From Candidatus Parcubacteria bacterium (GTDB lineage Bacteria; Patescibacteriota; Patescibacteriia; Patescibacteriales; UBA12075): a DNA stretch of 64,000 nt. The notes beneath the pieces were generated by a model, which ran no database searches, had not been told where the DNA came from, and worked only from the letters and a program-made list of their open reading frames with translations. The position numbers were made by a program, and so were the translations under genes. Numbering within the stretch: position 1 is the first letter of the stretch; each line of letters begins with the position of its first letter. Positions 1 to 64,000 of the stretch are shown piece after piece. Where the stretch lies: contig CAWFCE010000002.1 in NCBI GenBank assembly GCA_963814275.1, positions 811,263 to 875,262 on the forward strand, written 5' to 3'.

Positions 1-2
1 AC

Positions 3-305
3 GGCAACAGCTGCGCGCAAAAGCTTTCCGATGACGAATCCGGGCTGGTGACAAGTGACGGCGGCTTCGGCAGCTGGAATGGCCCCTATATCGTGCGTAT
101 TCCGCTGGACCCTTGGGGGCGCGAATATTTCTTCGACACCGATTACCAGGTGGATATCGACGGCAATCCCTGCGGCTGCGGCGGCGGGGGCTGCACGGAT
201 GTGATCGTGGTCGGCTCTTATGGCCCGGACGGAGCCGGCAAGCCGGACGCCGGCTCGACCGGCGCGTATGGGTGTGATGATGTTATTAAGATTATCGGGA
301 GATAA
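3..305 (+). CDS. GspG-like pseudopilin (type II secretion / type IV pilus), C-terminal fragment; 5' end lies outside the window
   Basis: The frame is open from base 3. ...SWNGPYIVRIPLDPWGREYFFD... matches the GPY...DPWG-x-x-Y signature of T2SS-G/pseudopilin C-terminal domains. The tail is Gly/Cys-rich. Confidence 0.6.
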   Translation, partial: GNSCAQKLSDDESGLVTSDGGFGSWNGPYIVRIPLDPWGREYFFDTDYQVDIDGNPCGCGGGGCTDVIVVGSYGPDGAGKPDAGSTGAYGCDDVIKIIGR

Positions 306-360
306 ATAACTTGGTATTTGGAACCAATTAATTAATTTATTTATATACTATAATGTTAAC

Positions 361-441
361 CAGAAACCAGAAAACAGACAGCAGACGACAGAGACGATTT
401 TTATCCGTGTTACCGTTATCTGTTATCAGCTATCTGTTATC
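361..441. repeat. Inverted pair of 7-nt-periodic arrays: (CAGANNN)x5 at 361-395 and (CYGTTAT/CAGCTAT)x4 at 413-441
   Basis: Read directly from the sequence. Left array: cagaaac|cagaaaa|cagacag|cagacga|cagagac. A 17-nt spacer follows. Right array: ccgttat|ctgttat|cagctat|ctgttat. The right array is roughly the reverse complement of the left (shared ACAGA/TCTGT core). It sits just 5' of the 449 start codon. Confidence 0.7.
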
Positions 442-448
442 TTAAAAA

Positions 449-841
449 ATGAAACCAGTTACTGCCATTATAATCTTAATCATCATCGTAGCCGCAGGTT
501 TCGGGTTTTTGTTTGTCATTGACCATATAATGTCTCCGGCAGGTAAGAACAATATGATAAACCAGGAGGCGATTGAAGATTCGGTTCCCATCGACACGGA
601 TACTATCGAGGGAAAGCTTAAATCCATCAAAGAGTTCGAAACGCGGCAAAAGGCGGAAGATAATCGCAGCGAAGAAGAAAAAGCCGCTGAATATGAAAAG
701 GGTAAACAGATCATAGAAGAGTTTGAGAATAGGCAAAGAGAGGAAAACAATCAGAGTGAAGCAGACAAAAAAGCCGAACTGGGAGAAAAACTAAAAGTAA
801 TTGAAGAGTTTGAGGCGCGGCAAAAAGCAGATAGTTTATAA
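449..841 (+). CDS. Membrane-anchored coiled-coil protein with three I-[KE]-E-F-E-x-R-Q-[KR] repeats
   Basis: N-terminal hydrophobic helix (TAIIILIIIVAAGFGFLFVI). Three repeats follow, about 30 aa apart: SIKEFETRQKAEDN / IIEEFENRQREENN / VIEEFEARQKADS. Confidence 0.6.
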   Translation: MKPVTAIIILIIIVAAGFGFLFVIDHIMSPAGKNNMINQEAIEDSVPIDTDTIEGKLKSIKEFETRQKAEDNRSEEEKAAEYEKGKQIIEEFENRQREENNQSEADKKAELGEKLKVIEEFEARQKADSL

Positions 842-869
842 TCCAAATTTACTATAAATAACAAAATAT

Positions 870-3092
870 ATGATGATTTCCAAAATGCGAATTTTAGCCC
901 ATTTATTTCTGGCGATTTTTTTGACACTCGGCTTATCCATTTCCCTCCAGTCCCTGCTCGCCGCCTGGACCCCTCCAAGTGCAGCCCCGCCAAACGGCAA
1001 TGTAACCGAGCCATTGTATACTGCCACGCTTTCAGACCCGGTAAATCAAACCAAGTATGGAATTTTGAATTTAATAGACGGATTCACGGTTGACACTAAT
1101 ACGCTTGTAGTAGATGCGACAGGTAATAAAGTCGGTATCGGTATGAATGATCCAAATGTTAAATTGACAATCGGGACCAAAGGCGGCAATGTTGCTAACG
1201 GGACCATTGCCAGTTTCTATAATGGGGATGAAACCACATTAAAAGTATTAGCGGTTGCCAATACGAACGGTACTGGTGCTCACATGCAGTTAATGGAAAA
1301 CAATCCTAACCTATACGGTTTTGACACCTGGTATGACACCGGAAACAATATGCTGTTAATAGATTCGTATGTAAATAATACTAAAACCAACATAATTGAT
1401 ATCACAACAGCCGGCAATGTCGGTATCGGTGCGGTTAATCCAAATGCCCGTTTAACAGTCAAAACAAATACCGCCTTTAATCAGTTCAGCCTGATTACCG
1501 AAGGTGTAATCGCTGGAGGCTGGGCCAGGGGGGCTGATATGCAGTATTACGAATCGGCCGCTCCAACAACTCTGCATCGCGGGTTCGCTTACGGTATGTA
1601 CGGTTCTGGCGATACATTGACCGGAACCTATTTTTCTTCCGTAAAAGATGATGCCGCCCCCTGGACTACGGCGCAATTATTTCTAAATAGTAATGGTAAT
1701 GTCGGAATAGGAACGAATGCGCCGGTAAATCAGCTTACCGTGTTAAATGACGGCTCGGATGCTATTACGATGGCTGTCGGAGGACCTTATCCGGCAGTAA
1801 GTGGAGTGAGCGGAACAAATTATTACAAACAATTAGAAATAAAAGAACCGGTATATAAAATACCCACTGGTTATACTGAAAATGGGTATCGTATCGGTTT
1901 GGCAGTGCAGGGATATGTTTCTACGAGTGATTTTGCGGGTACGTTAAAGGATCAGTATGGAGCATGGATAAGGACTGGGTCTAATTCAAATAATCCGACA
2001 GGTACTATAACAAATTCATATGGTGTATATATAGATAATTTAAGCTCCCCAAACGTAACTATCACAAAATCTTATGGTTTATACCAGTCTTCATCGGGAG
2101 CAATGAACTATTTTGCCGGCAACGTCGGCATCGGGACGAATGCGCCAGGAACAAAGTTGGATGTCGCGGGCGTTATACAGTCAAATGATATGGGGCGTTT
2201 CAAAGGCTGGACGGCGACCGGCGCAACCGGCCGGGCAGTTGAAGTGGGAATTTCCAGCGGTATTGGCTATGTTTATAATTATGATAGAACAGCCAGTACT
2301 TATGGTGAGCTGGATTTTAATAACGCCATCCGCATAGTAGGCAGTAATGGTAATATCGGAATTCATACTACTGCCCCGACCCTGCCAGTAGATATTCGGG
2401 GTTATACCAGGATTGACGGTTCTGCCAGTTATGATGTTTGGATACAGGGGGGTAGTAGTACCGCCGGCGGCGATGCCCGCAATTTAGCGATGTTAGGTAT
2501 AAAGGCAACTGATGTGCTTTCTATAAATCATTCTTCGGAATATGCCGGCGGAACGCAAATCGGTGGTCCTGTTAGCGTAGTCGGCAACCTTACCGTTTCC
2601 GGACAATATCTTGGTGGTTCCTGTGATGTGGCCGAACGCTACCAGGCGGTAGAGGAGGATTCCGAAATACTCGAACCGGGGGATATCGTCTCGTTATCAG
2701 CCGACAATGAACTGAAGATCGAAAAAGTCAGCGCTCCTCTCAGCAGTATGGCGATCGGCGTTTATTCCACTAAGCCGCAGATGGTGATGGGCGATACCGA
2801 TGAGGCCAAAGATCGCAATGACCCGCCGGTCGCCCTGATCGGCCGGGTGCCGGTCAAGGTGACGGACGAGAACGGGCCGGTCAAAGTGGGTGATCTGATC
2901 GTCAGTTCATCGAAGCCCGGCTACGGTATGGGTTGCCGATTGAAAGAGCTGGATTTATCCCTGCCCGAGGATGAGCGTTGGCAGATACTGGCCGACAACG
3001 AGAAATGCCGCAACGCCGCGATCGGCAAAGCGCTCGAGAATCTGGGGGCAGGCGAGGGAAGGATCGAAGTATTTTTAACCAAAGGAAATTAG
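870..3092 (+). CDS. Secreted fibre/beta-helix-like protein with GN[VI]GIG repeats and a conserved C-terminal domain
   Basis: Signal-like N-terminus (LFLAIFLTLGLSISLQSLLA). There are five copies of G-N-x-[VI]-G-I-G-x-x-x-P-x-x-x-L-[TD]-[VI] (GNKVGIGMNDPNVKLTI, GNVGIGAVNPNARLTV, GNVGIGTNAPVNQLTV, GNVGIGTNAPGTKLDV, GNIGIHTTAPTLPVDI). This motif is typical of tail-fibre-like proteins. The C-terminal module is CDVAERY...EPGDIV...PVALIGRVPVKV...VKVGDLIVSS. Confidence 0.75.
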   Translation: MMISKMRILAHLFLAIFLTLGLSISLQSLLAAWTPPSAAPPNGNVTEPLYTATLSDPVNQTKYGILNLIDGFTVDTNTLVVDATGNKVGIGMNDPNVKLTIGTKGGNVANGTIASFYNGDETTLKVLAVANTNGTGAHMQLMENNPNLYGFDTWYDTGNNMLLIDSYVNNTKTNIIDITTAGNVGIGAVNPNARLTVKTNTAFNQFSLITEGVIAGGWARGADMQYYESAAPTTLHRGFAYGMYGSGDTLTGTYFSSVKDDAAPWTTAQLFLNSNGNVGIGTNAPVNQLTVLNDGSDAITMAVGGPYPAVSGVSGTNYYKQLEIKEPVYKIPTGYTENGYRIGLAVQGYVSTSDFAGTLKDQYGAWIRTGSNSNNPTGTITNSYGVYIDNLSSPNVTITKSYGLYQSSSGAMNYFAGNVGIGTNAPGTKLDVAGVIQSNDMGRFKGWTATGATGRAVEVGISSGIGYVYNYDRTASTYGELDFNNAIRIVGSNGNIGIHTTAPTLPVDIRGYTRIDGSASYDVWIQGGSSTAGGDARNLAMLGIKATDVLSINHSSEYAGGTQIGGPVSVVGNLTVSGQYLGGSCDVAERYQAVEEDSEILEPGDIVSLSADNELKIEKVSAPLSSMAIGVYSTKPQMVMGDTDEAKDRNDPPVALIGRVPVKVTDENGPVKVGDLIVSSSKPGYGMGCRLKELDLSLPEDERWQILADNEKCRNAAIGKALENLGAGEGRIEVFLTKGN

Positions 3093-3181
3093 CAGAGAAA
3101 TAATATTTAATAAAATTTACAATTCAGCTAAATATTAATGCTAGCGGTTATTTAGGTTGCAATATTTATTTACGGCCGATG

Positions 3182-3210
3182 TTGCCCGATAATAAATATT
3201 AATATATAAT
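3182..3210 (+). promoter_or_regulatory. Candidate sigma70-type promoter (TTGCCC-17 nt-TATAAT)
   Basis: TTGCCC lies at 3182-3187 and TATAAT at 3205-3210, with a 17-nt spacer. It sits 30 nt upstream of the 3240 start. The surrounding DNA is AT-rich, so a chance match is possible. Confidence 0.35.
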
Positions 3211-3239
3211 TCAAGATATAATACGTAATTATTGAGTTT

Positions 3240-3620
3240 ATGCCGACAAATAATAACAGTATAATAAATATCGATACTGGCTTATATCCTCTCGAAGCAG
3301 TAATTAGCGCTAGTTACGTTTTTCTGGATAGGGCGTATATTCTCCTGGATCAACCCAAAACCGGAGTCGTCAAAGTGTCTTTTAAACCCAAAAAGGGTGG
3401 TGCGGCAAAGCTAAAAGACGAATTCATGAATGAATTACTGTTCGCGGTTGAGCGTCTAAATGCCGCCAAAAGAAATAAAAGGATACGCGAATTTATCGTC
3501 GGCCGCGCCCTCTTCAGCTCAGTCAATTATAATGAGGCAAACGCCGGCCTTGAAGCTTTAAGCATGAGTGATAACGAGAAAGATCCACTGGGGATCGGTA
3601 CACCCTGGCAAGAAAAATAA
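3240..3620 (+). CDS. HxsD-like small protein (His-Xaa-Ser system accessory protein-like)
   Basis: 126 aa. The N-terminal 'IDTGLYPLEAVISASYVFLDRAYILLD' resembles, from memory, the Y-x-x-E-A-[VL]...Y-x-F-x-D pattern of HxsD (TIGR03976). It lies directly upstream of an HxsB-like SPASM protein. Not verified by HMM. Confidence 0.4.
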   Translation: MPTNNNSIINIDTGLYPLEAVISASYVFLDRAYILLDQPKTGVVKVSFKPKKGGAAKLKDEFMNELLFAVERLNAAKRNKRIREFIVGRALFSSVNYNEANAGLEALSMSDNEKDPLGIGTPWQEK

Positions 3621-3684
3621 TAAATGCCGGGAAATGTATTAAATAAACTAATATACCGAGGGCAGATTAACAGCAACCAGAGAT

Positions 3685-3888
3685 ATGCAAATGAAATTCA
3701 ATAAGAAAATTTATAATAAAAAAGCGCTTAAGCGGGCAATAACCGATTTTCGAGACTTTGCTACTTTTCAGCTTGAAACAAACGCAAACTATTATATAAT
3801 CAGAACGGCGGAAAAGATAAATACAAAAAATCAGGCGGAGTTAAGCGATGAATTCGGGAACTACGCGCTTGGTTTGTTGAAAAAATGA
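3685..3888 (+). CDS. Second, shorter HxsD-like small protein
   Basis: 67 aa. 'FNKKIYNKKALKRAITDFRDFATFQLE' shows the same pattern as the 3240 product. The stop overlaps the next start (ATGA at 3885-3888). Confidence 0.35.
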   Translation: MQMKFNKKIYNKKALKRAITDFRDFATFQLETNANYYIIRTAEKINTKNQAELSDEFGNYALGLLKK

Positions 3889-5324
3889 AAAAAATAAATC
3901 CAAAAATCAATGATAATCTGACCGCCATCGGATATAAAATGATCAATGGCCAGTATTTGCTGGTCAATTGGTGGGGGTATTACGTATATTTGACTCCCGA
4001 AGAATTCTCTTTTGTCCAGTCGAACCAGGAAGTGGATGATGACAAACTGCATGCCTATCTTTCCAGTAATTTTTTTCTGCGCCGCTGTATCAACACGTCA
4101 TTTTTGACGGATCGTTTTCGGATCAAAAAACGATACCTGCTCGAAGGGCCAACCAGGCACGATATCAAAATTAACCGGCGCAGAAATGACGGATACGTTT
4201 TGGATTGGAGCAGCTCCGACGATAGCAGCGATGCCAGCGAAGCGGTGATGAGTAAAACCACCGCCGACAAGGTATTGGACTCAGTCTTCGGGACTACGGC
4301 GAAAAGAATAAATATCAATCTCAAAGGCGGCGAGCCGTTGATCAATTTCGATTCGGTCGATTATATTATAAAAAGGATAAAAGCCAAGAAAAAAACCGTT
4401 AATAAGCAAGTTACCGTTACGATCCAGACTAACGGTGTACTCCTGGACAGGAAAACGCTTGATTATTTTTTGTCCGCGAAAATAACCATTAAATTGCCAT
4501 TAGCCGGACCGTCGGAAATTCATGACCCGTTATTTCCCAGCGTCAAAAATCACTATGCCCATATTACCGGATTATTGAAACATATAAAAGAAAAATATCC
4601 CAAATTGGCGTACGACAATAAAAGAGCGGTGGTGAATTTCCAACCGGTAGTGACCAAAGATTCGCTCAAACACGGACGCCGTATAGTTGATGAATATGCC
4701 AAACTGGGAATAAAGGAAATCACATTATCTCCCCTGGACCCCTATGGCCTAAATCCGCAAATATGGCGGTGTTATGGATATTCACTCGACAAATTTTTCG
4801 AATTTTACAAATCTGCGCTTGACCGTATAATCGAGCTAAATCTCGGCAAAAAAATAATAAAAGATAATTTTTCCTCGATATTTTTAACAAAAATACTTAC
4901 CGACCGGGACCCCGACCATCCGGAATGGCGTTCGCCGTGCGGCGCTGGTATCGGCCGCCTGAGTTACGATACAGATGGTTCCGTCTTTACCTGCGATGAG
5001 GGTATGGCATTGTCAAAAAAGGGTGATAATGTTTTCCGGCTGGGGAATGCGAATAAAAACGATTATGAAGATTTAGTTACACACCCCACGACCAGGGCGG
5101 TGTGTACTGCTTCATGCGTTGAAGCCTTGCCGGGTTGCGATAATTGTATATATCACCCTTATTGCGGAGTGTGTCCTGTATACAGTTATCACACCTCGGG
5201 TAACATCGTTTCCAACTTTTCGGAAAACGCCAGATGCAAATTAACAACCGGTATCCTGGATAATTTGTTTGTTAAATTGCAGGACAAAAAAACGAAACGC
5301 CTGTTTACGGAATGGGTTTGCTGA
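3885..5324 (+). CDS. HxsB-like SPASM-domain protein that lacks the radical-SAM CxxxCxxC triad (probable pseudo-rSAM)
   Basis: 479 aa. The GGEP strand (NLKGGEPLINFD) is retained. So is a full SPASM Cys set (SPCGAG...DGSVFTCDEG...CTASC...PGCDNCIYHPYCGVCP). At the position where the triad should sit (aa 95-108) the sequence reads KINRRRNDGYVLDW and has no Cys. Confidence 0.7.
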   Translation: MKKINPKINDNLTAIGYKMINGQYLLVNWWGYYVYLTPEEFSFVQSNQEVDDDKLHAYLSSNFFLRRCINTSFLTDRFRIKKRYLLEGPTRHDIKINRRRNDGYVLDWSSSDDSSDASEAVMSKTTADKVLDSVFGTTAKRININLKGGEPLINFDSVDYIIKRIKAKKKTVNKQVTVTIQTNGVLLDRKTLDYFLSAKITIKLPLAGPSEIHDPLFPSVKNHYAHITGLLKHIKEKYPKLAYDNKRAVVNFQPVVTKDSLKHGRRIVDEYAKLGIKEITLSPLDPYGLNPQIWRCYGYSLDKFFEFYKSALDRIIELNLGKKIIKDNFSSIFLTKILTDRDPDHPEWRSPCGAGIGRLSYDTDGSVFTCDEGMALSKKGDNVFRLGNANKNDYEDLVTHPTTRAVCTASCVEALPGCDNCIYHPYCGVCPVYSYHTSGNIVSNFSENARCKLTTGILDNLFVKLQDKKTKRLFTEWVC

Positions 5325-5358
5325 TATTTTAATTATTTTTAAATTTTTTCTATATCAT

Positions 5359-5598
5359 ATGGCCAAAAAGAAATCAAAGCTTACCCCAAAATATCCCAAT
5401 ATCAAAAGGGATATTAAAGATTTTTTACTGAACGAAGAAGGCAATATTACGAAAAAGGATATCGTTAAAATGGGTTTGGGCCTGATGGTGCTGGGCTTGG
5501 GTCTGAAATCGAATATCGATGCAAAAGCCGAAGCGCCCAACAACACGGTTTGCGACAGATGCAGTGCTCAGCTGGGTCAATGCCATCCCTGGTATTGA
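5359..5598 (+). CDS. Small membrane-anchored peptide with a 3-Cys C-terminal tail (candidate modified peptide)
   Basis: ATG at 5359 gives 79 aa: MAKKKSKL...KDFLLNEEGNITKKDIVKMGLGLMVLGLGLKSNIDAKAEAPNNTVCDRCSAQLGQCHPWY. The order is a basic N-terminus, one hydrophobic helix, then a CxxC...C tail. The longer track ORF starting at 5269 overlaps the preceding gene and was not used. Confidence 0.5.
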   Translation: MAKKKSKLTPKYPNIKRDIKDFLLNEEGNITKKDIVKMGLGLMVLGLGLKSNIDAKAEAPNNTVCDRCSAQLGQCHPWY

Positions 5599-5613
5599 TC
5601 GGTATACAATTAT

Positions 5614-6564
5614 ATGTCAATGTCATATTACGCTAAAATTACAATTTTTTTTCTGGGTTGCCTTGCCTTAGGTGTGGTAATAGGAACCATTGGCGGCGTT
5701 GCTTATCATTGGCACAAAATGAACCAAATTTCTGAAAATATACCCGTAGTCAATCCAAGCCCAACGCCATCGGATAATCTGTCCGCCTCCACGTCCGCTC
5801 AGAATAGCGAAATATCAGTATCAAGTACCACGACAATCGTTGAAAATTTTATACCGCTCACAATAGAAGAAAGGACAGCTTGTATTACCCACCTAAAAAA
5901 TTCCGATGAGAACGAGTTGGCCAACCAGGCGAAAAATATCAGGTATCCCCATGGGGCAGTGGCGGATGATGAGAGGGATCGGATAAATGCAGCACAAAAA
6001 TATTTGTTATTGTATTTTATGGGTAATTATAACTTCGAAAGAAAAGACGAGGATTACGAAAAAATAGTCGATTATATAAATAATATGGATAATATAACCG
6101 AGGATACGAGAAATGTGGAAATGACGGGTTTGACCCAGCTAGCCGATAGTCCCGCCACTTCTTTTACGATTGCCCTGGCAGACGCTGATTATAATTATAT
6201 ATGTCCCGATAAATTATCCGATTTATGCATAAACCGCACCAGAATTTCCGGAGCGCCGGTTTATGAGGAGTGGTGCCAAAACTTATGCGATGATATTACA
6301 GAATATCCGGTCGACACACAACGATACAAACAGGAAATTACGGAATTCACCGACTGGCAGAATGATAAAAATTATGCATATGGACAAAGTACTTGGCGGG
6401 CGGCAATGGCATATCGGCTGGAAGGCAGAGACAAAGCGGTTAGCGTATGCGACAATTTAAGAGAGAATGATGTTAAAAACATTTGTATCGGTGAAGTTGA
6501 TGATTATGATAAATTTAACCCCGAGATATCCTTCGATAAATTTGTCAACATCGTTTGCCAGTAA
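5614..6564 (+). CDS. Membrane-anchored hypothetical protein with a Cys-rich ectodomain
   Basis: 316-aa ORF with an N-terminal TM helix (ITIFFLGCLALGVVIGTIGGVAY), a Ser/Thr-rich linker and 9 Cys after the TM helix. No recognisable family. Confidence 0.6.
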   Translation: MSMSYYAKITIFFLGCLALGVVIGTIGGVAYHWHKMNQISENIPVVNPSPTPSDNLSASTSAQNSEISVSSTTTIVENFIPLTIEERTACITHLKNSDENELANQAKNIRYPHGAVADDERDRINAAQKYLLLYFMGNYNFERKDEDYEKIVDYINNMDNITEDTRNVEMTGLTQLADSPATSFTIALADADYNYICPDKLSDLCINRTRISGAPVYEEWCQNLCDDITEYPVDTQRYKQEITEFTDWQNDKNYAYGQSTWRAAMAYRLEGRDKAVSVCDNLRENDVKNICIGEVDDYDKFNPEISFDKFVNIVCQ

Positions 6565-6626
6565 TTGTGGCATTTTAATAATTAACCGGTAATAAGATAT
6601 TTTTTTAAAAATATCTTTTTTAGTAT

Positions 6627-7331
6627 ATGAAAGCCATTATTCTTGCCGCCGGGATCAGCCGCAGAATGAGACCGTTAACCGATGATATGCCGAAAAGTCT
6701 GCTTGAGGTCGGGGATGAAACGATCCTTAATAGGCAAATCAGGATATTGATGAATGTTTGCGAAAGTATCGTGGTTGTTGTCGGATATAAAAAGGAAAAA
6801 GTAATAAACATATTACCGGCCGGCGCAAAAGCCATAATTAATAATGCCTACAAGCATACCAACAGTATTTACTCGCTTTGGCTAGCCAGGAAAGAGTTTG
6901 GCGACGATCTGTTATTATTGAACAGTGATGTTATTTTCGATGAAAATTTGATAGGGGACTTAAAAGACACCAAAGATGGAATTTGTGTAGCCTTGTCAAC
7001 CGATTGGCAATATGATAAAGGTTATAAAGTCGAAGGGGATAATAAAAGAGTGAAAAGAATGGGCATGGAGATGTCGAAGGAAAAAATTTTGGGAGAATAT
7101 GCCGGCATCATCAAGATAAAAAAGGAGAAAGTACCGGTATTGACGGAATATTTAAAAATAATGCTTAATGAGTCCGAAGAATACTGGTTTGAAGATGTTT
7201 TTTCCCGTATGGCAGGGGATAGAGTTGATATCGGGTTTTTCGATGTCAAAAAATATTTATGGTTTGAAGTCGACACGGTCGAAGAATATTTGGCCGCAGG
7301 AAAAGCAATTGCTTCCCTCGAAACAAGATAA
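6627..7331 (+). CDS. Nucleotidyltransferase (LicC/sugar- or phosphoalcohol-phosphate cytidylyl/nucleotidyl-transferase family)
   Basis: The N-terminus MKAIILAAGISRRMRPLTDDMPKSLLEV is the G-x-G-x-R-[ML] NTP-transferase signature. The 234-aa single-domain size fits. Confidence 0.75.
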   Translation: MKAIILAAGISRRMRPLTDDMPKSLLEVGDETILNRQIRILMNVCESIVVVVGYKKEKVINILPAGAKAIINNAYKHTNSIYSLWLARKEFGDDLLLLNSDVIFDENLIGDLKDTKDGICVALSTDWQYDKGYKVEGDNKRVKRMGMEMSKEKILGEYAGIIKIKKEKVPVLTEYLKIMLNESEEYWFEDVFSRMAGDRVDIGFFDVKKYLWFEVDTVEEYLAAGKAIASLETR

Positions 7332-7368
7332 TCGAAATATTCAAATGTAGAAAAAAATACAACGTATC

Positions 7369-7737
7369 TTGCTGGTTTTCCTCCGACAAATAGTGACCAA
7401 ATACGACGTCAGGAGATGCGTACCGCCGGTCGGTATCAACGTCACCGCCTTTTGCATGTGCGGTATCCCCGGGGAAACCGTTTCCGATATGTATGCTACA
7501 TATGATTTTAAAGTCCGCTGCGGCTTTGACAGTGCGTCATTTTTTGCCGCCACCCCGATGATCGGTTCGGAATTATTGGAAATTTGCCGCAAAAATAATT
7601 ATTTGAATAAAAATTATAGCAAGGTGCGTAATTTCTTGAAATTAGGCAATATCACCACCACCGAATTCAAATCTGCCGAAGTCGAGTCGTTGGTCAAAAA
7701 GTTCTACAGACAATACAAAAAAACGATAAAAGGATAA
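7369..7737 (+). pseudogene. C-terminal stub of a B12-binding-type (class B) radical SAM enzyme
   Basis: FCMCGIPGETVSDMYATYDF...DSASFFAATPMIGSEL matches the '[FL]-x-x-G-x-PGET...F-x-x-TP-x-PG[ST]' C-terminal half of class B rSAMs. No B12 domain or Cys triad lies upstream, because the NTP-transferase gene ends at 7331. Confidence 0.55.
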
Positions 7738-7870
7738 AAAGATTCGAAACCGGTAAATATTAATAATAATTGATAATTCTAACAATAATATAATATATTT
7801 ATGATAATAATAAAATAAGTAATATTAAATTATTTTTTTACTAATTTTTAATTAAAATCGCAGTTAACAC

Positions 7871-7899
7871 TTGACAAAATTATAAATAAGTAGTAATAT
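7871..7899 (+). promoter_or_regulatory. Candidate sigma70-type promoter (TTGACA-17 nt-TAATAT)
   Basis: TTGACA lies at 7871-7876 and TAATAT at 7894-7899, exactly 17 nt apart. A strong RBS (AAGAGAGGAGAG) precedes the 7988 ATG. Confidence 0.5.
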
Positions 7900-7987
7900 A
7901 TATTTACCATATTTAAAGATATGTTCAATTGTTTTTTACATAAACCAAATAATAACCCAAAACCCGGACTAAGAGAGGAGAGAAATC

Positions 7988-8701
7988 ATGAAAAAATGGC
8001 AGATTTTGGCAGTAGTGATTATTTCGGCAATAACGATTTGGACGACAGCGCTGGCGCAAAATGAAACCCCCTGGTATGAGAAGCTAGATTACGTGATCAA
8101 CACGAACAATGGTCAGACATACCATGTCAAATATGAGAAGTCTGACCTCAAGCCGTTGCAGGTCGATTTCTATGACCCGTATACGAGCAAACGTCTGACT
8201 GATGCCGATGTTGCGTCATACAAGGTACGGACTCCCGAGCTAGAGAAAACATTTCTTGACTTTCTCTATAAGGAAGTCCACTATGCCGTCGATACGAATA
8301 AAGATGGTAAGCCCGATGTCCTACATACCGTCAAGATGATGCCCACACGGTACGTCAACAATGATTTTATCAAGGCCTTTGGATCACAGGGCCTTCTGGA
8401 TGAAATCCGTAAGGCTGTGGAGCAGGGACTTGATGTGAACAAAGTTTCGTTTACTAAGGAGAGGCAGGTCCTGGTGACTGTTAAAGTCGATACCCCTCCT
8501 TTTGATGGTATACCCGATTATGCAGTCTGGGATATCAGGCACAACGTCCCCAAGGGGGAGGACAATTACGGCGGTGATGGCCAGCCGGATGATATCATCA
8601 AGCTGGCAGATATGCCGAAAACCCCCGCCCCGCATACACCGGCTCCCGAGCCGGCACCAACGTTCCCTCCGGATATTAAATTCCGGAATATCAATTTGTA
8701 A
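7988..8701 (+). CDS. Secreted hypothetical protein with a Pro-rich C-terminus
   Basis: Signal peptide MKKWQILAVVIISAITIWTTALA|QN. The tail is PKTPAPHTPAPEPAPTFPP. A good SD sequence and a terminator follow. Confidence 0.7.
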   Translation: MKKWQILAVVIISAITIWTTALAQNETPWYEKLDYVINTNNGQTYHVKYEKSDLKPLQVDFYDPYTSKRLTDADVASYKVRTPELEKTFLDFLYKEVHYAVDTNKDGKPDVLHTVKMMPTRYVNNDFIKAFGSQGLLDEIRKAVEQGLDVNKVSFTKERQVLVTVKVDTPPFDGIPDYAVWDIRHNVPKGEDNYGGDGQPDDIIKLADMPKTPAPHTPAPEPAPTFPPDIKFRNINL

Positions 8702-8712
8702 AAGGTTTTTCC

Positions 8713-8750
8713 AAGGCCGGAGCTACATTCAGTAGTTCCGGCCTTTTCTT
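8713..8750 (+). terminator. Rho-independent terminator
   Basis: AAGGCCGGAGCTAC-ATTCA-GTAGTTCCGGCCTT forms a 14-bp stem with one G-U pair, followed by TTCTT. Confidence 0.8.
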
Positions 8751-8830
8751 GTCTTAAAACACCAAAAATGATAAGATAGTTACATATTTTATTTTAATAG
8801 ATTTGCTAATATTAAAAATAAATTAATATA

Positions 8831-10036
8831 ATGAAATATCCGGAAAACGAAAAGAAAGATGCTTGCATTGGGTTTATTTGCGAGTATCCCTTCCATTATT
8901 ATTTGTATAAGAATATATATAAATATTTGAAAAATGCTGAATTTATTCTGACGAATGAAATATATCCCGCCAACGAATACTACGACAACAAATTAAGGGA
9001 AATGGCCGATTTTTATTCCCATTTCGATATACATTGGCGGATATTTTCGAATCGGGATAAAAGACCGGAGCTGTTTTTCTCAAAATACAAGTTGTTGATC
9101 GCCCCTTTGTATAAAGGCTGTATCAGAAGGAAGTATAATATCGATAAAAAAAAGGTGAGGGTCTTGTATGGTCCGGGGAAAGATTTGGTCGACTACGGCA
9201 TCGGTAATTGCTATTTCGACCTGATTCTGGCGTATGGCGAACATTCCCGGCGCCAACTGAGTATTTATACTGTGGCGAAAAACGTCGGTTATCCGAAATA
9301 TGATGATTGGTATAACGGGGAAATCGATAAAGAAAGTGTCGCGGCGGTCAAAAAACGCCTTGATAGCCATAAAAAAACCGTATTATACGCGCCGACATAC
9401 GGTAAGTTTTCTTCGATTGATGAATTTGGCGATAATATTATCGATTTAGCCGAACGGTTCAATCTAATCGTAAAATTCCATCATATTTCTCTCTGGGATG
9501 AAAAAACGAGGATCAAGAAATTTTTTGACGCCAGGAATATAATTATTTTTCCGGATGAGCAGAACATAATGCCCCTGTTAGCTCACTCGGATATCGTGGT
9601 CAGTGATAATAGCGGCGCGATTTTCGAGGCGGTATTGGTTGATAAGCCGGTGATCTTGTTGGGCAAACCGGAGAACGAAATTCTGAACGATCTGGGCTCA
9701 ACCAAGGTAAAAAGAAAATTATTACAGCCAGCCTTGACCTATAGCGGCAGTATCGAGCAGACTATCAGGCGTCCGGGGCGGGAAATAGGAATAGTAGTCG
9801 AAAAATCCGGTGATTTGGGTCAAAGCGTAACCATGGCTCTGGCGGGCGACCCGAATATTACCGAGCGAAGGCGAAAGTTAAGGGATAAATTATTTTCCCG
9901 TTTGGACGGAAAAGCCGGTTTCCGTGCGGCTAATGAGATAGCGAAATTATTGAGCCAGGCCGAACTTAAAGAAAAATTTCTGGCGGTAGCGGTAAAATCG
10001 TATATCAATAACCTGCTGGATAATCAAAAAAATTAA
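8831..10036 (+). CDS. CDP-glycerol/CDP-alcohol glycerophosphotransferase family protein (TagB/TagF-like)
   Basis: KKTVLYAPTYGKF, LIVKFHHIS and LLAHSDIVVSDNSGAIFEAVLVDKPVILL match the TagF-family motifs (YAPTxR, xHP, [TS]DxSSxxFE...KP[IV]I). Confidence 0.65.
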   Translation: MKYPENEKKDACIGFICEYPFHYYLYKNIYKYLKNAEFILTNEIYPANEYYDNKLREMADFYSHFDIHWRIFSNRDKRPELFFSKYKLLIAPLYKGCIRRKYNIDKKKVRVLYGPGKDLVDYGIGNCYFDLILAYGEHSRRQLSIYTVAKNVGYPKYDDWYNGEIDKESVAAVKKRLDSHKKTVLYAPTYGKFSSIDEFGDNIIDLAERFNLIVKFHHISLWDEKTRIKKFFDARNIIIFPDEQNIMPLLAHSDIVVSDNSGAIFEAVLVDKPVILLGKPENEILNDLGSTKVKRKLLQPALTYSGSIEQTIRRPGREIGIVVEKSGDLGQSVTMALAGDPNITERRRKLRDKLFSRLDGKAGFRAANEIAKLLSQAELKEKFLAVAVKSYINNLLDNQKN

Positions 10037-10074
10037 ATAATAATTTATTTATTATTTCCGTCAATAACCGTTAT

Positions 10075-11655
10075 ATGGAAATGAAATTGGTTTTTTTCCT
10101 GCCATTTTATAACATTCCGCAGCATGACCTCGTTTCGTGGCTGCCGCTATCCGCACCCAATCTGATCGGCAACATTAAAAAAGATTTTCCCACAGTCGGT
10201 TTTTCGGTTATCGAACTGCACAAACTTTTTAAAGAGGTATTTACCGGCCGGGAAATGGAAAATTTACGTAAAGATCTGTATAGATTCTTCAAAACCAATC
10301 CAACGGCCAAAGACCTGGAATTTTATGAGAAATATTTCAAACAGATCGATAAAATCCTGGATCTGGGGCAATATGATCATTTCCTTTTTTCCCATTATTG
10401 CGCCTGGATAATCGGCATTAAAGCGAATATGCTTTTTGCCAGGTATTTGAAAAATAAATATCCTGACAAAAAAATAATTTTTGGCGGAGTTTACGGCTTC
10501 GGCAAGAATTACGACAAATGTTCTTTTGAGGAATTTGGTTATATCGATGCTACTGTAGTCGGCTATGGTGAAAATTCCGCCAAAGAAATATTGCGTAGTT
10601 TGCTGGCCGGTAAAAAACTGAAAAAACTTTATTGCACTTATACTCCGCCGCACGAAGTGATAGAGAATTTGCCGGATTATCATTCCATCATAGATTTGGA
10701 TAAATCCAGATATAATGCCGCTCAACTTGAGAAATTATATAATATCGAGCTGCCCCGCAGCCGTAGCAGGGAAAGGGTATTGTTTATTCCTTATAAATTC
10801 AATATCGGGTGCAATTGGCAGAATTGCGCATATTGCCGGCAGTCCTATGGCATCAATTTCAAGCCAAGACCGGCATATTACACCAAGGACCATCAGACAA
10901 TAATTTCCGAATTGAAATATTTGAAAAAAACATATAAATCGGATTATTTCATATTCAAAAGCAATAATTTCAATATCAGCCTCGGGTGGTGTAAAAAATT
11001 ACTTAGCCGGATGATCGATGAAAAGCTGGATATACTTTGGTCCGATTCATTCAACCTGAGCGTAATTGACGATGAACTGCTGGAGATGTTGGCGGCAGCG
11101 GGATGCTTTCGCATGGACCTGGGAGTGACTACCCTGAACCCAAATCTTCAAAAAATGTACAATAATCGTTTGCAGGACAATGGATTGCTGGAAAATCTCA
11201 AAAAAATATCTTCACATGGGATTTGGACACATATCAATTTGATAGTTAATCTGCCCTTCCAGTATTCGATTGATGGTGAAATAGAAACTCTGAAAAAATA
11301 TATCGCTTACATTGACGGTGTAGCTATAAATAATTACCGCCGCACGCCTGATACGGATATCAGCATCAATTACAAAAAATATAAAATAGACAAAATACAT
11401 GTCGAATTCAAAGAAAATAATAAGCGGTATTATTTGTATTATATCGAAAATGAATTCAAGGGCGGACTGGAACTGAGAAAAAAGATGTTCGCCGCCAATC
11501 ATTTTAAAATGATAAATTTTTTCAAAGATCAGGGGCTCATCAATACAGCTGATTATGCACATTTGTATTTATTGGGGTATTTATACAAGCAATTCGGTTT
11601 TAAGGAAAAAACAAAGATCAAGAGGATTATTACTGAAGCTAAGCCTAAATATTGA
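10075..11655 (+). CDS. B12-binding-domain (class B-like) radical SAM enzyme with a Cx4Cx2C cluster motif
   Basis: The N-terminal Rossmann-like segment (KKIIFGGVYGF...IDATVVGYGENSAKEIL) resembles a cobalamin-binding domain. The cluster motif IGCNWQNCAYC has Cys246/251/254, encoded at nt 10810-10836. Confidence 0.65.
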   Translation: MEMKLVFFLPFYNIPQHDLVSWLPLSAPNLIGNIKKDFPTVGFSVIELHKLFKEVFTGREMENLRKDLYRFFKTNPTAKDLEFYEKYFKQIDKILDLGQYDHFLFSHYCAWIIGIKANMLFARYLKNKYPDKKIIFGGVYGFGKNYDKCSFEEFGYIDATVVGYGENSAKEILRSLLAGKKLKKLYCTYTPPHEVIENLPDYHSIIDLDKSRYNAAQLEKLYNIELPRSRSRERVLFIPYKFNIGCNWQNCAYCRQSYGINFKPRPAYYTKDHQTIISELKYLKKTYKSDYFIFKSNNFNISLGWCKKLLSRMIDEKLDILWSDSFNLSVIDDELLEMLAAAGCFRMDLGVTTLNPNLQKMYNNRLQDNGLLENLKKISSHGIWTHINLIVNLPFQYSIDGEIETLKKYIAYIDGVAINNYRRTPDTDISINYKKYKIDKIHVEFKENNKRYYLYYIENEFKGGLELRKKMFAANHFKMINFFKDQGLINTADYAHLYLLGYLYKQFGFKEKTKIKRIITEAKPKY

Positions 11656-11679
11656 TATGAAACATCCGGTATATATAAT

Positions 11680-12789
11680 ATGAATAATTCTCAACAAAAA
11701 AGATTGGAAAAATATACCCGGTTAAGGATTCAAACGATAGACGACGGGATCATAAGGTCGGGTCCGGATTTTGTTCGGATCGGGGTATGCCAGAAATGCA
11801 ATTTCGATTGTGTGATGTGTTGGCACCATTCGTCGTTTTTCGAAAACAACCGGGAAAATAGGGGCAAAACCGAATTATTGGATGAGAACATAATTTTCGA
11901 CACGATTAACGAAGCGGAAAAAATGGGGACGCGGGGGATTTTATTTTCCGGGTCCGGCGAGCCATTCCTGCATCCGAAGATGATGGATTTTTTAAAAGTC
12001 GCCAAAGGAAAGGGTTTTCGGGTAAGAGTGCAAACAAACCTCTCCTTGGTCAGCGATCCGTCACTTTTGGCCAAATTAAAAGTCGATGTTATTGCGGTCA
12101 ATTTATGTGCGGCGACAGCCGATACATACGTCAAGATCCATCCCAACCAGAAAAAAAGCGGTTTCAAAAGAACGCTTGCAAAAATGGAAGAGTTAATTGC
12201 CTGCTCAGATCCGGAAATAGAGATAAGAATGACGAATATAATTTCCAGATTGAACTATAATGAGATATGTGAAATGTTCAAGCTCGGTTATGACATGAAC
12301 GCAAGTTTGCACTTGGAATTAGCCGATTATTCTCCGGTGCTAAAAGACAAAATCGGATTGGATGAAATACAAAAAAAGGAAATTATCAGGCAGTTGGACT
12401 CTCTCGACGAAAAATATTTACTCTACAAGAAAACCAATTTGCCAGATTTTCGGGAACAGTTGGCGCATTCGGGAATCGGGTTAGTAAAATTCAAATCCTG
12501 CCTGATGGGCCATCTGTATGCCTTTGTAAACGAATATGGTAACGTTTATTTTTGTAATTACGGCGGGAATGAATATTTGATGGGCAATTTATATGAAAAT
12601 ACTTTATCGGAAATTTGGAATTCCCGTAAATATGAGGAATTGAGGGACAGGTTGTTTAAAGGAGTCGATGTATTGCCGGCATGTCAAAAATGCTTAAATG
12701 AGCGGGGTTGGAATTTCAAAACGCGATTTTTCGTGGACCCGGATATGGCGAAGTCCGTATTGAATGACGTCCTGGAAAGCATAAAATAG
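11680..12789 (+). CDS. Radical SAM protein with a C-terminal SPASM/twitch-like Cys motifs
   Basis: The triad is CQKCNFDCVMC and the SAM strand is FSGSGEPFLHP. The C-terminus has SCLMG...NVYFCNYGG...LPACQKCLN. Confidence 0.8.
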   Translation: MNNSQQKRLEKYTRLRIQTIDDGIIRSGPDFVRIGVCQKCNFDCVMCWHHSSFFENNRENRGKTELLDENIIFDTINEAEKMGTRGILFSGSGEPFLHPKMMDFLKVAKGKGFRVRVQTNLSLVSDPSLLAKLKVDVIAVNLCAATADTYVKIHPNQKKSGFKRTLAKMEELIACSDPEIEIRMTNIISRLNYNEICEMFKLGYDMNASLHLELADYSPVLKDKIGLDEIQKKEIIRQLDSLDEKYLLYKKTNLPDFREQLAHSGIGLVKFKSCLMGHLYAFVNEYGNVYFCNYGGNEYLMGNLYENTLSEIWNSRKYEELRDRLFKGVDVLPACQKCLNERGWNFKTRFFVDPDMAKSVLNDVLESIK

Positions 12790-12792
12790 ATT

Positions 12793-13917
12793 ATGATTTA
12801 TAGAAAATACGGAAAAACCAACAAAAAAATTTCGATATTGGGCCTGGGAGGGTCGAGATTCAGGATCGACGCGGGCGAAAGGAATTTCGATCGATCATTA
12901 AAATTGGTGAGAAAGGCATTCGAATCGGGAATAAATTTTTTCGATACCTCGCCGCATTATTGCCATGGCAGAAGCGAAGAAATATTCGGCGAAGCATTGT
13001 CGGGTATAAAAGGGAAATACTATATTTCCACCAAAAGCCGGGTTATAGAGGATCCGGATGCCGATTCGGTAAGAAGAAGAATAGAAAGCTCACTCAAAAG
13101 ATTGAAAAAGGAAAAAATCGATTTTTACGATATGTGGGCCGTATCGTCAATGGCGGAATTCCGAATGATTATGAAGAAAAAGGGTCCTTATGAGGGGGCG
13201 CTAAAAGCGAAAGATGAGGGGCTGGTCGACCATATTACATTTTCCAGCCGGCTGCCGGATAAAGAAATAATCGAAATGATCAAAAGCGGATATTTCGACG
13301 GTGTGACCCTGAGTTATAACATTATGAATTATCCGTCCAGCGAGAACGCGGTCAAGGAGGCCGCCCGGGCGGGGATGGGGGTCGCGATAATGAATCCGTT
13401 GAGCGGAGGAATCATACCCGGACATCCCGAGCGTTTCACTTTTTTACAGGGGAAAAATAGCGAGAGTATCGCCCAGGCTGCGTTGCATTTTGTCATGGCC
13501 ACTCCCGGTGTCACTACCGCTATTTGCGGTACGGGATCATTGGTGAATTTGGAAAGAAATATTGCCGCCGGCGGGAATAGAGGGATTTTGTCCGCCGGGA
13601 AACTTAAGGATTTAAAAAATAAAATCGATCACGGTCTTTTCGATATGTGCAACAGTTGTAACCGTTGCCTGGCGAGTTGTTCTCGCGGCATTCATATCCC
13701 CCTGCATATGGATATCTATAATTTGAAAATCATGAAGGAGGAGGATGAGGTCGTGGGGAAATATTTGTCAGACAAGAAGAAACATGCGCTTTACAGCAGT
13801 TATAAGCCAGGAACGAATTGCAACGGCTGCAGGGAATGCGAAAAAAAATGTCCGAAAAAATTGAATATATACGATAGATTAAGATATTTAAATGAATATA
13901 TAACAACGGACAAATGA
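12793..13917 (+). CDS. Aldo/keto reductase fused to a C-terminal 2x[4Fe-4S]-type ferredoxin motif
   Basis: The AKR N-terminus is YRKYGKTNKKISILGLGGSRF...GINFFDTSPHY. The C-terminal Cys motifs are CNSCNRCLASC and CNGCRECEKKCP. Confidence 0.75.
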   Translation: MIYRKYGKTNKKISILGLGGSRFRIDAGERNFDRSLKLVRKAFESGINFFDTSPHYCHGRSEEIFGEALSGIKGKYYISTKSRVIEDPDADSVRRRIESSLKRLKKEKIDFYDMWAVSSMAEFRMIMKKKGPYEGALKAKDEGLVDHITFSSRLPDKEIIEMIKSGYFDGVTLSYNIMNYPSSENAVKEAARAGMGVAIMNPLSGGIIPGHPERFTFLQGKNSESIAQAALHFVMATPGVTTAICGTGSLVNLERNIAAGGNRGILSAGKLKDLKNKIDHGLFDMCNSCNRCLASCSRGIHIPLHMDIYNLKIMKEEDEVVGKYLSDKKKHALYSSYKPGTNCNGCRECEKKCPKKLNIYDRLRYLNEYITTDK

Positions 13918-14843
13918 ACAGCAGAAAAGAAACTTACAATTTTACGCTTCCTAGCGGCATAGAGATCGAGCCTACTAATTTGTGCGATTTAAAATGCCCG
14001 TTATGTCCGAGCGGCAACGGGAAAATAGATGAGTGGCGCCTTCCCAGAGGCATGATGAATCTGCGGCAATTCAAAGATATTATCGATCAGGTGAAAAATT
14101 TCGTCAAATATATCGTATTGTGGGGCTTAGGGGAGCCAACCCTGGTTCCCGATTTGGATTTGATGATAGATTACGCCGCCGGCAATAAGATATCCGTTAT
14201 TACGAGTATCCACGGCAACCATGATAAAAAGTTGAACCGTAAATTGATGGAAGCCGAACCGTATAAGATAATCTTCGCGATAGACGGTTTAAGCCAGGAA
14301 ACTTACGGAATATACCGCCAGGGCGGGAATTTCGAGAAAGCTCTCAGTAATCTCAAAGATTGCGTTAACATCAAAAAAGAAACCGGCCAAAAATATCCGC
14401 TAATATATTGGCAGTTTATAGTTATGAAACACAACGAAAAAGAAATATCCGATCTGAAAAAAATGGCGGAAAAAATCGGGGTAGACGGCCTAATGCTGAA
14501 AAAATACGCATCGACCAGGGAAGATAAATTCAGGCCGGAGAACCCGGAATATATCAGGCACGAACCGGAAGAAGAGAAATATAAATGTAAGTTCTTGTTC
14601 GATAGACCGATGATATTCTTTAACGGTGATGTCAGTGCATGCAGCCATGATTTCAGGATGAAGCATATTATGGGAAATATTTTTAAGGAGCCATTCGCGG
14701 ATATATGGAACAATGATCGGTTCAGGAAATTCAGACATTCATATTTTGACAATTCCCTGTTCGAATGCCAAGGCTGCCGCGCAAGGTCTTATGCCGATCA
14801 TTTTATCGAATATACTTTTCCCGGAAAGAGGCGTAAAGGATAG
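13914..14843 (+). CDS. Radical SAM protein (SPASM/twitch-like C-terminus)
   Basis: The triad is NLCDLKCPLCPSG. LWGLGEPTL serves as the SAM strand. The C-terminus has FFNGDVSACSHD...FECQGCRA. The start overlaps the previous stop (ATGA). Confidence 0.8.
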   Translation: MNSRKETYNFTLPSGIEIEPTNLCDLKCPLCPSGNGKIDEWRLPRGMMNLRQFKDIIDQVKNFVKYIVLWGLGEPTLVPDLDLMIDYAAGNKISVITSIHGNHDKKLNRKLMEAEPYKIIFAIDGLSQETYGIYRQGGNFEKALSNLKDCVNIKKETGQKYPLIYWQFIVMKHNEKEISDLKKMAEKIGVDGLMLKKYASTREDKFRPENPEYIRHEPEEEKYKCKFLFDRPMIFFNGDVSACSHDFRMKHIMGNIFKEPFADIWNNDRFRKFRHSYFDNSLFECQGCRARSYADHFIEYTFPGKRRKG

Positions 14844-14897
14844 AATCTATTTGTATGCATTATCCAGCTATCAATTATTTCACACTTTACAATTAAT

Positions 14898-15974
14898 ATG
14901 AAAATCGAAAGGTTAAAATATTTGGAAAATATTTGGCGGCCGAAACCGGGTAAAAACGAAATGACACCGCGCCTGGGGAAACTGCGACTGGATTTTAACG
15001 AAAACCTGGATATGGAATTGGCCGGATTCTTATATAAAAAAATTTCAGCGGAGATAACCTCGGCGCATTTCGGCCTGTATCCCGATATCGAGCAATTGTA
15101 TTTTGGGATCGCCCGAAAATATGATTTAGCGATCGATCGAATATATTTATCAGCCGGTTCAGATGCTTCGATTCGCTCGGTATTCAATGTCTTTGTCGGC
15201 CGGAACGATAAAATTATTTTGCCAAATCCGACATTTTCCATGTATGAAGTCTATTGCCGGATCTTTCAGGCGCGTTGCCTTAAGATCGATTATGGTCGGG
15301 ATTTCATGTTACCGCTCGATAAATTATTCAAGGCGATCAAGGACGACGCTACCCTGCTGGTATTGCCGAATCCGGACAGTCCGTCGGGCAGCGTCATCGA
15401 CAGTGAAAAATTGGAGGAACTCGTGGATTATGCGGATAAATGTAACGTCATTACGTTGATAGATGAGGCATATTTTCCTTTTTACGGGAAAACAACCGTG
15501 AAGTGGGTGGACAAATTCGATAACTTGATCGTAATCAGATCATTTTCCAAAGCTTTTGGCTTGGCCGGTTTTCGGGTGGGTTATGCAGTCAGTAATCCGG
15601 CGATTATCAATCTGTTGCAGGCCCAAAAGCCGATGTGTGAGGTAAGCACCTTCGGTGTGATTGCGGCCGGTGTCGCCCTCGAATATGATAACCAGGTTAC
15701 CAAATCCGTACGGAGAATATATGCCGCCAAGAAATATTTTGTCAATGAATTGAAAAATCTCGGCTTCAAAGTAATTCCGGGGAATGCCAACTTCATTAAT
15801 GTCGATTTTGGCCGGCATACTGCCATGATTATGGACAAATTACGCAAGAATAATATTATCATCCACGAACCGCCGGAGAATAATCTATTGGGTGAATTTC
15901 AAAGGATTAGCATCGCCACCAAAGATATAATGGAGAGCGTAATCGCAGTCTTAAAAGGAAATAATAATAAGTAA
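14898..15974 (+). CDS. Class I/II PLP aminotransferase (HisC/CobD-like)
   Basis: LPNPDSPSGSV corresponds to the N-P-x-N-P-T-G region. RSFSKAFGLAGFRVGY carries the PLP-lysine motif S-x-S-K-x-x-G-x-x-G-x-R-x-G. Confidence 0.8.
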   Translation: MKIERLKYLENIWRPKPGKNEMTPRLGKLRLDFNENLDMELAGFLYKKISAEITSAHFGLYPDIEQLYFGIARKYDLAIDRIYLSAGSDASIRSVFNVFVGRNDKIILPNPTFSMYEVYCRIFQARCLKIDYGRDFMLPLDKLFKAIKDDATLLVLPNPDSPSGSVIDSEKLEELVDYADKCNVITLIDEAYFPFYGKTTVKWVDKFDNLIVIRSFSKAFGLAGFRVGYAVSNPAIINLLQAQKPMCEVSTFGVIAAGVALEYDNQVTKSVRRIYAAKKYFVNELKNLGFKVIPGNANFINVDFGRHTAMIMDKLRKNNIIIHEPPENNLLGEFQRISIATKDIMESVIAVLKGNNNK

Positions 15975-15984
15975 TTATAATCGA

Positions 15985-17451
15985 ATGAACGGTCGTATGG
16001 CAACAAAAACTGGAAAAAAGATCGTTAAAATTCACGATATTACCGATTTCGAAAAATTCATTCATAACAGGGAGCTAGCGCTCAAGGCTGAAAGCGATAT
16101 TGAAATCTGTGCGAATCCGGAAATATTTTCAAGCATATATAATATTCTGAATATGTTATGGGCAAAAAATGTCCGAAAAGTCGATTTGGTTTTTACCGAA
16201 GAACTAATCAGGAAATCCGGTATAAAAAAGTTGGCTGCCAGATTTTCCGGCCTACGCTATTACTTTCTGGATAAATTGATATTGAGGGCGGCGAATATAC
16301 CATATTGCCTGATCAAACAGCCGGAGGGAGTAATATTTTGGCAGGGGAAAAAGGGAGAATTCGTTAAATTTAATCTTTGCCGGATATGCAAGTACCGCCA
16401 GTTCTGCCGCGGTGTGCACAGATCGATTTCCGATATCCATATCAGGGAAATTTTGCGAACTGTTCCTGATCGGCCCCGGGAAGTGATGATTGAGATTGAA
16501 GAAAAATGTAATTTGAATTGCGAATTCTGTTTTAACAAAAATAGTTTTGCCAAACGCGGCAGAAATGTCGAAAACAAACTTAGTACATCAATTGTTAAAA
16601 ATATAATAGACAGCATAGCGGACGCCGATATCGGAACCGTCAGGTTTACGGGAGGAGAGCCGTTACTCAGGAGCGATATTTGGGAGCTGGCGGAATTTGG
16701 CAAGAAAAGAAACCTGGAAGTCCGGCTGAATACGAACGGCATACTGATAAAAGATTACGCAACAGCCGAAAAAATCGCCGTTAATTTCGATAACATTTTA
16801 ATACCGATTCAGTATTCGGATATATCGATGGGGAATAATGCCGCGAAAATTAAACTTAAGGGGATTAAACTGCTCAAAAAAGCGGGTGCCAAGACAATCC
16901 GTATCGGCACGGTCGCCACTAATGAAGTTATAGATAATTTAACCCAAGTCCACGCCTTCGTCAAAAAACTACCAATCGATAAATGGGAATTATACCGGAC
17001 GATCGCTGCCCCCGGCCGCCATACCGGATATACCAGATCCCGGGTGGCAACGCTGGTTGAAGGGCTGATAAAGATCAAAAACGAAACCGGAGTTGTCCAT
17101 TATATAATAAATGCCATCCCTTTTTGTAGTTATAATCCATTAAAAATGCGGCAGGTCGCCGCCGGCGCCAATGCCGTAGACGGGCACGAAAGGTTCGTTA
17201 TCGATCCGCGCGGATTTGCGAAACCGATATATTATATGGACAGGAATATCGGCGAACCGGGTGATATTATGGGCGCCTGGAACCACCAATTCATGAAAAA
17301 AATGAGAACCCTGAAGTTTGTTCCGAAAGAATGCAAGGATTGCGTTTTTATTGAAAAATGCCGTGGTGGTTGTCGGTTTTCCGCCTATTCCGAAAACGGA
17401 AATTTTTCCGCGCCGGATCCTCTGATGGATGCCCGTAATATTATCAAGTGA
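15985..17451 (+). CDS. Radical SAM/SPASM protein with a ~160-aa N-terminal extension
   Basis: The triad is EEKCNLNCEFCFN and the SAM strand is RFTGGEPLLR. The SPASM end is PFCSYNP...CKDCVFIEKCRGGCRFSAY. An extra CRICKYRQFC motif sits before the core. Confidence 0.8.
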   Translation: MNGRMATKTGKKIVKIHDITDFEKFIHNRELALKAESDIEICANPEIFSSIYNILNMLWAKNVRKVDLVFTEELIRKSGIKKLAARFSGLRYYFLDKLILRAANIPYCLIKQPEGVIFWQGKKGEFVKFNLCRICKYRQFCRGVHRSISDIHIREILRTVPDRPREVMIEIEEKCNLNCEFCFNKNSFAKRGRNVENKLSTSIVKNIIDSIADADIGTVRFTGGEPLLRSDIWELAEFGKKRNLEVRLNTNGILIKDYATAEKIAVNFDNILIPIQYSDISMGNNAAKIKLKGIKLLKKAGAKTIRIGTVATNEVIDNLTQVHAFVKKLPIDKWELYRTIAAPGRHTGYTRSRVATLVEGLIKIKNETGVVHYIINAIPFCSYNPLKMRQVAAGANAVDGHERFVIDPRGFAKPIYYMDRNIGEPGDIMGAWNHQFMKKMRTLKFVPKECKDCVFIEKCRGGCRFSAYSENGNFSAPDPLMDARNIIK

Positions 17452-17461
17452 TTATAATCGT

Positions 17462-18061
17462 ATGGATATTATCAGGATCGAGGGTGAAAAAAGCTTTTAT
17501 TATGCGGCCAGACGAGCCGTAATAATCTTGAAAAAAGGAGGTATAGTCGTCCATCCAACTGACGCTTGCTACGGAATAGCCGCTGACATCACGAATGAAA
17601 AGGCGGTAAAAAAGGTATTTGCGCTCAAAAGGAGGGAACTAGACCATCCGGTAAATATTATCGTTAAAGACAGGGAGGATTTTTCGAAATTTGGCCGGTG
17701 GTCCCCGTTGATCGATGATTTGACGAAAAAGCAACGGAAAAGAATGTACAGTTTTGTCGTCAAAAAAACCGATCACTGCCCGGGTTTTTTAAATCCGAAT
17801 TTCGAAACTGTCGGTATTCAGATTCCCAAAAATCCGTTTTCACTCGAGATTTTGGGGTTAATAAAAGTGCCGTTGATAGCGACCAGTGCGAATATTTCCG
17901 GGAAAAATAACGTATATAAAGTCGAATCGATCTTGAATCAGATTAAAGATGCGGAAATCAACCCGGATTTGATTATTGACGGAGGAGCATTGCCTTACCG
18001 CAAGGTGTCACGGGTGATCGAAATCATTGGCCATGATAAATATCGAATTGTAAGAAATTAG
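17462..18061 (+). CDS. tsaC: YrdC/Sua5-family L-threonylcarbamoyladenylate synthase-like protein
   Basis: ATG at 17462. The core is VVHPTDACYGIAADITNEKAVKKVFALKRRELDHPVNIIV...IATSANISG, the YrdC-domain signature. Confidence 0.7.
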   Translation: MDIIRIEGEKSFYYAARRAVIILKKGGIVVHPTDACYGIAADITNEKAVKKVFALKRRELDHPVNIIVKDREDFSKFGRWSPLIDDLTKKQRKRMYSFVVKKTDHCPGFLNPNFETVGIQIPKNPFSLEILGLIKVPLIATSANISGKNNVYKVESILNQIKDAEINPDLIIDGGALPYRKVSRVIEIIGHDKYRIVRN

Positions 18062-18064
18062 AAT

Positions 18065-19165
18065 ATGAAAATCGCTTTATTCTGTTCCGCCAGGAATTTG
18101 ATCCCGCCGCCCAAAACGGGCGGCACGGAGCAGCCGATTTTTTATCTGGCAAGGGAACTGGCCATAAAGGGGCACGAGGTTGTCCTGTATGCCGCCCGTG
18201 GTTCACGGGTACCCGGCGTTACGATCAGGGAAATTTCACCTTTCGTTCTGGGCCGTAACCGAAAGAATCTTATGGCGCAGGACCAGCTCGCCGGTTTTTT
18301 TGACCAAAATGCCTTGGGCGAATTTTTTGAAAATGAGGCCGGGTCTTTCGATATTATCCAGTTTAACAGCTATAAATTTTATGATATTTTGCCTTTTGCG
18401 AAATTAAACAAAGCGCCCGTTTTGATCCGCATAAATTATCCTTATAACCATATTTATCCTTATATCAAAGATTACCTCAAAAAGCGTAACAATATTTACT
18501 ACTTGCCGATTTCTAACTTCGTCAAGTCATTAATGCCAGGTTTGAATTATACGGATCCCATTTATCCGGCGATTGATATGGACGATTTTACTTACTCCGC
18601 CAAGCCAAAAGATTATTTGCTTTTTATCGGCAGAATATGTCATGATAAAGGGGTGCATCTGGCGATCGAAGCGGCTAAAATTGCAAAAAAGAAATTAATA
18701 ATTGCCGGACGCATCGATGAAGATGCGCCTTATATAAGCTACTTCAATGATATCGTAAAACCGCAATTAAACGAAAATATAAAATATATCGGTGAAGTCG
18801 ACTTTTTTGCTAAAGTCAAACTCTATCAGGGTGCTTTAGCTACTCTGTTTCCAGTTTTATGGGATGAACCGTTCGGTAATATCCAAATCGAATCGATGGC
18901 TTGCGGTACACCGGTCATCGCTTTTGACCGCGCTGCCTGCCAGGAAGCGATCGATGGCGGCGTAAGCGGTTTGTTGGTCAAAACCGGGAGCGCAAAAGAA
19001 ATGGCAAAAGCAGTCGGTTCATTATCGGAGATAGACCGTAAATCGGTCAGGCAATGGACGGAAGATAATTTTTCCATAGGAAAAATCACCGGGAATTATA
19101 TCGATCTTTATGAACGTTTAATTAACGATAATAAAAAATATGTCCAAAATACTGATTGCGTATAA
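18065..19165 (+). CDS. GT-B glycosyltransferase, family 4-like
   Basis: PPKTGGTEQPIFYLARELAIKGHEV at the N-terminus and EPFGNIQIESMACGTPVIAFD (E-x7-E region) in the C-terminal half. Confidence 0.8.
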   Translation: MKIALFCSARNLIPPPKTGGTEQPIFYLARELAIKGHEVVLYAARGSRVPGVTIREISPFVLGRNRKNLMAQDQLAGFFDQNALGEFFENEAGSFDIIQFNSYKFYDILPFAKLNKAPVLIRINYPYNHIYPYIKDYLKKRNNIYYLPISNFVKSLMPGLNYTDPIYPAIDMDDFTYSAKPKDYLLFIGRICHDKGVHLAIEAAKIAKKKLIIAGRIDEDAPYISYFNDIVKPQLNENIKYIGEVDFFAKVKLYQGALATLFPVLWDEPFGNIQIESMACGTPVIAFDRAACQEAIDGGVSGLLVKTGSAKEMAKAVGSLSEIDRKSVRQWTEDNFSIGKITGNYIDLYERLINDNKKYVQNTDCV

Positions 19166-20906
19166 TAGCGCGGCAATAAGCGAAGAAAACAGTAAACGAA
19201 TAATCGAATCATTATATTCACAACAGAAGAAAAATGACGATAGATTCGTACGGGAGCATATCGATAGCAGTAAACGCGAAGTTTTCGGGAATTTACAGAT
19301 AGTGTATAGCCGTAAAAATAATCAAAAAATCAGGATGTACTATCATAAGGATGGGATATTCATCAATATTTGCGGAATTATCGACAATGAAAAACACCTA
19401 TGCCGGGAGAGCAAGTGCAATCGGATCGAAGAGCTGCTGGTTAAGAGTTATAAAAAGTCCAAAAGCCAATTGGAGAAAATACTATCCGGTACCAGCGGCC
19501 AATATGCCGTATTCATATATGACAAGAAAAAAGACGAGGTGGTTATTGCAAACGATAAATTAGGTTTGTACAGCGCTTTTATTTATGAAGCCGGAGAAAC
19601 GCTGGTGTACGCAACGGAAGTAGAAGCGATCCTCAGGCTGGGCCATGTAAAAAGGGAAATGAATTATGACGCAATTGCTGATTATCTTGCCTTGGGAATC
19701 GTTCAAAAAAATCAGACATTCATAAAGACCGTCGACAATTTGCCACCGGCTACGATCCTGTATAAATCCGGGAAAAAAGCTAGCAGTCGGGAAAAATATT
19801 TTACTTTCAAATTTGAAGGCAAGAATTATCAGCGCCAGGAATATTTAGAGTTGGCTCATGCCAAACTGAAAGCGGCGGTATTGGACCTATTTGACGGCTA
19901 TTCCTCGAACCTCGCGGTATGCCTAACCGGCGGTTTCGATACCAGGACATTAAATTCCGTATTGGTTGATGCCGGCAGGCGGCAACGGATTTTGTTCACC
20001 CGCACGCCAACAGCACGAGTACGCACCGATATTGATCATCAGGCGTTAGCGGCTGACGAAAAAATCGGCCGTCAGTTCGCTGACCATTACGATCTTCCGT
20101 ATTATGCCGAAGGGGATGCCGGAAAAGGGGAAAGAAATATTTCCAAAGACGAAAGTTTTACCTTGCTTCATGGCTTGTTCGGCGGAGAACTGTTCGGCGG
20201 AGAAGTCTACAATTTTCCCCGCACTTTGTATGCCAGCAATATCCCTTCGATGAGCCGTATGTCGGTTTTTTCGGACCGGTTTGTCAGCCTGCTCAGCCGC
20301 GACCCGATAGAGGAATATTATAATAATATCGAGGCGATCGAATCGGACGAAAAGGACAAAAGGGTTTATGTGTATAAGGCTCAATTGGCATCCACTTCAT
20401 ATTTCAATAATCTTGAGGATTATGGCAATCCTTGCTGGCAGCGCCCCAGGCTGTTTTTTAACGAACCTTATAATATCCTATACCCGTTCACAAATGTTGA
20501 TTTTTTATCTGTGGTTTTCCGTATTCCGTATAGTGAATTACGCGAACACGGCTTTTATCGCGATCTTTTGGCGACATATTATCCGGAGTATTGCCGTTTC
20601 GGATTTTTACACGGAAAAAAGAGGCTTTATAAATTCGATCCGAAGAAAAATCCCAAAATATATCTTTATCGCAAGGTCGAGGTGTATCTGCGTGATGGCG
20701 TGAACGGGACCGAGGGCGAAAACGTAAAAAAGTCCCCCAAGGTTGTCCATGAACTCAATGAATTTTTAGGAAATCCGGTCGCAGCAAAGCATATCGATGA
20801 TATATCCTTCATGTCCGATAAGAACGAAAATCGGCTATTTGTTTATCGTCTTAATCAATTGAAAAAATGGTTCAACAGGTATTATTTTAATAAGCTTATC
20901 AGCTGA
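19140..20906 (+). CDS. Asparagine synthetase (AsnB)-like amidotransferase/adenylating enzyme lacking the N-terminal Cys nucleophile
   Basis: The PP-loop-like CLTGGFDTRTL corresponds to SGG[LI]DS. The N-terminal half resembles the Ntn glutaminase fold (GQYAVFIYDKKKDEVVIANDKLGLYSAF). The protein starts MSKIL rather than MCG. Confidence 0.6.
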   Translation: MSKILIAYNSAAISEENSKRIIESLYSQQKKNDDRFVREHIDSSKREVFGNLQIVYSRKNNQKIRMYYHKDGIFINICGIIDNEKHLCRESKCNRIEELLVKSYKKSKSQLEKILSGTSGQYAVFIYDKKKDEVVIANDKLGLYSAFIYEAGETLVYATEVEAILRLGHVKREMNYDAIADYLALGIVQKNQTFIKTVDNLPPATILYKSGKKASSREKYFTFKFEGKNYQRQEYLELAHAKLKAAVLDLFDGYSSNLAVCLTGGFDTRTLNSVLVDAGRRQRILFTRTPTARVRTDIDHQALAADEKIGRQFADHYDLPYYAEGDAGKGERNISKDESFTLLHGLFGGELFGGEVYNFPRTLYASNIPSMSRMSVFSDRFVSLLSRDPIEEYYNNIEAIESDEKDKRVYVYKAQLASTSYFNNLEDYGNPCWQRPRLFFNEPYNILYPFTNVDFLSVVFRIPYSELREHGFYRDLLATYYPEYCRFGFLHGKKRLYKFDPKKNPKIYLYRKVEVYLRDGVNGTEGENVKKSPKVVHELNEFLGNPVAAKHIDDISFMSDKNENRLFVYRLNQLKKWFNRYYFNKLIS

Positions 20907-20942
20907 AGATTGTCCGGTATATAACATTTATCTGGAAATAAA

Positions 20943-22028
20943 ATGTATCAACACAGTGATATAAAAATAATACATCTGGAAATAACGGACAAATGCAATG
21001 CCGCTTGCCCGCAATGTTTGCGCAATAATAACGGGGTTGGCGTAAATCCCCATTTAGCCCTGACAGAGCTTAGTCTGGCAGACATTAAAAAGATATTCAT
21101 GCCCGATTTCGCCAGACAGCTGAAAATGCTGTATCTTTGCGGGAATTATGGCGACCCGATCGTCGCACGAGATACTTTGTCGGTATATAAATATTTTCGC
21201 AGGTTGAATCCGGAAATGAAATTCAGTATGAATACGAACGGTTCATTCAGGAGCGCCGTGTGGTGGCGGGAGTTGGCAAAAGTATTCGGTAAAAACGGCG
21301 AGGTAAAATTCGGTCTGGACGGACTGGGCGATACGCACCGCCTTTATAGGCAGGGCACGGACTGGAAAAAAATAATTGATAATGCCGAAGCTTTCATCGA
21401 AGCGGGCGGACAGGCAGTATGGGAATTCATAATATTCCGGCATAATGAGCACCAGATCGAGGCCGCCAGAAAAATGAGCGAGCAGTTGGGCTTTAGCCGT
21501 TTTACCGCCAAGAAGACCTGGCGATTTTATTCTAACGCCAAAAACAGCGGTAAAGACAGTCATGAAGGCATGAATCGCGCCGGTCAAAAAGTTGTTTTAA
21601 AACGGCCGGAACGCGACAATAATGTCAATCAGGCGTTGCGGCATGAATCGAAAATCAAGGAAAAATACGGTAATATGAAAAACTATTTGGATCAGGCAAA
21701 AATAAAATGCAAAGTCCAGGAGGAAAAAAATCTGTATCTGTCGGCTGAGGGGCTGGTGTTGCCCTGTTGTTGGCTGGCAAACCAGTTGTATATCGCCTAT
21801 TTACCGCCCCGGAGCACGCCCATATGGAAAATACTCGATAAGATCGGCGGTGTCGACAAACTAAATGCCCGGAAAAATCCGCTCAAGGATATTGTTAATT
21901 CGGAATTTTTTCAAAAGCTTATTCCGGAAAGTTGGAATAAATCCTCAATTGCCGCCGGAAAACCGGAAGTCTGCGCGAAAATTTGCGGTGTTGAGTTCGA
22001 TCCGTTTTCTGCCCAGTATGAAAAGTAA
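20943..22028 (+). CDS. Radical SAM protein (paralogue of 22327)
   Basis: The triad is ITDKCNAACPQCLRN and the strand is LYLCGNYGDPI. The C-terminus has LVLPCCW...VCAKICG. Confidence 0.8.
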   Translation: MYQHSDIKIIHLEITDKCNAACPQCLRNNNGVGVNPHLALTELSLADIKKIFMPDFARQLKMLYLCGNYGDPIVARDTLSVYKYFRRLNPEMKFSMNTNGSFRSAVWWRELAKVFGKNGEVKFGLDGLGDTHRLYRQGTDWKKIIDNAEAFIEAGGQAVWEFIIFRHNEHQIEAARKMSEQLGFSRFTAKKTWRFYSNAKNSGKDSHEGMNRAGQKVVLKRPERDNNVNQALRHESKIKEKYGNMKNYLDQAKIKCKVQEEKNLYLSAEGLVLPCCWLANQLYIAYLPPRSTPIWKILDKIGGVDKLNARKNPLKDIVNSEFFQKLIPESWNKSSIAAGKPEVCAKICGVEFDPFSAQYEK

Positions 22029-22049
22029 ATAATCATCAAGCCAGCATAT

Positions 22050-22346
22050 ATGGCAAATGGAGCCGTTAAAAAAATAAAAAATACCGTAAAAACGGAAAAA
22101 CCGCTCTCTTTTTTGTATGATTATGATGCCGCTTACGAAAGCCTCAAAGCTTTTGTAGACTTTTATGATATGTATAGTTCCAGTGGCCCGCAGGAGTTAC
22201 ATGTCAGCTATCCGGTTCGACCAACCCGCATTACGTTTCCCAATATAGAAGCTGGCGCCTATCTGGCATTTATTTTTATGTTAGAGTTGGCGAAGAGAGA
22301 CGCACGCAAGAACGGTATTATTATTCATGATAAACCATATGACTGA
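22050..22346 (+). CDS. Hypothetical 98-aa protein between two paralogous rSAM genes
   Basis: The ORF is tightly packed: 21 nt after the previous stop, and it overlaps the next start. No recognisable motif. Confidence 0.45.
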   Translation: MANGAVKKIKNTVKTEKPLSFLYDYDAAYESLKAFVDFYDMYSSSGPQELHVSYPVRPTRITFPNIEAGAYLAFIFMLELAKRDARKNGIIIHDKPYD

Positions 22347-23577
22347 ATTTCCCCTCGACTTTTGGCATTTTGAGCTTACTTCCAGATGTCCAATCGGCTG
22401 CCCGCGCTGCAGCCGGACGGAACAAGCCGGTGATTATTGGCTGGGTGAGTTGAGTTTCGATACTATCAAACGGATTTTCACGCCAGCTTTCATACGCCAA
22501 AAACTTATGAAGATCACTTTTTGCGGCGGCCAAGGCGATCCGATCTATCATAGTAAATTCCTGGAAATTTACAAATATTTCAAAAGCCATAATCCTAATC
22601 TAATAATCGCCACGGTTACCAACGGCAGCCATCGGTCCAAGGAGTGGTGGCAGGAATTACGCAGCATGTTGACTCCCAGCGATGAAATCATTTTCTCAAT
22701 CGATGGCTATGACGATGATTCCAATAGAAAATACAGAATTAATTCCGACTGGGATTCGATAATGGACGGTATCGAGATATTGCGCGGCGGACCGGCAACT
22801 CTGATCTGGTCAACGATAATATTCAAATTCAATCAACATCATTTGGGAAATATCGTAAGTTTGGCGCGTGGAAAAGGAATCGATCGGTTTCATTTCGTAC
22901 AAAGCAACTTATTCGGAAAATATTTGAAGAAATATATCGACCCTCAGCTAGGTTACGACCCGCTTGAACCGGATTACGATTATGTGAGCGAATATTTGCG
23001 TTCCGTAAAATATAGTATTGAATTCCGCGATAAAAAGGATTTGCGGTATAAAAAATCCGGAATTGCCCATTTACGTTACAATGTCAGCCGCGCGAAGCGT
23101 CTGGAAAAATTATTGGTACAGACGAAGGAATGGCCAGTTCTGCCGAGCTGTTTGATCAGTTATTACGGTATTTATGTTGACGCGGAGGGGATAATCTATC
23201 CTTGCAGCTGGACCAGCCACCCGGTAACGCGCAAATCGAAAATTAACGGAAGGGTGCTTGAGCACAAAGATTCACTCTGGGTAAAACAAAAAAATCAATT
23301 CGACCTGAATGAACGGACCCTGAAACAAATAATGGAAGACCCGGTTTGGCATAAATTGACCAAAGGCTGGACCGACGGCAAATCCACTTTTATCGAATGC
23401 GAAAAGAAATGTTCGAGACAATTCTATACGAAGCAGTTTAACGAGAAAATTTTGCGATTTCTCGGCGATATATATTTGAATAAATTGAAAATGCTCGACC
23501 AGGATAAAGATCTATTAGCTAAAATAATGAATGCCAAAGAATATTCACCCGAAATTTTTAATAACCGGTGGACTTGA
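22327..23577 (+). CDS. Radical SAM protein (paralogue of 20943)
   Basis: The triad is LTSRCPIGCPRCSRT and the strand is ITFCGGQGDPI, followed by FLEIYKYFK (cf. LSVYKYFR in 20943). The C-terminus has IIYPCSW...ECEKKCS. An alternative start lies at 22339. Confidence 0.8.
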   Translation: MINHMTEFPLDFWHFELTSRCPIGCPRCSRTEQAGDYWLGELSFDTIKRIFTPAFIRQKLMKITFCGGQGDPIYHSKFLEIYKYFKSHNPNLIIATVTNGSHRSKEWWQELRSMLTPSDEIIFSIDGYDDDSNRKYRINSDWDSIMDGIEILRGGPATLIWSTIIFKFNQHHLGNIVSLARGKGIDRFHFVQSNLFGKYLKKYIDPQLGYDPLEPDYDYVSEYLRSVKYSIEFRDKKDLRYKKSGIAHLRYNVSRAKRLEKLLVQTKEWPVLPSCLISYYGIYVDAEGIIYPCSWTSHPVTRKSKINGRVLEHKDSLWVKQKNQFDLNERTLKQIMEDPVWHKLTKGWTDGKSTFIECEKKCSRQFYTKQFNEKILRFLGDIYLNKLKMLDQDKDLLAKIMNAKEYSPEIFNNRWT

Positions 23578-24130
23578 CGGCCTGGGTAACGGGCTGGTCG
23601 AATATTTCCGGCCCGGATCGAGAGGTATTAGCCGCCGTAACGGATACGATATTAACACAAACCGAGACAAGATCGTCGACCTGGCCCGTAGTTTTGATGT
23701 ATTCGTTAATCTGGCGAATTCCGGATTCAACCAGGCCTTAATGCTGTATGATATATTTAACGATTGGGAAAAAATCGATAAAAAAGGATATATAATCAAT
23801 GTCGGTTCTTACGGAACTTATAATCCGGGAGATGCGTGGCGACCCTGGCTGGCCGCCAAATTCGCCCTGGATATCGCCAATAAACAGTGCTGTAAAAAAA
23901 TCGAAGAAAAAAACTTGCCATTCCGCTCCACGAATATAAGATTCGGAATGCTTGATACCGATAAAAGCCGGGCTAAACCGAATTGGGAAGGGGTTGGCCA
24001 TCGGGCAGAAGATATCGCAAAATTGATCATATATCTGTGGAGCCAATTCAAAAGTAATGCACCGTATGATTTCAACGAAATTACGGTAAATAATATAAAA
24101 AATAATTTGGGAGAATTGCTACAAAAATGA
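23531..24130 (+). CDS. Short-chain dehydrogenase/reductase-like protein (atypical)
   Basis: The Rossmann motif is LITGGLDGLGNGL and NLANSG corresponds to NNAG. At the expected YxxxK position the sequence reads W-L-A-A-K, so catalytic competence is uncertain. Confidence 0.45.
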   Translation: MPKNIHPKFLITGGLDGLGNGLVEYFRPGSRGISRRNGYDINTNRDKIVDLARSFDVFVNLANSGFNQALMLYDIFNDWEKIDKKGYIINVGSYGTYNPGDAWRPWLAAKFALDIANKQCCKKIEEKNLPFRSTNIRFGMLDTDKSRAKPNWEGVGHRAEDIAKLIIYLWSQFKSNAPYDFNEITVNNIKNNLGELLQK

Positions 24131-25509
24131 ACCGCGAATCAAAAAATAGTATCAGTGAGACATTCTGTGTTTTACCTTGGATACACTTATCAACCCGGCC
24201 GAACGGGCACCTGCGTTGTTGCTGTACTGCCTGTGCCAGTTCAGCGGCTCCGATACTGAAAAATCCGGAGGTCGGATATATCAAAAACGAGCAGGGACGC
24301 CCCGCAAACCTAAATACCTGCGACTTATTGACAGCCTGGAATAACGATTATATGAAAAACATCCGGGTGGCGATGTTGAATGGACAAATTCCGCCTAGTT
24401 GTGAAAAATGTTTCAAGGAGGAAAAAGCCGGGCTCCGCAGTAAACGGATGTGGGAGACGGAATATTGGTCAAGTCGCGTGGACATAGGGGAAATGATAGA
24501 AAAGACCTCGCCCGACGGGAGCATCGCTCCAAACATTAATTACGTCGATTTGCGGCTTGGCACCAAATGTGATTTGAAATGCATAATGTGTTCGCCCCAT
24601 GATTCGAGTGAGTGGATACCGGATTGGTTGAAACTTTACCCGCAAATTACGAGCGAGAGACTGAAGCAGATCATGATCTGGAAAAATTACGGCCGGACTG
24701 ACGGAGCGACCTATGACTGGTACCGTGATAATAATAAATTTTGGTCGCAATTTTATGAGCAGATCCCCAATTTGAAGCAACTTTACTTCGCCGGAGGGGA
24801 ATCATTGGTGATCGACAGACATTATCAATTGCTCAAAGAATGCATTCGGCAGGGTCATGCGAAAAACATTACTCTTCGCTACAATTCGAACGGACTGGCG
24901 TTGAGTGACGAATTATTCAAACTTTGGCAGCCTTTTAAACGCGTTCGATTCGGGTTCAGCATTGATTCGATAGGGGAAATGAACAGTTATATCCGCTTTC
25001 CTTCGCGATGGGAAACAATAGAAAACAACCTGGATATACTTGACCGGTCGGAGGACAACATCGAAATTACGATCGCATTCGCGATTCAGATACTGAATAT
25101 ATATTATTTGCCCGATTTCATCAAATGGAAGCTCAAAAAAAATTATAAAAAGATCAATCTTTGGCCCAACGGCGCCGGCCTGATCAATACCCACTTTGTC
25201 TATCATCCGGCGCATCTGAACGTCAAAGTTTTACCGCCCTGGTATAAGGATAAGGTGGCGGAAAAGTATGAGAATTTTTACGGTTGGCTTCTGGAAAATC
25301 ACCGTCATGACGGCGAGTTTGTCGAGCATCCTTACGGAATCAACAGGCTTAAGGGCATCATAAAATTTATGTATAGCGAAAACTGGTCTAGCCTTTTGGG
25401 CGAATTCAAGGAGTATATTACGTTAATGGACGAAATCAGAAATACCGATTTTAAAAAAGTATTTCCCGAGATGAAAAAAATAATAGATCAAAATGATGCA
25501 ATCAAATGA
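24127..25509 (+). CDS. Radical SAM protein with an N-terminal 4-Cys (twitch-like) module, paralogue 1 of 7
   Basis: FCVLPWIHLSTRPNGHLRCCC...PPSCEKCF, then the triad LGTKCDLKCIMCSPHDSSEW, then YFAGGESLV and YIRFPSRWETIE. Confidence 0.85.
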   Translation: MNRESKNSISETFCVLPWIHLSTRPNGHLRCCCTACASSAAPILKNPEVGYIKNEQGRPANLNTCDLLTAWNNDYMKNIRVAMLNGQIPPSCEKCFKEEKAGLRSKRMWETEYWSSRVDIGEMIEKTSPDGSIAPNINYVDLRLGTKCDLKCIMCSPHDSSEWIPDWLKLYPQITSERLKQIMIWKNYGRTDGATYDWYRDNNKFWSQFYEQIPNLKQLYFAGGESLVIDRHYQLLKECIRQGHAKNITLRYNSNGLALSDELFKLWQPFKRVRFGFSIDSIGEMNSYIRFPSRWETIENNLDILDRSEDNIEITIAFAIQILNIYYLPDFIKWKLKKNYKKINLWPNGAGLINTHFVYHPAHLNVKVLPPWYKDKVAEKYENFYGWLLENHRHDGEFVEHPYGINRLKGIIKFMYSENWSSLLGEFKEYITLMDEIRNTDFKKVFPEMKKIIDQNDAIK

Positions 25510-26773
25510 CCTATCGAAAAATTCGAATTTTTGCTTCGCCCCATGGATCCATTTGGTCATAACGCAGGGGGGAGATATCAGGCCTTGTAATGATTTCCAA
25601 ATGAATTTTGGCAGCATAAAAAATGATAATTTGGAATCGGTTTTCAACAATGAAAATTTCAAAAAACTGAGGGACGACCTTTTACACGGACGATTACATC
25701 CGGGGTGCCGGGGTTGCCGGGAAAAAGAAAGGTTGATCGGGTACTCCCGCAGGATCAGCATAGACAGTCAAATCAAGGAGTGGGGAGAGCGAAAGGAAAA
25801 GTGGAAACTTAAAACCGAAGTTACGGCAAAAAATATAAAATGGCTGGATATAAGATTGAGTAATTACTGCAATTTGAAATGCCGGCATTGCTATCCGGCG
25901 CTAAGTACGCGCTGGTTCGAAGATATCAAAGGGTTTGAGGGTGTGAAATTCACCAAGGATTCGCAGCGCCTTTCTTTGGAAGAATATTTTCACGCTTATC
26001 GCAAAAGAAAAGGCGAGAACCTGCCGTTAAAGAAGATTTACGAGGTGATTGACGCCGTGGGACGCCCTTTAAAGCGGATAGAGTTCAAGGGGGGAGAACC
26101 GTTTCTGCAAAAAGAACTGCCGATATTTTTGGAATATTATCTGGATAATATATCTCCGGAAAAGAGCAGCCAAAAAACCACCGATAAAACCCGGTTTGTG
26201 TTCGTCACAAACGGCACCATTATCCCTCCCAAAATAAAAGAATTGATCGCAAGATTGGGTTTGGCCGATATCTGCTATTCAGTTGAAGGTATAAGCAATG
26301 CTTATGATTACATCAGGGGTGACGGGAAATATCGGCTTAAAGATATTAGGAAAAATATTTTGGAATTGGATGAATTGCCGAATGTAAAAACTTCGTTTAG
26401 GATTACCTGCATGGCTTATAATATATTCGAAATCCCCAGGATATATTCCTGGATAAGCCGATTACCGCTCAAAAGAAACGCCAAGAATATAATTATCGAG
26501 AATTATGTAGTCAGACCGGATTTTTTGAACGTAATGGTGATCCCGTACGATATTAGGCACCGGGCGGCCAAGGGTATAAATAAGATATTAAAAAACAAAA
26601 AGAAAAATCTCGACGCTTCTATATACAGATTTTATGAATCACTAAACGAGCGGGTTGACGGTTTTTCCAGAAAAAACTTGGAGAATTTCAAAATATACAC
26701 GGCCACTTTGGACAAAATCAGGGGCACTGACATCAAAGAGGCGATACCACAAATAAGAAAACTTTTTTTATAG
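25493..26773 (+). CDS. Radical SAM protein with an N-terminal 4-Cys module, paralogue 2 of 7
   Basis: FCFAPWIHLVITQGGDIRPC...PGCRGCR, then the triad LSNYCNLKCRHCYPALSTRW, then EFKGGEPFL. Confidence 0.85.
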   Translation: MMQSNDLSKNSNFCFAPWIHLVITQGGDIRPCNDFQMNFGSIKNDNLESVFNNENFKKLRDDLLHGRLHPGCRGCREKERLIGYSRRISIDSQIKEWGERKEKWKLKTEVTAKNIKWLDIRLSNYCNLKCRHCYPALSTRWFEDIKGFEGVKFTKDSQRLSLEEYFHAYRKRKGENLPLKKIYEVIDAVGRPLKRIEFKGGEPFLQKELPIFLEYYLDNISPEKSSQKTTDKTRFVFVTNGTIIPPKIKELIARLGLADICYSVEGISNAYDYIRGDGKYRLKDIRKNILELDELPNVKTSFRITCMAYNIFEIPRIYSWISRLPLKRNAKNIIIENYVVRPDFLNVMVIPYDIRHRAAKGINKILKNKKKNLDASIYRFYESLNERVDGFSRKNLENFKIYTATLDKIRGTDIKEAIPQIRKLFL

Positions 26774-26774
26774 C

Positions 26775-27989
26775 ATGAAAGACAAGATACCGAAAAATAA
26801 ATATTTTTGCATCCTACCTTTTATTCACCTTTCGATTTTCAATGATCACATCAAGCCATGTTGCCGTTTTGGCGTTAATGAGGATTTCGTAAAAAATATA
26901 AACAAAAATATCGATCAATTCAATAATTTTACGGAAATTTTATGTCATAAAGAATATGACCATCTTAGGAGCAGTATAATCAGCGGTGAAAAAATTGACG
27001 GATGCTACAAATGTTACATGGAAGATGAGTCGGGATGCGAAAGTCTTCGCGCCGGTTCCAACAACCTTTATCGGCATTATCTGTCCAAAGACCTGAAACC
27101 GAAACTGAAATTTCTGGAAATTGGTTTCAGTAATTTATGCAATAACCGTTGCCGAACTTGCTCCTCCGATCTGAGTACAGCCTGGCGTGAGGACGATATA
27201 AAACTTGAAAAATTCCTTAAATTCAGATATGCGAAATACTATGATATTAAAACATCCGTTAAAGCGTTAACTAACAGAGACTACAGCGAGCTGGACGGAT
27301 TGGAATATCTGAAAATCGTCGGCGGTGAACCGATGCTGGATGCCAATTTCAAAAAATTTTTAAGAAGGTTGATCGATTCGAGGATTAATCGGCATTGCCA
27401 TCTCGATATTTTTACGAACGTATCTTATTTTCCGGATGATAATACGATCGAACTGGTTAACTCTTTCCGAACCGGTCGAGTGCATTTATCGATCGACAGT
27501 TACGGAAAAATAAACGAGTATATCCGTTTCCCCAGCCGGTGGCGATCAGTCGAAAAATCCGCGATAAAATGGCTTGCGCTGGAAAGCGATAATGTGGCCC
27601 TGGATGTGCAATTGGAAGTTACAATATCGATTTACAGTGTCCTTTATCTGGAAAATCTGATTGACTGGTGGCTGCGGATACGCGCCGAAACCGGGAACAA
27701 AAGAAACGCGGTTCATTTCATTTTCTTATTTAACCCTGATTTACTATCGATCATCAATGTATCGGATATTATAAAAGAAAGTTTTATCGAAAAAATCGTC
27801 TTATTGCGGGATAAATACAAGGATGATAAAAATATAATATTCAATATTGAGAATTTGCATTCTTTTATATCAGGTGTCGGCAAAGATAAGGTAAAAGATT
27901 TTTTAGCATACACTTATTTTCTTGATAAGATCAGAAACGAATCGTTCGAGGATGTTTTTCCCGAGTTATCTAAGCTATTAATAAGATAG
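26775..27989 (+). CDS. Radical SAM protein with an N-terminal 4-Cys module, paralogue 3 of 7
   Basis: FCILPFIHLSIFNDHIKPCC...DGCYKCY, then the triad FSNLCNNRCRTCSSDLSTAW, then KIVGGEPML and YIRFPSRW. Confidence 0.85.
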   Translation: MKDKIPKNKYFCILPFIHLSIFNDHIKPCCRFGVNEDFVKNINKNIDQFNNFTEILCHKEYDHLRSSIISGEKIDGCYKCYMEDESGCESLRAGSNNLYRHYLSKDLKPKLKFLEIGFSNLCNNRCRTCSSDLSTAWREDDIKLEKFLKFRYAKYYDIKTSVKALTNRDYSELDGLEYLKIVGGEPMLDANFKKFLRRLIDSRINRHCHLDIFTNVSYFPDDNTIELVNSFRTGRVHLSIDSYGKINEYIRFPSRWRSVEKSAIKWLALESDNVALDVQLEVTISIYSVLYLENLIDWWLRIRAETGNKRNAVHFIFLFNPDLLSIINVSDIIKESFIEKIVLLRDKYKDDKNIIFNIENLHSFISGVGKDKVKDFLAYTYFLDKIRNESFEDVFPELSKLLIR

Positions 27990-28018
27990 CAGTTTAATCT
28001 GCGTAAATCACTTATCCG

Positions 28019-29374
28019 ATGAATAATACATTCTGCCCCATTCCATGGTTAATGCTCGCCACCCGCACGAACGGCGACGTGCGGGTGTGTTGTCAAGCTA
28101 ATCAAGGTAAAACCCATGGTTTATTGACTGATAATCATGGCCGGCCTTACAATTTGAAAAGAAATACGATACTGGACAGCCGAAATGCCCCGCTCGCTTG
28201 CGAGATGAGGAAGAAAATGATCGAAGGGGAACGTCATCCCGAATGTTTACGCTGCTGGCGGGAAGAGGATAGCGGTATGTTATCCCGTCGGGAGCAGGAA
28301 ATTGAATTATGGCAGGAAGTGTTCGGCTTAAATGAAGCCAGGAAAATCACCGGCAAAAGAGGGGAAATTCCCGCGGATTTCGAGCCGATTTACTACGATT
28401 TAAGATTGGGCAACCTTTGCAACTTAAAATGCCGGATGTGTTTTCCGACCGATAGTTCCGGCTGGTATTCGGAATATAATGATATCTATGAAGATGATTA
28501 TTTTTACGATACCCACGGCAAAGTGCAGCTGGTTAAAAGGAGCAACGGCTGGCAAGCCAAAAATAACGATTATGATTGGTGTCTCAGGGAAAATTTTTGG
28601 CAGGATCTGGAATCGAAAATCGGAAATATCAGACATATATACATCGTCGGGGGCGAGCCGCTGCTGATCAGGAGGCATTATGAATTTTTGGAAAAATGCA
28701 TCGCCCTCGGTTACGCGAAAAATATCAAATTGGAATACAATACTAATATAACGACTATATCGGATGAAATACTCAAGTTATGGGCCAGTTTCAAAGAAGT
28801 GCGCATCGGAGCGAGCGTTGACGGATACGGCAAGATAGATGAATATATCCGTTACCCGAGTAAATGGGAGACGATAGAGAGGAATTTACAAAAAATAGAC
28901 AAGATGGAGGGCAACGTTCTGGCTTGGATCGCCTGCACGGTAATGATTTACAACGTATATTATATCCCGGATTTCATCAAATGGAAGCTGGAATCGAACT
29001 TCAAACGCATTAATCCGATTACCCGGCCTAAGCCGTTTCTGACCCTTCATCCATTGCATACCCCCCCGTATTTCAATATCAAAGCTTTACCGTTGAATGC
29101 AAAAAAAGCGGTCGCCAATAAGTATCGGGATTTTTATGACTGGTATGATGAGTATATCAGCCACCAGACGGTGGAAAACAAGGAATTGCTGAGGAAAAAA
29201 TTACGCCACACCCTGGACGGATATATTAATTATATGAATAAGGCGGATTGGACCCGCGAACTAAACAGATTCTGGGAGGTTACCCGCCGCCTTGACGAAT
29301 CGAGAAATCAAAATATCGAAGAATTTTTGCCGGAATTGTACCGGCTGATCGGAAAAAGTGAAAAAAATGGATAA
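28019..29374 (+). CDS. Radical SAM protein with an N-terminal 4-Cys module, paralogue 4 of 7 (closest to paralogue 1)
   Basis: FCPIPWLMLATRTNGDVRVCC...PECLRCW, then the triad LGNLCNLKCRMCFPTDSSGW, then YIVGGEPLL, YIRYPSKWETIE and IPDFIKWKL. Confidence 0.85.
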   Translation: MNNTFCPIPWLMLATRTNGDVRVCCQANQGKTHGLLTDNHGRPYNLKRNTILDSRNAPLACEMRKKMIEGERHPECLRCWREEDSGMLSRREQEIELWQEVFGLNEARKITGKRGEIPADFEPIYYDLRLGNLCNLKCRMCFPTDSSGWYSEYNDIYEDDYFYDTHGKVQLVKRSNGWQAKNNDYDWCLRENFWQDLESKIGNIRHIYIVGGEPLLIRRHYEFLEKCIALGYAKNIKLEYNTNITTISDEILKLWASFKEVRIGASVDGYGKIDEYIRYPSKWETIERNLQKIDKMEGNVLAWIACTVMIYNVYYIPDFIKWKLESNFKRINPITRPKPFLTLHPLHTPPYFNIKALPLNAKKAVANKYRDFYDWYDEYISHQTVENKELLRKKLRHTLDGYINYMNKADWTRELNRFWEVTRRLDESRNQNIEEFLPELYRLIGKSEKNG

Positions 29375-30542
29375 AAAACCCCACAATTTATTGAGATCTG
29401 ACATATTTTGCATCTTACCCTGGGTCTCATTGCATGTCGGCACTACGGGAAATTTGTGCTTATGCTGCCGATCGAATTATAAAGAATATTTTCTGGCTGA
29501 CATCAATGATTTAGAGACTTTAGGGGTATATGATTTCGTGAAACTCAGATCATTACGTCGCAAGATAATCGATGGCAAAAAAATTCCCCAATGCCAAAAA
29601 TGTTATAAAACCGAAAAGAACAATGGCGAAAGTCTGCGACTGTCTTTTTTGAAAAGGGAAAATTTGAATTATTTCCGGCAGGCTCTTGGCTATAAAAACA
29701 TTGAAGAAATGCTCAATGATATTTACGATAAAAATGGCGCCTGGGATAAACCGCCGGTATACCTGGACCTGAAGCCCAGTAATAAGTGTAATTTACGCTG
29801 CCGGATGTGCGGTCCATCGAGTAGTGACCAGGCGTCGAGAAACAATAGTAAACCGACAAAATTAAATTGGATGGATGAAAATGGCAATTTTGAAAAAATA
29901 GAAAAAATATTACCGCAAGTGGTACAACTTAAAATTGGGGGAGGCGAACCGACGATCGCGGAAAACGCCATAAAATTACTGGATGAATGTATCGGAAAAA
30001 ACTATGCGCTAAATATAAAATTATCGATTACCACCAATGGCTTGATGATCGATAAACTTTTGCCGTATGCGAAATTCTTCAAGAGTTTTAACGTTACTTT
30101 CAGTATTGAGGCGATCGGACATGTCTATGAATATATCCGCATACCGGCCAAATGGGAGTCAGTTGAAGCAAATTTTTTGAAGATGTTGAACGCTAAGAAT
30201 ATCGGGATTTCGGTAAATACCATAATTATGTTGGATAACATATTTTATTTATACCATGATTTTTTACCTTGGATAGATAAGATGTCGAAGATTAGAAAAT
30301 TTACCGTAAACCCCTTTATTATAAGTAAACCAGGATACCATAGCCCCTATGTACTGCCACTCGGCACGAGAAAATTTATCGTTAAGAAGATAAAGCGGCG
30401 ATTGAACGAATTGGCGCATATTGATGCACCGACGAAAGATAATTTTTTATGCCTTTGCCGGACTTTGGAGGAACCCGGATTTGACGAGGAAAAAATGGCC
30501 TGGGGATTCAAAGAGTTTATAAGGGATCATAGGAATCTATAA
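29358..30542 (+). CDS. Radical SAM protein with an N-terminal 4-Cys module, paralogue 5 of 7
   Basis: FCILPWVSLHVGTTGNLCLCC...PQCQKCY, then the triad PSNKCNLRCRMCGPSSS, then KIGGGEPTI and YIRIPAKWE. An alternative start lies at 29367. Confidence 0.85.
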   Translation: MKKMDKKPHNLLRSDIFCILPWVSLHVGTTGNLCLCCRSNYKEYFLADINDLETLGVYDFVKLRSLRRKIIDGKKIPQCQKCYKTEKNNGESLRLSFLKRENLNYFRQALGYKNIEEMLNDIYDKNGAWDKPPVYLDLKPSNKCNLRCRMCGPSSSDQASRNNSKPTKLNWMDENGNFEKIEKILPQVVQLKIGGGEPTIAENAIKLLDECIGKNYALNIKLSITTNGLMIDKLLPYAKFFKSFNVTFSIEAIGHVYEYIRIPAKWESVEANFLKMLNAKNIGISVNTIIMLDNIFYLYHDFLPWIDKMSKIRKFTVNPFIISKPGYHSPYVLPLGTRKFIVKKIKRRLNELAHIDAPTKDNFLCLCRTLEEPGFDEEKMAWGFKEFIRDHRNL

Positions 30543-30615
30543 ATACCATGCCCAATGATTATTCCATCGCATAATTGTTAGAAAAAGCGATTCCATTAAT
30601 TGCTGCCGCGTATTC

Positions 30616-30741
30616 ATGCGCATAATTCGTAAATTCAGAAAAGAATTCAAAAAAGGCGTTAATACGGCTTGTAACGAAATGTGTCCGGGAAAGATTAAGA
30701 AAATTATGTATGCCGAAGAACTTAATCTAAAAAAATTTTAA
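30616..30741 (+). CDS. Possible 41-aa small ORF in the only large gap of the rSAM array
   Basis: ATG at 30616 to TAA at 30739-30741 gives MRIIRKFRKEFKKGVNTACNEMCPGKIKKIMYAEELNLKKF (2 Cys). There is no clear SD, it is below the ORF-track cutoff, and it could be a chance ORF. Confidence 0.2.
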   Translation: MRIIRKFRKEFKKGVNTACNEMCPGKIKKIMYAEELNLKKF

Positions 30742-30750
30742 ACCAAAATA

Positions 30751-31905
30751 ATGGGAGAAGATAAGAACGTAAAAAATTACGGAGATATACCCTTCACCAA
30801 AATTGTCCGCGTCGGCCAAAGATCGCTGCTGTATAATGATTTGTTTTGCGTCAGTTGGTTATTGGGGCGATTTTGCAATTATCGGTGCAGTTATTGCTGG
30901 CGCCATGGCCGCTCCAGTAAGAGAGACCATCGTCCGACCCGACTGATAATCTCGACTTTAGATGAGATCAAACGCCAAGCACGGGGGCGGGGTTTCAATT
31001 CATTCCATTTTTCTTTTTCCGGGGGCGAACCGACGCTTCACCCCGGATATTTGGAAATTGTCGGACACTTCTGCCGTGATGCAGACAATACCAATTATCA
31101 GAGTCTGCACATGACCACAAATTTAAGCGCCAAAATCGATTTACTCCGTCGCTATGTCGATATTTCCCGGAATATCCATCGTGTTTCGGTTACTGCCAGC
31201 TGGCATCCGGAATTTGCCAACCGCGAACCGTTTCTCGAAAAATTGCTTTTTTTGATGGATAATGACATCGAGATCACGGTGAATGCGGTAATGATACCGG
31301 AACGGTTCGAATCGCTTTGGTCTGACGCTTTGTTTTTTCATAAGCATGGCGTGAATGTAACGCTTAAACCGCAAAGCGATCCTACCGCCAGTTATGTCGT
31401 TGATGGCTACAACGATGATATGCTTGTACGGATGCGCCAGGGTTTGCCGCAAAAGGAATTCACTAAAGCGAAACTCAAAATAAACGGACAGAAATCGAAA
31501 CGTCCGAAGCGCAAATACCCTTATCACGACGATCTAGATGCCGAAAAAGACAGCTGGGAAATCCCTTCCGTTATGCAAATAGAGTTTACCGACGATGAAG
31601 GGAAAAAATGGTATATGGACCAGGCAGAAAGGTTTAATGCTTTCGGATTCAACCAGTTCAAAGGATGGGAATGTTCATCCGGTTACCGCAGCATCATTAT
31701 CCGCGAACCGGATGGTTCGATCAAGCGCAGTTATAGCTGCCACGATGAACCGCTCGGATACATCGATCGGGGCTTCGAATTATTTTCCCGTCCCGAACCT
31801 TGCCAGACATCAACTTGTGTCAGCTCGGCGGATTCGAAAATACCGAAACGCATGCCGGGGACGAAATTGCCGTTGTTTCCCCGTGATCAGACCTATACCA
31901 AATAA
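30751..31905 (+). CDS. Radical SAM protein of a distinct family, interrupting the 7-paralogue array
   Basis: The triad is LGRFCNYRCSYCWRHG and the strand is FSFSGGEPTLHPGY. The C-terminus has SCHDEP...PCQTSTCVS. The FCxxPW N-terminal module is absent. Confidence 0.8.
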   Translation: MGEDKNVKNYGDIPFTKIVRVGQRSLLYNDLFCVSWLLGRFCNYRCSYCWRHGRSSKRDHRPTRLIISTLDEIKRQARGRGFNSFHFSFSGGEPTLHPGYLEIVGHFCRDADNTNYQSLHMTTNLSAKIDLLRRYVDISRNIHRVSVTASWHPEFANREPFLEKLLFLMDNDIEITVNAVMIPERFESLWSDALFFHKHGVNVTLKPQSDPTASYVVDGYNDDMLVRMRQGLPQKEFTKAKLKINGQKSKRPKRKYPYHDDLDAEKDSWEIPSVMQIEFTDDEGKKWYMDQAERFNAFGFNQFKGWECSSGYRSIIIREPDGSIKRSYSCHDEPLGYIDRGFELFSRPEPCQTSTCVSSADSKIPKRMPGTKLPLFPRDQTYTK

Positions 31906-31918
31906 ATAAAGCGTATCA

Positions 31919-33229
31919 ATGATAAAGAAATTTACGAAAAAATCGAAAACATTCTGCATAATGCCGTTTATTCATCTTAATCATAAGCAGAATAACAAAA
32001 TCGGCACCTGTTGGCGGGCATTACCGGTCGGTGATTTGGAAAAGGAATCGCTGGAAAGGATTTGGAATAATGAAAATATCAAAAGAGTGCGTCACCAGCT
32101 TTTGAATAACGAGCGGCCGGCTGAATGCCAGGCTTGCTGGCTGCTTGAAGATAACGGATCTTCGAGCTATCGCGATCAGACAACCTTAACGGGCCAGGAC
32201 AAAGAGGAGAAAATGGCTGCGGACCTGATGCCGGAATTGGATATGGGGAACATGTCCCTTCCTTACAGAGTGCCATATGCGGAAATTCGTTTTTCCAATT
32301 TATGCAATTTGCGCTGCCGGATGTGCAGCCCGCGGTTTAGCGTGCAATGGGACAAGGAGTGGAAAAATAATCATAAATTGCGAACCTTTATCGAGAAAAA
32401 TGATCCGAGATCTTTGAACGGGTATATTTCCGTTTCCCGGGTAGACGCTAATGACAATACAATAAGGGCGAAGTTGTTGGATTTTCTGGAGAAATCCGCC
32501 CCGCATCTCCGCTATGTCATGTTTGGCGGTGGCGAACCGTTGCTGCAGCGCGATCATTACCGCGCCCTCGAGATACTGAAGCCTTATGCCAAAAATATTA
32601 CATTGGAATACACATCAAACCTTACGCGACTCGATCGGCATAAAAACCAGATATTCAAATATTGGCCGTTGTTCAAACATATCGATTTGAAAGTATCTCT
32701 GGATGCTGACCGAATAATTTATACCTATATCAGGCAGAATAGCCGGGTGGCCTGGCCGGAAAAGAATATTAAAACCATACAAGAAATTATCGATCCCGAA
32801 AAAATCAGGATATGCGCCACTTGTACGACCAGCGTTTATAATATCGAGAGGCTGCCTGAGGCGATGAATTGGTTCACGGAACTCGGCTGCTGGGCGCATG
32901 CGAGCATAGTATCTTATCCGAAATTCTTATCGGTGCATATTTTGCCGAAAGAGTTGAAAGCCAAGATAAATAAAAAAATAGATCTTTTCTTGTCTAACCT
33001 AGATTCCGACCTGAACTGGCTGGTCCATCCGCTATGGAAGGATAAGGGTAATCGGGAAAAGCAAAAAGAGTTGATCAAGCAGTATGTTATGAGTTGCCGA
33101 AATTATATGAACGGCAGCCACGACCAGAAAAGATGGAAAGTATTCCTAAACTTTGACGATATCCTCAGCGAAAAACAGAATTCTATCCTAGATATTTATC
33201 CGCGCTGGGAAAAATTTCTGTCTAAATAA
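31919..33229 (+). CDS. Radical SAM protein with an N-terminal 4-Cys module, paralogue 6 of 7
   Basis: FCIMPFIHLNHKQNNKIGTCW...AECQACW, then the triad FSNLCNLRCRMCSPRFSVQW, then MFGGGEPLL. Confidence 0.85.
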   Translation: MIKKFTKKSKTFCIMPFIHLNHKQNNKIGTCWRALPVGDLEKESLERIWNNENIKRVRHQLLNNERPAECQACWLLEDNGSSSYRDQTTLTGQDKEEKMAADLMPELDMGNMSLPYRVPYAEIRFSNLCNLRCRMCSPRFSVQWDKEWKNNHKLRTFIEKNDPRSLNGYISVSRVDANDNTIRAKLLDFLEKSAPHLRYVMFGGGEPLLQRDHYRALEILKPYAKNITLEYTSNLTRLDRHKNQIFKYWPLFKHIDLKVSLDADRIIYTYIRQNSRVAWPEKNIKTIQEIIDPEKIRICATCTTSVYNIERLPEAMNWFTELGCWAHASIVSYPKFLSVHILPKELKAKINKKIDLFLSNLDSDLNWLVHPLWKDKGNREKQKELIKQYVMSCRNYMNGSHDQKRWKVFLNFDDILSEKQNSILDIYPRWEKFLSK

Positions 33230-33252
33230 ATGAAAATACCTTTATTGAATAT

Positions 33253-34473
33253 ATGAAAAATTTTTGCGTTCAGCCTTTTATCGGATTGGCTATATTGCCA
33301 ACCGGTTCAATTGTACCTTGCGGTGACTCGATAGCGAAATATCAGCTGGGTAATATATATTTCGGTGATACTGTCACATCTGTTTGGCGGGGCAAGGAAT
33401 TGGATGATCTAAGGGAAAAAATCAAGTCCGGTTCGAATATATCGCTATGCCAAAGATGTTATGATGTCGAGAGGAGCGGTCTTGATAGTAAGCGAGTAAT
33501 TAAAAATCGCAAATGGCAAAAAAAATTGAGAATAAAGGGCCAAGATACATATAGAGAATGTTTATATGCAAATAACCGAATTAAATTTTTAGACATATCA
33601 TTCGGCAATAAGTGTAACCAGAAATGCGTGATGTGCTCCCCGGTATATTCATCACAATGGGTTAAACACAAAGACCTTTTTGATTTAGTCGGTATACGAT
33701 ATAACTCCAATGAGACAAATGAGCGGTCGATACCGTACGGAATTGTTGATGATATTTTGGAAAATTGTCGTAACCTTATAAAATTGAACATTAAGGGCGG
33801 CGAACCGCTTGTTGACAGAAAATGCATATATTTTTTAGACAGGCTATCACATATAAATCCCAATATTGATAATGTCAGTATTGTCACAAATGGTACCATA
33901 TTATCGCGGGAAATACTTAATATACTTAATAAATTCAAGAATATCTCCGTCGCCTTCAGCATAGACGGTACAAGTAAGATTAATGAATGGATCCGGGGAT
34001 CAAGTTCGATAATTATTTTGAATAACCTTAGGAAGCTCGCTATGCTGGATAGTTTAGTCGAAATTAGGATACACCACACTATTAGCGCGTATAATTTTTG
34101 GGATACGATTCCCTTTATCGAATTAACTCAAAAAATAAAAAAAGATATATTTGGCAAAAAGGGAAAAGCAATGAGTGTAAATTTGAAGCAGTATGTCGAA
34201 CAGCCCTATATTTCGGTAAAAAACATTCCCATTGATTTTAGAAAAAAAGCTATCGCGGAAATTGAAAAAAAATTACAAATCACAGATAAATCATTCTATG
34301 GCAAGGAGGAATTGCTTCGTTATGTATGTTTGCCCGAAAGCGCCGGAAAGGATCAAAGTGATTTTTTAAAATGGACAAACACATTTAATAAAATTAGAAA
34401 TCTTGATATTTATAAAATAGTACCAGAGCTAAATGAGGTTAAAAAATATATCGAATTAAATAAATATAGATGA
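33253..34473 (+). CDS. Radical SAM protein with an N-terminal 4-Cys module, paralogue 7 of 7
   Basis: FCVQPFIGLAILPTGSIVPC...SLCQRCY, then the triad FGNKCNQKCVMCSPVYSSQW, then NIKGGEPLV. Confidence 0.85.
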   Translation: MKNFCVQPFIGLAILPTGSIVPCGDSIAKYQLGNIYFGDTVTSVWRGKELDDLREKIKSGSNISLCQRCYDVERSGLDSKRVIKNRKWQKKLRIKGQDTYRECLYANNRIKFLDISFGNKCNQKCVMCSPVYSSQWVKHKDLFDLVGIRYNSNETNERSIPYGIVDDILENCRNLIKLNIKGGEPLVDRKCIYFLDRLSHINPNIDNVSIVTNGTILSREILNILNKFKNISVAFSIDGTSKINEWIRGSSSIIILNNLRKLAMLDSLVEIRIHHTISAYNFWDTIPFIELTQKIKKDIFGKKGKAMSVNLKQYVEQPYISVKNIPIDFRKKAIAEIEKKLQITDKSFYGKEELLRYVCLPESAGKDQSDFLKWTNTFNKIRNLDIYKIVPELNEVKKYIELNKYR

Positions 34474-35753
34474 AAACAACCGTCAAAAAAGGAAAATCGG
34501 TTAAGGTGTTATTTTATACCGCGAACGGTGTCGGCCTGGGGCATCTTCGCCGTACCAGCCTGATTGCAAAGGCAATTCAGGAAATCGAACCAAGGGCGCA
34601 GATCCGGTTTGTTACGATGAGTCAAAATCCCGGATTTCTCAGTGAACTCAAAATACCTTTTAATTTAATCCAACCAATTACGGATGAGATGTTAGATATT
34701 AATAATTATGATGCTTTTGTCCGAGCCAAAAAAAATAACGAATTGGCCCTCAGCCGTGTTTTACGCGATTTCCAACCGCAGGTAATAGTAGTCGATATCC
34801 ATTGTTTTTCCAATTACTCATTTCCCCAGGCTGCTTTTACCGGAAAAAATAAGGCAATCAGAAAAATACTGGTTTTCCGCCAAGGGGACAGGCAGAGCTT
34901 CGAAAATATTGTGAAGAACGAAGGAGGGGCGCTTACGGACAAAAGGAATGTTTTGTTGCCCGATATTCCTGATCGGTTTTTAACTCGGGAAGAATTCCAG
35001 GGCCTGGCCAAGCTAAAACTTTTTAAAATGATTTTATTGCCCCACAACCGGCTTGAAATTGTCGGAAAAATTTCCGCGCAAGTTATGAATATAATCGATT
35101 CTGATAAACGTTTTAAAGTAATCGGGCCAATCGTCGGAAAGCTGAACCGTGGAGTATTGGGATCATGCCGAAATAAATACCGGATCATGCCAGAAGAATT
35201 TTTAATGACGGTTATTCTGGGGGGAGGCGGAGAGCTCCTTAAGGGAAAATGCGAATCACCGATAGGCCTGGTTACTGCACTGTTAGACGAGTTGCCAGCG
35301 TTGAAAAAGGTTATCCCGAAATTACGGATGGTCTTGGTTACCGGGCCATTATTCAAATATAAGAATGCGGTCGTAAAGATGGCGATGAAATACGGTTGCT
35401 TTATCCAGGTCGTTGGTTATGAAGAAAATTTATTAGAGTTAATGCATTTATCACAGCTTGTTATTTCTCCGGTCGGGTATAATGCGGGCAATGAAATATT
35501 AAAATCCGGTACGCCGGTTTTGTTAGCGCCACTAGTGCGCGGCGACCAAAATGAACAGGAAGAACGGGCAAAACACCTCGAATCCCTCGGGATCGGATTG
35601 GTGCTATCCCGCCCGTGGAAAAAGAATATATCAGGATCGATAAGAAAGTGTTTGAAGTATTACGATGTGATGAAAAATAATTTTAGCAAACTGCCGCGTT
35701 ATAAGGCTGGCAACAGAAAAGCAGCAGCTCTAATCGTTAATGCAATTAAATAA
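34470..35753 (+). CDS. GT-B glycosyltransferase (MurG/GT28-like C-terminal domain)
   Basis: The N-terminus is VLFYTANGVGLGHLRRTSLIAKAI (G-x-G-H-x-x-R). The C-terminus is ISPVGYNAGNEILKSGTPVLLAPLVRGDQNEQEERAKHLESLGIG, which resembles the MurG-type donor-binding half. Confidence 0.6.
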   Translation: MKTTVKKGKSVKVLFYTANGVGLGHLRRTSLIAKAIQEIEPRAQIRFVTMSQNPGFLSELKIPFNLIQPITDEMLDINNYDAFVRAKKNNELALSRVLRDFQPQVIVVDIHCFSNYSFPQAAFTGKNKAIRKILVFRQGDRQSFENIVKNEGGALTDKRNVLLPDIPDRFLTREEFQGLAKLKLFKMILLPHNRLEIVGKISAQVMNIIDSDKRFKVIGPIVGKLNRGVLGSCRNKYRIMPEEFLMTVILGGGGELLKGKCESPIGLVTALLDELPALKKVIPKLRMVLVTGPLFKYKNAVVKMAMKYGCFIQVVGYEENLLELMHLSQLVISPVGYNAGNEILKSGTPVLLAPLVRGDQNEQEERAKHLESLGIGLVLSRPWKKNISGSIRKCLKYYDVMKNNFSKLPRYKAGNRKAAALIVNAIK

Positions 35754-37356
35754 CATGATATATTTTTTAAGTACACAAAATAAATGTAACAACAATTGTC
35801 CCTATTGCGATTTGCTGAATAAAAAGACCGAAGAAGAAAAAACATTATGCGATCTGGAGGAGGAAATACGTTTGGCAAAAGACAGGGGATACGATACCAT
35901 TAAATTATCCTGTAATACCGATATTCGAAAAGATTTCATTGACTTGCTAAAAATTTTGCATAATCATCGATTGCAAGTAATTCTGGAAACTAATGGCCGG
36001 ATATTCTTTTATCGTGTTCTGATCAGAAAAATTTCCAAATACATTAAAAGCTACGAAATCTTGTTCGATTATGCTAACAATAGCGGTAATCCATATCCGG
36101 CAAGACGACAAGGACAAAAAATTGCCGGGATAAAAAACATAGTAGACCACGTTGACACCGATACCTTGACAGCCAAGATAATCCTTTGGGGTGATAATGC
36201 GAATAATTTTAGGGTTTTATTGAGCCAGGTAAAAGGTTTGGGATTTAAAAAGCTTAAGGTCGTTCTCCCCCTCAAGGGCAATGCCAATGATCCGGTGTAT
36301 TCCCTGGTAAGATATGTTTCGATGGTAAAAGAAATAAAAGATTGCATACGGCAACTCGGTTTGGAATTGATAATCGACTGGACGGTGGAATACAATCCTT
36401 ATATAACCGCGGATAGGGATTTTTTCGATATCAACAAAGCGGAACTGCGGTTTGAAAAAACAATTTACAAAAAAAAGCCGGCAATTAGCGTGGTAATTCC
36501 CACATATAATAAATCCGGTTATCTGGGAATCGTATTAAAGAGTTTTTCAGCGCAAAAAATCGACAGGTCAAAATATGAAATAATCGTGGTCGATGACGGT
36601 AGCACGGACGGAACAGGGGAAATGATTAAAAAAATGAACTTTCGTTGCAACATTAAATATATTTATTGGCCCCGTAAAAAACTTCCCGCAAATGATTTTT
36701 TCCGTAATTGGGCGGATTTTCACAACCGAGCAGGTTTGGCGCGTAATATCGGGATAAAAGAATCAAGGGGGGAGATAATACTGTTTAACGATAATGACGT
36801 GGTAGTGGAAACCGACTGCCTTAGCAGGCATCTGCGACATCACAGCAAGAACCGTTCGCTTGTAGTGAAGGGTTTGCGCTGGTTCGTGAACGATGAATTC
36901 TTTAACGGTCGGGGACTGCATGATATGACCATGAGAAAAATAAAAAATAATGCCAGTCCTGAAAAAACGGATATCGGTAAGCGCTTGCATTGCCGTGTGT
37001 ATGACCTGAAAAGAGAAGGCTGGCAACGCGTGATAACTTATAATTTGAGCATTAGGAAAAAGATCGTTGAAAAGGCAGGTTTATTCCACATGGACTCGCC
37101 TTTTTGGGGCTATGAAGATATTGACCTTGGTTACCGTCTGCACAATCTAAATTTAAAATTTATCTGGGATGGTGATATTAATGTTTATCATTTGCCCCAT
37201 CCGGTACAAACGAAAAATGGTCTTAACTCTTTGTCAGTCCTGTGGTTGAACCTGAATATATTATTTCGAAAATATCTGGATGAAGAAATGTACGAATTAT
37301 ATCGCGATGTGATATTGTATAAGCTAGAAAATATAATCAATAGAAAATTATGTTGA
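35740..37356 (+). CDS. Fusion protein: N-terminal radical-SAM-like domain plus C-terminal GT2 (GT-A) glycosyltransferase
   Basis: The N-terminus has STQNKCNNNCPYCDL (Cx3Cx2C) but no clear GGEP strand. From about aa 247 it reads ISVVIPTYNKSGYL...EIIVVDDGSTDGT...ILFNDNDVV, the GT2 DxD-type core. An alternative start at 35755 lies just after the upstream stop. Confidence 0.75.
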   Translation: MQLNNMIYFLSTQNKCNNNCPYCDLLNKKTEEEKTLCDLEEEIRLAKDRGYDTIKLSCNTDIRKDFIDLLKILHNHRLQVILETNGRIFFYRVLIRKISKYIKSYEILFDYANNSGNPYPARRQGQKIAGIKNIVDHVDTDTLTAKIILWGDNANNFRVLLSQVKGLGFKKLKVVLPLKGNANDPVYSLVRYVSMVKEIKDCIRQLGLELIIDWTVEYNPYITADRDFFDINKAELRFEKTIYKKKPAISVVIPTYNKSGYLGIVLKSFSAQKIDRSKYEIIVVDDGSTDGTGEMIKKMNFRCNIKYIYWPRKKLPANDFFRNWADFHNRAGLARNIGIKESRGEIILFNDNDVVVETDCLSRHLRHHSKNRSLVVKGLRWFVNDEFFNGRGLHDMTMRKIKNNASPEKTDIGKRLHCRVYDLKREGWQRVITYNLSIRKKIVEKAGLFHMDSPFWGYEDIDLGYRLHNLNLKFIWDGDINVYHLPHPVQTKNGLNSLSVLWLNLNILFRKYLDEEMYELYRDVILYKLENIINRKLC

Positions 37357-38603
37357 TTTTAGCAATTGATACAACCGGTTTGTTCAGCTCGCTGTCCCTG
37401 GTGGAAAACGGCAATAAAGTACTGTATTTAAAGCGCCAGTCAGTGGCTGTCCCCGGTAAAAATTGGCGTGATTTTCCGTATGTTTTGCCGCAGAAGCACA
37501 AAAAATTCATATTGAGCGAGGTCGGCAACTGTTTCAAGACATGTAGAATCAGCTGGCAAGATATTGACGCGATCGCCGTTAGCGCCGGCTCGGGAATTTA
37601 TAGCTGTGTAGTGGCCGGAGAAGCCATTGCATCGACCTGGTCCGAGATATTCAAAAAGCCGTTAATCAGAGTGGATCATATTCTGGCCCATATTTATTCG
37701 ACATGGCTGGAAAACGATATTGAACGATTCAATTTTCCCATATTGGTCTTTTCCGCTTCGGGCAGCCATAGCGATTTTTCCCTGATTAAGAGCCGGAGTG
37801 AAATGAGAATTTTATTTAACGAGACTCCCGAAGAGCAAGATGGGGTGCTCACATATTTCATCGGAGTGGGAAAATATTTTTACCGGATGGCGAATATGCT
37901 GTTGCCGGAGAAAGAAAAAGCCGACTGGAAAAACATTTTCCCTTATATCAATAAGGGAAATCACTCGAAATATGATATGACTGGATATTATTATAACGCT
38001 GACGATTTGTATAAAGAAACAATCGACAAGGAGTTGCATAATATTACTGATGCTATATACAAGAAAGCAGAAAAAATGAATATGAATGATTTTTCCAATA
38101 ATAAAACAATCGCTACGGCGTTATCTTGTCTGTATAGTGCCCGGGAAAGGAAGGATAAAGCCAGGGGAATCGCATTAAAATTCAGTATATCGAATGAAGG
38201 CGGTCAGCAGGGCAGAAGTTTGTTATTCAATTTTGATTTTAGTGATTTGATGTATGGTCTTGAAAAAATTAAGCAAGATTTAGCGACCGATAAAGGCAGT
38301 CTGACTAATAACGATATCGCCGACTTGTCCGCCAGTTTTCAACACTCGGTTTCAGAATTATTAATTAATAAAATTTTATTATTGATAAAGTTATTCAAGG
38401 TTAAGGAAGTGCACATTGCCGGCGGAATTTCCGCCAATGAATATCTGGAAAAACGTTTGAGGAAAAAAGTAAAAACCAAAGTGAGGTATCCCCAAAAATT
38501 GAATTTTAAATATGATAACGCGGCGATGATCGGCTGTTTGGCATATTACCAAAAATTTAATCGGATAAAATTCAAAAATTTCAAACCGAAAATAACGAAA
38601 TAA
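37350..38603 (+). CDS. tsaD: Kae1/TsaD-family protein (tRNA t6A synthase-like) with a ~70-80-aa insertion
   Basis: ILAIDTT, DIDAIAVSAGSGIY, VDHILAHI (HxxxH), FSASGSHSDF, HIAGGISANEYL and YDNAAMIG align in order with the TsaD motifs. The middle region (about aa 190-270) has no TsaD counterpart. Confidence 0.55.
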   Translation: MLILAIDTTGLFSSLSLVENGNKVLYLKRQSVAVPGKNWRDFPYVLPQKHKKFILSEVGNCFKTCRISWQDIDAIAVSAGSGIYSCVVAGEAIASTWSEIFKKPLIRVDHILAHIYSTWLENDIERFNFPILVFSASGSHSDFSLIKSRSEMRILFNETPEEQDGVLTYFIGVGKYFYRMANMLLPEKEKADWKNIFPYINKGNHSKYDMTGYYYNADDLYKETIDKELHNITDAIYKKAEKMNMNDFSNNKTIATALSCLYSARERKDKARGIALKFSISNEGGQQGRSLLFNFDFSDLMYGLEKIKQDLATDKGSLTNNDIADLSASFQHSVSELLINKILLLIKLFKVKEVHIAGGISANEYLEKRLRKKVKTKVRYPQKLNFKYDNAAMIGCLAYYQKFNRIKFKNFKPKITK

Positions 38604-38612
38604 ATATTTTTA

Positions 38613-39749
38613 ATGGATTTCGATCTAGTAGACATTATTTTATTACCCGCCCTGTTGATTGTCGGCGCAATCACATCCTGGGAAGATTACAGGATCGGGA
38701 AGATCAGGAATAAATGGCTGGTTATGGGCTTCATATATGGAATCGCAGTCTATATATTTTTTTTATTGCCGAATGTCGGGATAAACAGTTATATTTTCAA
38801 TAATTATCATTTGCCGGTATTAATTTTTTGGCAAATAGTCTTGAACACTTTGATTGCCGTTATTGCGAGCTTTTTGTTATGGCGTTTCGGTTATATTTCC
38901 GCCGGTGACGCTAAGCTCTTCATTATTTATTGCTGGCTGTTGCCGTTTAAATATTATAGCCGCACCTACTTACCTGCTTTTCCGTCCTTTGCCTTGCTGA
39001 TCAATATGTATTTACCTCTTTTATTATTGTTGTTTATTGAGTCGATTTGGTATCTTTTTAAAAGGCCTGCCGGTAAGCGGAAAAAGAAACAATTCGGCCA
39101 AGCGAGTACGCACAATTTGTCTAGTATGGGGATAGAAAGTTTCATATGGCAAATCATAAATTTTATTTCCTTGATTATCATCTTTAATTTCATTAGAAAT
39201 ATATTTAGTCCATGGCTGCCCGAAATTTTCAGGGGTAATATTTTATTGTTTTTGGTTTTTTATATCGGAAGACGATATATTTACAATATATTCAAAAATA
39301 AAAAATACTTATTGGCCTTGGTGACATTAGCCTTATTGGCAGAACTGTCCTACTTGTTAATTTACGGGCCAGTATTGACTATCGAAAAATTTTGGATTGT
39401 AGCGCAAACCTCGATCGTTTTTTTAATCGCGATTATATTATTGCAAAATCTGTTCGAAAAGCATCTGCTTAAGACCGCTTTAAGAAAAATTAAAATAAAA
39501 AATTTAAAAGTCGGGATGACCCCGCTCCTGAAAAAGAGACCAACTCCGATGATCGGCCTTATAGGCGGTAGCGGAATTACCAAAGAACAAATTGAGATTT
39601 TGAAAAAATGGGGAAAGGATAATGATTTTAAAGAGATGGAAATATATAGAAAAGCGCCGTTTGCCCACTGGATGCTTTTGGGAGTAATCATTACTATAGT
39701 CATGCATGGTTCGCTTTTACACTTATTTTTAGATAAAATTTCAAATTAA
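38613..39749 (+). CDS. A24-family (prepilin peptidase-like) aspartic membrane protease with an extended C-terminal region
   Basis: Polytopic membrane protein. TSWEDYRIGKIRNKW is the first Asp motif (D-x-x-x-x-x-I-[PR]-N). ISAGDAKLFIIY is the second (G-x-G-D-x-K-L). Confidence 0.6.
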   Translation: MDFDLVDIILLPALLIVGAITSWEDYRIGKIRNKWLVMGFIYGIAVYIFFLLPNVGINSYIFNNYHLPVLIFWQIVLNTLIAVIASFLLWRFGYISAGDAKLFIIYCWLLPFKYYSRTYLPAFPSFALLINMYLPLLLLLFIESIWYLFKRPAGKRKKKQFGQASTHNLSSMGIESFIWQIINFISLIIIFNFIRNIFSPWLPEIFRGNILLFLVFYIGRRYIYNIFKNKKYLLALVTLALLAELSYLLIYGPVLTIEKFWIVAQTSIVFLIAIILLQNLFEKHLLKTALRKIKIKNLKVGMTPLLKKRPTPMIGLIGGSGITKEQIEILKKWGKDNDFKEMEIYRKAPFAHWMLLGVIITIVMHGSLLHLFLDKISN

Positions 39750-39755
39750 TTTATC

Positions 39756-39799
39756 GGACAATAAACAAATTAATGTTTCATTAATTTGTTTTTTTGTCC
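39756..39799 (+). terminator. Rho-independent terminator closing the long plus-strand gene train
   Basis: The inner stem is AAACAAATTAAT-GTTTC-ATTAATTTGTTT (12 bp) followed by TTTT. An outer GGACAA...TTGTCC pairing extends it. Confidence 0.7.
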
Positions 39800-39882
39800 A
39801 AAAAATTGTATAATAATAGTACTTATTAACAGTTTTATTTTTGAATTTAAGCAAGAATTAATTATTTTATTTAGATAGTTTT

Positions 39883-41199
39883 ATGCCCAAGATTAAAAAC
39901 ATTTTAGCCCGCGAGATCCTTGATTCACGGGGTAATCCGACTGTGGAAACGAATATTATCCTGGATAACGGTGTTTCGGCCAAAGCCAGCGTGCCGAGCG
40001 GAGCCTCGACCGGCATTCACGAGGCCTGGGAATTGCGGGACGAAGATTATCAGCGCTATAGCGGCAAAGGCGTGCTCAAAGCGGTTGAAAACGTAAATAC
40101 AAAGATCTTCAAAGCGCTTAAAGGAAAAGACATCGATAAGCAGGAGCAGATCGATGAGATGATGATCGAGCTTGATGGCACCAAAAATAAGAAGAATCTG
40201 GGCGCGAACGCCATATTATCTGTATCCCTGGCCTCGGCTCGGACCGCGGCTATGGCAAATAATACGGAGCTTTACGCCTATATTGCAGAAACCTTCAAAT
40301 TTGACACCAAAAAATACCGTCTGCCCACGCCGTCATTCAATATTTTTAACGGCGGCAAACATGCCGACACCAATCTGGATTTCCAGGAATTCATGATTAT
40401 GCCGCTGCGCGGTACGCGGACGGGCACGGATAAGAAACGGATAAACACTGATAACGAACTACCGTTCGCCAGGATGGTGAGGATGGGAGCGGAGATCTTT
40501 CATGAGTTGGGCAAGGTATTGAAGGAAGGGGGGTATGATACCGACGTCGGCAATGAGGGCGGCTATGCCCCGGATATCCATTCGAGCATCCAGGCGCTGG
40601 AATTCATTTCCGCCGCGGCGACCCGGACCGGCTATAAACCGGGCGAGGACGTCGGCTTCGGTATCGATGTCGGTTCGAGCGGACTTTATAATCCGGAAAC
40701 CAAAAAATACGTTTTCAAGCTCGACAATGCCCAGTTTACGGCCGTTACTTTGACCCATTTGTATTATGAATGGTTCCGGAAATTTCCGATCATCTCGATC
40801 GAGGATGGCTTGGGGGAAGATGACTGGGCCGGCTGGCGCGAACTGAATCATGAATTGGGCCGGGAAATGCTTCTGATCGGCGACGATCTTTTCGTGACCA
40901 ACCTCGACCGCCTGCGGCGGGGGATCAAGGAGCGGGCGGCCAACGCCATTCTGATCAAGCCGAACCAGGTCGGGACCTTGACCGAAACGGTGGCAACGAT
41001 CAAACTGGCGCAGAAGCATGGCCTCAAAACCATGGCCAGCCACCGCAGCGGCGAGACCACCGACGACTTTATCGCCGATCTGGCGGTCGGTACCGGTTGT
41101 GATTACATCAAATCCGGCTCATTGTCGCGCGGCGAGAGATTGGCGAAGTATAATAGGCTAATGGAGATAGAGATGGCACTTGAACACGGGAACACTTGA
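39883..41199 (+). CDS. eno: Enolase (phosphopyruvate hydratase)
   Basis: ILDSRGNPTVE, SGASTGIHEA, IEDGLGEDDW, LIKPNQVGTLTE and SHRSGETTD are all canonical enolase motifs. A ~15-aa basic insertion follows EFMIMP. Confidence 0.97.
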   Translation: MPKIKNILAREILDSRGNPTVETNIILDNGVSAKASVPSGASTGIHEAWELRDEDYQRYSGKGVLKAVENVNTKIFKALKGKDIDKQEQIDEMMIELDGTKNKKNLGANAILSVSLASARTAAMANNTELYAYIAETFKFDTKKYRLPTPSFNIFNGGKHADTNLDFQEFMIMPLRGTRTGTDKKRINTDNELPFARMVRMGAEIFHELGKVLKEGGYDTDVGNEGGYAPDIHSSIQALEFISAAATRTGYKPGEDVGFGIDVGSSGLYNPETKKYVFKLDNAQFTAVTLTHLYYEWFRKFPIISIEDGLGEDDWAGWRELNHELGREMLLIGDDLFVTNLDRLRRGIKERAANAILIKPNQVGTLTETVATIKLAQKHGLKTMASHRSGETTDDFIADLAVGTGCDYIKSGSLSRGERLAKYNRLMEIEMALEHGNT

Positions 41200-41648
41200 G
41201 CACCGGATCAATATAATAAGAGTACCTAATTCGTAAATGCAATTTTTTATGGGTGAGTTTCGGGATAAATTAATCAAGAAAATAGATGAATACGTCCATT
41301 ATATCTATAGATTTACCAGAGATTTTCCCAAAGAAGAATTGTACGGGGCGGTATCACAAATCCGCCGCGCGTCTATGTCTATTATATTGAATTATATCGA
41401 AGGCTATGCCAGGAGAAGACCGGCTGTACAGTTGAATTTTTTTGAAACTTCATACGGATCATTTAAAGAATCTAAATATCTTTTACATTTTTCTTTGGTA
41501 GAAAAATATATTAATGAAATTGATTATATAAAAGGTCTAAATTTGGCCGAAGAAATTGGCGCCATGCTATGGACAGAGCTATCTTCTTTGGATAATAAGT
41601 TAAAGCCAGGGATCAAATAGTGTTTCAGTGTTCCGGTGCCCAAGTGTT
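41191..41648. repeat. 17-bp inverted repeat (16/17) bracketing the four-helix-bundle gene
   Basis: The left arm AACACTTGAGCACCGGA (41191-41207) overlaps the eno stop codon. The right arm TCCGGTGCCCAAGTGTT (41632-41648) lies just upstream of gpmI. The arms are rich in GAACAC/GTGTT(C) units. Confidence 0.8.
41237..41620 (+). CDS. Four-helix-bundle protein (23S rRNA intervening-sequence protein family, TIGR02436-like)
   Basis: YRFTRDFPKEELYGAVSQIRRASMSIILNYIEGYARR...SYGSFKESKYLLHFS matches the family pattern FPkeE-x-y-x-l-x-sQlrRAa-x-Si-x-x-NIaEG. An alternative start lies at 41249. Confidence 0.85.
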   Translation: MQFFMGEFRDKLIKKIDEYVHYIYRFTRDFPKEELYGAVSQIRRASMSIILNYIEGYARRRPAVQLNFFETSYGSFKESKYLLHFSLVEKYINEIDYIKGLNLAEEIGAMLWTELSSLDNKLKPGIK

Positions 41649-41662
41649 TAAATGAAAGTATT

Positions 41663-43252
41663 ATGCCGAAAAAAACAAGCAAACCACGTACCAATCTCCC
41701 CCTTGTCCTCATAATCCTCGACGGCTGGGGGATCGATAAGCCGAACAAAGGGAATGCCATAGCGCTGGCCAGGACGCCGACTATGGACGGCTTGATGCGG
41801 AAATATCCGAGTGCCAAACTGCGGGCCCACAGCCGGTTCGTCGGCTTGCCGGCCGGCCAGGTCGGCAATAGCGAAGCCGGGCACATGAACATCGGCGCCG
41901 GCCGCCTGGTCGAACAGGATTCCGTCCGTATCAGCAAAAGCATCCAGGACAAGACTTTCAATAAGAATTCGGCCTTTTTGGGCGCTATCCGCCACGTCAA
42001 AAAAATGAATTCGCGCATGCATCTCATCGGCATGCTGTCCAATGGGCAAAGTCCGCACAGCGACCCGGGGCATTTGCTGGCCCTGATCAAATTAATGAAG
42101 CTGCGCGGCATAGACGACGTTTTTTTGCATCTTTTCACGGATGGCCGCGACTCGCCGAAGTACGCGGCATTGCAGCTGGTTGACGATCTCGAGAGCCGCG
42201 TTTCGGGGGGGATTTATATCGCCTCGATCATGGGCCGGTTCTACGCGATGGACCGGAAAAAGAAATGGGAACGGACCGAAGCGGCATACAAAACGCTGGT
42301 GGCCGGGCAGGGATTGAAGGCAAAAAGCGCGCAAGCGGCCATTACCGAATCGTATAACCGCGGCGAAAGCGACGAATTCATCCAGCCAAACGTGATCGAG
42401 CAGATCAAAGGCTTGAATAGCCGGATCAAAGACGGCGATAGCGTGATATTCTTCAACTTACGATCGGACCGCGGCCGTCAATTGAGTAAGGCGTTTGTCC
42501 AGAAAGATTTCAACCGGATGAATCCGGGTTCGTTCAAACGGCCGAACAAACTGCACCATTTGTATTTTACCGCGATGACCGACTTCGGCCCTGATCTGGA
42601 CGACATTCTGACCGCTTATCCCAGTTTTGACCTGGGCGATACCCTGCCGATGCGGCTGAAAGACTATCGGCAGTTATATCTGGCGGAAACCGAAAAATAC
42701 GCCCATGTGACATATTTTTTCAATGGCGGTTTTTCCGGCACGGTCGCCGGCGAAGAACAAATGATGGTACCGTCGCCGGACGTGAAGTCTTACGACCAGA
42801 CACCGGCCATGAGCTCGGCGGGACTGGCCAAGGTGTTATTGGGCAATATCAAACCGAACGGCAAGACAAAACGCTGGCTTTATGATTTCATTACCGTGAA
42901 TTTCGCCGCTCCCGATATGGTTGGCCATACCGGCAATCTGTCCGCCGCGATCAAGACCTGCGAAGCGGTGGACAAATACGTCAGCGAGATCGTCAAAGCA
43001 TATTTGAAAGTCGGCGGAACCGTTTTGATCACCGCTGATCACGGTAATATCGAAAAAATGATCAATCTGGAAACCGATGAAATTTTTACCGAGCACACCA
43101 CCAATCAGGTACCGTTTATCGTTGTTAATAACAAATTACGCAATCGCTTGAAATTACGCTCCAATGGCATCTTGGGCGATATCGCGCCAACGATACTGAA
43201 GCTATTGGGTGAAAAACGCCCGTCCGCAATGCGGCGGAAAGCGCTTTTTTAG
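41663..43252 (+). CDS. gpmI: 2,3-bisphosphoglycerate-independent phosphoglycerate mutase
   Basis: LVLIILDGWG, the nucleophile motif GQVGNSEAGHMNIGAGR, NFAAPDMVGHTG, ITADHGN and TEHT. The length is full, about 530 aa. The ATG at 41663 is preferred over the track start at 41636. Confidence 0.93.
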   Translation: MPKKTSKPRTNLPLVLIILDGWGIDKPNKGNAIALARTPTMDGLMRKYPSAKLRAHSRFVGLPAGQVGNSEAGHMNIGAGRLVEQDSVRISKSIQDKTFNKNSAFLGAIRHVKKMNSRMHLIGMLSNGQSPHSDPGHLLALIKLMKLRGIDDVFLHLFTDGRDSPKYAALQLVDDLESRVSGGIYIASIMGRFYAMDRKKKWERTEAAYKTLVAGQGLKAKSAQAAITESYNRGESDEFIQPNVIEQIKGLNSRIKDGDSVIFFNLRSDRGRQLSKAFVQKDFNRMNPGSFKRPNKLHHLYFTAMTDFGPDLDDILTAYPSFDLGDTLPMRLKDYRQLYLAETEKYAHVTYFFNGGFSGTVAGEEQMMVPSPDVKSYDQTPAMSSAGLAKVLLGNIKPNGKTKRWLYDFITVNFAAPDMVGHTGNLSAAIKTCEAVDKYVSEIVKAYLKVGGTVLITADHGNIEKMINLETDEIFTEHTTNQVPFIVVNNKLRNRLKLRSNGILGDIAPTILKLLGEKRPSAMRRKALF

Positions 43253-43262
43253 CGCCCGAACT

Positions 43263-43366
43263 TTCGAACACGCAAACACAAGAATACGGTAACCACGGAA
43301 CAAGATAATCCTGAAAAACGGCTAGAATCAACCATGTTCGCGTGTTCCAGTGTTTGGGTGTTCTAA
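43263..43366. repeat. Second GAACAC-type inverted repeat enclosing only ~70 nt ('empty' counterpart of 41191-41648)
   Basis: TTCGAACACGCAAACAC (43263-43279) pairs with GTGTTTGGGTGTTCTAA (43350-43366) at 15/17 positions. The locus lies between the gpmI stop and the start of the gpmI-like gene. Confidence 0.7.
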
Positions 43367-43376
43367 TGCTAACATT

Positions 43377-44288
43377 ATGACAACTAAAAATAATAAGCAA
43401 TTGAACCAGCATGTATTATTGGTAATCCTTGACGGCTGGGGGGTGGCTCCGGCAAGCGATGGTAATGCGATTTCGCAGGCGTCCACGCCATTTTTTGATT
43501 CGTTGATAAAAGATTATCCGGCCACGGTATTGGCCGCCGCTGGTCCCTCCGTCGGTTTGTCTTCAAGAATTACCGGTAATTGCGAAGCCGGACATCAGAT
43601 GATCGGTACCGGCGCGAAAACAAACAGCCGGACCAAGAACTGCCTGGCTTCTGTGTTGGCTCAAAATGGCATAAGCCAATTGCGTATAGCCGATTCGGAG
43701 AAAATCGCCTTGGTGACTTATTTTTTTGATAGCCAGCGTTATCTAAGCGAAAAGTTGATACAGAACTTATTGGTCCCGTCGCTTACCATCGGTGATAATG
43801 CGAACCGGGCGGAAGCCCTGAATGAAGCAGCGGCAAAGATCACTGTCGAGGCAATTGAACGAAACGAACATGGATTGATTGTCGTTAATTTAGGCGGTCC
43901 GGACACAGTCGGCCATAGCGGTGATCTGGCCGCGGTCAAGCGGGTGATAGAAAGCACAGACAGGAAATTGGAACAGATCACTGCGGCCGCGTTAAATCGC
44001 GGTTATTTGGTGCTGGTAACTGCCGACCACGGCTTTGTTGAGCAAACGGTCGATTTGCCAACGGATATTAACAACCGGGAACACACGAAAAATCCGGTGC
44101 CATTGATCATTATCGGAAAACAATTCCTCGGACGATCAGCCGGTTGGATAGACAGCCATGGCAAGGATCTGAGCGCCGTAACGCCCCAGGGCTCGCTTAT
44201 GGATGTTGCCCCGACCATACTTAGCTTATTCAATATAACCCAGCCGGTCGAAATGACCGGACACAATCTGATAGCCGATAAATTATGA
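43377..44288 (+). CDS. iPGM-like metallo-phosphatase-domain protein lacking the phosphotransferase domain, with Cys at the nucleophile position
   Basis: VLLVILDGWG, GNCEAGHQMIGTG (TGC at 43581-43583, where gpmI has Ser), NLGGPDTVGHSG, VTADHG and REHT are retained. Only about 35 aa separate the nucleophile motif from the VTYFF strand, against about 235 aa in gpmI. Confidence 0.75.
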   Translation: MTTKNNKQLNQHVLLVILDGWGVAPASDGNAISQASTPFFDSLIKDYPATVLAAAGPSVGLSSRITGNCEAGHQMIGTGAKTNSRTKNCLASVLAQNGISQLRIADSEKIALVTYFFDSQRYLSEKLIQNLLVPSLTIGDNANRAEALNEAAAKITVEAIERNEHGLIVVNLGGPDTVGHSGDLAAVKRVIESTDRKLEQITAAALNRGYLVLVTADHGFVEQTVDLPTDINNREHTKNPVPLIIIGKQFLGRSAGWIDSHGKDLSAVTPQGSLMDVAPTILSLFNITQPVEMTGHNLIADKL

Positions 44289-47215
44289 GTACTGCGCGCC
44301 AGTTGAATATTGTGTTGGCTTATGCCATATTGTGCGTCTCCTTGATGGCCGGCGGATTTTTATTTTTTAATAAACCAATTTACAGCGCCGAACCGTCATC
44401 GGATGCGATAGCGATCAGGGTCATACCGAACCAGGAGCATTTGAGTGCCCGTTTATGGTACGGCCGGCAGGGATTTACCGGATCTCCGCAGTCATTGACG
44501 GTCGACGGCTATGAGGCGGTACGGGACGGAAGGACAGTGTATGTAAATGTCGGCAATGTCGACGGCAGTAATCTTTGGACCAATATTTATCTGATATCCT
44601 ATAACCAGCAAGCCGAAAAGATCACGAGCGACGTATTCGGCCAACTTTTGAAACATTGGAAATTCAATACTAATCTTAATCTAATGTCCGGTTTTTGCCG
44701 AAAAGACGCTACTATTAGCTGTCAAAAAGACGAATCCTGCCCGATCGGTGATTTTTGCGATAGCCCCAAAGCCAGGGTAATACGAGATACCCGGCGCTTG
44801 TCTGACTTGGCCGATCTACAGTCGCTATTGGATAGCTTCAATGCCCAAAACGGCCATTATCCGATCCTGTCGGCCGGCACCTACCTCGCCAACCGGACGA
44901 TATCCGTCTGGCCTAGTTGGCTGGACGCCTTTCGCAAGGAGTTGGGGACTAACCCGCCGGTGGATCCGGTTAACGCGTTCGAAAAATGTCCTGACGGGTA
45001 CGACGGAGTTACCTGCTGGAACGAAGCGGAAAAACGATTTCCCACAACTTTGCCGAATTTACCGGCCGCCAGCAATGGACTGGTATATATCTATCTATCC
45101 GATCCGACCGGACTGTCGGGAACGGTATGCGGCGTCTTCGAAAGCGGCTATACTATTTCACCCAGTCCGCCCGACTGCGTAGTCAAAATATGCCTTGATT
45201 TCGACCGTGACGGCTACGGCAGCCCCGGTTCGGCTGACTGCCCGAACGGCAGCGCTACCGATTGTAATGACACGGATACAAAGGTGCATGCCGGTAGCGC
45301 GGAAATATGCGATAACCACTTTGATGACGATTGTGACGGCCTGGTCGATTGTTGGGATGATAATTGTTTTGCGAATCCATCGTGTACCGCTTTTGTCTGC
45401 CATCCGGACGGCTGCGGCAATGGTTGCCCCAGCTTTTGTACGAAGAGCCAGGATCTTGATTGCGGGCCGCCGAATTGCGTTCCCGGCAACGGCTGCTGCG
45501 AATTCGGCTGTACCTTCGCCTCCGGCGATACCGATTGTCCGCCCACCTGTTCGCCGAACGGCTGCGGTGGCGGCTGCCCGCCCGGCTGCGGTCCGTCCGA
45601 TGATCCGGACTGTGCCGGCTGCGTAAGCGGCAACAGCTGCTGCACCGCCGGGTGCACCCGGACCTTGGGTGATCTGGACTGTCCGGAAGAGTGCGTAGAC
45701 GCCGATCATGACGGCTATAACGCTTACAACGCGGCGCTTTGCCCTTCGGGGAACGACTGCGATGACGGCAATAATAATATCTATCCCGGACACAGCGAGC
45801 TCTGCGACGGCCTGGATAACGACTGCGATGATACCAATCATAGCGACGGCATAACTCCTTCCTCAATTGACGACGGGCTGTCCGAGGAGCAATGCAGTTT
45901 CGTTTGCGCCGCCCATGGCTATGTATGGACCGGTTTGGGCGACCCGCGGAATTGCTGCGGCAATAACAGCGCTACTCATGAAGGAAATCCATATCAGAAT
46001 CACGAGAATAATCCACCAGGCTTCTGCAGCGATGGCAATGACAATGATTGCGACGGATTGATCGATATCCTTGATTCGGATTGCAGTACTTTGTGCGGTT
46101 CCAGCGGAGAGAACGATTGGTATGTGTTCTCGCAAGGGGATTGCGACCAATGCGACCATGCCGGCGACGACGACGGCGACCAGCCGGGCGATTGGGGCGT
46201 GTATAGCAATAAGATCGATGCCTGCGACAGCGATTGCGGGATAGTTTCCGGCAATACGGTTACATTGAGCAAATTCGAACCGGTGAGCGAGACCAGCTGC
46301 GATGGCCTCGACAACGATTGCGACGGCACGATTGACGAGGGTCTGGCTATTACATATTATCGCGACAGCGATAATGATAACTACGGCGATCCGCTTGACA
46401 GCATCGTTGCCTGCCCTTCATCCCCGCCCAGCGGTTATGTCGCCGATGGCTCCGACTGTGACGACGGCAATAGCAGCGTTCATCCTTGGGCCACGGAAAT
46501 ATGCGAAGACGGTATTGATAACGATTGTGTCGGCGGCGATTATTCGCCCTGTCCGCCGCCTTGCGACGACAGCGACGGTGATGGCTACGGCGTATGTCCG
46601 AAGTGCGGCACGGCAAACTCTTGTACTTATGACGGCGAGGATTGCGACGATACCAGAATTTATGTTCACCCCGGCCTGGAAGAAAGATGTGATGGATTCG
46701 ATAATGATTGCGACGATCCGGACCATAGCGACGGGGTCGATCCGGCGGCAATCGACGAAGGCTGTAATGATGACGGCGACGGCTATTGCGACGAGGATTT
46801 TGTTATGTATAATACCCCGTTAAGCCTGTGCCCGTTGACGGTAACCGCCAACGGCAATTACGGCAATGATTGCCTTGACAATCCTTCAAGCCCCTTTGCC
46901 GCCACCACGTACCCGGGCGCGGTCGAAACCTGTAACGGCAACGATGATGATTGCGATAAAGTCGTTGATGATGGCTTCAGCGCCGAAAATTGCCAGCCCG
47001 TATGCGAATTAGGCGGCTTCATCTGGACCGGCAACGGCGACCCGATCAATTGCTGCGGCAACAATGCCGGCGAGGGGGAATACCCGGAGGCAAGCTGTGA
47101 GGATGGGATCGATAATGACTGCGACGGTAGCACCGACTGCGAGGACAGTCCGGACTGCGACGAAGCCTGCAAGCCGGAATGCACATTTATTTTCGAGTTC
47201 CCGTGTGAATTCTAG
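44285..47215 (+). CDS. Giant secreted/anchored Cys-rich protein with 8 C-[DEN]-G-x-D-[ND]-D-C-D metal-binding-type repeats
   Basis: N-terminal hydrophobic anchor. A ~260-aa module is shared with the next gene. Then CDNHFDDDCDG, CDGLDNDCDD, CSDGNDNDCDG, CDGLDNDCDG, CEDGIDNDCVG, CDGFDNDCDD, CNGNDDDCD and CEDGIDNDCDG follow, several preceded by CDDxxxxxxPG-x-x-E. This is the MopE-like 'putative metal-binding motif'. Confidence 0.85.
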   Translation: MSTARQLNIVLAYAILCVSLMAGGFLFFNKPIYSAEPSSDAIAIRVIPNQEHLSARLWYGRQGFTGSPQSLTVDGYEAVRDGRTVYVNVGNVDGSNLWTNIYLISYNQQAEKITSDVFGQLLKHWKFNTNLNLMSGFCRKDATISCQKDESCPIGDFCDSPKARVIRDTRRLSDLADLQSLLDSFNAQNGHYPILSAGTYLANRTISVWPSWLDAFRKELGTNPPVDPVNAFEKCPDGYDGVTCWNEAEKRFPTTLPNLPAASNGLVYIYLSDPTGLSGTVCGVFESGYTISPSPPDCVVKICLDFDRDGYGSPGSADCPNGSATDCNDTDTKVHAGSAEICDNHFDDDCDGLVDCWDDNCFANPSCTAFVCHPDGCGNGCPSFCTKSQDLDCGPPNCVPGNGCCEFGCTFASGDTDCPPTCSPNGCGGGCPPGCGPSDDPDCAGCVSGNSCCTAGCTRTLGDLDCPEECVDADHDGYNAYNAALCPSGNDCDDGNNNIYPGHSELCDGLDNDCDDTNHSDGITPSSIDDGLSEEQCSFVCAAHGYVWTGLGDPRNCCGNNSATHEGNPYQNHENNPPGFCSDGNDNDCDGLIDILDSDCSTLCGSSGENDWYVFSQGDCDQCDHAGDDDGDQPGDWGVYSNKIDACDSDCGIVSGNTVTLSKFEPVSETSCDGLDNDCDGTIDEGLAITYYRDSDNDNYGDPLDSIVACPSSPPSGYVADGSDCDDGNSSVHPWATEICEDGIDNDCVGGDYSPCPPPCDDSDGDGYGVCPKCGTANSCTYDGEDCDDTRIYVHPGLEERCDGFDNDCDDPDHSDGVDPAAIDEGCNDDGDGYCDEDFVMYNTPLSLCPLTVTANGNYGNDCLDNPSSPFAATTYPGAVETCNGNDDDCDKVVDDGFSAENCQPVCELGGFIWTGNGDPINCCGNNAGEGEYPEASCEDGIDNDCDGSTDCEDSPDCDEACKPECTFIFEFPCEF

Positions 47216-47287
47216 TTAAATATCTTGATGTTTTTATTTTAATTGTACTAAGGTATTTATGTTTAGTCGTAATATTGAACTTTTTAC

Positions 47288-47305
47288 CGCGGATTGTACG
47301 CTGAT
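47288..47305 (+). promoter_or_regulatory. Third copy of the CGCGGATT(T/G)TACGCTGAT motif
   Basis: CGCGGATTGTACGCTGAT lies immediately upstream of the 47308/47341 start codons. It matches 51079-51096 at 17/18 positions. Confidence 0.5.
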
Positions 47306-47307
47306 TT

Positions 47308-50300
47308 ATGTCCCGGAGATGCTTAATCGGACAATATATTATGATAAGTAGCAGAAAAGTAATACAATTAACGAGTTTTATTTTTTCGATTATTTTTGTG
47401 TTTTGGTTGGCAATATTAATCTCTTTTATACCTTCCCGCGCCCAAACCGTCTCCTCCCCGGACGCCATCGCCATCCGTATCATTCCCAACGGCGAACACT
47501 TGAGCCCGGCCCGCTGGTACCGCGAGCAGGGATTTACCGGCTCGCCCCAGTCATTGACGGTCGACGGCTACGATGCCGTCCGCGACGGCCGCACCGTCTA
47601 TGTCAATGCCGCCAATATTGACGATAAGGGCACGGCCAGTCAGGCTGATGACGAGCTTTTTACCAATATCTATCTCATCTCATATAACCAGGATGCCGCC
47701 CGCAATACGGTCGATATTTTCGGCAATATCCTCAAACATTTCAAGCTCAATACCAACCGGACTGTGCCGGACAATTGCAACCTGGCCGTGGAAACGGTCT
47801 GCCTTAAGGATTCCGACTGCCCTCTGGGCGATTATTGCCTGAGCGAGAAGGCCCGGATCATCCGCGATGTCCGCCGCCTGCAGGATATCTCGGATATGGA
47901 CGGTTTACTGGCGGCCTATTACGCGGCCAACGGCCGTTATCCCGATCTGGCCGCCGGCTCTTACCTCACGCACCAATCACTCTCCGTCTGGCCCAGCTGG
48001 CAGAAGCTCCTGGCCCAGTATCTGGGCGGTCATCTGCCTGTCGACCCGATCAACCGGCTGGCCCCTTGTCCTGATAATTTCCATCCCGTTACCTGCTGGG
48101 ACGAGGCAGCCAAGCGGTTCGACGACCAGACGCCCGGTGATATCGATATTACCCTGCGCGCCGGCAGCCGCGTCTACAAGTACACCGGACAGCCCAATGG
48201 CGTAAGCTATGTGATCTGCAGCGTCATGGAGTCAGGCTATGTCAAGGACAGCGGCAGCGGCGCCTGTCCGGAATCGGCCGCTTTCAGCCTGAATAACGAC
48301 GCCGTCAACGAGGACCCGTATTTTGCCAATGTCGGCCTGCCGGTCGGATCTGCCGGCCTGCCCTACGAGGGATCGCTCATGGCCGCTGACCCCAATAACG
48401 ATGAGATCCATTGGGAATACAGCGCCCTGGGTTCCTGGAGCGGCTGGTCGGCCGCTCCGGAAATGCTTGCCACCTTCGACCCGCTCCAGAAGCGGATCAC
48501 TGCCGCGGTGGCCGGCCTGCCCGGCGATTATCAGTTTACTGTCAGCCTGGATGATGGCCGGGGCGGGACTGTCAGCCAGACTTTTACCATTACTGTCACC
48601 AATCTGCACGTGCCGGAATTCGCGCCCGTAGGGGATAAGACCGTGGTCATCGGCAGCGGCCTCAATTTCACGGTCAACGCCACCGAAGCAGACGGCCAAT
48701 ACCCCCTGGAATTCACGTTTTCCGGCGGTCCGGTCGGTTTCAATAATAACGGCGCAATGCTCAATGAACACGATTACGGCGTGGTGAGCGACGCGATCAT
48801 CGATATGACCGGCGTCTATCCCGTGAACATGTCTGTCAGCGACTCGTACGGGGGGAGCGAATCGGACGATTTCAATATCAACGTGGTCAACCACCCGCCG
48901 GTAATTTCGTCGCTGGCCAATCTGTCTATTACCGCCTGTGTGACTGACGTTTCTTATCCGGTTTCGGCCACCGACCCCGACGGCCATGCCGTTACTTACG
49001 CCGCCGCCGGCCTGCCTGCCGGATTGGCGATCGACGGCAATACCGGCCTGATCAGCGGCATTACAGCCGCCTCCGCCGGCTCTTACCCGGTAACAATTAC
49101 GGTCCGTGACCAGTATTTCACCCAGACGACCAATCCCTCCCACGCCCAGGCCAGCGCCTCTTTTACGATTACCGTGACGGACGAGACATTTACCGTCTGG
49201 ATCAATAACACCTACGATTTTTATGCCACCCCGCTCGGCATTAACCCCTTGGATCTGTACCTCCACCCTTTTCCTTATGCCACCCTGGCCGAGACCGACG
49301 CGGCCAATTCCGTTGACTGGGTGATCACCCGGACCTCGGCTCAGCCCCCAATACCTGATCTTTCCGTCCTGATCAATAATGCCGGGGCGATCAACGGTTC
49401 TGCCTTCGACAACAATATACCCGCCGCCGGTTATACTTTTACCATTACCGTAACCGCCACGACCCAGACCTGCCATGTCAGCCGGAGCGCCATGGCCACC
49501 TTGACGGTATATCCCAACCAGTGGTGCGGCGATAATATTATCCAAGCCGCCAAGGAATCGTGTGACGGCAGTAAGATGGGCGGCGGTACTTGCCAGAGCG
49601 AAGGGTTCGACAATGGCACCGTAACCTGCAATAACTGTTCCTACAGCACGGTGGCATGCTGCAATAGCGGCTGCGGCAGCCGAGTCTGCGGCCCTGACCC
49701 GAGTGGCTGTGTCGCCGACTGCGGCAGCTGTACAACGGCCAACACGGCCTGCAATATCGACGGGGAATGCATCTGCGCGATCGGCTATGCCACCTGCAGC
49801 ACGAATCCCTATGATGCCGACGGCTGCGAATGCTATACCGGATCCGGTCTGCACGACTGCGACCTTGGCACGCAAACCTGCTGCGACCGCGTCGACGGCG
49901 GCTGGTCGGTCTGGAGCGGCTGGTCCGACCCGGCCGGCTACAGCGATGGCGCCGGCGGCACCTGTTCCAAAACCTGCGGCGGCGGAATCCAGACCCGCAC
50001 CCAGATCTGCAATAATCCGTCCCCCTACTGCAGCGGCCTGGAATGCCTGGGCTGTGTCGGCGCCGCTTGCCCGGATGTCAATACGCAGGTCCAGGGCTGC
50101 AACACCCAGCCCTGCTGTGTTGACGATTGTAGTACGGGAGATATCAGCTGTTTTGCCGATACAGTACATACTTGTGGTGAAGCCGGGGACGGCGATCCTT
50201 GCCTGGATTGGGTGAATGCTTACCAATGCGGCGGTTCCGGCAGTAATAATTCAATATGCAATGGTACGGGAACGGGATGTCAATGCGAGATTGTAAGCCA

Positions 50301-50445
50301 CAGAAATTGTAACGGAAATTGGGCCGATGGCTGTGAAGCGACTTTAGGTACTTATTCTAATTGTTCTGGCTGTGGTGACGTTTGTGTCCCGCCCGAGAGA
50401 TGTGCAGCGGGTAGATGTTTTGATTGGGGCGGCGGTGATCCTTAG
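47308..50445 (+). CDS. Giant secreted/anchored protein: shared N-terminal module, Ig/cadherin-like (He_PIG-type) repeats, thrombospondin type-1 repeat, Cys-rich tail
   Basis: The N-terminal module is about 55-60% identical by eye to that of 44285 (AIAIR[VI]IPN.EHLS...QGFTGSPQSLTVDGY.AVRDGRTVYVN...TNIYLISYNQ). SATDPDGHAVTYAAAGLPAGLAIDGNTGLISG is a putative-Ig motif. WSVWSGWS...CSKTCGGGIQTRTQIC is a TSP1 motif. An alternative start lies at 47341. Confidence 0.85.
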   Translation: MSRRCLIGQYIMISSRKVIQLTSFIFSIIFVFWLAILISFIPSRAQTVSSPDAIAIRIIPNGEHLSPARWYREQGFTGSPQSLTVDGYDAVRDGRTVYVNAANIDDKGTASQADDELFTNIYLISYNQDAARNTVDIFGNILKHFKLNTNRTVPDNCNLAVETVCLKDSDCPLGDYCLSEKARIIRDVRRLQDISDMDGLLAAYYAANGRYPDLAAGSYLTHQSLSVWPSWQKLLAQYLGGHLPVDPINRLAPCPDNFHPVTCWDEAAKRFDDQTPGDIDITLRAGSRVYKYTGQPNGVSYVICSVMESGYVKDSGSGACPESAAFSLNNDAVNEDPYFANVGLPVGSAGLPYEGSLMAADPNNDEIHWEYSALGSWSGWSAAPEMLATFDPLQKRITAAVAGLPGDYQFTVSLDDGRGGTVSQTFTITVTNLHVPEFAPVGDKTVVIGSGLNFTVNATEADGQYPLEFTFSGGPVGFNNNGAMLNEHDYGVVSDAIIDMTGVYPVNMSVSDSYGGSESDDFNINVVNHPPVISSLANLSITACVTDVSYPVSATDPDGHAVTYAAAGLPAGLAIDGNTGLISGITAASAGSYPVTITVRDQYFTQTTNPSHAQASASFTITVTDETFTVWINNTYDFYATPLGINPLDLYLHPFPYATLAETDAANSVDWVITRTSAQPPIPDLSVLINNAGAINGSAFDNNIPAAGYTFTITVTATTQTCHVSRSAMATLTVYPNQWCGDNIIQAAKESCDGSKMGGGTCQSEGFDNGTVTCNNCSYSTVACCNSGCGSRVCGPDPSGCVADCGSCTTANTACNIDGECICAIGYATCSTNPYDADGCECYTGSGLHDCDLGTQTCCDRVDGGWSVWSGWSDPAGYSDGAGGTCSKTCGGGIQTRTQICNNPSPYCSGLECLGCVGAACPDVNTQVQGCNTQPCCVDDCSTGDISCFADTVHTCGEAGDGDPCLDWVNAYQCGGSGSNNSICNGTGTGCQCEIVSHRNCNGNWADGCEATLGTYSNCSGCGDVCVPPERCAAGRCFDWGGGDP

Positions 50446-50493
50446 TATCTCAATAATTGAGTAGCATACGATATAAATTTGCAGTAATATATT

Positions 50494-50527
50494 AAAAACA
50501 CCGCCTATTGTTATAGGCGGCGTTTTT
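50494..50527. terminator. Bidirectional rho-independent terminator between convergent genes
   Basis: AAAAACA-CCGCCTAT-TGTT-ATAGGCGG-CGTTTTT. The stem is 8 bp, with an A-run upstream and a T-run downstream. Confidence 0.7.
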
Positions 50528-50547
50528 ATGTTATATTTTATTTAAGC

Positions 50548-50979
50548 TTATAGCAGGAAATACCCGGAGAAACTGACGAGCAGACCGATCAGGATGCCCA
50601 CTGCCACCTGGGCCGGTGTGTGGCCGATCTTTTCCAGAAGATGGGGATAATGTTCGTCCAAAACTTTGTCGTCTTTCAGGTCTTTGACCAGGATGTTCAG
50701 TATTTTACCATGCTGGCCGAGATAGCGCCTGATACCGAGCGCATCCCGGATGACGATTACGGCCAGGATCAGGCTAATGGCGAAATCGGGCGATCCCAGT
50801 CCTTCGCTTAACCCGGTAGTTGCCGCCAGGGCGGATACCAGGGCGCTATGGCCCGAGGGCATGCCCGAATACTTGACCAGGTTGCGCCAGCGCCAGCCGG
50901 AGCCATTTGTGTGGAATACCAGTTTGGCCGCTTGGGCGATCAAGCCGGCGAGTAGGGGGAGGAGGATGATTTTATACAT
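50548..50979 (-). CDS. DUF212 / acid-phosphatase-vanadium-haloperoxidase-related membrane protein (YuiD-like)
   Basis: YSGMPSGHSALVSALA matches the GGMPS[SG]HSA motif of this family. The protein is 143 aa and multi-TM. Confidence 0.6.
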   Translation of the reverse strand: MYKIILLPLLAGLIAQAAKLVFHTNGSGWRWRNLVKYSGMPSGHSALVSALAATTGLSEGLGSPDFAISLILAVIVIRDALGIRRYLGQHGKILNILVKDLKDDKVLDEHYPHLLEKIGHTPAQVAVGILIGLLVSFSGYFLL

Positions 50980-51055
50980 ATAAAAATATTAACGCTTATC
51001 CAAATATAAATAATTATACAATAAAATTGTTTTTTCTAAAAATTAAATTTTTATC

Positions 51056-51094
51056 CGCGGATTTTACGCTGGTTGCTACGCGGATTTTACGCTG
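51056..51094 (+). promoter_or_regulatory. Perfect 16-nt direct repeat (CGCGGATTTTACGCTG x2, 23-bp period) upstream of uppP
   Basis: The copies lie at 51056-51071 and 51079-51094. They sit in the divergent intergenic region between the DUF212 gene and uppP, 34 nt upstream of the uppP ATG. Confidence 0.6.
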
Positions 51095-51127
51095 ATAATA
51101 AAGACAATTAATTATAATAAGGAATAT

Positions 51128-51937
51128 ATGATTATATTGAAATCTATACTGTTTGGATTGATCCAGGGCGCGACCGAGTTCCTGCCGGTGTCCAGCTCCG
51201 GACATTTATTGATACTGCATGATTTTCTTTCGTTGCCGGTTGAAAACGATCTGTTGTTCGATGTATTATTGCATTTAGCGACGTTTTTAGCCGCGGCCTG
51301 GTACTTTCGGTCAGACATCACTAAGATCATTCATGCCTTATTCTTCTGGCGGGACAAAAGATATGATGCTGAACGCCGGCTGGGTATTTGGCTGGCTTTA
51401 GCTACTGTTCCGGCGGCAATTGTCGGCTGGCTGGCCGGGGACTTTATTGAGGGTCTGGCCCGCCATATATGGGTGGTGGCGCTGATGCTCGCTATGGTTG
51501 CGCTTATCATGATATTGGCTGAGCGGTTCGGAAAACGGGATAAGGATCCCGAACAATTAAGTGCTGGACAATCGTTCATTATCGGCTGCGCCCAGGCGCT
51601 GGCGCTCATCCCGGGGACTTCCCGTTCAGGCGCGACCATGGTGGCCGGTTTATTCTGCGGACTCAAGCGGGAAGCGGCAGTCCGGTTTTCATTCCTGATG
51701 TCTCTGCCGATAATATTGGGAGCGGCCCTGAAAAGTTTGACCGATCTCAGTCCGGCGGCGGTTAACGGGACAGAAGCGGAGGTTTTTTCGATCGCTTTCG
51801 CGGCGGCCCTGATTTCCGGTTGGCTGGCGATCAAATATCTGCTTGTCTATACGAAAAAATACAGTTTAAAGCCATTCGCGTATTACCGCCTGCTTTTGGC
51901 TGCGGCTTTATTGCTTTATTTATTCTATTCCGCCTAA
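51128..51937 (+). CDS. uppP: Undecaprenyl-diphosphate phosphatase
   Basis: GLIQGATEFLPVSSSGHL and PGTSRSGATM are the canonical BacA/UppP motifs. The protein is 269 aa and polytopic. Confidence 0.92.
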   Translation: MIILKSILFGLIQGATEFLPVSSSGHLLILHDFLSLPVENDLLFDVLLHLATFLAAAWYFRSDITKIIHALFFWRDKRYDAERRLGIWLALATVPAAIVGWLAGDFIEGLARHIWVVALMLAMVALIMILAERFGKRDKDPEQLSAGQSFIIGCAQALALIPGTSRSGATMVAGLFCGLKREAAVRFSFLMSLPIILGAALKSLTDLSPAAVNGTEAEVFSIAFAAALISGWLAIKYLLVYTKKYSLKPFAYYRLLLAAALLLYLFYSA

Positions 51938-52788
51938 ACAATAGTCCGTTTTTTAAGAAGCAGTAAATAACCCATCGTTACGGCGGCCAGCATAAAAAGA
52001 TAAAACAGTAATATATGGCGGCTTAATCCGATCAGGGCAATGCCGATAAGCGAAAGCATTGACGAAACTTGGACGAAGATATTGAAATGCAGGATATCCG
52101 GCAATATCATATGGCCGTAAACCGGCCAGGGAAGCCAGTTCGGGGAAGATATGCCTGGCGGATTGGCGGAATAATCCGACTCGATCGCATAGAACGGCTG
52201 CTCCGGAGAAATAGTTATCGGCCGTATAGCGGGAGAGGGGATATATGGGGCGCCTATGGCGGCATGGAAAACCGGCTGCCGGGGCGTGCCGAATTCCTGC
52301 ACGACCAAAGTGGTTTCGCGTCCCTGGAATTCGCCTTCCAATATGGCTACGCCGATCTCCGTGAATTTATCGTGAAGCAGGTTCTTTTTATGGGTCGGGG
52401 AGTCGAGCCAGGCCGATACCACCCCCTCGCTGCTCATGAAGTCCACGGCCAGATTTTCTCCCGCATAATTATATTCGTATCCGGCGGTTTTTATCCAGTA
52501 AGAAAAACTATTACCATCCAAGGTGTGCTGGAATTTTTGACTTTTGAGGATCGCCTGGCCCTTGTCGTAAGCCGCTTTTGTAAGCAGCTGGTTGGCGGTA
52601 AGCGCCGGCAGGCCAGCCTTACTACGGGTTTCGTTCGTAAGCTCAATGATTTTTTCGTCGGTTATGGTGGAAAGCGAGGCGATTTGCGGTAATAAAAAAA
52701 TCCCTAGAAGCACGAGCCATAGAGATATCCGGCACCAGCGCTGGCACCACAAAGATTTAAGCTGTAAAAAGGGGGCAATTCGCCTCAT
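51934..52788 (-). CDS. CAP/SCP (YkwD-like) domain protein with N- and C-terminal membrane segments
   Basis: NETRSKAGLPALTANQLLTKAAYDKG...GENLAVDF...VSAWLDSPTHKKNLL is the CAP-domain pattern. A hydrophobic C-terminal helix follows. Confidence 0.6.
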   Translation of the reverse strand: MRRIAPFLQLKSLWCQRWCRISLWLVLLGIFLLPQIASLSTITDEKIIELTNETRSKAGLPALTANQLLTKAAYDKGQAILKSQKFQHTLDGNSFSYWIKTAGYEYNYAGENLAVDFMSSEGVVSAWLDSPTHKKNLLHDKFTEIGVAILEGEFQGRETTLVVQEFGTPRQPVFHAAIGAPYIPSPAIRPITISPEQPFYAIESDYSANPPGISSPNWLPWPVYGHMILPDILHFNIFVQVSSMLSLIGIALIGLSRHILLFYLFMLAAVTMGYLLLLKKRTIV

Positions 52789-52949
52789 TTTATTTTTGTT
52801 TTTGTATTAGACTATTTTAATTTTTGTCTATTATAATTATAGCATATTTGTTAAATATAGGCAAGTGGAAAAGTTCTGAGCAATTACTTTTTTGAAGACT
52901 GGAAAAATTATATTTTTTAATAACCAATAACCAAACAAATTCCAATAAC

Positions 52950-53004
52950 CAATGGCCAAAATTCCAAACTGTTTGATTATAGGCTATTGGAATTTTGGGC
53001 ATTG
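52950..53004. repeat. 18-bp-stem hairpin (17/18) embedded in CCAA/TTGG heptamer-type repeats in a divergent promoter region
   Basis: CAATGGCCAAAATTCCAA (52950-52967) pairs with TTGGAATTTTGGGCATTG (52987-53004). It is flanked by AATAACCAATAACCAAAC on the left and CTTGGTTATTTGGTTAAT on the right. Confidence 0.7.
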
Positions 53005-53048
53005 TTTGCTTATTGCTTTTTGTAACTTGGTTATTTGGTTAATATTGT

Positions 53049-53672
53049 ATGACACTGATTGATGAATTAATCGAACGGGGATATTTGAAAACACCGGAGA
53101 TCATTGGCGCTTTTCGGAAGATCAAACGGGAGGATTTCGTGTTGCCCCAAGACCGAGGATATTCAGAAATCAACTCGCCGCTGCCGATCGGTTATGGGCA
53201 GACAATTTCCCAGCCGCTGACAGTCGCTTTCATGCTGGAGCTGCTCCAGCCGCAACCGGGGCAGAAAATATTGGATATCGGCGCCGGTTCAGGCTGGACC
53301 AGCGCGCTGCTGGCCGAGCTTGCCGGTAGCGATGGCCGTATATTCGGCATCGAACGCCTGCCGGAGCTTTGCCGTTTTGCCACAGACAACACCAGCCATT
53401 ACGGTTTTGCCGCCAGCGGGCAGATAGAGATAATCTGCGGTGATGGCGGCAGGGGATTGCCTGACAGGGCGCCTTTTGATAGAATATTAGTATCGGCTGC
53501 TTCGTCTGATATCCCCGAAGACCTGCCCAGACAGCTTGGCAGCGGCGGGCGGCTGGTAATACCGGTCGGCCCGATCGGGGAAAGTCAGGATATAGTACTG
53601 ATAACTAAAGATAAATCGGGGACAATAACCGAGGAAAGGCATCCCGGATTTGTTTTTGTGCCGCTTGTTTAA
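53049..53672 (+). CDS. pcm: Protein-L-isoaspartate O-methyltransferase
   Basis: GQTISQPLTVAFMLELL, ILDIGAGSGWTSALLAEL and GGRLVIPVG are the canonical PIMT motifs. Confidence 0.88.
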   Translation: MTLIDELIERGYLKTPEIIGAFRKIKREDFVLPQDRGYSEINSPLPIGYGQTISQPLTVAFMLELLQPQPGQKILDIGAGSGWTSALLAELAGSDGRIFGIERLPELCRFATDNTSHYGFAASGQIEIICGDGGRGLPDRAPFDRILVSAASSDIPEDLPRQLGSGGRLVIPVGPIGESQDIVLITKDKSGTITEERHPGFVFVPLV

Positions 53673-53699
53673 ATTTTAAATAGTATATAAGACAATATT

Positions 53700-54779
53700 A
53701 TGAAAGCAGTTATTTTCGCTGGTGGAATCGGGTCCAGAATGTGGCCGCTTAGCCGAAAAAATAATCCCAAGCAATTTCAGTTGCTGATCGGGCGGCGCTC
53801 TATTTTCCAGCAAACAATCGATCGTGTTAAATTGGGTTTTAAGGCCAAGGATATTTTCATTTCGACCGGGCAGGAGTATGAAGATATTATCAAAGAACAG
53901 GTTCCCGAAATTCCCGAAAGCAATCTTATATTGGAACCGGAAAGAAGGGATAGTCTGGGAGCGGTTGGTTTTGCGACAGCTTTTATCCACAAGAAATTTC
54001 CGGGTGCGACCATTGCCGCGATTTGGGGCGCTGACCATTTGGTTGAAGATAATAAATCATTCATCAAGGCTATTGAAATAGCCGGTGAAGTAGCCGAGAA
54101 AAACCAGAAAATATGCAAAATCGACACGCGCCCGACGTTTCCCAGCACTTACAACGGCTGGGTTGAGATCGGTAAACAAGTGCAAAAGATCGATGGCCAT
54201 GATGTTTACGAATTTGTCCGGTTTATCGAAAAGCCCGATGATAAAAAAGCTCGCCAGCTATTCCGTTCCGTGAAATATTTGATTAATGTCGGTTATATGG
54301 TGTGGCCGGCGAAAGTAATGTTGGAATTATACAAAAAACATACCCCCGAAACATACCGGCATTTGGAAACGATTATGGCTGCTATAGGCACAAGGCAAGA
54401 AAAAGCAGTTTTGAAGAAGGAATACAAAAAAATAGAAAAGGATTCGGTCGATTACGGTATTTTCGAAAAATTAAAACGCGGCGATATGTTGGTAATTCCC
54501 ACGGATATGGGTTGGACCGATATCGGTACCTGGGGCCTCTTGTATTCCGGTTTGGCTAAAGAGGAAGACGAGAATATCACCCAGGGCAATGTTGAGTTGA
54601 TCGATAGCGGGGGGAATCTGGTATGGAGCACCAGAAACAAAACAATTGCGCTGGTTGGCGTAAAAGACATAGTAGTGGTCGATTCAGCCGATTCAATATT
54701 GATTTGCCACCGTAACAAAACCGGGGATATAAAAAAATTAGTAGAATATTTGAAGAAAAATAACAAGAAATTGGTATAG
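53700..54779 (+). CDS. Mannose-1-phosphate guanylyltransferase-like nucleotidyltransferase (no PMI domain)
   Basis: MKAVIFAGGIGSRMWPLSRKNNPKQF and LILEPERRDS; then later GWTDIGTW. This is the ManC/CpsB N-terminal family pattern. Confidence 0.7.
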   Translation: MKAVIFAGGIGSRMWPLSRKNNPKQFQLLIGRRSIFQQTIDRVKLGFKAKDIFISTGQEYEDIIKEQVPEIPESNLILEPERRDSLGAVGFATAFIHKKFPGATIAAIWGADHLVEDNKSFIKAIEIAGEVAEKNQKICKIDTRPTFPSTYNGWVEIGKQVQKIDGHDVYEFVRFIEKPDDKKARQLFRSVKYLINVGYMVWPAKVMLELYKKHTPETYRHLETIMAAIGTRQEKAVLKKEYKKIEKDSVDYGIFEKLKRGDMLVIPTDMGWTDIGTWGLLYSGLAKEEDENITQGNVELIDSGGNLVWSTRNKTIALVGVKDIVVVDSADSILICHRNKTGDIKKLVEYLKKNNKKLV

Positions 54780-54792
54780 GTCAAAATTGATT

Positions 54793-55821
54793 ATGAAATT
54801 AACCATCAAAACATTAATAGTATTGATTTTGATAATTTCCGTGATCGGCTATGGTTATTATCTGAAAAAGACAAATTCCATAGCCGGACCCAGTGAAGAT
54901 AAAGTTTATTTTGTTATCAATTCCGGCGATACCGTCGATGCGATCGCCCAGAATCTTTTCGATTCCGGTCTAATTATTTCGCCCCTGGCATTCAAGATAT
55001 ATGTCTGGCGGCAGGGTCTGGATAATAAGCTGCAGGCCGGTAATTATGATTTGTGGCCCAGTCTGAAATTGAAAGATATCGCCGACCTGATCGCGAACGG
55101 GCAGGCGGTCAGCCGGGAGCGGACCATTCGACTGATCGAAGGCTGGACGATCGATGACATCGACGCCTACTTAGCCAAAGAAGGCATCACGACAGCCGGC
55201 GATATTACCGCCATTGCCGGAAACCAGGTTTCTGACTGGCCCGATGCATTGGACCGCCCCGCCTTCATCGATGAATTGCCGCCGACCGCGACGCTGGAAG
55301 GCTATCTCTTTCCCGATACATACCGCATATTTTCCGACTCGAGCGCCTATGATATCATTGCCAAACAATTGGCCAATTTCGAAGACCGGATACCGGACGA
55401 ATGGCAGGAAGAGATGAAACGGCAGGGGCGGTCTTTGCCTGAGACCATTACGATGGCCTCGATAATAGAGAAAGAGGTCAAAGGGGCGAAGGATATGAAA
55501 ATAGTCGCCGGCATACTGTATGAGCGTTTGCGTCTGGGTATGCGGCTGGAAGTCGATTCGACTATCAATTACATCACCGGCAAAAATGACGCGCAAGCAG
55601 CGCTGACAGACTTGGAAATAAACTCACCTTACAATACTTACCGCAATTACGGCTTGCCGCCCGGACCGATCTCCAATCCCGGATTGAACGCGATCGAAGC
55701 GGCCATATATCCCGAAGAATCGGAATATTTGTTTTATCTCAATCGGCAAGACACCGGAGAGACGATTTTCAGCAAAACCTACGCCGAACATATACGAAAC
55801 AAACAGATTTACCTGAAATAA
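54793..55821 (+). CDS. mltG: Endolytic murein transglycosylase MltG (YceG-like)
   Basis: N-terminal TM helix. EGYLFPDTY, ASIIEKE, SPYNTYRNYGLPPGPISNPG. The ATG at 54793 is preferred over the TTG at 54787. Confidence 0.88.
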   Translation: MKLTIKTLIVLILIISVIGYGYYLKKTNSIAGPSEDKVYFVINSGDTVDAIAQNLFDSGLIISPLAFKIYVWRQGLDNKLQAGNYDLWPSLKLKDIADLIANGQAVSRERTIRLIEGWTIDDIDAYLAKEGITTAGDITAIAGNQVSDWPDALDRPAFIDELPPTATLEGYLFPDTYRIFSDSSAYDIIAKQLANFEDRIPDEWQEEMKRQGRSLPETITMASIIEKEVKGAKDMKIVAGILYERLRLGMRLEVDSTINYITGKNDAQAALTDLEINSPYNTYRNYGLPPGPISNPGLNAIEAAIYPEESEYLFYLNRQDTGETIFSKTYAEHIRNKQIYLK

Positions 55822-55825
55822 ATCG

Positions 55826-55851
55826 AAAAACAGCTTTCAAAGCTGTTTTTT
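55826..55851 (+). terminator. Rho-independent terminator after mltG
   Basis: AAAAACAGCTT-TCA-AAGCTGTTTTTT. Confidence 0.7.
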
Positions 55852-55990
55852 GATAGATAAAGGCCTTTTGTGCTATAATATATTTATTAAGCAAAAGATA
55901 TAGATTATTCCAATGTTTAAGCATAGCATTTAAATCACGAGTATCCGGAAGGAAAATAAAAGCAGATAGCATAAATAAAATTTAAAAATG

Positions 55991-56025
55991 CTGTTATCTG
56001 TTATCTGTTATCTGCAATCTGTTGT
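55991..56025. repeat. Tandem heptamer array (CTGTTAT x3, CTGCAAT, CTGTTGT)
   Basis: ctgttat|ctgttat|ctgttat|ctgcaat|ctgttgt. The unit is the same as at 413-441. It lies 78 nt upstream of the 56104 start. Confidence 0.75.
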
Positions 56026-56103
56026 CCATTCTAAACCTATTAATGTAATAACATTGAATAACTAATTATCAATATATAAGAGATAAATCATAACGTTAAG
56101 TAA

Positions 56104-58467
56104 ATGTTTGTCGAAAAAGGCAAGGCCAAACCGGCGCCCAAACCAGGACCGATAGATGCCGGCGCGCACAATCCATTTGTGGTTGAATCGCGTGAAAACA
56201 CGATTACTCTTCATACCCGCTTGATCATTTATAGCGTTTTGGGAACGGCTGTTTTGGCGTGCCTTGGTATAATATACATATTTTTACCGAAAACAAAGCC
56301 GATTGTTTATGAAACAGTGCCCGTAAACCGGACGCAAACGGCGACATCGAGCGGTCGCTTGCCTTTAATGGACGGAAATGGCAATGAAAACAACCATGGA
56401 AGCAGTACATTGACTGATCTGAAAGCGGAGTTTATCACTTTTGGCGATTTTTACATTCCGCCCCAGACAGCATCGCTGGCGCTCGCGGAAGATTATAATT
56501 TACCCCTCAACGTAAAATCGGACGTGATCAATTATTATGAATTATCCCGTAAGTTGAATCTTGATCCCTATCTTGAAGATCTGAATAATCAGGGATTCGC
56601 GATCATTGACGACGCCCCGTTCATAAAATCGGCAGAATTTTACGATACTTACCGGGAATTGCTGAACGAAGAAATTCCTGTGGTAATCACGAAAGATTTT
56701 ATCGTTTATTATTTTCAGAACGAAGTCAAACAAGTCTACAAAGAAGTCCAGAAGAGCGTGTTTTACGATAATGTTTGGCAGATATTCCACGATCTTTACA
56801 AGGTGGCCCTGGCGCGCTACATGGACCGGCTGGAAAAAACCGGCCTGGTCAATGACCCGGTATTGGAAGGCCAGCGACTGGCGACCGCGTATTATGCCAT
56901 GACCCTGAAACTTTTGATGCCGGAGGCCAGCCAGATTAACGGCAAAACCGGATTGGCTGACGCTAACCGGTTTACCGAAAAGGATTTATCAACATATACT
57001 TTCGATATGCCCGAAGAGATTGCCACGGAAGTGGATAGTGAATTCCAATTGGTAGGCCGGGCCGGCGGCAAAGTAAAATCACCGCTTTTGTTGTATACAG
57101 TTGACTATAGCCGCTATGCCGTCCCCGGTGATTACCAGGCAAATATGAAATTAAATAATTTTTACCGCGCTATCAAATGGCTCAATACGGTTTTCCCGGT
57201 CGATTACATAAGCGATGATTGTCCAAACTGTCTGCTGGACCATGATGACTGGCAGATAAATATGATCGCCGGCGCCTATATCACGAAAGACCTGTCGGAC
57301 GAGCAAGAACTCAAGAATTTGTGGGCGATGGTTTATAAATTTATTGCCTTTTTTTCCGGATTAAGGACCGAGTTGACGTACCTCGACTATCGGTCCGTAT
57401 ATGACGAAGTATTCGGCCGGGACTTTGCCGTGGATCGGGCCTTTTCCAAAGATAATCCCAACCGCGAGGATCAAACAGATGAATTCCGGCAGAAGATAAA
57501 AGCGATCACCTTTGCGCCGATTGAAGGCGGCCTGGACCGGGCGGACGAAACGAACCGGCCATATATCGGCATGCGCCTTTTGCAGGAGCCGTTTTGGCCC
57601 AATGATTATTTATTGGACCAATTGACCGGTAAGGATTTGAAATTTACGCTGATTCCCGGGCAAAAGCCCCCGTTAACGAATTGCGGCGGCAATTACCGGT
57701 GCCGTGCTATCGGTTTGGACCTGTTGAACTTGCTGGAACCGCAAAACCAGAATCAATATTTTCTGGATAACAGCGATTATTCCGGCTATGACGATCGGGT
57801 TCGCCTGCTCAAGAAGGAATTATCAACCTTTGACCGTAATGCCTGGAATAATAATATTTATTGGTCAACGCTTGACCTGCTGAAGCCCATCCTGTCATAC
57901 GATATGTCCGAAATGCCTGCTTTTACGAATTCCGCCTGGGTCCTTGACCGTGACGACAATTCCGCGTTGGCGGCCTGGGTCAATCTTCATTTACCCGCTG
58001 ACGAAATCGATATTTATTCCGAAGATTTCGAAGCAAATAATTTGGGAGTATACAAAGAATGTAATTTGCGCAACTATATCGAACCGAACCGGAATTTGCT
58101 TAATGTTTTGACAGCCAAGTCAGATATGCTAAGCGGCATGATCGAAGCACTTGGAGTCGGCGAAAAAACCAATACCGCGATAATCGAATTGAGGGAGCTC
58201 AAAGCCAAGATAGATGAATTATATTCTATAATGGAAAAAGAAATTTCCGGTACCCAGCTTAACGCGGATGACTGCAAGATAATCAAAGATTTCAGCACCA
58301 GATACCAGGTCAAACGAAAAGGGGAACGCTCATTTTCCGTGAATTTCAGCAGCGGTAATGCTTTACGTACCAATTTGAATGATATAAATGCCGTTATTCT
58401 GATATACAAGAGTAATGGTGAAAACATATTAGCGGTCGGACCAATCTTCAATTACAGTGAACATTAG
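56104..58467 (+). CDS. Large membrane-anchored hypothetical protein
   Basis: 787-aa ORF with one TM helix (LIIYSVLGTAVLACLGIIYIFL) after a short cytoplasmic N-terminus. No motif that I can name. Confidence 0.75.
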   Translation: MFVEKGKAKPAPKPGPIDAGAHNPFVVESRENTITLHTRLIIYSVLGTAVLACLGIIYIFLPKTKPIVYETVPVNRTQTATSSGRLPLMDGNGNENNHGSSTLTDLKAEFITFGDFYIPPQTASLALAEDYNLPLNVKSDVINYYELSRKLNLDPYLEDLNNQGFAIIDDAPFIKSAEFYDTYRELLNEEIPVVITKDFIVYYFQNEVKQVYKEVQKSVFYDNVWQIFHDLYKVALARYMDRLEKTGLVNDPVLEGQRLATAYYAMTLKLLMPEASQINGKTGLADANRFTEKDLSTYTFDMPEEIATEVDSEFQLVGRAGGKVKSPLLLYTVDYSRYAVPGDYQANMKLNNFYRAIKWLNTVFPVDYISDDCPNCLLDHDDWQINMIAGAYITKDLSDEQELKNLWAMVYKFIAFFSGLRTELTYLDYRSVYDEVFGRDFAVDRAFSKDNPNREDQTDEFRQKIKAITFAPIEGGLDRADETNRPYIGMRLLQEPFWPNDYLLDQLTGKDLKFTLIPGQKPPLTNCGGNYRCRAIGLDLLNLLEPQNQNQYFLDNSDYSGYDDRVRLLKKELSTFDRNAWNNNIYWSTLDLLKPILSYDMSEMPAFTNSAWVLDRDDNSALAAWVNLHLPADEIDIYSEDFEANNLGVYKECNLRNYIEPNRNLLNVLTAKSDMLSGMIEALGVGEKTNTAIIELRELKAKIDELYSIMEKEISGTQLNADDCKIIKDFSTRYQVKRKGERSFSVNFSSGNALRTNLNDINAVILIYKSNGENILAVGPIFNYSEH

Positions 58468-58500
58468 CAGTTTTTGCTAATATTAAAAGCGATTATTAAC

Positions 58501-58528
58501 TTGACAAAACTATCGATTATGGTAGAAT
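58501..58528 (+). promoter_or_regulatory. Candidate sigma70-type promoter with an extended -10 (TTGACA-16 nt-TGgTAGAAT)
   Basis: TTGACA lies at 58501-58506 and TAGAAT at 58523-58528, preceded by TGG. It is about 250 nt upstream of rplJ. Confidence 0.55.
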
Positions 58529-58541
58529 AAAACAATAATTT

Positions 58542-58633
58542 ACACCACAGACAGCAGGCATTACGCCAGTATATAAGACCCGCCGAGGTGAGACCGCTAT
58601 GCAATATAGCTGGATTTTACTTGAATGTGGTGT
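58542..58633 (+). promoter_or_regulatory. Structured 5' leader of rplJ (possible L10-leader-type autoregulatory element)
   Basis: ACACCACA (58542-58549) pairs with TGTGGTGT (58626-58633) and encloses about 76 nt. A U-run (TTTTTTATTTT) follows. The position between promoter and rplJ fits the L10 leader. The fold was not checked against a covariance model. Confidence 0.3.
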
Positions 58634-58777
58634 TTGCCGCATTTTTTATTTTCTAGCGAAAGATCGGATTAATTTTGAGATTATGAAATTGATCCGTAGC
58701 TTAGAGGGGTATCGGCTGTTTAAATTGAGAAGAAGCATTCAAAAGAAGCAGTTATATTTATAATTCATGATTATTAT

Positions 58778-59305
58778 ATGGCAAAGTCAAAAGTACAAAA
58801 AAAAGACATTCTGAACGATTTGCGCGACAAACTGGAACGCGCGCGCACTGTCGTATTTGCCGGCTTCGACAAGCTCACGGTGGGTGAAAATAATGAGCTT
58901 CGTCAGCTGCTCAAAAAAGAGCAAAGCGAATATGTGGTGGCCAAAAAGACTTTATTGCAGATGGCACTCAAGGAAAAGGCGGGTTTGGAGATCGACTCCA
59001 AGGAGTTGGCGGGTAAGGTAGCGGCGGTATTCGGCTATGGCGACGAAGTGGCGCCGGCAAAAGTACTGGCCGGTTTTATGAAGACCCATGAGGAACGCTT
59101 GAGTTTTTCGGGCGGGATCCTTGAGGGAAAATTCATTGGCGCCGAGGCCGTAAAGCAGCTATCCCAATTGCCGGGCAAACAGGAGCTTTATGCAAAAATG
59201 GTCGGTTCATTGAACGCGCCCATTTCGGGATTCGCCAATGTCCTGGCGGGAAATTTGCGGAAGTTCGTCTATGCCCTGAACGCGATCAAAGACAGCAAGG
59301 AATAG
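58778..59305 (+). CDS. rplJ: 50S ribosomal protein L10
   Basis: 175 aa. The pattern KKDILNDLRDKLERARTVVFAGFDKLTVGENNELRQLLKKEQSEYVVAKKTL is typical of L10, and the gene lies directly upstream of rplL. Confidence 0.9.
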   Translation: MAKSKVQKKDILNDLRDKLERARTVVFAGFDKLTVGENNELRQLLKKEQSEYVVAKKTLLQMALKEKAGLEIDSKELAGKVAAVFGYGDEVAPAKVLAGFMKTHEERLSFSGGILEGKFIGAEAVKQLSQLPGKQELYAKMVGSLNAPISGFANVLAGNLRKFVYALNAIKDSKE

Positions 59306-59419
59306 TTTATTTGCGGTAACACGCAGTTTGCGGGTTCGAAGTGAAATTAATAACAAAATATTTTAAATAATTACCAATTTTCAATTAATAACTAAAAGAC
59401 TAACTATTCAATTAAATTT

Positions 59420-59860
59420 ATGACAGAAGAAAAAACCAATGAAGCGGCAGCCGCTGAAGAGAAAAAGGACGTGGTAGTGCCGGACAAATTCAAAACATTA
59501 GTGGAGCAGGTCGAAAAAATGTCCGTCATGGATCTGGCCGAACTGGTCAAGATCCTCGAGGATAAATTCGGCGTTTCCGCCGCCGCCCCGGCAATGATGA
59601 TGGGCGGGATGATGCCCGGAGCGGGCGCGGTTGCCGAAGTAGAGGAAAAAGACAGCTTCGATATCGAGCTGACCGAAGCCGGCGGCAACAAGATCGGTGT
59701 CATTAAGGCGGTCCGCGCGGTAACCGAAATGGGCCTGAAGGATGCCAAGGATCTGGTTGACGGCGCGCCGAAGATGGTCAGGGAAGGCGTCAAGAAAGAA
59801 GAAGCCGAAGAGATCAAAAAGAAACTCGAAGAAGCCGGCGCCAAAGTAACTTTGAAATAA
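59420..59860 (+). CDS. rplL: 50S ribosomal protein L7/L12
   Basis: [24 protein letters not shown], an Ala/Gly/Met hinge, then [29 protein letters not shown]...EAGAKVTLK. There is a ~20-aa acidic N-terminal extension. Confidence 0.95.
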
Positions 59861-59881
59861 TCCAACCGATTTAATTAAAAA

Positions 59882-59911
59882 ACACCTCCGATAATGTTCG
59901 GAGGTGTTTTT
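59882..59911. terminator. Bidirectional rho-independent terminator (rplL / convergent 60010 gene)
   Basis: AAAAA-ACACCTCCGA-TAATGT-TCGGAGGTGT-TTTT. The stem is 10 bp. Confidence 0.8.
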
Positions 59912-59955
59912 GTATTGTTGGATGGATCAATACCCGTATGATCCGAAAGATAATA

Positions 59956-59978
59956 AATAACCAAACAGTTTGGTTATT
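59956..59978. repeat. Perfect 11-bp palindrome of the AATAACCAA/TTGGTTATT repeat family
   Basis: AATAACCAAAC-A-GTTTGGTTATT. A further TTGGTTATT lies at 59991-59999. The same words occur at 52919-52936 and 53028-53040. Confidence 0.75.
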
Positions 59979-60009
59979 GTGTCTTGGCAGTTGGTTATTT
60001 AAACACGGT

Positions 60010-62358
60010 TTATTGTCCCGCTTCCGCCGTAGTTTCTTCCAAAAAAGTTGCCGGGGCGGAATATATCTTCGTACCGTTCAGGAAATACATCGTTTTTCCC
60101 GGTTCGTCGACATAGAAATCTTTCAAATTGTCGAATTTGTCCGCTTTGTACTGCTCGATGTACTGGCCGGTTTTATCGAAGAGTATCAGCCGTTTTTCCG
60201 ACGGTTCCAGAATATAGATGTATTTCTGATCCTGGGATACCTGGATCTTCGTCGTGGCGGACAGGGGAGGCTGGACCGCTGCCTCCAGACGGAAATCCTG
60301 CGGTTCGCCGCGCAGATATTTCAGGATTTGGCCGTCGGCCAGAAGGACATAGACATAGCCGTCTATCGCCAAGCCCTGGGCATTATTGAAATCGGCATCC
60401 CCCTGAACCCAGGCATACGGAGAGGAAAACGCGTTGCCGGAGCGGTTGAAGCGGTATATTTGGTCGTCTTCGCGGTCCAGGAGATAAAGGCGCCCGCTGT
60501 AAGTGGCCGCACCCGAGATTTGTTCGGATTTACCCAGCAGATTAATGGATAAGCCGGTCATTGTTTCATCTTTTGTAGACAGGGAAATAATCGATTGCTG
60601 GTTGAAATAATAAATATTTTCTTCATCGGCAAATGTCGGATACCAAAGCGTCTGGATGTCGAGGGAGACGTCGGTAACCGTGGTTACGGCATTGTTATCG
60701 GTATCGAGCACGTAGATCGACTTGTCCCGGCTGTCGGCGGCATACAATTTACCGCCTTGCGGAGAGAGGATTATATTATCCGGCTGAGCATTGCCGTTCA
60801 GGTTGGCTAAATCGGCCAATTCTACGGCGTCATCGATTCGCACCACCCGGCGGGTGATTTCGAGCTGTTCTTCGAGTTTCTTCTTGAAGGTGTTGTATTG
60901 TTCTTTTTGTTCGTCCGTTGCCTGCGGCAGCTGTTCCATCAGCGCCGTAATCTCTTCGAAGAGCTTCTGGGCTCCCGCCTCATTGCTGTAGAGCAGGCTG
61001 GCTTCCGCCTGATTCTGTTTGCGCTGGATCTCGTCAGCCAGCTCCCGGTATTGGTCTTCGATTGCCTGGTTATTCTGCCGCTGGCGATTGATCGCTATAT
61101 TGGCGAATAATACAGCCAGCAACACCAATGATGTCAGGAGAAGAATGCGGCGGAAATTGCTCATACCGGTCAAGAAGCGAAACACGCGCCGCAATTTGAG
61201 ATAGAAAATTGTCGGCAATTTACCGAATGACTCGCCGGCCTGGCGCCAATTAGCGGCTGTTTTAATGATAATATAGGCAATATTGATGAGCCATAGGAAA
61301 ATCGACTTTGCTCCCGATAACAGGCCTTTTATGGGAATTAATGATTTCCTTTTGCCGTACATCTTTTCTTTCAATATGATCGATTTATTTTCTCTGCCCG
61401 TTTTTTTGTCTTTGGAGCCGGAAAAGGAGGCGAAAGAAAACCATTTTTTCAGATTGATAAGGCCGGACGGAGAAAGCAGTGTTTCAGTGTTGTCTTCGGT
61501 GGCATTGAGTTCCGTAATGGAATCCTGGGTGTTTATGGGGGCGGCCAATTTCGGTTCCGCCGCCCGTTCCAGGCTGGTGCGTTTGATGAGTATTCCCAGG
61601 AATGGCACATAGGAGTTAATTTTTTCCAGGACGGTTTTTATCTGTTCGACCGCCCCTTGCGGCGGCAAAGTGGTGACGATATCGATCAACTGCTGGTTGC
61701 TCAGGTATTCGGGCAAGGCTTCATTGGCAACGAGGACATAACCCTTGGACGGAATTTGTCCGCTAACGACATTGGCAAAAAGCTTTTTTGGCGTGTTTAC
61801 CCCTTCTTCATTTCCCGGCTGTTCGGCAGCCAAGTCCGTGATCCTGTATTGCGACTTGCCGCTGTCACCGTCCCCGGACGGCTTCCGGGATCCGGCCTCT
61901 TTGGCCTTGTAAATCAGAAGAACTTTGTTTTTGCCCGTATTGGTGAAATATAGGGTTTGATTGTGGATCACGCCCGCGATAATATTGATCGCATCCAGAT
62001 TGATGGATAGCTTTTCGGCTTCCAGGAATTCCCGGAAATTGGTGTTGGTTTTGGCCAGCGCCATTTCGAAAATATGCTCCGGGGTCACCGTGGTGATCCG
62101 TTCGCGCAGGATTATCTTGTCATTCTGGTAATAATTCTGGACCAGCCGATCAATAAGAAAATTGATTATCTTCAGGCTGGCCTGAAGATTATTATCGATT
62201 TCGACCAAGACAAAAATTTTGCCCGCCAGTGTTTCTTTGATAGTATCCGGCTGGGCAATATAAAGCTCACTGGTTGTCGGGCTGTGTTTGGATGGGGTGA
62301 GATTGATTTGGGCTAATTTATAGCTCATATTACTTAATTTCATTGACGTTATTGCCAT
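60010..62358 (-). CDS. Large bitopic protein: N-terminal globular domain, TM helix, coiled coil, C-terminal beta-propeller-like repeats
   Basis: 782 aa. TM helix ILLLTSLVLLAVLFANIAI. A coiled coil follows (QAIEDQYRELADEIQRKQNQ...). The C-terminus has repeated [LIY]Y-x-x-D-x-x-x-x-x-[IL]-[YIL]-x-[FL]-[DN] blades (LYAADSRDKSIYVLD, LYLLDREDDQIYRFN, IYILEPSEKRLILFD). Confidence 0.8.
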   Translation of the reverse strand: MAITSMKLSNMSYKLAQINLTPSKHSPTTSELYIAQPDTIKETLAGKIFVLVEIDNNLQASLKIINFLIDRLVQNYYQNDKIILRERITTVTPEHIFEMALAKTNTNFREFLEAEKLSINLDAINIIAGVIHNQTLYFTNTGKNKVLLIYKAKEAGSRKPSGDGDSGKSQYRITDLAAEQPGNEEGVNTPKKLFANVVSGQIPSKGYVLVANEALPEYLSNQQLIDIVTTLPPQGAVEQIKTVLEKINSYVPFLGILIKRTSLERAAEPKLAAPINTQDSITELNATEDNTETLLSPSGLINLKKWFSFASFSGSKDKKTGRENKSIILKEKMYGKRKSLIPIKGLLSGAKSIFLWLINIAYIIIKTAANWRQAGESFGKLPTIFYLKLRRVFRFLTGMSNFRRILLLTSLVLLAVLFANIAINRQRQNNQAIEDQYRELADEIQRKQNQAEASLLYSNEAGAQKLFEEITALMEQLPQATDEQKEQYNTFKKKLEEQLEITRRVVRIDDAVELADLANLNGNAQPDNIILSPQGGKLYAADSRDKSIYVLDTDNNAVTTVTDVSLDIQTLWYPTFADEENIYYFNQQSIISLSTKDETMTGLSINLLGKSEQISGAATYSGRLYLLDREDDQIYRFNRSGNAFSSPYAWVQGDADFNNAQGLAIDGYVYVLLADGQILKYLRGEPQDFRLEAAVQPPLSATTKIQVSQDQKYIYILEPSEKRLILFDKTGQYIEQYKADKFDNLKDFYVDEPGKTMYFLNGTKIYSAPATFLEETTAEAGQ

Positions 62359-62416
62359 TATATTATACTATAAAGGGAGAGTAAAGGCAACACTGCGGGA
62401 GATAGGAAATTTGATA

Positions 62417-62477
62417 TTAGAAATTGGGAATATAATACATTTTATAGAGGTGCTTGGATTATATCCCAAATTTCTAA
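62417..62477. repeat. 20-bp-stem hairpin (18/20) within inverted GGAAATT/AATTTCC heptamer arrays in a divergent promoter region
   Basis: TTAGAAATTGGGAATATAAT (62417-62436) pairs with ATTATATCCCAAATTTCTAA (62458-62477). The tandem array AATTTCT|AATTTCC|AATTTCC|AATTTCT lies at 62469-62496. Reverse-complement units GGAAATT and AGAAATT lie at 62405-62425. Confidence 0.7.
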
Positions 62478-62556
62478 TTTCCAATTTCCAATTTCTAATA
62501 ATATTAAAGATAAGTTATCAGCTATTATAGCCAAATTATCCAATAGCCAATCATTT

Positions 62557-63228
62557 ATGCTTCACAAACTTTTCGGTTCACAGGCGCGGGTCAAGATACT
62601 CAAATTATTCCTGACCAATCCGGACAAGAAATTCTATATCCGGCAGATTTCGCGCGACCAGAAATTGCAGCTTAATTCGGTCCGGCGGGAGCTCGAAAAC
62701 CTGGAACAATTCGGCCTGCTTATATCCAACCCGGTCGATACGGACGAAGAGGGTGAAGCGGCCATGACCCGGGAGGATTTTATCAAACAGGTCAGGCCGG
62801 TTAAGGTAAAAGACAAAAAGAAAAGCAAGGATATACCGCTGAAACTGGAGAAAAAATATTACCAGGCCAATCGTGGTTTTATTCTGTACGAAGAGATCAA
62901 GGCCCTGATCATTAAGGCGCAAATGCTCTATGAACGCGATTTCATCGAGAAGCTCCATAAGGCCGGCAAGCCGAAGCTGCTTATTCTGACCGGATTTTTC
63001 GTGAATGATCCTGACAAACCGGTTGATCTCTTCGTGGTCGGCACGCTCAATAAGCAGCGTTTCGCCAGATTGATCCGGGAACTGGAAGCGGATCTGGGGC
63101 GCGAAGTCAATTATACCCATATGAGCACCCGCGAATTCCGCTACCGCCGCGATATCACGGATATTTTCCTTTATGGTATTTTGGAGGGGCGCAAGCTGGT
63201 GGTGATCGACGAATACGGGGTGAGTTAA
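62557..63228 (+). CDS. Winged-helix (ArsR/MarR-like N-terminus) putative transcriptional regulator with a C-terminal domain of unknown function
   Basis: FGSQARVKILKLFLTNPDKKFYIRQISRDQKLQLNSVRRELENLEQFGLL is wHTH-like. The rest is unassigned. Confidence 0.45.
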   Translation: MLHKLFGSQARVKILKLFLTNPDKKFYIRQISRDQKLQLNSVRRELENLEQFGLLISNPVDTDEEGEAAMTREDFIKQVRPVKVKDKKKSKDIPLKLEKKYYQANRGFILYEEIKALIIKAQMLYERDFIEKLHKAGKPKLLILTGFFVNDPDKPVDLFVVGTLNKQRFARLIRELEADLGREVNYTHMSTREFRYRRDITDIFLYGILEGRKLVVIDEYGVS

Positions 63229-63296
63229 AATAACTGATTGACACGGATTCGAGACTGATAATCACGGATCACGGATTTGAGTTAAATTTTTCAGGA

Positions 63297-63323
63297 AACC
63301 GACAGTTACGATTGTCGGTTTTT
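63297..63323 (+). terminator. Rho-independent terminator
   Basis: AACCGACA-GTTACGAT-TGTCGGTT-TTT. Confidence 0.65.
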
Positions 63324-63472
63324 ATGTTTTCAAGATACTTTTAAATTACCGTTAAATAATGTTATAATATAAAGGTAATAAAATAAACAGTGGAAAAATG
63401 CATAATTTAATTAATAAATTAAATATTTAAGGGAAACAGCTGGGATTTTGGGCTGTTTTTTAATAAAAATAT

Positions 63473-63796
63473 ATGGCAAATGACAATATGCAGGAGTTCA
63501 TCGAACAAATCATTAAAGAAGCTGGATTGGATAAGATGCCGCAAGATTTTCTGGAGGCTTATTCGGAAAAGGTAAGGACGGAAGCGGTAAAAAGGCTGGG
63601 GATAGTGGCAGTTAAGGAACTGAACGAAAAACAGATCGAGGAATTCAATAAATTGATGGAAGAGACCGGAAACGATGCGGCCAAAATGAACGAATATCTG
63701 GCGGAGAATATCGGTAATTTCCAGGAGAAGATGAGCCAGGCCTTGGCCGAATTCGGTCGGGAAGTAATCGAAAACGCGAAAAATTTAGTTTCTTAA
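63473..63796 (+). CDS. Small helical hypothetical protein (possibly DUF5663-like)
   Basis: 107 aa. GLDKMPQDFLEAYSEKV...ELNEKQIEEFNKLMEE...EYLAENIGNFQEKM resembles, from memory, a small family common in CPR genomes. Not verified. Confidence 0.5.
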   Translation: MANDNMQEFIEQIIKEAGLDKMPQDFLEAYSEKVRTEAVKRLGIVAVKELNEKQIEEFNKLMEETGNDAAKMNEYLAENIGNFQEKMSQALAEFGREVIENAKNLVS

Positions 63797-63806
63797 CGAT
63801 AAAACT

Positions 63807-63968
63807 ATGCCCGCAAAAAATCCAAAACCGGAGCAGATAAAAAAGCAGATCGAAAAGATCGAGAAAGATTTCGACAAGAAGCTGAATGAAATAATTTTCG
63901 AACGGGATAAAAAGATCAACGAGATTTTAGATAATATGAGGCTGCGCAAAACACGCAAGTCTATTTAA
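63807..63968 (+). CDS. Possible 53-aa Lys/Glu-rich small protein
   Basis: ATG at 63807 to TAA at 63966-63968 gives MPAKNPKPEQIKKQIEKIEKDFDKKLNEIIFERDKKINEILDNMRLRKTRKSI. It starts 10 nt after the previous stop and is below the ORF-track cutoff. Confidence 0.3.
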   Translation: MPAKNPKPEQIKKQIEKIEKDFDKKLNEIIFERDKKINEILDNMRLRKTRKSI

Positions 63969-64000
63969 GATATCCATATGGCGAACAAAGAAATCAAATC

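What the first reader, a model, noticed from the sequence alone, without database searches (positions are those of the whole stretch)
3240..5598. Hxs-like (His-Xaa-Ser system-like) module with two HxsD-like genes, one HxsB-like gene and a non-HxS peptide
The gene order is: small protein (126 aa), small protein (67 aa), 479-aa SPASM protein, 79-aa membrane-anchored peptide. This recalls the HxsA-D system, which has a peptide with a signal-anchor and a repeat tail, two paired rSAM maturases and the small HxsD.

The composition here is off-pattern in three ways. The D-like gene is duplicated. Only one maturase-like gene is present and it has lost its SAM-cluster cysteines. The peptide tail is CDRCSAQLGQCHPWY rather than His-Xaa-Ser repeats. 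The stop/start overlap at 3885-3888 suggests translational coupling.

The function of canonical Hxs systems is itself unknown, so a divergent version sitting at the edge of the rSAM supercluster is worth attention. The HxsD and HxsB assignments are from memory of family patterns, not from a search.
Basis: inference. Interest (0 to 1): 0.7.

Follow-up and report, generated by a model that had tools for sequence, protein, structure and literature searches.

The report
Radical-dead Hxs cassette with repeat-less peptide
This is a rare, evolutionarily maintained offshoot of the His-Xaa-Ser (Hxs) peptide-maturation system in which the maturase has lost its radical-SAM iron-sulfur site and its partner peptide has lost all His-Xaa-Ser repeats, which suggests the maturase also has a job that needs no radical chemistry.

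Summary
The four ORFs exist as described, and the from-memory Hxs assignments hold up: HxsD (47 bits, cut-off 50), HxsD_rel (70, cut-off 41), HxsB (324 bits, E 2e-96, cut-off 370), and an HxsA3/A4-type leader.

Two "off-pattern" traits are normal for an NCBI-curated environmental subtype (HxsA4 / HxsD_rel / rare HxsC4). These are the two D-like genes and the absence of HxsC. The closest intact locus, L003, is syntenic over six genes and passes every cut-off.

The unusual part is real and rare:
- All three SAM-cluster cysteines are gone, while every SPASM cysteine and the fold are kept (AF2 pLDDT 90).
- Only 3 of about 220 full-length homologues are like this. They form a 100%-bootstrap clade under purifying selection (dN/dS about 0.15).
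- A fourth, probably independent case is L094.
- Every cysteine-less HxsB with a visible peptide (3 of 3) sits beside a repeat-less, Cys-rich peptide ending in Tyr. All 36 informative intact loci have 4 to 23 HxS repeats.

Most likely reading: a selected pseudo-radical-SAM scaffold or chaperone for a small exported Cys-rich peptide.

Canonical HXS is now known to be an anti-phage system, so the "function unknown" premise is outdated. The neighbouring rSAM supercluster is unrelated.

The parts
3240..3620 (+). HxsD-like protein (D1, 126 aa)
   Evidence: TIGR03976 HxsD, 47.1 bits, E 2.4e-12, just under the cut-off of 50. Precomputed Pfam PF27806 HxsD hit on the identical protein in L001. Orthologue in L003 scores 58.2, above the cut-off. 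D1-like genes lie upstream of HxsB in 65 of 82 related loci.
3685..3888 (+). HxsD_rel protein (D2, 67 aa); its TGA stop overlaps the next gene's ATG (ATGA at 3885-3888)
   Evidence: NF038315 HxsD_rel, 69.6 bits, above the cut-off of 41. Present in L002, L003, L091, L092 and 39 of 82 loci. Overlap read directly in the sequence.
3885..5324 (+). HxsB-like pseudo-radical-SAM/SPASM protein (479 aa)
   Evidence: TIGR03978 HxsB, E 1.8e-96, 323.7 bits against a cut-off of 370, matched full length. No CxxxCxxC. AF2 model pLDDT 90.3, pTM 0.91. Best structural match is CteB 5wgg over the full length.
3885..4154 (+). N-terminal beta3-alpha3 domain (residues 1-90), RRE-type peptide-binding domain
   Evidence: Secondary structure of the AF2 model and full-length alignment to CteB. 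This is the best-conserved region within the Cys-less clade: identity 0.53-0.81, dN/dS 0.08.
4155..4259 (+). Former radical-SAM cluster loop (residues 91-125, RHDIKINRRRNDGYVLDWSSS...)
   Evidence: Aligned with the canonical VVTLRCNHxCxYCHASA. The three Cys are replaced by R/Y-or-G/D here, by other residues in P0124, and deleted in P0002. Lowest pLDDT in the model (61-71). Identity within the clade is only 0.09-0.46.
4905..5321 (+). SPASM/auxiliary Fe-S region (residues 341-479) with all cysteines retained
   Evidence: C352, C370, C418, C421, C427, C430 and C451 are invariant across 83 sequences. C407 and C411 are kept in all three Cys-less proteins.
5359..5598 (+). HxsA3/A4-type precursor peptide without HxS repeats (79 aa)
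   Evidence: NF038309 HxsA3 N-terminal 46 positions, 35.9 bits, E 4.7e-9, below the cut-off of 65. The leader aligns with the HxsA4 peptides of L003, L091 and L092. No HxS repeats.
5548..5595 (+). Conserved Cys-rich tail VCDRCSAQLGQCHPWY
   Evidence: Same pattern in L090 (VCDECGPPAPCYPY) and P0192 (ICSRCYDIPGDPVECYPWY). It aligns with the Cys-rich stretch that precedes the HxS repeats in L003 and L091.
5614..6564 (+). 316-aa membrane-anchored Cys-rich protein, a clade-specific accessory gene directly downstream of the peptide
   Evidence: No Pfam or NCBIfam family. jackhmmer finds orthologues at the same position in L003, L005, L006, L007, L035 and L091.
870..3092 (+). 740-aa secreted or surface protein upstream; conserved neighbour in the closest loci
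   Evidence: Shares its N-terminus (LTLGLSISLQSLLAAW.PP) with the 970-aa Peptidase_S74 protein of L003, and both N- and C-termini with the 790-aa protein of L091, each directly upstream of HxsD. No family hit of its own.

Best explanation
The locus is a derived form of the environmental 'type 4' Hxs cassette (HxsD, HxsD_rel, HxsB, HxsA4), which is common in Patescibacteria and usually has no HxsC.

In an ancestor of this lineage, HxsB lost the three cysteines that hold the SAM-cleaving [4Fe-4S] cluster, along with other SAM-site residues. It therefore cannot perform radical chemistry. The partner peptide lost its whole His-Xaa-Ser repeat block, which is the presumed radical target.

Both genes were then kept by selection. 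HxsB' retains an RRE-type N-terminal domain, the barrel scaffold and a complete SPASM two-cluster domain. The peptide retains its conserved basic leader, its hydrophobic segment and a short Cys-rich tail ending in an aromatic residue.

Inferred mechanism: HxsB', together with the two HxsD-like proteins, recognises the conserved leader. It then acts as a non-radical scaffold or chaperone for processing and export of a small Cys-rich peptide to the cell surface. This would be the radical-independent half of what HxsB/C/D do for HxsA in E. coli.

Shown: homology, loss of the catalytic residues, retention of the fold, coupling to repeat loss, and purifying selection. Inferred: the chaperone/export role and the fate of the peptide.
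For: Homology:
- HxsD, HxsD_rel, HxsB and HxsA-leader hits for the four ORFs.
- Six-gene synteny with L003, whose components pass all NCBIfam cut-offs (HxsD 58/50, HxsD_rel 74/41, HxsB 506/370, HxsA4 70.5/55), and with L091.

Loss of the catalytic site:
- No CxxxCxxC in P0001, P0002 or P0124, against about 217 homologues and 82 loci that have it.
- 26 of 88 family-invariant positions are lost in all three, concentrated in C100/C104/Y106/C107, Q147, C203/S205/D207 and R217. The other 62 are kept, including all SPASM Cys.

Still functional:
- The three Cys-less proteins form a clade in 100 of 100 bootstraps.
- dN/dS between L002 and L090 is 0.15 overall, 0.08 in the N-terminal domain and 0.27 in the old cluster loop.
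- The AF2 model is confident (pLDDT 90) and matches CteB full length.

Coupling with the peptide:
- Window, L090 and L094 each have a Cys-less HxsB and a repeat-less Cys-rich peptide ending in Y.
- 36 of 36 informative intact loci have 4-23 HxS repeats.
- L094 does not group with the trio (28 of 100 bootstraps), which suggests a second independent event.
- The tail motif [VI]C[DS]xC...C[HY]P(W)Y is shared by the window, L090 and P0192.

No catalytic partner in view:
- No HxsC, second HxsB or HxS-repeat ORF anywhere in the 64 kb.
Against: - There are no expression or biochemical data.
- Only four lineages are known, and three of them sit on contigs of 2 kb or less. The rest of their cassettes, and any partner rSAM, cannot be seen.
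- dS between L002 and L090 is about 1.1, near saturation, so dN/dS is approximate.
- The rest of the 1.27-Mb genome could not be read, so an active HxsB or HxsC elsewhere is not excluded.
- The long branch of the Cys-less clade could inflate its bootstrap support.
- Repeat-less peptides also occur where the state of HxsB is unknown (L093, L095, L096, L097). The L096 HxsB fragment looks canonical at positions 358 and 374, so the coupling may not be absolute.
- In E. coli, processing itself depends on the rSAM cluster. A radical-independent processing role is therefore an extrapolation.
Confidence: 0.6

Rival explanations
1. Decaying relic. The cassette is a non-functional remnant of a type-4 Hxs system that has lost its catalytic site and substrate repeats but has not yet accumulated stop codons.
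For: Loss of the catalytic Cys triad and other SAM-site residues. Long branch, with mean distance to intact HxsB of 1.2 against 0.66 among intact ones. HMM scores are below the curated cut-offs. L094 also has a deletion of about 115 aa in the barrel.
Against: - Three lineages only 43-72% identical all keep full-length ORFs.
- dN/dS is about 0.15 between two lineages that both already lack the cluster.
- All SPASM Cys and 62 of 88 invariant positions are retained.
- The N-terminal domain is better conserved than in intact pairs.
- The peptide tail motif is conserved across lineages.
- The translationally coupled ATGA overlap is retained.
Confidence: 0.12
2. Non-catalytic subunit of an active pair. 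HxsB' is a pseudo-enzyme that presents the peptide to an active radical-SAM partner encoded elsewhere. Candidates are an HxsC4-like or PapB-like rSAM, or one of the rSAM/SPASM genes 6-12 kb downstream. That partner would modify the Cys-rich tail, for example with thioether links.
For: Canonical Hxs uses paired rSAMs (PMC13128918). 36 of 82 related loci have a second HxsC-like or PapB-like rSAM nearby. The window has rSAM/SPASM genes at 11680-12789, 13914-14843 and 15985-17451. HxsB's nearest families are thioether-forming Cys-peptide maturases: PapB, SCIFF and CcpM.
Against: None of the window's rSAMs scores as HxsC, HxsC4 or PapB. The closest intact cassettes (L003, L091, L005-7) have no second rSAM within 5-6 kb and different downstream neighbours. 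The downstream cluster looks like sugar or polymer biosynthesis.
Confidence: 0.15
3. New SPASM-only chemistry. The two auxiliary Fe-S clusters of HxsB' act directly on the three cysteines of the peptide, through thiol/disulfide redox, cluster or metal hand-over, or Cys ligation to the open site of auxiliary cluster I. The product would be a small metal-binding or disulfide-locked surface peptide.
For: Strict retention of all SPASM Cys together with retention of exactly the Cys-rich part of the peptide. Clade-specific fixed replacements Q358R and R374M in the SPASM region. In E. coli HxsB, mutating the second cluster only reduces processing, so that cluster has a role separable from SAM cleavage.
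Against: Purely inferential, and none of the tools used here can test it. Retention of the SPASM Cys may be structural only.
Confidence: 0.1

Closest known systems
Type-4 Hxs cassette as curated in NCBIfam (HxsA4 NF038313, HxsD_rel NF038315, HxsB TIGR03978, HxsD TIGR03976, rare HxsC4 NF038332), e.g. locus L003 (JGI Ga0118719_1002483) and L091
   Same: Same six-gene order: large secreted protein, HxsD, HxsD_rel, HxsB, short peptide, ~330-aa membrane protein. Same ATGA coupling of D_rel and B. Same leader, hydrophobic segment, Cys-rich stretch and C-terminal Tyr in the peptide. No HxsC nearby. Type IV pilus genes upstream.
   Different: L003 and L091 HxsB keep CxxxCxxC and all SAM-site motifs (506 bits), and their peptides carry 8 or more HxS repeats. 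In the window the cluster ligands and the repeats are both gone, and HxsB, HxsD and the peptide fall below the curated cut-offs.
Canonical HXS anti-phage system of E. coli and other Pseudomonadota (HxsD-HxsB-HxsC-HxsA; Li et al., Nat Commun 2026, PMC13128918)
   Same: Homologous HxsB and HxsD. The precursor has an N-terminal export or processing region and a C-terminal functional region. HxsB/C/D are proposed to act as dedicated chaperones or processing factors for export.
   Different: - The canonical system has two active rSAMs, and the cluster-Cys mutants are null.
[quoted passage not shown]
- Gene order is D-B-C-A in 99.6% of systems, and 99.7% are in Pseudomonadota.
- Here there is no HxsC, a dead HxsB, a 79-aa peptide, no repeats and an extra HxsD_rel.
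CteB (SCIFF thioether maturase, PDB 5wgg) and related RRE-rSAM-SPASM RiPP maturases (anSME, TigE, ChlB, SuiB)
   Same: Same three-part fold: N-terminal RRE, partial TIM barrel and SPASM domain with two auxiliary clusters. Foldseek E 1e-20 over 487 columns.
   Different: Only 18% identity. These are active enzymes with the CxxxCxxC cluster. The sequence match to CteB starts only after the missing cluster loop, at residue 121.
TIGR04347 'pseudo-SAM/SPASM' family (haloarchaeal), known only as a curated family name
   Same: Precedent for rSAM/SPASM homologues that, judging only by the family's name, lack the canonical SAM-cluster motif. The name appears; the rest is from memory.
   Different: Unrelated lineage. 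It is not among the best 25 NCBIfam hits of the window protein, and it has no Hxs context.

Membership tests
Canonical His-Xaa-Ser (HXS) system | HxsB: radical SAM/SPASM maturase scoring above the TIGR03978 cut-off | tested here: not met
   323.7 bits against a cut-off of 370, although E is 1.8e-96 and the match is full length. Intact relative L003 scores 506.
Canonical His-Xaa-Ser (HXS) system | HxsB CxxxCxxC radical-SAM cluster (essential in E. coli: C98A/C101A is null) | tested here: not met
   All three Cys are replaced, and only C68 and C296 lie upstream of the SPASM region. The E. coli requirement is from PMC13128918.
Canonical His-Xaa-Ser (HXS) system | Second rSAM, HxsC (TIGR03977), adjacent to HxsB | tested here: not met
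   No HxsC or HxsC4 hit among the window's rSAM genes. phmmer with HxsC-like queries finds nothing. The rest of the genome could not be tested.
Canonical His-Xaa-Ser (HXS) system | HxsD (TIGR03976) | tested here: inconclusive
   47.1 bits against a cut-off of 50, E 2.4e-12. Pfam PF27806 HxsD hit on record.
Canonical His-Xaa-Ser (HXS) system | HxsA with tandem His-Xaa-Ser repeats | tested here: not met
   Zero HxS repeats in the peptide, and none in any frame of the window.
Type-4 Hxs cassette (NCBIfam HxsA4 / HxsD_rel / HxsC4) | HxsD_rel (NF038315) next to HxsB | tested here: met
   69.6 bits against a cut-off of 41, with a 4-nt overlap with HxsB.
Type-4 Hxs cassette (NCBIfam HxsA4 / HxsD_rel / HxsC4) | HxsA4/A3-type precursor above cut-off | tested here: not met
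   Only the leader matches: HxsA3 positions 1-46, 35.9 bits against a cut-off of 65, with no HxsA4 hit listed. The L003 peptide scores 70.5 against 55.
Type-4 Hxs cassette (NCBIfam HxsA4 / HxsD_rel / HxsC4) | Conserved gene order D - D_rel - B - A (plus X316-like gene in the nearest clade) | tested here: met
   Synteny with L003, L091, L092, L005-7, L035, L002 and L090.
RRE-rSAM-SPASM RiPP maturases | SPASM motif CX9-15GX4C ... CX2CX5CX2-3C ... C | tested here: met
   C352-x12-G365-x4-C370, then C418-x2-C421-x5-C427-x2-C430, then C451, all retained.
RRE-rSAM-SPASM RiPP maturases | Overall fold including the N-terminal RRE | tested here: met
   AF2 pLDDT 90.3. Top Foldseek hit is CteB 5wgg at E 1e-20, full length.
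RRE-rSAM-SPASM RiPP maturases | SAM cleavage, Fe-S content and peptide modification | not testable with these tools
   Requires biochemistry.

The most novel reading that the evidence does not exclude
HxsB has a second, radical-independent function: leader-directed chaperoning, processing or export, possibly using its SPASM clusters on cysteines. This function is strong enough to be selected on its own. In this lineage it matures a new class of small exported peptide with three cysteines and an aromatic C-terminus, encoded next to type IV pilus genes. That peptide would be an envelope effector, for example a gatekeeper of DNA or phage entry, that works without HxS repeats and without any radical-SAM modification.
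Probability: 0.2. Interest if true: 0.7.

Novelty: new variant of a known kind. Interest (0 to 1): 0.45.

Why it matters
HXS has just been shown to be an anti-phage system whose maturation chemistry and HxsB/HxsC/HxsD division of labour are unresolved (PMC13128918).

This locus is a natural separation-of-function variant. The radical site and the HxS repeats vanished together, probably at least twice. That argues the repeats are the radical target, and that HxsB also has a radical-independent role worth keeping.

It also shows that Hxs-type cassettes are widespread outside Pseudomonadota, particularly in Patescibacteria where they often sit beside type IV pilus operons. The published survey did not capture this.

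The variant gives experimentalists a compact four-gene system for testing leader recognition and export without radical chemistry.

Tried and rejected
- **HxsC in the window.** NCBIfam scans of 20 neighbouring proteins and phmmer with HxsC-like or PapB-like queries found none.
- **Link to the rSAM supercluster.** Rejected. It is made of NF033640 twitch-domain paralogs, sugar-nucleotide genes and a glycosyltransferase. It is not conserved next to related cassettes.
- **More clade members in JGI metagenomes.** The automatic patterns found nothing. A clade-specific PEWRSPCGAG DNA pattern gave 5 loci, none of them a relative.
- **PADLOC.** Only weak pVip noise.
- **Rfam.** No hit in the window.
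- **Source organism.** Relatives are Patescibacteria, including MAGs deposited as Saccharibacteria.
- **Contigs of other repeat-less peptides (P0192, P0224, P0236, P0212).** All too short to show the HxsB motif.
- **P0279 (371 aa, no Pfam hit).** It looked like another Cys-less case but is an N-terminally cut gene call with canonical motifs.
- **AF2 of HxsD-like D1 from a single sequence.** pLDDT 43, unusable.
- **Literature search for pseudo-rSAM/SPASM precedents.** Nothing found.
- **Alternative genetic code (TGA read through).** Considered and rejected, because all three TGA stops coincide with the ends of homologues.
Full report
**Observation.** The mechanical ORF for the peptide starts at TTG 5269, but homologous peptides begin at the ATG (MAKKK...). 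The 67-aa gene's TGA overlaps the 479-aa gene's ATG (ATGA, 3885-3888). The 479-aa protein has no CxxxCxxC, and its only cysteines before residue 340 are C68 and C296. A full SPASM set follows: C352, C370, C407, C411, C418, C421, C427, C430 and C451. The peptide has a basic 37-residue N-region (net +5), a 12-residue hydrophobic stretch and the tail VCDRCSAQLGQCHPWY.

**Family assignments.**
- ORF1 matches HxsD TIGR03976 at 47.1 bits (cut-off 50, E 2.4e-12).
- ORF2 matches HxsD_rel NF038315 at 69.6 bits (cut-off 41).
- ORF3 matches HxsB TIGR03978 at 323.7 bits (cut-off 370, E 1.8e-96, full length).
- ORF4 matches the leader half of HxsA3 NF038309 at 35.9 bits (cut-off 65).

Pfam sees Radical_SAM in ORF3 only from profile position 48 onwards, just under threshold. 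The from-memory assignments were therefore right in kind. Three of the four proteins fall just short of, or well short of, the curated membership scores.

**What is normal and what is not.** The nearest intact relative, P0003 (42% identical), lies in locus L003. That locus has the same six-gene order: large secreted protein, HxsD, 66-aa HxsD_rel, HxsB (again with a 4-nt overlap), short peptide, and a ~330-aa membrane protein. It has no HxsC. Its parts pass every NCBIfam cut-off: HxsD 58.2, HxsD_rel 74, HxsB 506, and the peptide as HxsA4 at 70.5. L091 and L092 repeat the pattern. Among 82 related loci with an intact HxsB, mostly from Patescibacteria, Omnitrophota, Elusimicrobia and Myxococcota MAGs, a D1-like gene occurs in 65, a D2-like gene in 39, and both in 37. 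About 36 of the 82 have a second rSAM nearby, either HxsC4-like or PapB-like, sometimes fused. The window's closest clade does not. The 'duplicated D' and the 'single maturase' are therefore features of a subtype that NCBI curators already model (HxsD_rel, HxsA4, 'rare' HxsC4), not oddities of this locus.

**The unusual part.** Of about 220 full-length HxsB homologues retrieved in three database searches, only P0001 (the window), P0002 and P0124 lack the cluster motif. All 82 HxsB genes in the other loci keep it.
- The canonical VVTLRCNHxCxYCHASA reads IKINRRRNDGYVLDWSSS in the window and LIVTRQKDKNHSTEKNNLW in P0124. It is removed by a 10-residue deletion in P0002.
- Of the 88 positions that are at least 90% conserved in 80 intact sequences, 26 are lost in all three. 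These cluster in SAM-site motifs: C100, C104, Y106, C107, D121, Q147, C203/S205/D207 and R217. The other 62 are kept, including every SPASM cysteine.
- The three form a clade in 100 of 100 NJ bootstraps, on a long branch.
- Between L002 and L090, which both already lack the cluster, dN/dS is about 0.15. It is 0.08 in the N-terminal domain, 0.27 in the former cluster loop, 0.15 in the core and 0.18 in the SPASM region. dS is about 1.1, so the figure is approximate.
- The N-terminal domain is better conserved within this clade than between intact pairs of higher overall identity. The barrel core is less conserved.
- An AlphaFold2 model built on 83 sequences is confident (pLDDT 90.3, pTM 0.91) except in the old cluster loop. 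It shows a beta3-alpha3 N-terminal domain. Its best structural match is the SCIFF maturase CteB over the full length, followed by anSME, TigE, ChlB and SuiB. By sequence, CteB aligns only from residue 121.

The protein is thus a folded, selected RRE-barrel-SPASM protein that cannot bind the SAM-cleaving cluster.

**Coupling with the peptide.** Every complete or informative peptide next to an intact HxsB has 4 to 23 HxS repeats and ends in an aromatic residue (36 of 36). The window's peptide has none, and no HxS-repeat ORF exists in any frame of the 64 kb.
- The 73-aa peptide next to P0124 ends ...QVCDECGPPAPCYPY.
- An exhaustive search of 1.84 billion representatives found P0192, which ends ...ICSRCYDIPGDPVECYPWY. 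It also found other repeat-less relatives: P0196, P0212, P0224 and P0236.
- Aligned with L003 (…CSGLDCLPPKCSGGAHNSHSSHASHG…) and L091 (…CNCCDPCPNHCSHSSHSNHS…), the leader, hydrophobic segment, Cys-rich stretch and C-terminal Tyr are retained. Only the repeat block is missing.
- The contig of P0196 (L094) carries the last 283 residues of its HxsB. The cluster loop is again cysteine-free (GPELHIMAVAAHGGKGAKGPEMSEETA), GGE has become GGK, about 115 residues of the barrel are deleted, and all SPASM cysteines remain.
- L094 groups with intact HxsBs rather than with the trio (4-clade support 28 of 100), so it is probably a second, independent loss.

All three Cys-less HxsBs with a visible peptide are paired with a repeat-less Cys-rich peptide. 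This amounts to only two evolutionary events. The other repeat-less peptides sit on contigs too short to show the HxsB motif. One HxsB fragment, in L096, looks canonical at two diagnostic positions.

**Mechanism.** In E. coli, HXS blocks phage DNA entry. HxsB, HxsC and HxsD are all needed for N-terminal processing and export of HxsA. The HxsB C98A/C101A mutant abolishes processing, whereas mutating the second cluster only reduces it. Each HxS repeat is essential, and a +8 Da modification sits on the last repeat. The authors suggest the Hxs proteins also act as dedicated chaperones or translocation factors (PMC13128918). The window's HxsB' is a natural equivalent of the cluster-null mutant, so it cannot work as E. 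coli HxsB does. The regions that selection has kept are the RRE-type domain, the SPASM clusters, both HxsD-like proteins, the leader and the Cys-rich tail. Given that, the best-supported reading is a non-radical scaffold or chaperone complex that recognises the leader and escorts or processes a small Cys-rich peptide for export. Possible signal-peptidase-like sites (AKA|E here, ASA|Q in L090) would release a product of 16-22 residues; this is inference from the sequence.

Three rivals remain:
- A relic. The selection signals argue against it.
- A non-catalytic partner of an active rSAM encoded elsewhere. This is not excluded, because the rest of the genome could not be read.
- New SPASM-only chemistry on the cysteines.

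**Context.** The rSAM 'supercluster' at 10-37 kb consists of NF033640 twitch-domain rSAM paralogs, a B12-rSAM, rSAM/SPASM proteins, an AKR-ferredoxin, an aminotransferase, nucleotidyltransferases, a glycerophosphotransferase and a glycosyltransferase. None scores as HxsC, and related cassettes have different downstream neighbours. The conserved neighbours in the nearest clade are the X316-like gene downstream (7 loci) and a type IV pilus operon upstream (L003, L005, L007, L009, L012, L035, L069). The window's left edge is a T2SSG-like pseudopilin fragment. The cassette is chromosomal, with enolase, iPGM and UppP further along.

**Novelty and verdict.** The only experimental Hxs paper in the searched library reports 99.7% of systems in Pseudomonadota and does not mention these environmental types. 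NCBIfam models show that curators know the type-4 architecture. The literature searches here found no description of a cysteine-less HxsB paired with a repeat-less peptide. I rate it a new variant of a known kind, of moderate interest. It is a clean natural separation-of-function case for a newly characterised defence system. The supporting evidence is comparative only and rests on four lineages.

Noticed in passing
window 10075-37356: A dense run of about 15 radical-SAM genes. At least five are paralogs of the NF033640 'twitch domain-containing radical SAM' family: 24127-25509, 25493-26773, 28019-29374, 31919-33229 and 33253-34473. Two unscanned ORFs (26775-27989, 29358-30542) have the cluster motif at a similar position. 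Also present: a B12-rSAM (10075-11655), three rSAM/SPASM proteins, an AKR-ferredoxin fusion, an aminotransferase and an EpsD-like glycosyltransferase. It looks like a glycan or surface-polymer modification cluster and is not part of the Hxs cassette.
   Followed up: partly
window 3-305; loci L003, L005, L007, L009, L012, L035, L069 upstream of HxsD: In the nearest relatives, type-4 Hxs cassettes sit directly downstream of a type IV pilus operon (T2SSE ATPase, T2SSF, several N_methyl pilins, Peptidase_A24). The window's left edge is a T2SSG-like pseudopilin C-terminus. This may matter because canonical HXS acts on DNA entry at the envelope, but it could be lineage-specific synteny only.
   Followed up: partly
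window 870-3092; L003 2257-5169; L091 1859-4231: Large secreted proteins directly upstream of HxsD share an unusual conserved N-terminus (LTLGLSISLQSLLAAW.PP.A.PP). The L003 copy ends in a Peptidase_S74 (tail-spike chaperone) domain. The window and L091 copies share a different C-terminus. The window protein has no family hit.
   Followed up: partly
window 5614-6564: A 316-aa protein with an N-terminal membrane anchor and a Cys-rich extracytoplasmic part. It has no Pfam or NCBIfam family. It is conserved immediately after the Hxs peptide in seven loci of the nearest clade only.
   Followed up: partly
window 40000-50500: GC content jumps from about 0.34-0.43 to 0.49-0.60. The region holds enolase, iPGM, a second metalloenzyme-family protein, a 976-aa protein with repeated MopE-type Cu-binding motifs and a 1045-aa protein with a He_PIG Ig domain. 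Long spurious antisense ORFs occur there.
   Followed up: partly
L094 1-852 (JGI Ga0599220_0172722): An HxsB-like gene with no cluster cysteines, GGE changed to GGK and an in-frame deletion of about 115 aa in the barrel, but an intact SPASM domain. It sits next to a repeat-less peptide with a 10-proline run (…CPCVAPPPPPPPPPPSCTSCTSGGDPCY). It is probably an independent second loss of the radical site.
   Followed up: partly
L021 2177-3946; L044 7485-9413: Fusion proteins of 589-642 aa that join a PapB-like rSAM N-terminal half to an HxsC/HxsC4-like C-terminal half, directly downstream of HxsB. Similar ORFs of 600-710 aa occur in L040, L062, L064 and L065.
   Followed up: no
L004 1-5053: Another Hxs locus (intact HxsB P0005) lies next to a run of five rSAM genes, one of which is HxsC4-like (1813-2724). 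Adjacency of Hxs to rSAM gene runs therefore recurs, although the partner genes differ from those in the window.
   Followed up: partly
window 1-64000: No Rfam family reaches its gathering score anywhere in the 64 kb, so no tRNA, rRNA or riboswitch was detected.
   Followed up: no

Follow-up and report, generated by a model that had tools for sequence, protein, structure and literature searches.

What is left for a radical SAM/SPASM protein to do once the cysteines of its CxxxCxxC triad are gone? The question is raised by a 479-aa protein encoded in the DNA analyzed here (the window, 64 kb of a 1.27-Mb contig from a Candidatus Parcubacteria bacterium), which appears to be a conserved "dead" enzyme re-used for another job. 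Its gene is the third in a cassette of the HxsA3 type, in which genes for HxsD, an HxsD-like protein, HxsB, a precursor peptide, and a 316-aa protein follow one another:

3240..3620, + strand: HxsD, 126 aa, first gene of the cassette, without cysteine (TIGR03976, 47.1 bits against a cutoff of 50)
3685..3888, + strand: HxsD-like protein, 67 aa, without cysteine, its stop overlapping the start of the next gene (NF038315 HxsD_rel, 69.6 bits against a cutoff of 41)
3885..5324, + strand: triad-less HxsB homologue, 479 aa (TIGR03978 match, AF2 model, Foldseek matches)
5359..5598, + strand: HxsA3-type precursor, 79 aa, with a Lys-rich leader, a hydrophobic stretch, and a core with 0 HxS units (translation; NF038309)
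5614..6564, + strand: fifth gene; its 316-aa product carries a hydrophobic segment at the N terminus and has a Cys-rich body (BLASTP to L003 and L005)

A full-length HxsB homologue without its radical SAM site

The gene is a single uninterrupted frame with an ATG start that overlaps the upstream stop codon (ATGA), and a separate Logan assembly (run ERR11571143, locus L002) yields the identical protein, in agreement with the preliminary description of a full-length ORF free of frameshifts. The protein matches TIGR03978 (HxsB) over profile positions 10 to 466 of 466 with 323.7 bits, below the curated cutoff of 370. The next-best family among the best 25 of 50 scored 93 bits, the match to Pfam PF04055 (28.7 bits) falls slightly below its cutoff of 29.5, and all of the homologues listed (at least 120) are HxsB-like. 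An RRE-like N-domain (aa 1 to 88) is followed by a degenerate radical SAM half-barrel (aa 89 to 340) and a SPASM domain (aa 341 to 479). The AF2 model (pLDDT, 92.5) finds its best Foldseek matches among rSAM/SPASM-type folds (top PDB matches CteB, anSME, TigE, ChlB, and SuiB, with PqqE also found), and model and matches together support a partial TIM-barrel fold. Canonical HxsB, from HxsA3-type cassettes of candidate-phyla bacteria, Omnitrophota, and DPANN archaea, shares with the window protein full-length homology (∼35 to 44% identity), the same three-domain fold, and identical SPASM cysteines but differs from it in having CxxxCxxC, Tyr106, and the ribose-motif Ser, Asp, and Arg. Named homologues belong mostly to Patescibacteria groups, Omnitrophota, Schekmanbacteria, Elusimicrobiota, and DPANN archaea. 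Four segments of the gene bear on what has been lost and kept:

4161..4208, + strand: degenerate cluster-binding loop, aa 93 to 108 (DIKINRRRNDGYVLDW), with C100R, C104Y, Y106L, and C107D (alignments to canonical HxsB)
4326..4337, + strand: retained GGE(P) motif, aa 148 to 151, with the conserved flanks changed (E145 to N, Q147 to K) (alignment; motif role from PMC6231123)
4497..4535, + strand: degenerate ribose-motif region, aa 205 to 217, S-L-D-G-P...H...R changed to P-L-A-G-P...H...F (S205P, D207A, R217F)
4932..5237, + strand: SPASM cysteine region, aa 350 to 451, with nine cysteines (352, 370, 407, 411, 418, 421, 427, 430, 451)

Within an end-to-end alignment to HxsB, the canonical loop T-L-R-C-N-x-x-C-x-Y-C-H-A-S pairs without gaps with N-R-R-R-N-D-G-Y-V-L-D-W-S-S. 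The triad had been described as completely replaced; its three cysteines are indeed gone, but the loop retains its full length and was substituted in place, without foreign sequence, and nucleotides 4161 to 4208 encode aa 93 to 108 rather than aa 95 to 108 as first given. Columns 100, 104, 106, and 107 are 99 to 100% conserved across 230 triad-bearing homologues. Where the CX3CXphiC motif would provide three cysteine ligands to the SAM-binding [4Fe-4S] cluster, the window protein has R100, Y104, L106, and D107, and with the substitutions C100R, C104Y, and C107D canonical binding of the SAM-cleaving cluster should be impossible, as originally proposed. A triad supplied by another segment was not found either. 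The cysteines of the protein are at positions 68, 296, and 479 in addition to the nine of the SPASM region, which leaves Cys68 as the only one upstream of the loop and none within residues 69 to 295; the other two frames of 4050..4350, a region without N, are rich in stops and contain no CxxxCxxC; and the cassette neighbors HxsD and HxsD-like have no cysteines at all. The loop itself has low pLDDT in the AF2 model (64 to 74).

The decay extends beyond the triad. The GGEP at aa 148 to 151, initially taken for a retained SAM-ribose strand, is present, but the actual ribose-motif Ser and the Arg 12 residues downstream of it, which in functional enzymes positions the carboxylate and ribose of SAM, are both lost (S205P, R217F). 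Positions S205, D207, and R217 are equivalent to S122, D124, and R134 of anSME, and S205 and R217 to Ser211 and Arg223 of SkfB, for which the roles of the GGE motif, the ribose-motif Ser211, and Arg223 have been described (PMC6231123). Of 41 core columns conserved at ≥85% in the 230 triad-bearing HxsB proteins, the window protein (P0001) keeps 61% and a triad-less relative (P0002) 51%, against a mean of 94% and a minimum of 66% in triad-bearing HxsB. Because the SAM-binding residues other than GGEP have decayed as well, SAM binding itself has probably been lost; the GGEP retained in P0001 may serve residual SAM or nucleotide binding.

Triad-less relatives and constraint on the remaining domains

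Two other lineages are triad-less within the same cassette: P0002, with 44% identity to P0001, and P0246/P0271, with 33% identity, of which P0271 was found on at least 10 JGI contigs. When 1.84 billion representatives were searched exhaustively by profile, P0001 and P0002 scored 979 and 932 bits, after which scores dropped to 453. An NJ tree places P0001, P0002, and P0246 together, adjoining triad-bearing P0003, P0004, and P0121, with long branches involved in the placement of P0246. The derived states S205P, Q358R, and R374M are common to P0001 and P0002, and P0001 has the same overall identity to triad-bearing P0003 (44%) as to triad-less P0002 (44%). The loop is deleted in P0002, where GGEP has become GPEP, and P0246 has lost GGEP entirely; TIGR03978 scores are 309.5 bits for P0002 and 150.6 bits for P0246, both under the 370 cutoff like that of P0001, versus 477.3 bits for the canonical neighbor at L007. 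Four other loci considered as triad-less (L027, L033, L061, L071) were rejected, as CNxxCxYC is intact in all four and GGEP-like strings arise by chance in the stop-to-stop extension upstream, and N-terminally truncated "triad-less" matches (e.g., P0131, P0132, P0181, P0190, P0203) were excluded because they are probably fragments or have miscalled starts.

The SPASM cysteine region, noted earlier as complete with seven or eight cysteines, is complete with nine (C352-x12-G365-x4-C370; C407; C411; C418-x2-C421-x5-C427-x2-C430; C451), all invariant in P0001, P0002, and P0246 and aligned with those of CteB and anSME. This arrangement follows the seven-cysteine SPASM motif CX9-15GX4C-gap-CX2CX5CX3C-gap-C with a last spacing of x2 rather than x3, as throughout HxsB. 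Over 28 SPASM columns, P0001 keeps 89% and P0002 86%, compared to an average of 93% in canonical proteins. P0001 falls short of the Pfam SPASM HMM threshold (13.5 versus 21.5), and TIGR04085 scores P0002 above its cutoff of 27 (33.1) and P0246 slightly under it (26.8). By domain, P0001 and P0002 are 54% identical in the N-domain, 34% in the core, and 55% in SPASM, whereas canonical sister pairs are 37 to 46% identical in the N-domain and 55 to 64% in the core. These comparisons show that after the loss the half-barrel core evolved faster than the remainder of the protein, while the RRE-like N-domain and every SPASM cysteine stayed under constraint. They also show descent from a canonical HxsB encoded in an HxsD/HxsD-like/HxsB/HxsA3 cassette, with the three cluster cysteines, the neighboring Tyr, and the ribose-motif Ser with its Arg partner lost in one lineage.

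Because two distant relatives are also triad-less in the same cassette, a pattern named in the preliminary description as the mark of a conserved pseudo-enzyme, the triad-less HxsB is, by this comparative evidence, a conserved pseudo-enzyme and not a case of recent decay. That a sequencing or assembly error hides a normal triad is hardly credible, since the loop matches codon for codon without a gap, the remaining frames are closed, the second assembly calls the identical protein, and the loss is common to independent relatives from other samples. The cassette could instead be a decaying relic, its HxsB gene a functionless pseudogene not yet disrupted; the rapid evolution of the core relative to canonical proteins, the deleted loop and altered GGEP of P0002, the loss of GGEP in P0246, and window HxsB and HxsD scores slightly below curated cutoffs all fit such a relic. 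It is nevertheless improbable, given full-length frames and the same four-gene order, with genes overlapping or closely spaced, in three lineages at 33 to 44% identity. The nine invariant SPASM cysteines, an N-domain identity between P0001 and P0002 above that of canonical sister pairs, and the recurrence of P0271 across contigs argue in the same direction, as do precursors that carry a new conserved C-terminal motif instead of random sequence.

The partner precursor and its cassette

The 79-aa precursor, which gene callers start at the same ATG (L002 2687..2926), matches NF038309 (HxsA3) only at profile positions 1 to 46 of 81, and its sequence contains no Pfam domain and no HxS unit. It terminates in a short motif:

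5551..5595, + strand: C-terminal core motif CDRCSAQLGQCHPWY (C-x2-C-x6-C-H-P-W-Y), the same motif type as in L006/L095 and P0270

The related core motifs are CTKCGPPTPCHPY in L006/L095 and CSRCYDIPGDPVECYPWY in P0270, and precursors of the triad-less type end in CxxC-x5-9-C-[HY]-P-(W)-Y. HxS units (1 to 54) occur in every one of the 38 distinct complete precursors encoded next to a triad-bearing HxsB, compared to 0 HxS units, three cysteines each, and a CxxC-x5-6-CHP(W)Y end in the precursors adjoining triad-less HxsB (n = 2); a third Cys-type peptide, P0270, lies on a 631-bp contig without a known enzyme, so that the co-variation count comprises two distinct precursors with a known enzyme and one without, the L001 precursor being cut off before its core. 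The precursor paired with the triad-bearing sister P0121 is intermediate: it is rich in cysteines and has one HTS, located ahead of the terminal Y. These peptide sequences show that the partner precursor has shed every His-x-Ser unit and that a short cysteine motif now forms its C terminus, and the co-variation of precursor and enzyme probably reflects a single evolutionary event. The radical apparatus is absent exactly where HxS units are absent, which points to HxS units as the radical target of HxsB. The Lys-rich leader, hydrophobic stretch, and A-x-A-like site of the precursor suggest that the mature product is a small exported peptide.

The remainder of the cassette is shared with triad-bearing relatives. 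HxsD is found in the equivalent position at L001, L003, L005, L006, L013, L014, and L095, with the L002 copy of the window HxsD carrying a PF27806:HxsD match, and an HxsD-like homologue is equally placed at the same loci (66 to 67 aa in L001, L003, L005, L006, L013, and L095; 78 aa in L014). The layout is common to triad-less (L001, L006, L095 to L097) and triad-bearing (L003, L005, L013, L014) cassettes. Canonical HxsA3-type cassettes have the same gene order, with HxsD, HxsD-like, an HxsA3-leader precursor, and a fifth gene of 311 to 332 aa, but their precursors, unlike that of the window, contain a His-x-Ser unit. The 316-aa protein, for which no Pfam or NCBIfam family was matched, has BLASTP homologues at L003 (7834..8832; E value, 1e-21) and L005 (7859..8794; 3e-09); the fifth gene is present in the window, L003, and L005 and absent from L006/L095. 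A 379-aa gene at L095 proved unrelated to 5614..6564, and the conserved triad-less module therefore consists of four genes. Descent looks in situ, because the window cassette and the canonical one at L003 have homologous genes on their upstream flanks. An Rfam search found no rRNA or other RNA, and a promoter/terminator scan of 3000..7000 gave no improvement over shuffled sequence.

A related system is the HXS anti-phage system of Gammaproteobacteria (HxsD-HxsB-HxsC-HxsA), in which the precursor undergoes N-terminal processing and export (Li et al., Nat Commun 2026, PMC13128918). HxsB and HxsD are homologous between the two systems, and the leader and hydrophobic stretch of the window peptide imply that it too would be processed and exported. 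However, the window cassette has a second HxsD-like gene and lacks HxsC, which was found neither there nor in related HxsA3-type cassettes, and its 79-aa precursor has no peptidoglycan-binding domain or HxS repeats. In E. coli, function of the HXS system is abolished by active-site substitutions in HxsB (PMC13128918), whereas in the window HxsB this active site is naturally absent. PADLOC returned no specific defense model, only weak viperin (generic rSAM) matches.

Proposed role of the triad-less protein

The best structural match to the window protein is CteB (PDB 5WGG; Foldseek E value, 1e-20), a sactipeptide thioether synthase with RRE, rSAM, and SPASM domains in the same order. In CteB, the open site of Aux I is occupied by a cysteine of the substrate (PMC6231123), which offers a model for a SPASM cluster engaging a Cys-containing peptide. 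The two proteins are only 18% identical, however; the rSAM cluster of CteB is intact and its reaction proceeds by radical chemistry, and HxsB has nine SPASM-region cysteines, enough to fully ligate both clusters. Similar in concept is TIGR04347, "pseudo-SAM/SPASM protein," compared by NCBIfam name only, a name that would make it an earlier case of SPASM proteins persisting after their rSAM site is lost; TIGR04347 is absent among the best 25 of 50 families for P0001 and matches only other window rSAMs, weakly. A literature search on pseudo- or inactive rSAM/SPASM proteins returned nothing useful.

The reading that we favor, with a probability of about 0.6, is that of an HxsB-derived pseudo-radical SAM protein acting as a SAM-independent, leader-binding Fe-S subunit within its own cassette. 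Such a protein would no longer bind or cleave SAM, but its SPASM domain, as predicted from cysteine conservation, would still hold two auxiliary [4Fe-4S] clusters. Jointly with the two HxsD-type proteins, it would bind the leader peptide as an Fe-S subunit and would then either escort the Cys-containing peptide to processing and export or act on the peptide cysteines via the SPASM clusters without radicals. Among the roles initially suggested, a peptide chaperone or pseudo-enzyme in its own cassette fits best, but that of an electron-transfer partner for nearby rSAMs is disfavored by the L095 cassette, where the closest rSAM is a B12-rSAM next to an NRPS ∼6 kb away, as for a self-contained module. 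More tentatively, the RRE and SPASM module may have become a SAM-independent maturase or metallochaperone whose Fe-S clusters work on the CxxC-x5-9-C-[HY]-P-(W)-Y peptide directly, for example by oxidizing or ligating its thiols or by loading a metal or cluster onto a Cys3-His/Tyr site before export.

Radical chemistry could also be preserved in two other ways. The triad-less protein might be a non-catalytic scaffold or substrate presenter for a separate intact rSAM acting in trans, either one of the ∼15 downstream window rSAM genes or a second HxsB/HxsC elsewhere in the genome. There are 14 rSAM genes with canonical CxxxCxxC at 11.7 to 37 kb of the window, the canonical cassettes L004 and L005 likewise lie among rSAM genes, and at L007 the gene for an independently triad-less HxsB (P0156) immediately precedes those for a canonical HxsB and an HxsC4-like protein, in what looks like a pseudo-enzyme/enzyme pair. 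We nonetheless consider chemistry in trans rather unlikely, in view of the distance to any rSAM at L095, the position of the window rSAMs, which are interleaved with glycosyltransferases and start ∼3.5 kb beyond the cassette, past unrelated genes, and a tblastn search of the 64-kb window with P0003 that returned only distant rSAMs and no second HxsB or HxsC; the HxS units, presumed targets of the radical, are moreover missing from the precursor. We give very little credence to radical SAM chemistry persisting in the protein itself through a non-canonical cluster site, with ligands from other residues or from the three cysteines (CxxC...C) of the bound precursor. The precursor gained exactly three cysteines where the enzyme lost three, GGEP is kept in P0001, and the CteB substrate cysteine provides an example of a peptide ligand to an Aux I cluster (PMC6231123), but the R, Y, and D at the triad positions cannot ligate a cluster, and Ser205, Arg217, Tyr106, E145, and Q147 were lost besides the cysteines. 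Furthermore, the loop is deleted in P0002, and the cassette and peptide type are unchanged in P0246, which lacks GGEP and much of the core.

To our knowledge, SPASM auxiliary clusters have always been studied beside an active radical site, and it is for this reason that their role is debated. With the radical site naturally removed and the clusters and peptide-binding domain under selection, the triad-less HxsB proteins offer a clean system for the stand-alone role of these clusters, and P0121, with its Cys-rich, single-HxS precursor, is a testable intermediate. In automated annotation, these genes would appear as "radical SAM protein" or "SPASM domain-containing protein," leading RiPP genome mining to expect a radical modification that is probably never made. 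If the tentative maturase or metallochaperone reading is true, the cassette represents peptide-maturation chemistry that is derived from radical SAM but no longer uses it, and it would reveal what a SPASM domain does alone.

An HxsB homologue that has lost its cluster ligands and SAM contacts and kept its RRE-like and SPASM domains

The open reading frame at 3885..5324 encodes P0001, a homologue of HxsB that lies third in a tightly packed gene cassette:

3240..3620, + strand: HxsD (47.1 bits versus a cutoff of 50; precomputed Pfam HxsD match)
3685..3888, + strand: HxsD-like protein (69.6 bits versus a cutoff of 41)
3885..5324, + strand: HxsB homologue P0001 (TIGR03978, 323.7 bits)
5359..5598, + strand: 79-aa peptide, residues 1-46 of which match the HxsA3 leader
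5614..6564, + strand: 316-aa protein matching no known family

P0001 is a single unbroken frame of 479 aa whose ATG overlaps the stop of the preceding gene. Its cysteines fall at positions 68, 296, 352, 370, 407, 411, 418, 421, 427, 430, 451, and 479, with none within 69-295. In alignments with first eleven and later 235 homologues, the canonical T-L-R-C-N-x-x-C-x-Y-C-H-A-S, which carries the CxxxCxxC triad binding the SAM-cleaving [4Fe-4S] cluster, lines up gaplessly with N-R-R-R-N-D-G-Y-V-L-D-W-S-S, giving the changes C100R, C104Y, Y106L, and C107D at columns that are 99 to 100% conserved among 230 triad-bearing relatives. The remaining two frames of 4050..4350 contain no CxxxCxxC, are both closed, and include zero ambiguous bases, and a separate Logan assembly (L002, run ERR11571143) yields an identical protein. 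Together with the gapless alignment, these results exclude a sequencing or assembly error hiding a normal triad and bear out the cysteine-free loop of the preliminary description, which had likewise seen no frameshift. That description had called the triad completely replaced; all three cysteines are indeed gone, but the loop has been substituted in place. Its segment at nt 4161-4208 codes for aa 93-108 rather than 95-108, and the GGEP that it took for the SAM-ribose strand represents the GGE rather than the ribose motif. On the opposite strand, a 96-aa ORF facing the degenerate loop region (4055..4345, -) shadows the HxsB gene and is unsupported as a gene of its own.

The best NCBIfam family for P0001 is HxsB, matched over profile positions 10-466 of 466 (second-best family, 93 bits), and its score lies below the curated HxsB cutoff of 370. 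An AlphaFold2 model built with 130 homologues as input has a mean pLDDT of 92.5, low confidence being confined to the degenerate loop (aa 100-120), the extreme N-terminus, and a short segment around residue 245, and Foldseek matched it in the PDB to CteB (5WGG, E = 1e-20), anSME, TigE, ChlB, and SuiB. The model and these matches point to a predicted architecture of an RRE-like N-domain (aa 1-88; three strands, three helices), a partial TIM barrel, and a C-terminal SPASM domain.

Among 72 columns at least 85% conserved across 230 triad-bearing HxsB proteins, P0001 keeps 61% of the 41 in the core (canonical mean, 94%; minimum, 66%) and 89% of the 28 in the SPASM domain (canonical mean, 93%; minimum, 57%). 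Core residues that are gone include E145, Q147, S205, D207, R217, and R282, and profile alignment equates S205/D207/R217 with S122/D124/R134 of anSME. The S205-R217 spacing of 12 residues is also that of SkfB Ser211, the ribose-motif serine, and Arg223, which positions the carboxylate and ribose of SAM (PMC6231123). Because the equivalents of these SAM-contacting residues are lost, SAM binding by P0001 has probably been lost too, despite the remaining GGEP. P0001 is built on the HxsB scaffold yet falls outside both the functional radical SAM enzymes, whose triad and ribose motif it lacks, and the HxsB equivalog, given its score; its cassette combines HxsD-type genes and an HxsA3-like leader with a precursor core free of His-x-Ser (HxS) units. 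The TIGR04347 "pseudo-SAM/SPASM protein" is a database-name precedent for a dead-SAM SPASM protein, in a different family likened by name alone.

Triad-less relatives of P0001

Only P0001 and its top match, P0002 (42-44% identity), lack the triad among the best 120 homologues, and when 1.84 billion representatives were searched exhaustively with a profile, P0001 scored 979 bits, P0002 932, and the next protein 453. Further full-length triad-less HxsB-like proteins among the 150 matches listed are P0246, P0156, P0192, and P0210. A neighbor-joining tree places P0001, P0002, and P0246 together, adjoining triad-bearing P0003, P0004, and P0121; because P0156/P0192 and P0210 fall apart from this group, the triad was lost more than once within the HxsB family. 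P0001 and P0002 have the derived states S205P, Q358R, and R374M in common. P0002 has a deletion of ten loop residues and GPEP in place of GGEP, P0246 has lost GGEP entirely, and all three proteins keep all nine SPASM cysteines. Whether relatives share the triad loss had been proposed as a check; P0002, P0246, and P0271 do, and the gene order of the window cassette is kept at their loci (L001, L006, and L095-L097, respectively). P0271 is 99% identical to P0246 and occurs on at least 10 JGI contigs.

Identity between P0001 and P0002 is 54% in the N-domain, 34% in the core, and 55% in the SPASM domain, versus 37-46%, 55-64%, and 60-77% in canonical sister pairs. Release of the catalytic core from constraint, with peptide and cluster binding kept, would produce such a pattern, and recent decay of P0001 does not fit it. 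That the gene is a relic is contradicted by the nine SPASM cysteines and gene order conserved across triad-less P0001, P0002, and P0246 and by the N-domain conserved between P0001 and P0002.

At L007 (1234..5372; Elusimicrobiota MAG, GCA_016206405.1), the independently triad-less P0156, with loop deleted and GGEP kept, immediately precedes a canonical HxsB, scoring 477 bits, and a radical SAM gene of HxsC4-like type; the arrangement resembles a pseudo-enzyme and an enzyme in tandem. An AbiEi/AbiEii pair of the P0271 lineage (L095, 4871..6156) lies ~2.3 kb downstream of the cassette's precursor, beyond an unrelated 379-aa gene, hinting at a defence-island context.

A four-gene module is conserved and its substrate core altered

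Two triad-bearing loci, L003 (P0003) and L005 (P0011), have a five-gene order identical to that of the window, and the fifth gene is homologous to its counterparts there (E = 1e-21 and 3e-09, respectively). The cassettes of triad-bearing L013 (P0004) and L014 (P0121) begin as in the window, and no HxsC occurs in any of these four canonical cassettes. Upstream of the window cassette, a 740-aa protein (870..3092) is homologous to the 970-aa, Peptidase_S74-containing product of L003 2257..5169, which lies upstream of a canonical cassette; the homology covers the N-terminal ~290 residues, and the first ~50 are close, including ...SLLAAW.PP.A.PP. Because of this homology, the window cassette looks like a positional orthologue of the canonical one, suggesting that synteny between Hxs cassettes and a surface fibre-like gene is conserved. 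Repeated G(N/K)VGIGT motifs are a further feature of the 740-aa protein. The HXS anti-phage system of Gammaproteobacteria comprises HxsD-HxsB-HxsC-HxsA, with HxsC-HxsD as core complex (PMC13128918); the window cassette, in contrast, has neither HxsC nor an HxsA-type effector, and P0001 is therefore not a member.

In canonical HxsA3 precursors, a Lys-rich leader and then a hydrophobic stretch precede a long H-x-S run, which mostly ends in W or Y. We gathered 80 additional HxsB loci from JGI metagenomes, finding leaders by HMM and HxsB genes by family HMM and correcting triad calls by inspection, on which four apparent no-triad calls proved false. Among 40 distinct complete precursors adjoining full-length HxsB, the 38 next to triad-bearing proteins have 1-54 HxS units, and the two next to triad-less proteins have zero HxS and three Cys each. 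The cores are ...VCDRCSAQLGQCHPWY in the window, ...ICTKCGPPTPCHPY at L006/L095, and ...ICSRCYDIPGDPVECYPWY in P0270, a third peptide of the triad-less type, on a 631-bp contig; from these, the new C-terminal core is CxxC-x5-9-C-[HY]-P-(W)-Y. The precursor of the triad-bearing sister P0121 looks intermediate, being Cys-rich with a single HTS preceding the final Y. Because a single evolutionary event probably underlies the triad-less/Cys-core cases, the association of triad loss with HxS loss is suggestive rather than statistically strong. The window leader runs into ~12 hydrophobic residues and then A-K-A-E-A, which resemble a putative export signal. No description of a triad-less HxsB or a Cys-type HxsA3 peptide was found in the literature searched. 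At three other loci (L035, L052, and L089), the HxsA3-type precursor ORFs run on beyond the HxS repeats, through a CCPF/SCPF motif, into a C-terminal domain of ~350 aa that is conserved; an HxS array can therefore form the N-terminal module of a far larger protein.

Neighbouring radical SAM genes and the proposed role of P0001

The window also holds ~15 radical SAM genes in 27 kb (10075..37356), interleaved with glycosyltransferases, a glutamine amidotransferase-domain protein, an aminotransferase, and TsaC-like (17429..18061) and TsaD-like (37350..38603) genes; this is a glycan-type cluster, unusually dense in radical SAM genes. Such genes also lie near the Hxs cassettes of L004 and L005. Two of the window proteins (25493..26773 and 33253..34473) reverse the usual order, with a SPASM/twitch-type Cys domain N-terminal to the radical SAM core (Pfam SPASM at aa 14-75 and 5-70, respectively). 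At 7369..7737, an ORF of 122 aa that starts with TTG and includes a GIPGET-type stretch, without a Pfam match at E = 1e-6, looks like a C-terminal remnant of a B12-type radical SAM protein. Across 40000..50500, GC climbs from ~0.36-0.44 to 0.49-0.60, and two very large proteins are encoded (44285..47215, MopE-type metal-binding repeats; 47308..50445, He_PIG Ig-like domain); this region could be foreign DNA, or else a set of surface-protein genes with a composition of their own.

The main rival explanation is that P0001 is the partner of an intact radical SAM enzyme acting in trans. Within the 64 kb covered of a 1.27-Mb contig, candidates are at hand in the 14 window genes with a canonical CxxxCxxC (11.7-37 kb), the fifteenth (10075..11655, a 526-aa B12-binding-type protein) having CNWQNCAYC (Cx4Cx2C) instead of Cx3Cx2C, and the L007 arrangement looks like such a pairing; however, the window genes are mixed with glycosyltransferases rather than peptide genes, and the triad-less cassette at L095 has no radical SAM gene within ~6 kb. 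A non-canonical radical site within P0001 itself is unlikely given the missing SAM contacts and the further erosion of P0002 and P0246.

We instead propose that P0001 no longer generates the 5′-deoxyadenosyl radical but would still carry two predicted auxiliary clusters and, together with the two HxsD-type proteins, bind the leader. It might then escort the peptide to be cleaved and exported, or it might act on the peptide cysteines through its SPASM clusters, for which CteB, whose Aux I cluster is bound by a substrate cysteine (PMC6231123), is a precedent.

What the first reader, a model, noticed from the sequence alone, without database searches (positions are those of the whole stretch)
5359..5598. 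79-aa signal-anchored peptide with a CxxC...C-H-P-W-Y tail as a candidate rSAM substrate
This small ORF lies immediately downstream of the Hxs-like trio. It has a Lys-rich N-terminus, the motif KDFLLNEEGNITKKDIV, one hydrophobic helix (MGLGLMVLGLGL) and a 30-aa tail ending TVCDRCSAQLGQCHPWY. The layout of anchor followed by a short Cys/aromatic tail parallels HxsA-type substrates. It would also suit thioether or C-C crosslinking by SPASM enzymes. It is the best precursor-like ORF that I could find in the whole rSAM block.
Basis: inference. Interest (0 to 1): 0.55.

Follow-up and report, generated by a model that had tools for sequence, protein, structure and literature searches.

The report
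Repeat-less Hxs peptide beside dead maturase
The 79-residue ORF is a real, conserved small secreted peptide whose front half matches His-Xaa-Ser (Hxs) precursor peptides; it has swapped the His-Xaa-Ser repeats for a three-cysteine tail, and its partner "radical SAM" enzyme has lost the iron-sulfur site needed for radical chemistry, so it is probably no longer a radical SAM substrate.

Summary
The ORF at 5359-5598 (+) reads exactly as described and is a genuine gene. Its relatives keep the protein sequence although silent DNA sites have changed almost completely.

- **Family.** Residues 11-56 match the leader of NCBIfam HxsA3, below the family cutoff. An exhaustive search found 154 relatives with the same leader and hydrophobic segment. 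Nearly all have His-Xaa-Ser repeat tails; this one has none.
- **Tail.** It reads CxRC...CHPWY. Two other metagenomic peptides keep the same pattern (CSRC...CYPWY and CDEC...CYPY).
- **Gene order.** HxsD-like, HxsD-related, HxsB-like, peptide, then a 316-aa membrane protein. This order recurs in other contigs.
- **The partner enzyme.** The window's HxsB-like protein and its two closest relatives lack the CX3CX2C radical SAM motif and many invariant core residues. They keep all seven SPASM cysteines and an N-terminal domain that looks like a RiPP recognition element (RRE, the leader-binding fold).
- **Covariation.** In the few loci resolved, repeat-less cysteine tails sit next to cluster-less HxsB. 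Repeat-bearing peptides sit next to intact HxsB.

The claim that the adjacent enzyme modifies the peptide by radical SAM chemistry probably does not. The "anchor" looks like a cleavable signal peptide. This is a new variant of a known system and of moderate interest.

The parts
5359..5598 (+). 79-aa precursor-like peptide gene: HxsA3/A4-type leader and signal region joined to a tail with no His-Xaa-Ser repeat, CxRC-x6-CHPWY
5359..5469 (+). Residues 1-37. Lys-rich conserved leader (n-region) with the family motif P-x-[IL]-K-[KR]-D-I-K-x-F-L-x-x-E-E-G-x-[IM]-x-K-K-D. Presumed docking site for the RRE-like domain of the HxsB-like protein.
   Evidence: NF038309 match to residues 11-56. The leader is conserved across 154 family representatives. 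The docking role is inferred.
5470..5505 (+). Residues 38-49, MGLGLMVLGLGL: hydrophobic h-region of 12 residues, too short for a typical membrane-spanning helix
   Evidence: family median run 13 residues, IQR 12-16
5506..5529 (+). Residues 50-57, KSNIDAKA: c-region with an A-x-A signal peptidase I type motif. Predicted cleavage after A57; the alternative AEA site has Pro at +1.
   Evidence: Read directly from the sequence. Across the family, A-x-A occurs in 61/130 c-regions against 5/112 control segments. Cleavage itself is inferred.
5530..5595 (+). Residues 58-79, EAPNNTVCDRCSAQLGQCHPWY: predicted mature core. C65, R67, C68, G73, C75, P77, W78 and Y79 are identical in P0002. C-x-x-C, the third Cys and a P-(W)-Y end are kept in L008.
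3885..5324 (+). 479-aa HxsB-like pseudo-radical-SAM/SPASM protein. It has an RRE-like N-terminal domain, a degenerate radical SAM core and an intact SPASM domain.
   Evidence: TIGR03978 323.7 bits, below the 370 cutoff. Motif analysis. AF2 model pLDDT 89.5. Best PDB fold match is CteB, 5wgg.
4182..4205 (+). Residues 100-107, RNDGYVLD: the site where canonical HxsB has CxxxCxYC. All three cluster cysteines are replaced (R, Y, D).
4929..5237 (+). Residues 349-451: SPASM region. The RSPCGAG motif and Cys352, 370, 418, 421, 427, 430 and 451 are all retained.
3685..3888 (+). 67-aa HxsD-related protein. Its stop overlaps the start of the HxsB-like gene.
   Evidence: NF038315 69.6 bits, above the 41 cutoff. 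The same gene sits in this position in L003, L004, L005, L008, L010 and L016.
3240..3620 (+). 126-aa HxsD-like protein
   Evidence: TIGR03976 47.1 bits, just under the 50 cutoff. It is 58-62% identical to the HxsD of loci with canonical HxsB, L004 and L010.
5614..6564 (+). 316-aa Cys-rich protein with an N-terminal anchor, conserved immediately downstream of the precursor. Probably a fifth cassette gene, function unknown.
   Evidence: No family hit. A homologue sits directly after HxsA4 in L004 (E 1e-21).
870..3092 (+). 740-aa secreted repeat protein, a conserved upstream neighbour of the cassette. Whether it belongs to the system is uncertain.
   Evidence: Its N-terminal signal region is nearly identical to that of the 970-aa Peptidase_S74-domain protein upstream of the cassette in L004.

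Best explanation
**What it is.** The ORF encodes a small exported peptide of the HxsA3/HxsA4 lineage found in Patescibacteria-type and Omnitrophota-type metagenomes. It has three parts:
- a 37-residue conserved Lys-rich leader
- a 12-residue hydrophobic h-region followed by an A-x-A site
- a roughly 22-residue core, EAPNNTVCDRCSAQLGQCHPWY

**What has changed in this sub-lineage.** Two things differ together. The precursor has lost every His-Xaa-Ser repeat and keeps only a short CxxC...C-[HY]-P-(W)-Y tail. The cognate HxsB has lost the CX3CX2C [4Fe-4S]/SAM site and other core residues. It retains its RRE-like N-terminal domain and the complete SPASM cysteine set, and it remains under purifying selection.

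**Most likely mechanism (inferred).**
1. In the cytoplasm, the leader is bound by the RRE-like domain of the pseudo-HxsB, together with the two HxsD-type proteins.
2. These proteins act as a non-radical escort or processing module. This is the chaperone/translocator role already proposed for the Hxs proteins in E. coli. One possibility is that the peptide's cysteines contact a SPASM auxiliary cluster.
3. The peptide is exported by Sec and cleaved after A57.
4. The free, or disulfide-bonded or metal-bound, Cys3/His/aromatic peptide acts outside the cell.

**Shown versus inferred.** Shown here: the gene is real, the leader is homologous, the cassette order is conserved, the radical SAM site is lost, the SPASM set is retained, selection is purifying, and tail type covaries with cluster loss. 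Inferred: export, cleavage site, absence of radical modification, and the escort role.
For: **Leader homology and family**
- NF038309 HxsA3 matches residues 11-56 at E 4.7e-9.
- 154 representatives share the leader and h-region. 96 of 136 small members have at least 2 HxS.
- The nearest repeat-bearing relatives (P0123, P0124, P0127) have a Cys-rich stretch, then HxS repeats, then a terminal Y. The window tail aligns with the Cys-rich stretch.

**Cassette**
- The order HxsD, HxsD-related, HxsB, peptide (plus a 316/332-aa protein) recurs in L003, L004, L008, L010 and L016.

**Dead radical SAM core**
- 118 of 120 HxsB hits have CX3CX2C. Only the window protein and P0004 lack it, and a further search added P0271.
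- Column analysis shows replacement of C100, C104, C107, D121, E145, Q147, S205, D207 and R217, with all SPASM Cys retained.
- Identity between the window protein and the other two clade members is 23-27% in the core, against 52-59% in the N-terminal and SPASM regions. Canonical HxsB proteins average 57% in the core.

**Still functional**
- dN/dS is 0.15 overall for L003 versus L008. By region it is 0.08 in the N-terminal domain and 0.22 in the core.
- The AF2 model is confident (pLDDT 89.5) and has a beta-beta-beta-alpha-alpha-alpha N-terminal domain.
- The best fold match is CteB (5wgg), an enzyme with RRE, radical SAM and SPASM domains.

**Covariation**
- Cluster-less HxsB sits with repeat-less Cys tails in the window, L008 and L009. 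L003 and L016 have cluster-less HxsB, but their peptides are cut by the contig end.
- Intact HxsB sits with HxS-repeat peptides in L004, L005 and L010/L011.

**Precedent.** HxsB C98A/C101A abolishes HxsA processing and defence in E. coli, and the authors propose that Hxs proteins also act as dedicated chaperones or translocators (PMC13128918).

**Signal peptide.** Hydrophobic runs have a median of 13 residues. A-x-A is enriched just after them, 61/130 against 5/112.
Against: - There is no experimental evidence that the peptide is made, exported or cleaved.
- The covariation rests on few loci: three repeat-less and three to four repeat-bearing loci with both partners readable.
- The cluster-less HxsB proteins may stem from a single loss. 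The three-member clade has 98/100 bootstrap support, and L009 joins it in only 46/100 replicates. The association could therefore be one historical event.
- The window holds at least 14 intact radical SAM genes. One of them could modify the peptide in trans.
- Contigs for the sister loci are about 2 kb, so I could not check whether such enzymes co-occur there.
- The core of the pseudo-HxsB is still under some constraint (dN/dS 0.22), so a non-canonical activity cannot be ruled out.
- The signal peptidase site comes from a simple motif rule, not from a trained predictor.
Confidence: 0.6

Rival explanations
1. The peptide is still a radical SAM substrate. The pseudo-HxsB only binds and presents the leader, as a stand-alone recognition scaffold. 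One of the many intact radical SAM/SPASM enzymes further along the same strand installs a thioether, C-C or other crosslink on the Cys/aromatic tail before export.
For: - At least 14 ORFs with an intact CX3CX2C lie at 11.7-37.4 kb on the same strand. Several of them carry SPASM or twitch domains.
- The pseudo-HxsB keeps an RRE-like domain and the SPASM cysteines.
- The tail's conserved Cys and aromatic residues are typical targets of such enzymes (general knowledge of sactipeptides, ranthipeptides and cyclophane-forming rSAM enzymes).
Against: - None of these enzymes resembles HxsC or HxsB.
- They are separated from the cassette by the 316-aa gene and a nucleotidyltransferase. They lie among sugar-nucleotide, glycosyltransferase, aminotransferase and reductase genes.
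- The syntenic cassettes in L004 and L010 have no such block next to them.
- A weak terminator-like hairpin sits at 6556-6572, at the end of the 316-aa gene.
Confidence: 0.2
2. The product is not cleaved. It stays in the membrane as a small single-pass protein with the N-terminus inside and the C-terminus outside. Its short Cys/aromatic tail is displayed on the cell surface, for example as a partner of the 316-aa membrane protein or of the large secreted repeat protein.
For:
- Positive charges lie before the hydrophobic run.
- Membrane and secreted proteins are conserved neighbours.
Against: - The hydrophobic run is only 12 residues (family median 13).
- It is followed by an enriched A-x-A motif.
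- E. coli HxsA is N-terminally processed and released into the periplasm (PMC13128918).
Confidence: 0.12
3. The cassette is a decaying remnant of an Hxs system. The HxsB-like gene and the short ORF are on their way to becoming pseudogenes and have no function.
For: The defining features of both partners have been lost: the HxS repeats and the CX3CX2C motif.
Against: - All genes are intact in five or six independent metagenomic contigs at 42-56% protein identity.
- Synonymous sites are saturated while pN is 0.22-0.32 for the peptide, and dN/dS is 0.15 for the HxsB-like gene.
- The Cys pattern, the SPASM cysteines and the N-terminal domain are conserved.
Confidence: 0.04

Closest known systems
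NCBIfam HxsA3 (NF038309) and HxsA4 (NF038313) His-Xaa-Ser repeat proteins. These are small precursors next to HxsB in candidate-phyla bacteria. They are defined bioinformatically; I found no experimental study of them.
   Same: - The conserved Lys-rich leader, the short hydrophobic segment and the A-x-A region are the same.
- The position directly after HxsB, with HxsD and HxsD-related genes upstream, is the same.
- Many members also have a Cys-rich stretch before the repeats and an aromatic residue at the C-terminus.
   Different: - There is no His-Xaa-Ser repeat at all.
- The NF038309 score is 35.9 bits against a cutoff of 65, and the match covers only profile positions 1-46 of 81.
- There is no NF038313 hit.
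- The partner HxsB lacks the radical SAM cluster.
HXS antiphage system of E. coli and other Pseudomonadota (HxsA/B/C/D; Li et al., Nat Commun 2026, PMC13128918)
   Same: HxsB-type and HxsD-type proteins are encoded next to an exported protein that needs them for maturation. The precursor has an N-terminal export signal. The paper proposes a chaperone or translocator role for the Hxs proteins.
   Different: [quoted passage not shown] One of them, SHRSS, carries a +8 Da modification.
- Two active radical SAM enzymes, HxsB and HxsC, are required there, and HxsC pairs with HxsD.
- Here there is no HxsC, no HxS repeat, no peptidoglycan-binding domain and no radical SAM cluster in HxsB. There are two HxsD-type genes.
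- Antiphage function has not been tested here.
CteB/SCIFF and other RRE-radical SAM-SPASM RiPP maturases with Cys-containing precursors (PDB 5wgg)
   Same: The predicted fold of the HxsB-like protein aligns over its full length with CteB: an N-terminal RRE, a barrel and a SPASM domain. The precursor is a leader plus a Cys-bearing core.
   Different: CteB needs its CX3CX2C cluster to form thioethers, and that site is absent here. The precursor carries a Sec-type signal between leader and core, which SCIFF peptides do not.
Pseudo-SAM/SPASM proteins, for example NCBIfam TIGR04347 ("pseudo-SAM/SPASM protein", Halobacteria). I know this family by its name only.
   Same: These are radical SAM/SPASM homologues annotated as lacking a functional SAM-cluster site while keeping the SPASM part.
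   Different: It is a different family: TIGR04347 is not among the 25 best of the 45 NCBIfam matches shown for the HxsB-like protein. No linked precursor peptide is known to me. The comparison rests on the family name and was not tested here.

Membership tests
HxsA3 / HxsA4 His-Xaa-Ser repeat proteins (NF038309 / NF038313) | Conserved N-terminal leader and hydrophobic segment | tested here: met
   NF038309 matches residues 11-56 to profile positions 1-46, E 4.7e-9. The leader aligns with 154 family representatives.
HxsA3 / HxsA4 His-Xaa-Ser repeat proteins (NF038309 / NF038313) | Whole-protein score at or above the curated cutoff | tested here: not met
   35.9 bits against a cutoff of 65, and no NF038313 hit. 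For comparison, the L004 and L005 peptides pass NF038313 with 70.5 and 90.3 bits against a cutoff of 55.
HxsA3 / HxsA4 His-Xaa-Ser repeat proteins (NF038309 / NF038313) | Tandem His-Xaa-Ser repeats in the C-terminal part | tested here: not met
   The window peptide, P0002 and the L008 peptide have zero H-x-S. 96 of 136 small family members have at least 2.
HxsA3 / HxsA4 His-Xaa-Ser repeat proteins (NF038309 / NF038313) | Encoded next to HxsB and HxsD-type genes | tested here: met
   the same order is seen in L003, L004, L008, L010 and L016.
HxsB radical SAM maturase (TIGR03978), for the neighbouring gene 3885-5324 | Full-length homology at or above the curated cutoff | tested here: not met
   323.7 bits against a cutoff of 370, although the match covers profile positions 10-466 of 466.
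HxsB radical SAM maturase (TIGR03978), for the neighbouring gene 3885-5324 | CX3CX2C motif binding the SAM-cleaving [4Fe-4S] cluster | tested here: not met
   The positions hold R100, Y104 and D107. The motif is present in 118 of 120 HxsB hits and absent only in the window protein and P0004, and also in P0271 from a later search.
HxsB radical SAM maturase (TIGR03978), for the neighbouring gene 3885-5324 | SPASM auxiliary-cluster cysteines | tested here: met
   C352, C370, C418, C421, C427, C430 and C451 are all retained.
HXS antiphage system (HxsABCD, PMC13128918) | Second radical SAM enzyme HxsC adjacent to HxsB | tested here: not met
   No TIGR03977 hit among the four window rSAM ORFs scanned. 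tblastn with a Bacteroides HxsC gives only weak generic rSAM matches, best E 5.8e-4 at 33.6 kb.
HXS antiphage system (HxsABCD, PMC13128918) | HxsD protein (TIGR03976) | tested here: inconclusive
   The 126-aa protein scores 47.1 bits against a cutoff of 50. The 67-aa protein passes the HxsD-related model NF038315 with 69.6 bits against 41.
HXS antiphage system (HxsABCD, PMC13128918) | [quoted passage not shown] | tested here: not met
   The peptide has no Pfam domain and no HxS. There are no PADLOC hits. The antiphage phenotype itself cannot be tested with these tools.
RiPP precursor / RRE-dependent maturation (generic) | Leader-core peptide encoded beside a protein with a RiPP recognition element | tested here: met
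   The leader is conserved across the family. The predicted N-terminal domain of the HxsB-like protein is beta-beta-beta-alpha-alpha-alpha, and the whole model aligns over its full length with CteB. Actual binding was not tested.
RiPP precursor / RRE-dependent maturation (generic) | Post-translational modification of the core | not testable with these tools
   This needs mass spectrometry of the expressed peptide.

The most novel reading that the evidence does not exclude
A natural split of HxsB's functions. In this lineage the radical SAM chemistry was discarded together with the His-Xaa-Ser repeats it acted on. The leader-binding domain, the SPASM Fe-S domain and the two HxsD proteins were kept to mature or export a different peptide, a Cys3/aromatic one. 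This would mean two things. First, HxsB and HxsD have an essential role that does not depend on SAM, such as escort, processing, or thiol or metal handling through the SPASM clusters. Second, the HxS repeats are the specific target of HxsB's radical chemistry in the systems that lack HxsC.
Probability: 0.35. Interest if true: 0.6.

Novelty: new variant of a known kind. Interest (0 to 1): 0.5.

Why it matters
The Hxs system was shown only in 2026 to be an antiphage defence. Its chemistry (a +8 Da modification) and the separate roles of HxsB, HxsC and HxsD are still unresolved.

A naturally occurring cassette in which HxsB has lost its radical SAM site, while the precursor has lost its HxS repeats, works like a ready-made separation-of-function mutant:
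- It points to the repeats as the target of the radical chemistry.
- It points to a second, non-radical job for HxsB and HxsD that selection has kept.

It also warns against annotating every small Cys-rich ORF next to a "radical SAM" gene as an rSAM-modified RiPP. And it extends the little-studied HxsA3/A4 peptides of candidate-phyla bacteria to forms without repeats.

Tried and rejected
**Searches that found little or nothing**
- A genome-contig scan with the HxsB-like protein returned only one canonical Bacteroides hxsA-D-B-C locus. It served as a reference but did not recover the source genome.
- A viral-contig scan found nothing.
- PADLOC gave only weak viperin-type noise for the HxsB-like protein.
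- Pfam gave only a spurious sub-threshold HECT_2 hit for the peptide.
- Rfam and tRNA scans of the whole window were empty.
- Promoter-like and terminator-like sites around the cassette were at chance level.
- A literature search for pseudo-radical-SAM/SPASM proteins returned nothing.
- The cluster look-up gave no accession or organism name. The window peptide's own gene was not on record in the contig index.

**Context look-ups that were uninformative**
- Contigs for the other repeat-less peptides P0155, P0184 and P0178 were too short to show the HxsB motif region.
- P0142 belongs to a different sub-type that has a second radical SAM gene downstream.

**Ideas considered and rejected**
- Lipoprotein. 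The first Cys lies 16 residues after the hydrophobic run, with no L-x-x-C lipobox next to it.
- The longer TTG start at 5269. It overlaps the HxsB-like gene and the homologues do not share it.
- An alternative cluster-binding site. The only Cys before residue 352 of the window HxsB-like protein is C68.
- Sequencing error as the cause of the missing motif. The region is in frame, and the clade members have different substitutions and deletions at the same place.

**Not resolved**
- dN/dS between the window genes and their relatives cannot be estimated because synonymous sites are saturated.
- The first NJ bootstrap run timed out and was redone with a faster distance calculation.
Full report
**1. 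The observation**

It has the Lys-rich start, KDFLLNEEGNITKKDIV, MGLGLMVLGLGL and a 30-residue tail ending TVCDRCSAQLGQCHPWY. It begins 34 nt after the stop of a 479-aa gene (3885-5324). That gene follows a 67-aa gene (3685-3888) and a 126-aa gene (3240-3620), all on the + strand.

NCBIfam names these three genes as follows:
- HxsB-like: TIGR03978, 323.7 bits, cutoff 370
- HxsD-related: NF038315, 69.6 bits, cutoff 41
- HxsD-like: TIGR03976, 47.1 bits, cutoff 50

So the "Hxs-like trio" is real.

**2. The ORF is a real gene**

The identical protein is on record from a 1.27-Mb contig. An 80-aa homologue, P0002, is 52% identical by BLASTP and 56% over the alignment. It keeps C65, R67, C68, G73, C75, P77, W78 and Y79. 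A third full-length homologue of 73 aa, on contig L008, ends QVCDECGPPAPCYPY.

Between the three genes, synonymous sites are saturated (pS 0.72-0.86) while pN is 0.22-0.32. This is the signature of a protein-coding gene under purifying selection. No Rfam family or tRNA overlaps the region.

**3. What family it belongs to**

Residues 11-56 match positions 1-46 of the 81-position NCBIfam model HxsA3 (NF038309) at E 4.7e-9. The score of 35.9 bits is below the 65-bit cutoff.

An exhaustive profile search of 1.84 billion cluster representatives gave 154 hits at E <= 1e-3. Almost all are proteins of 60-200 residues with the same layout: the leader (P-x-I-K-K-D-I-K-x-F-L-x-x-E-E-G-x-I-x-K-K), the same short hydrophobic segment, and then a variable tail.
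- In 96 of 136 small members the tail holds two or more His-Xaa-Ser units.
- Only the window peptide and P0002 matched over their full length.
- The next-best hits (P0123, P0124, P0127) have a Cys-rich stretch, then HxS repeats, then a terminal Tyr. An example is PCCRCGSYVPSDGVPVTPGTCSPTTHCSHSSHSSY.
- The window tail aligns with the Cys-rich stretch and simply lacks the repeats.

Repeat-bearing relatives from syntenic loci pass the curated HxsA4 model (NF038313: 70.5 and 90.3 bits, cutoff 55). The three repeat-less peptides hit only the HxsA3 leader at 32-36 bits.

The ORF is therefore an HxsA3/A4-lineage precursor that fails the family's defining feature.

**4. The cassette is conserved**

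Contig L004 carries the same gene order as the window:
- a large secreted protein
- HxsD (131 aa)
- a 66-aa HxsD-related protein
- HxsB (482 aa)
- a 99-aa HxsA4 with HSSHASHGSHGSHG... repeats
- a 332-aa protein

The 316-aa window protein and the 332-aa L004 protein are homologous (E 1e-21). The large upstream proteins share a nearly identical signal region. L003, L008, L010/L011 and L016 show the same core order.

**5. The partner "maturase" has lost its radical SAM site**

Among 120 HxsB homologues, 118 have CX3CX2C in the expected place. The window protein (P0003) and its nearest relative P0004 do not. A profile search with those two found a third cluster-less member, P0271 (783 bits; the best canonical HxsB scores 522).

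Column-by-column comparison shows the following:
- The window protein has R, Y and D where all other HxsB proteins have the three cluster cysteines.
- It also departs at other near-invariant core positions: D121V, E145N, Q147K, S205P, D207A and R217F.
- P0004 and P0271 have different substitutions and deletions at the same site.
- All three keep RSPCGAG and all seven SPASM cysteines.

Regional identity tells the same story:

| Region | Window vs other two clade members | Canonical HxsB mean |
|---|---|---|
| Radical SAM core | 23-27% | 57% |
| N-terminal domain | 52-57% | 39% |
| SPASM domain | 55-59% | 65% |

The protein is not decaying. dN/dS between L003 and L008 is 0.15 overall. By region it is 0.08 in the N-terminal domain, 0.22 in the core and 0.18 in the SPASM domain.

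HxsD evolves at its normal rate: it is 58-62% identical to the HxsD of canonical loci, which are 54% identical to each other. HxsB is accelerated: 39-43% against 53%.

An AlphaFold2 model is confident (pLDDT 89.5, pTM 0.90). Its low-confidence stretches are the first residues, the loop where the cluster motif would be (residues 100-120, block means 72 and 57) and residues 241-250 (64). Its N-terminal domain is beta-beta-beta-alpha-alpha-alpha. The best fold match, over the full length, is CteB (5wgg), an RRE-radical SAM-SPASM thioether synthase.

**6. Tail type covaries with cluster loss**

| Contig | HxsB cluster motif | Peptide tail |
|---|---|---|
| Window | absent | no repeats, Cys tail |
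| L008 | absent | no repeats, Cys tail |
| L009 | absent (partial HxsB-like; GGKP instead of GGEP; SPASM kept) | P0125: ...QCYNNCPCVAPPPPPPPPPPSCTSCTSGGDPCY |
| L003, L016 | absent | cut by contig end |
| L004, L005, L010/L011 | present | HxS repeats |

The three-member clade is well supported (98/100 bootstrap). L009 joins it in only 46/100 replicates. The number of independent losses is therefore one or two and remains unresolved.

**7. Signal anchor or signal peptide**

The hydrophobic run is 12 residues in the window and a median of 13 (IQR 12-16) across 130 family members. A strict A-x-A occurs within 16 residues after it in 61/130 members, against 5/112 in the next 16 residues.

The sequences after the hydrophobic run read DAKAEA-P in the window, VSA-Q in P0002 and ASA-Q in L008. 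I read the N-terminal 57 residues as a Sec-type signal peptide with an unusually long, conserved n-region. Cleavage after A57 would leave EAPNNTVCDRCSAQLGQCHPWY. This is inference from a simple rule, not a trained predictor.

**8. What is known about Hxs**

Li et al. (Nat Commun 2026, PMC13128918) showed that the E. coli HxsABCD system blocks phage DNA entry.
- HxsA is exported, N-terminally processed and carries a +8 Da modification on an SHRSS unit.
- HxsB C98A/C101A or HxsC C105A/C108A abolish processing and defence.
- HxsC binds HxsD.
- The authors suggest that the Hxs proteins also act as dedicated chaperones or translocators.
- They report 99.7% of systems in Pseudomonadota, so the HxsC-less HxsA3/A4 type of candidate-phyla bacteria is outside their survey.

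The window has no HxsC.

**9. Most likely mechanism**

The leader is probably bound in the cytoplasm by the RRE-like domain of the pseudo-HxsB with the two HxsD-type proteins. Because the SAM-cleaving cluster is gone and the repeats it would act on are gone, I think no radical modification is made by this module. Instead it escorts or processes the precursor. The conserved peptide cysteines may contact a SPASM cluster. Sec export and signal peptidase cleavage then release a roughly 22-residue Cys3/His/aromatic peptide, which may form a disulfide or bind a metal. Overall confidence is about 0.6. The gene, the homology, the dead site and the covariation are shown; the rest is inferred.

**10. 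Rivals**

- **Trans-modification by another radical SAM enzyme.** At least 14 ORFs with intact motifs lie at 11.7-37.4 kb. However, they sit among sugar-nucleotide and glycosyltransferase genes, none is HxsB-like or HxsC-like, and the syntenic cassettes elsewhere lack them. Confidence is about 0.2.
- **An uncleaved surface-displayed anchor.** Confidence is about 0.12.
- **A decaying remnant.** This is largely refuted by the selection data. Confidence is about 0.04.

**11. Verdict**

The specific claim that this is a radical SAM substrate of the adjacent enzyme is probably wrong.

The finding is a new variant of a known kind: a repeat-less, Cys-tailed Hxs-type precursor paired with a naturally cluster-less HxsB. 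Interest is moderate (0.5). It offers a natural separation-of-function case for a system whose chemistry is still open. It rests on a handful of short metagenomic contigs and no experiment.

Noticed in passing
window 11680-37356 (+): At least 14 ORFs carry an intact CX3CX2C. Eight of them are tandem paralogues (24127-34473) that share an N-terminal 'FCxxPW(I)HL' motif. They lie among nucleotidyltransferase, glycosyltransferase, aminotransferase and aldo-keto-reductase genes. This is an unusually dense radical SAM block of unknown product.
   Followed up: partly
window 870-3092 (+); L004 2257-5169: A 740-aa secreted protein with repeated 'G(N/K)VGIGT..P' units. Its signal region, LGLSISLQSLLAAWTPPSAAPP, is almost identical to that of the 970-aa Peptidase_S74-domain protein that precedes the Hxs cassette in L004. 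This suggests a conserved neighbour or a shared sorting signal.
   Followed up: partly
window 5614-6564 (+); L004 7834-8832: A 316-aa Cys-rich protein with an N-terminal anchor and no family hit. It is conserved directly after the precursor gene (E 1e-21) and is probably a fifth, uncharacterised cassette component.
   Followed up: partly
window 7369-7737 (+): A 122-aa TTG-start ORF matches only the last ~90 residues of B12-binding radical SAM enzymes (HpnJ / Sden_1168 type). It looks like a gene fragment.
   Followed up: no
family-wide (proteins P0123-P0270): 90 of 136 HxsA3/A4-like peptides have an aromatic residue at the last or penultimate position (WC 20, QW 11, SW 8, SY 6, CY 5). This C-terminal signature is shared by the window peptide (WY) and is unexplained.
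   Followed up: partly
L006 2242-3354; L015 346-1449: HxsA3 peptides ending in 'GGWC' are followed by a second, shorter radical SAM/SPASM gene (367-370 aa). This may be the functional counterpart of HxsC in candidate-phyla systems.
   Followed up: no
window 6556-6572 (+): A weak terminator-like hairpin with a T-run sits exactly at the end of the 316-aa gene. It could mark the 3' end of the cassette's transcription unit. Terminator-like sites in the region are at chance level overall.
   Followed up: no
window 10075-11655 (+): A 526-aa B12-binding radical SAM homologue has CNWQNCAYC (CX4CX2C) rather than the canonical CX3CX2C spacing.
   Followed up: no
window HxsB-like residue 68 (nt 4086-4088): The cluster-less HxsB clade has an invariant 'LRRC' cysteine (C68) in the N-terminal domain. 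The canonical HxsB consensus does not have it. Its significance is unknown.
   Followed up: no
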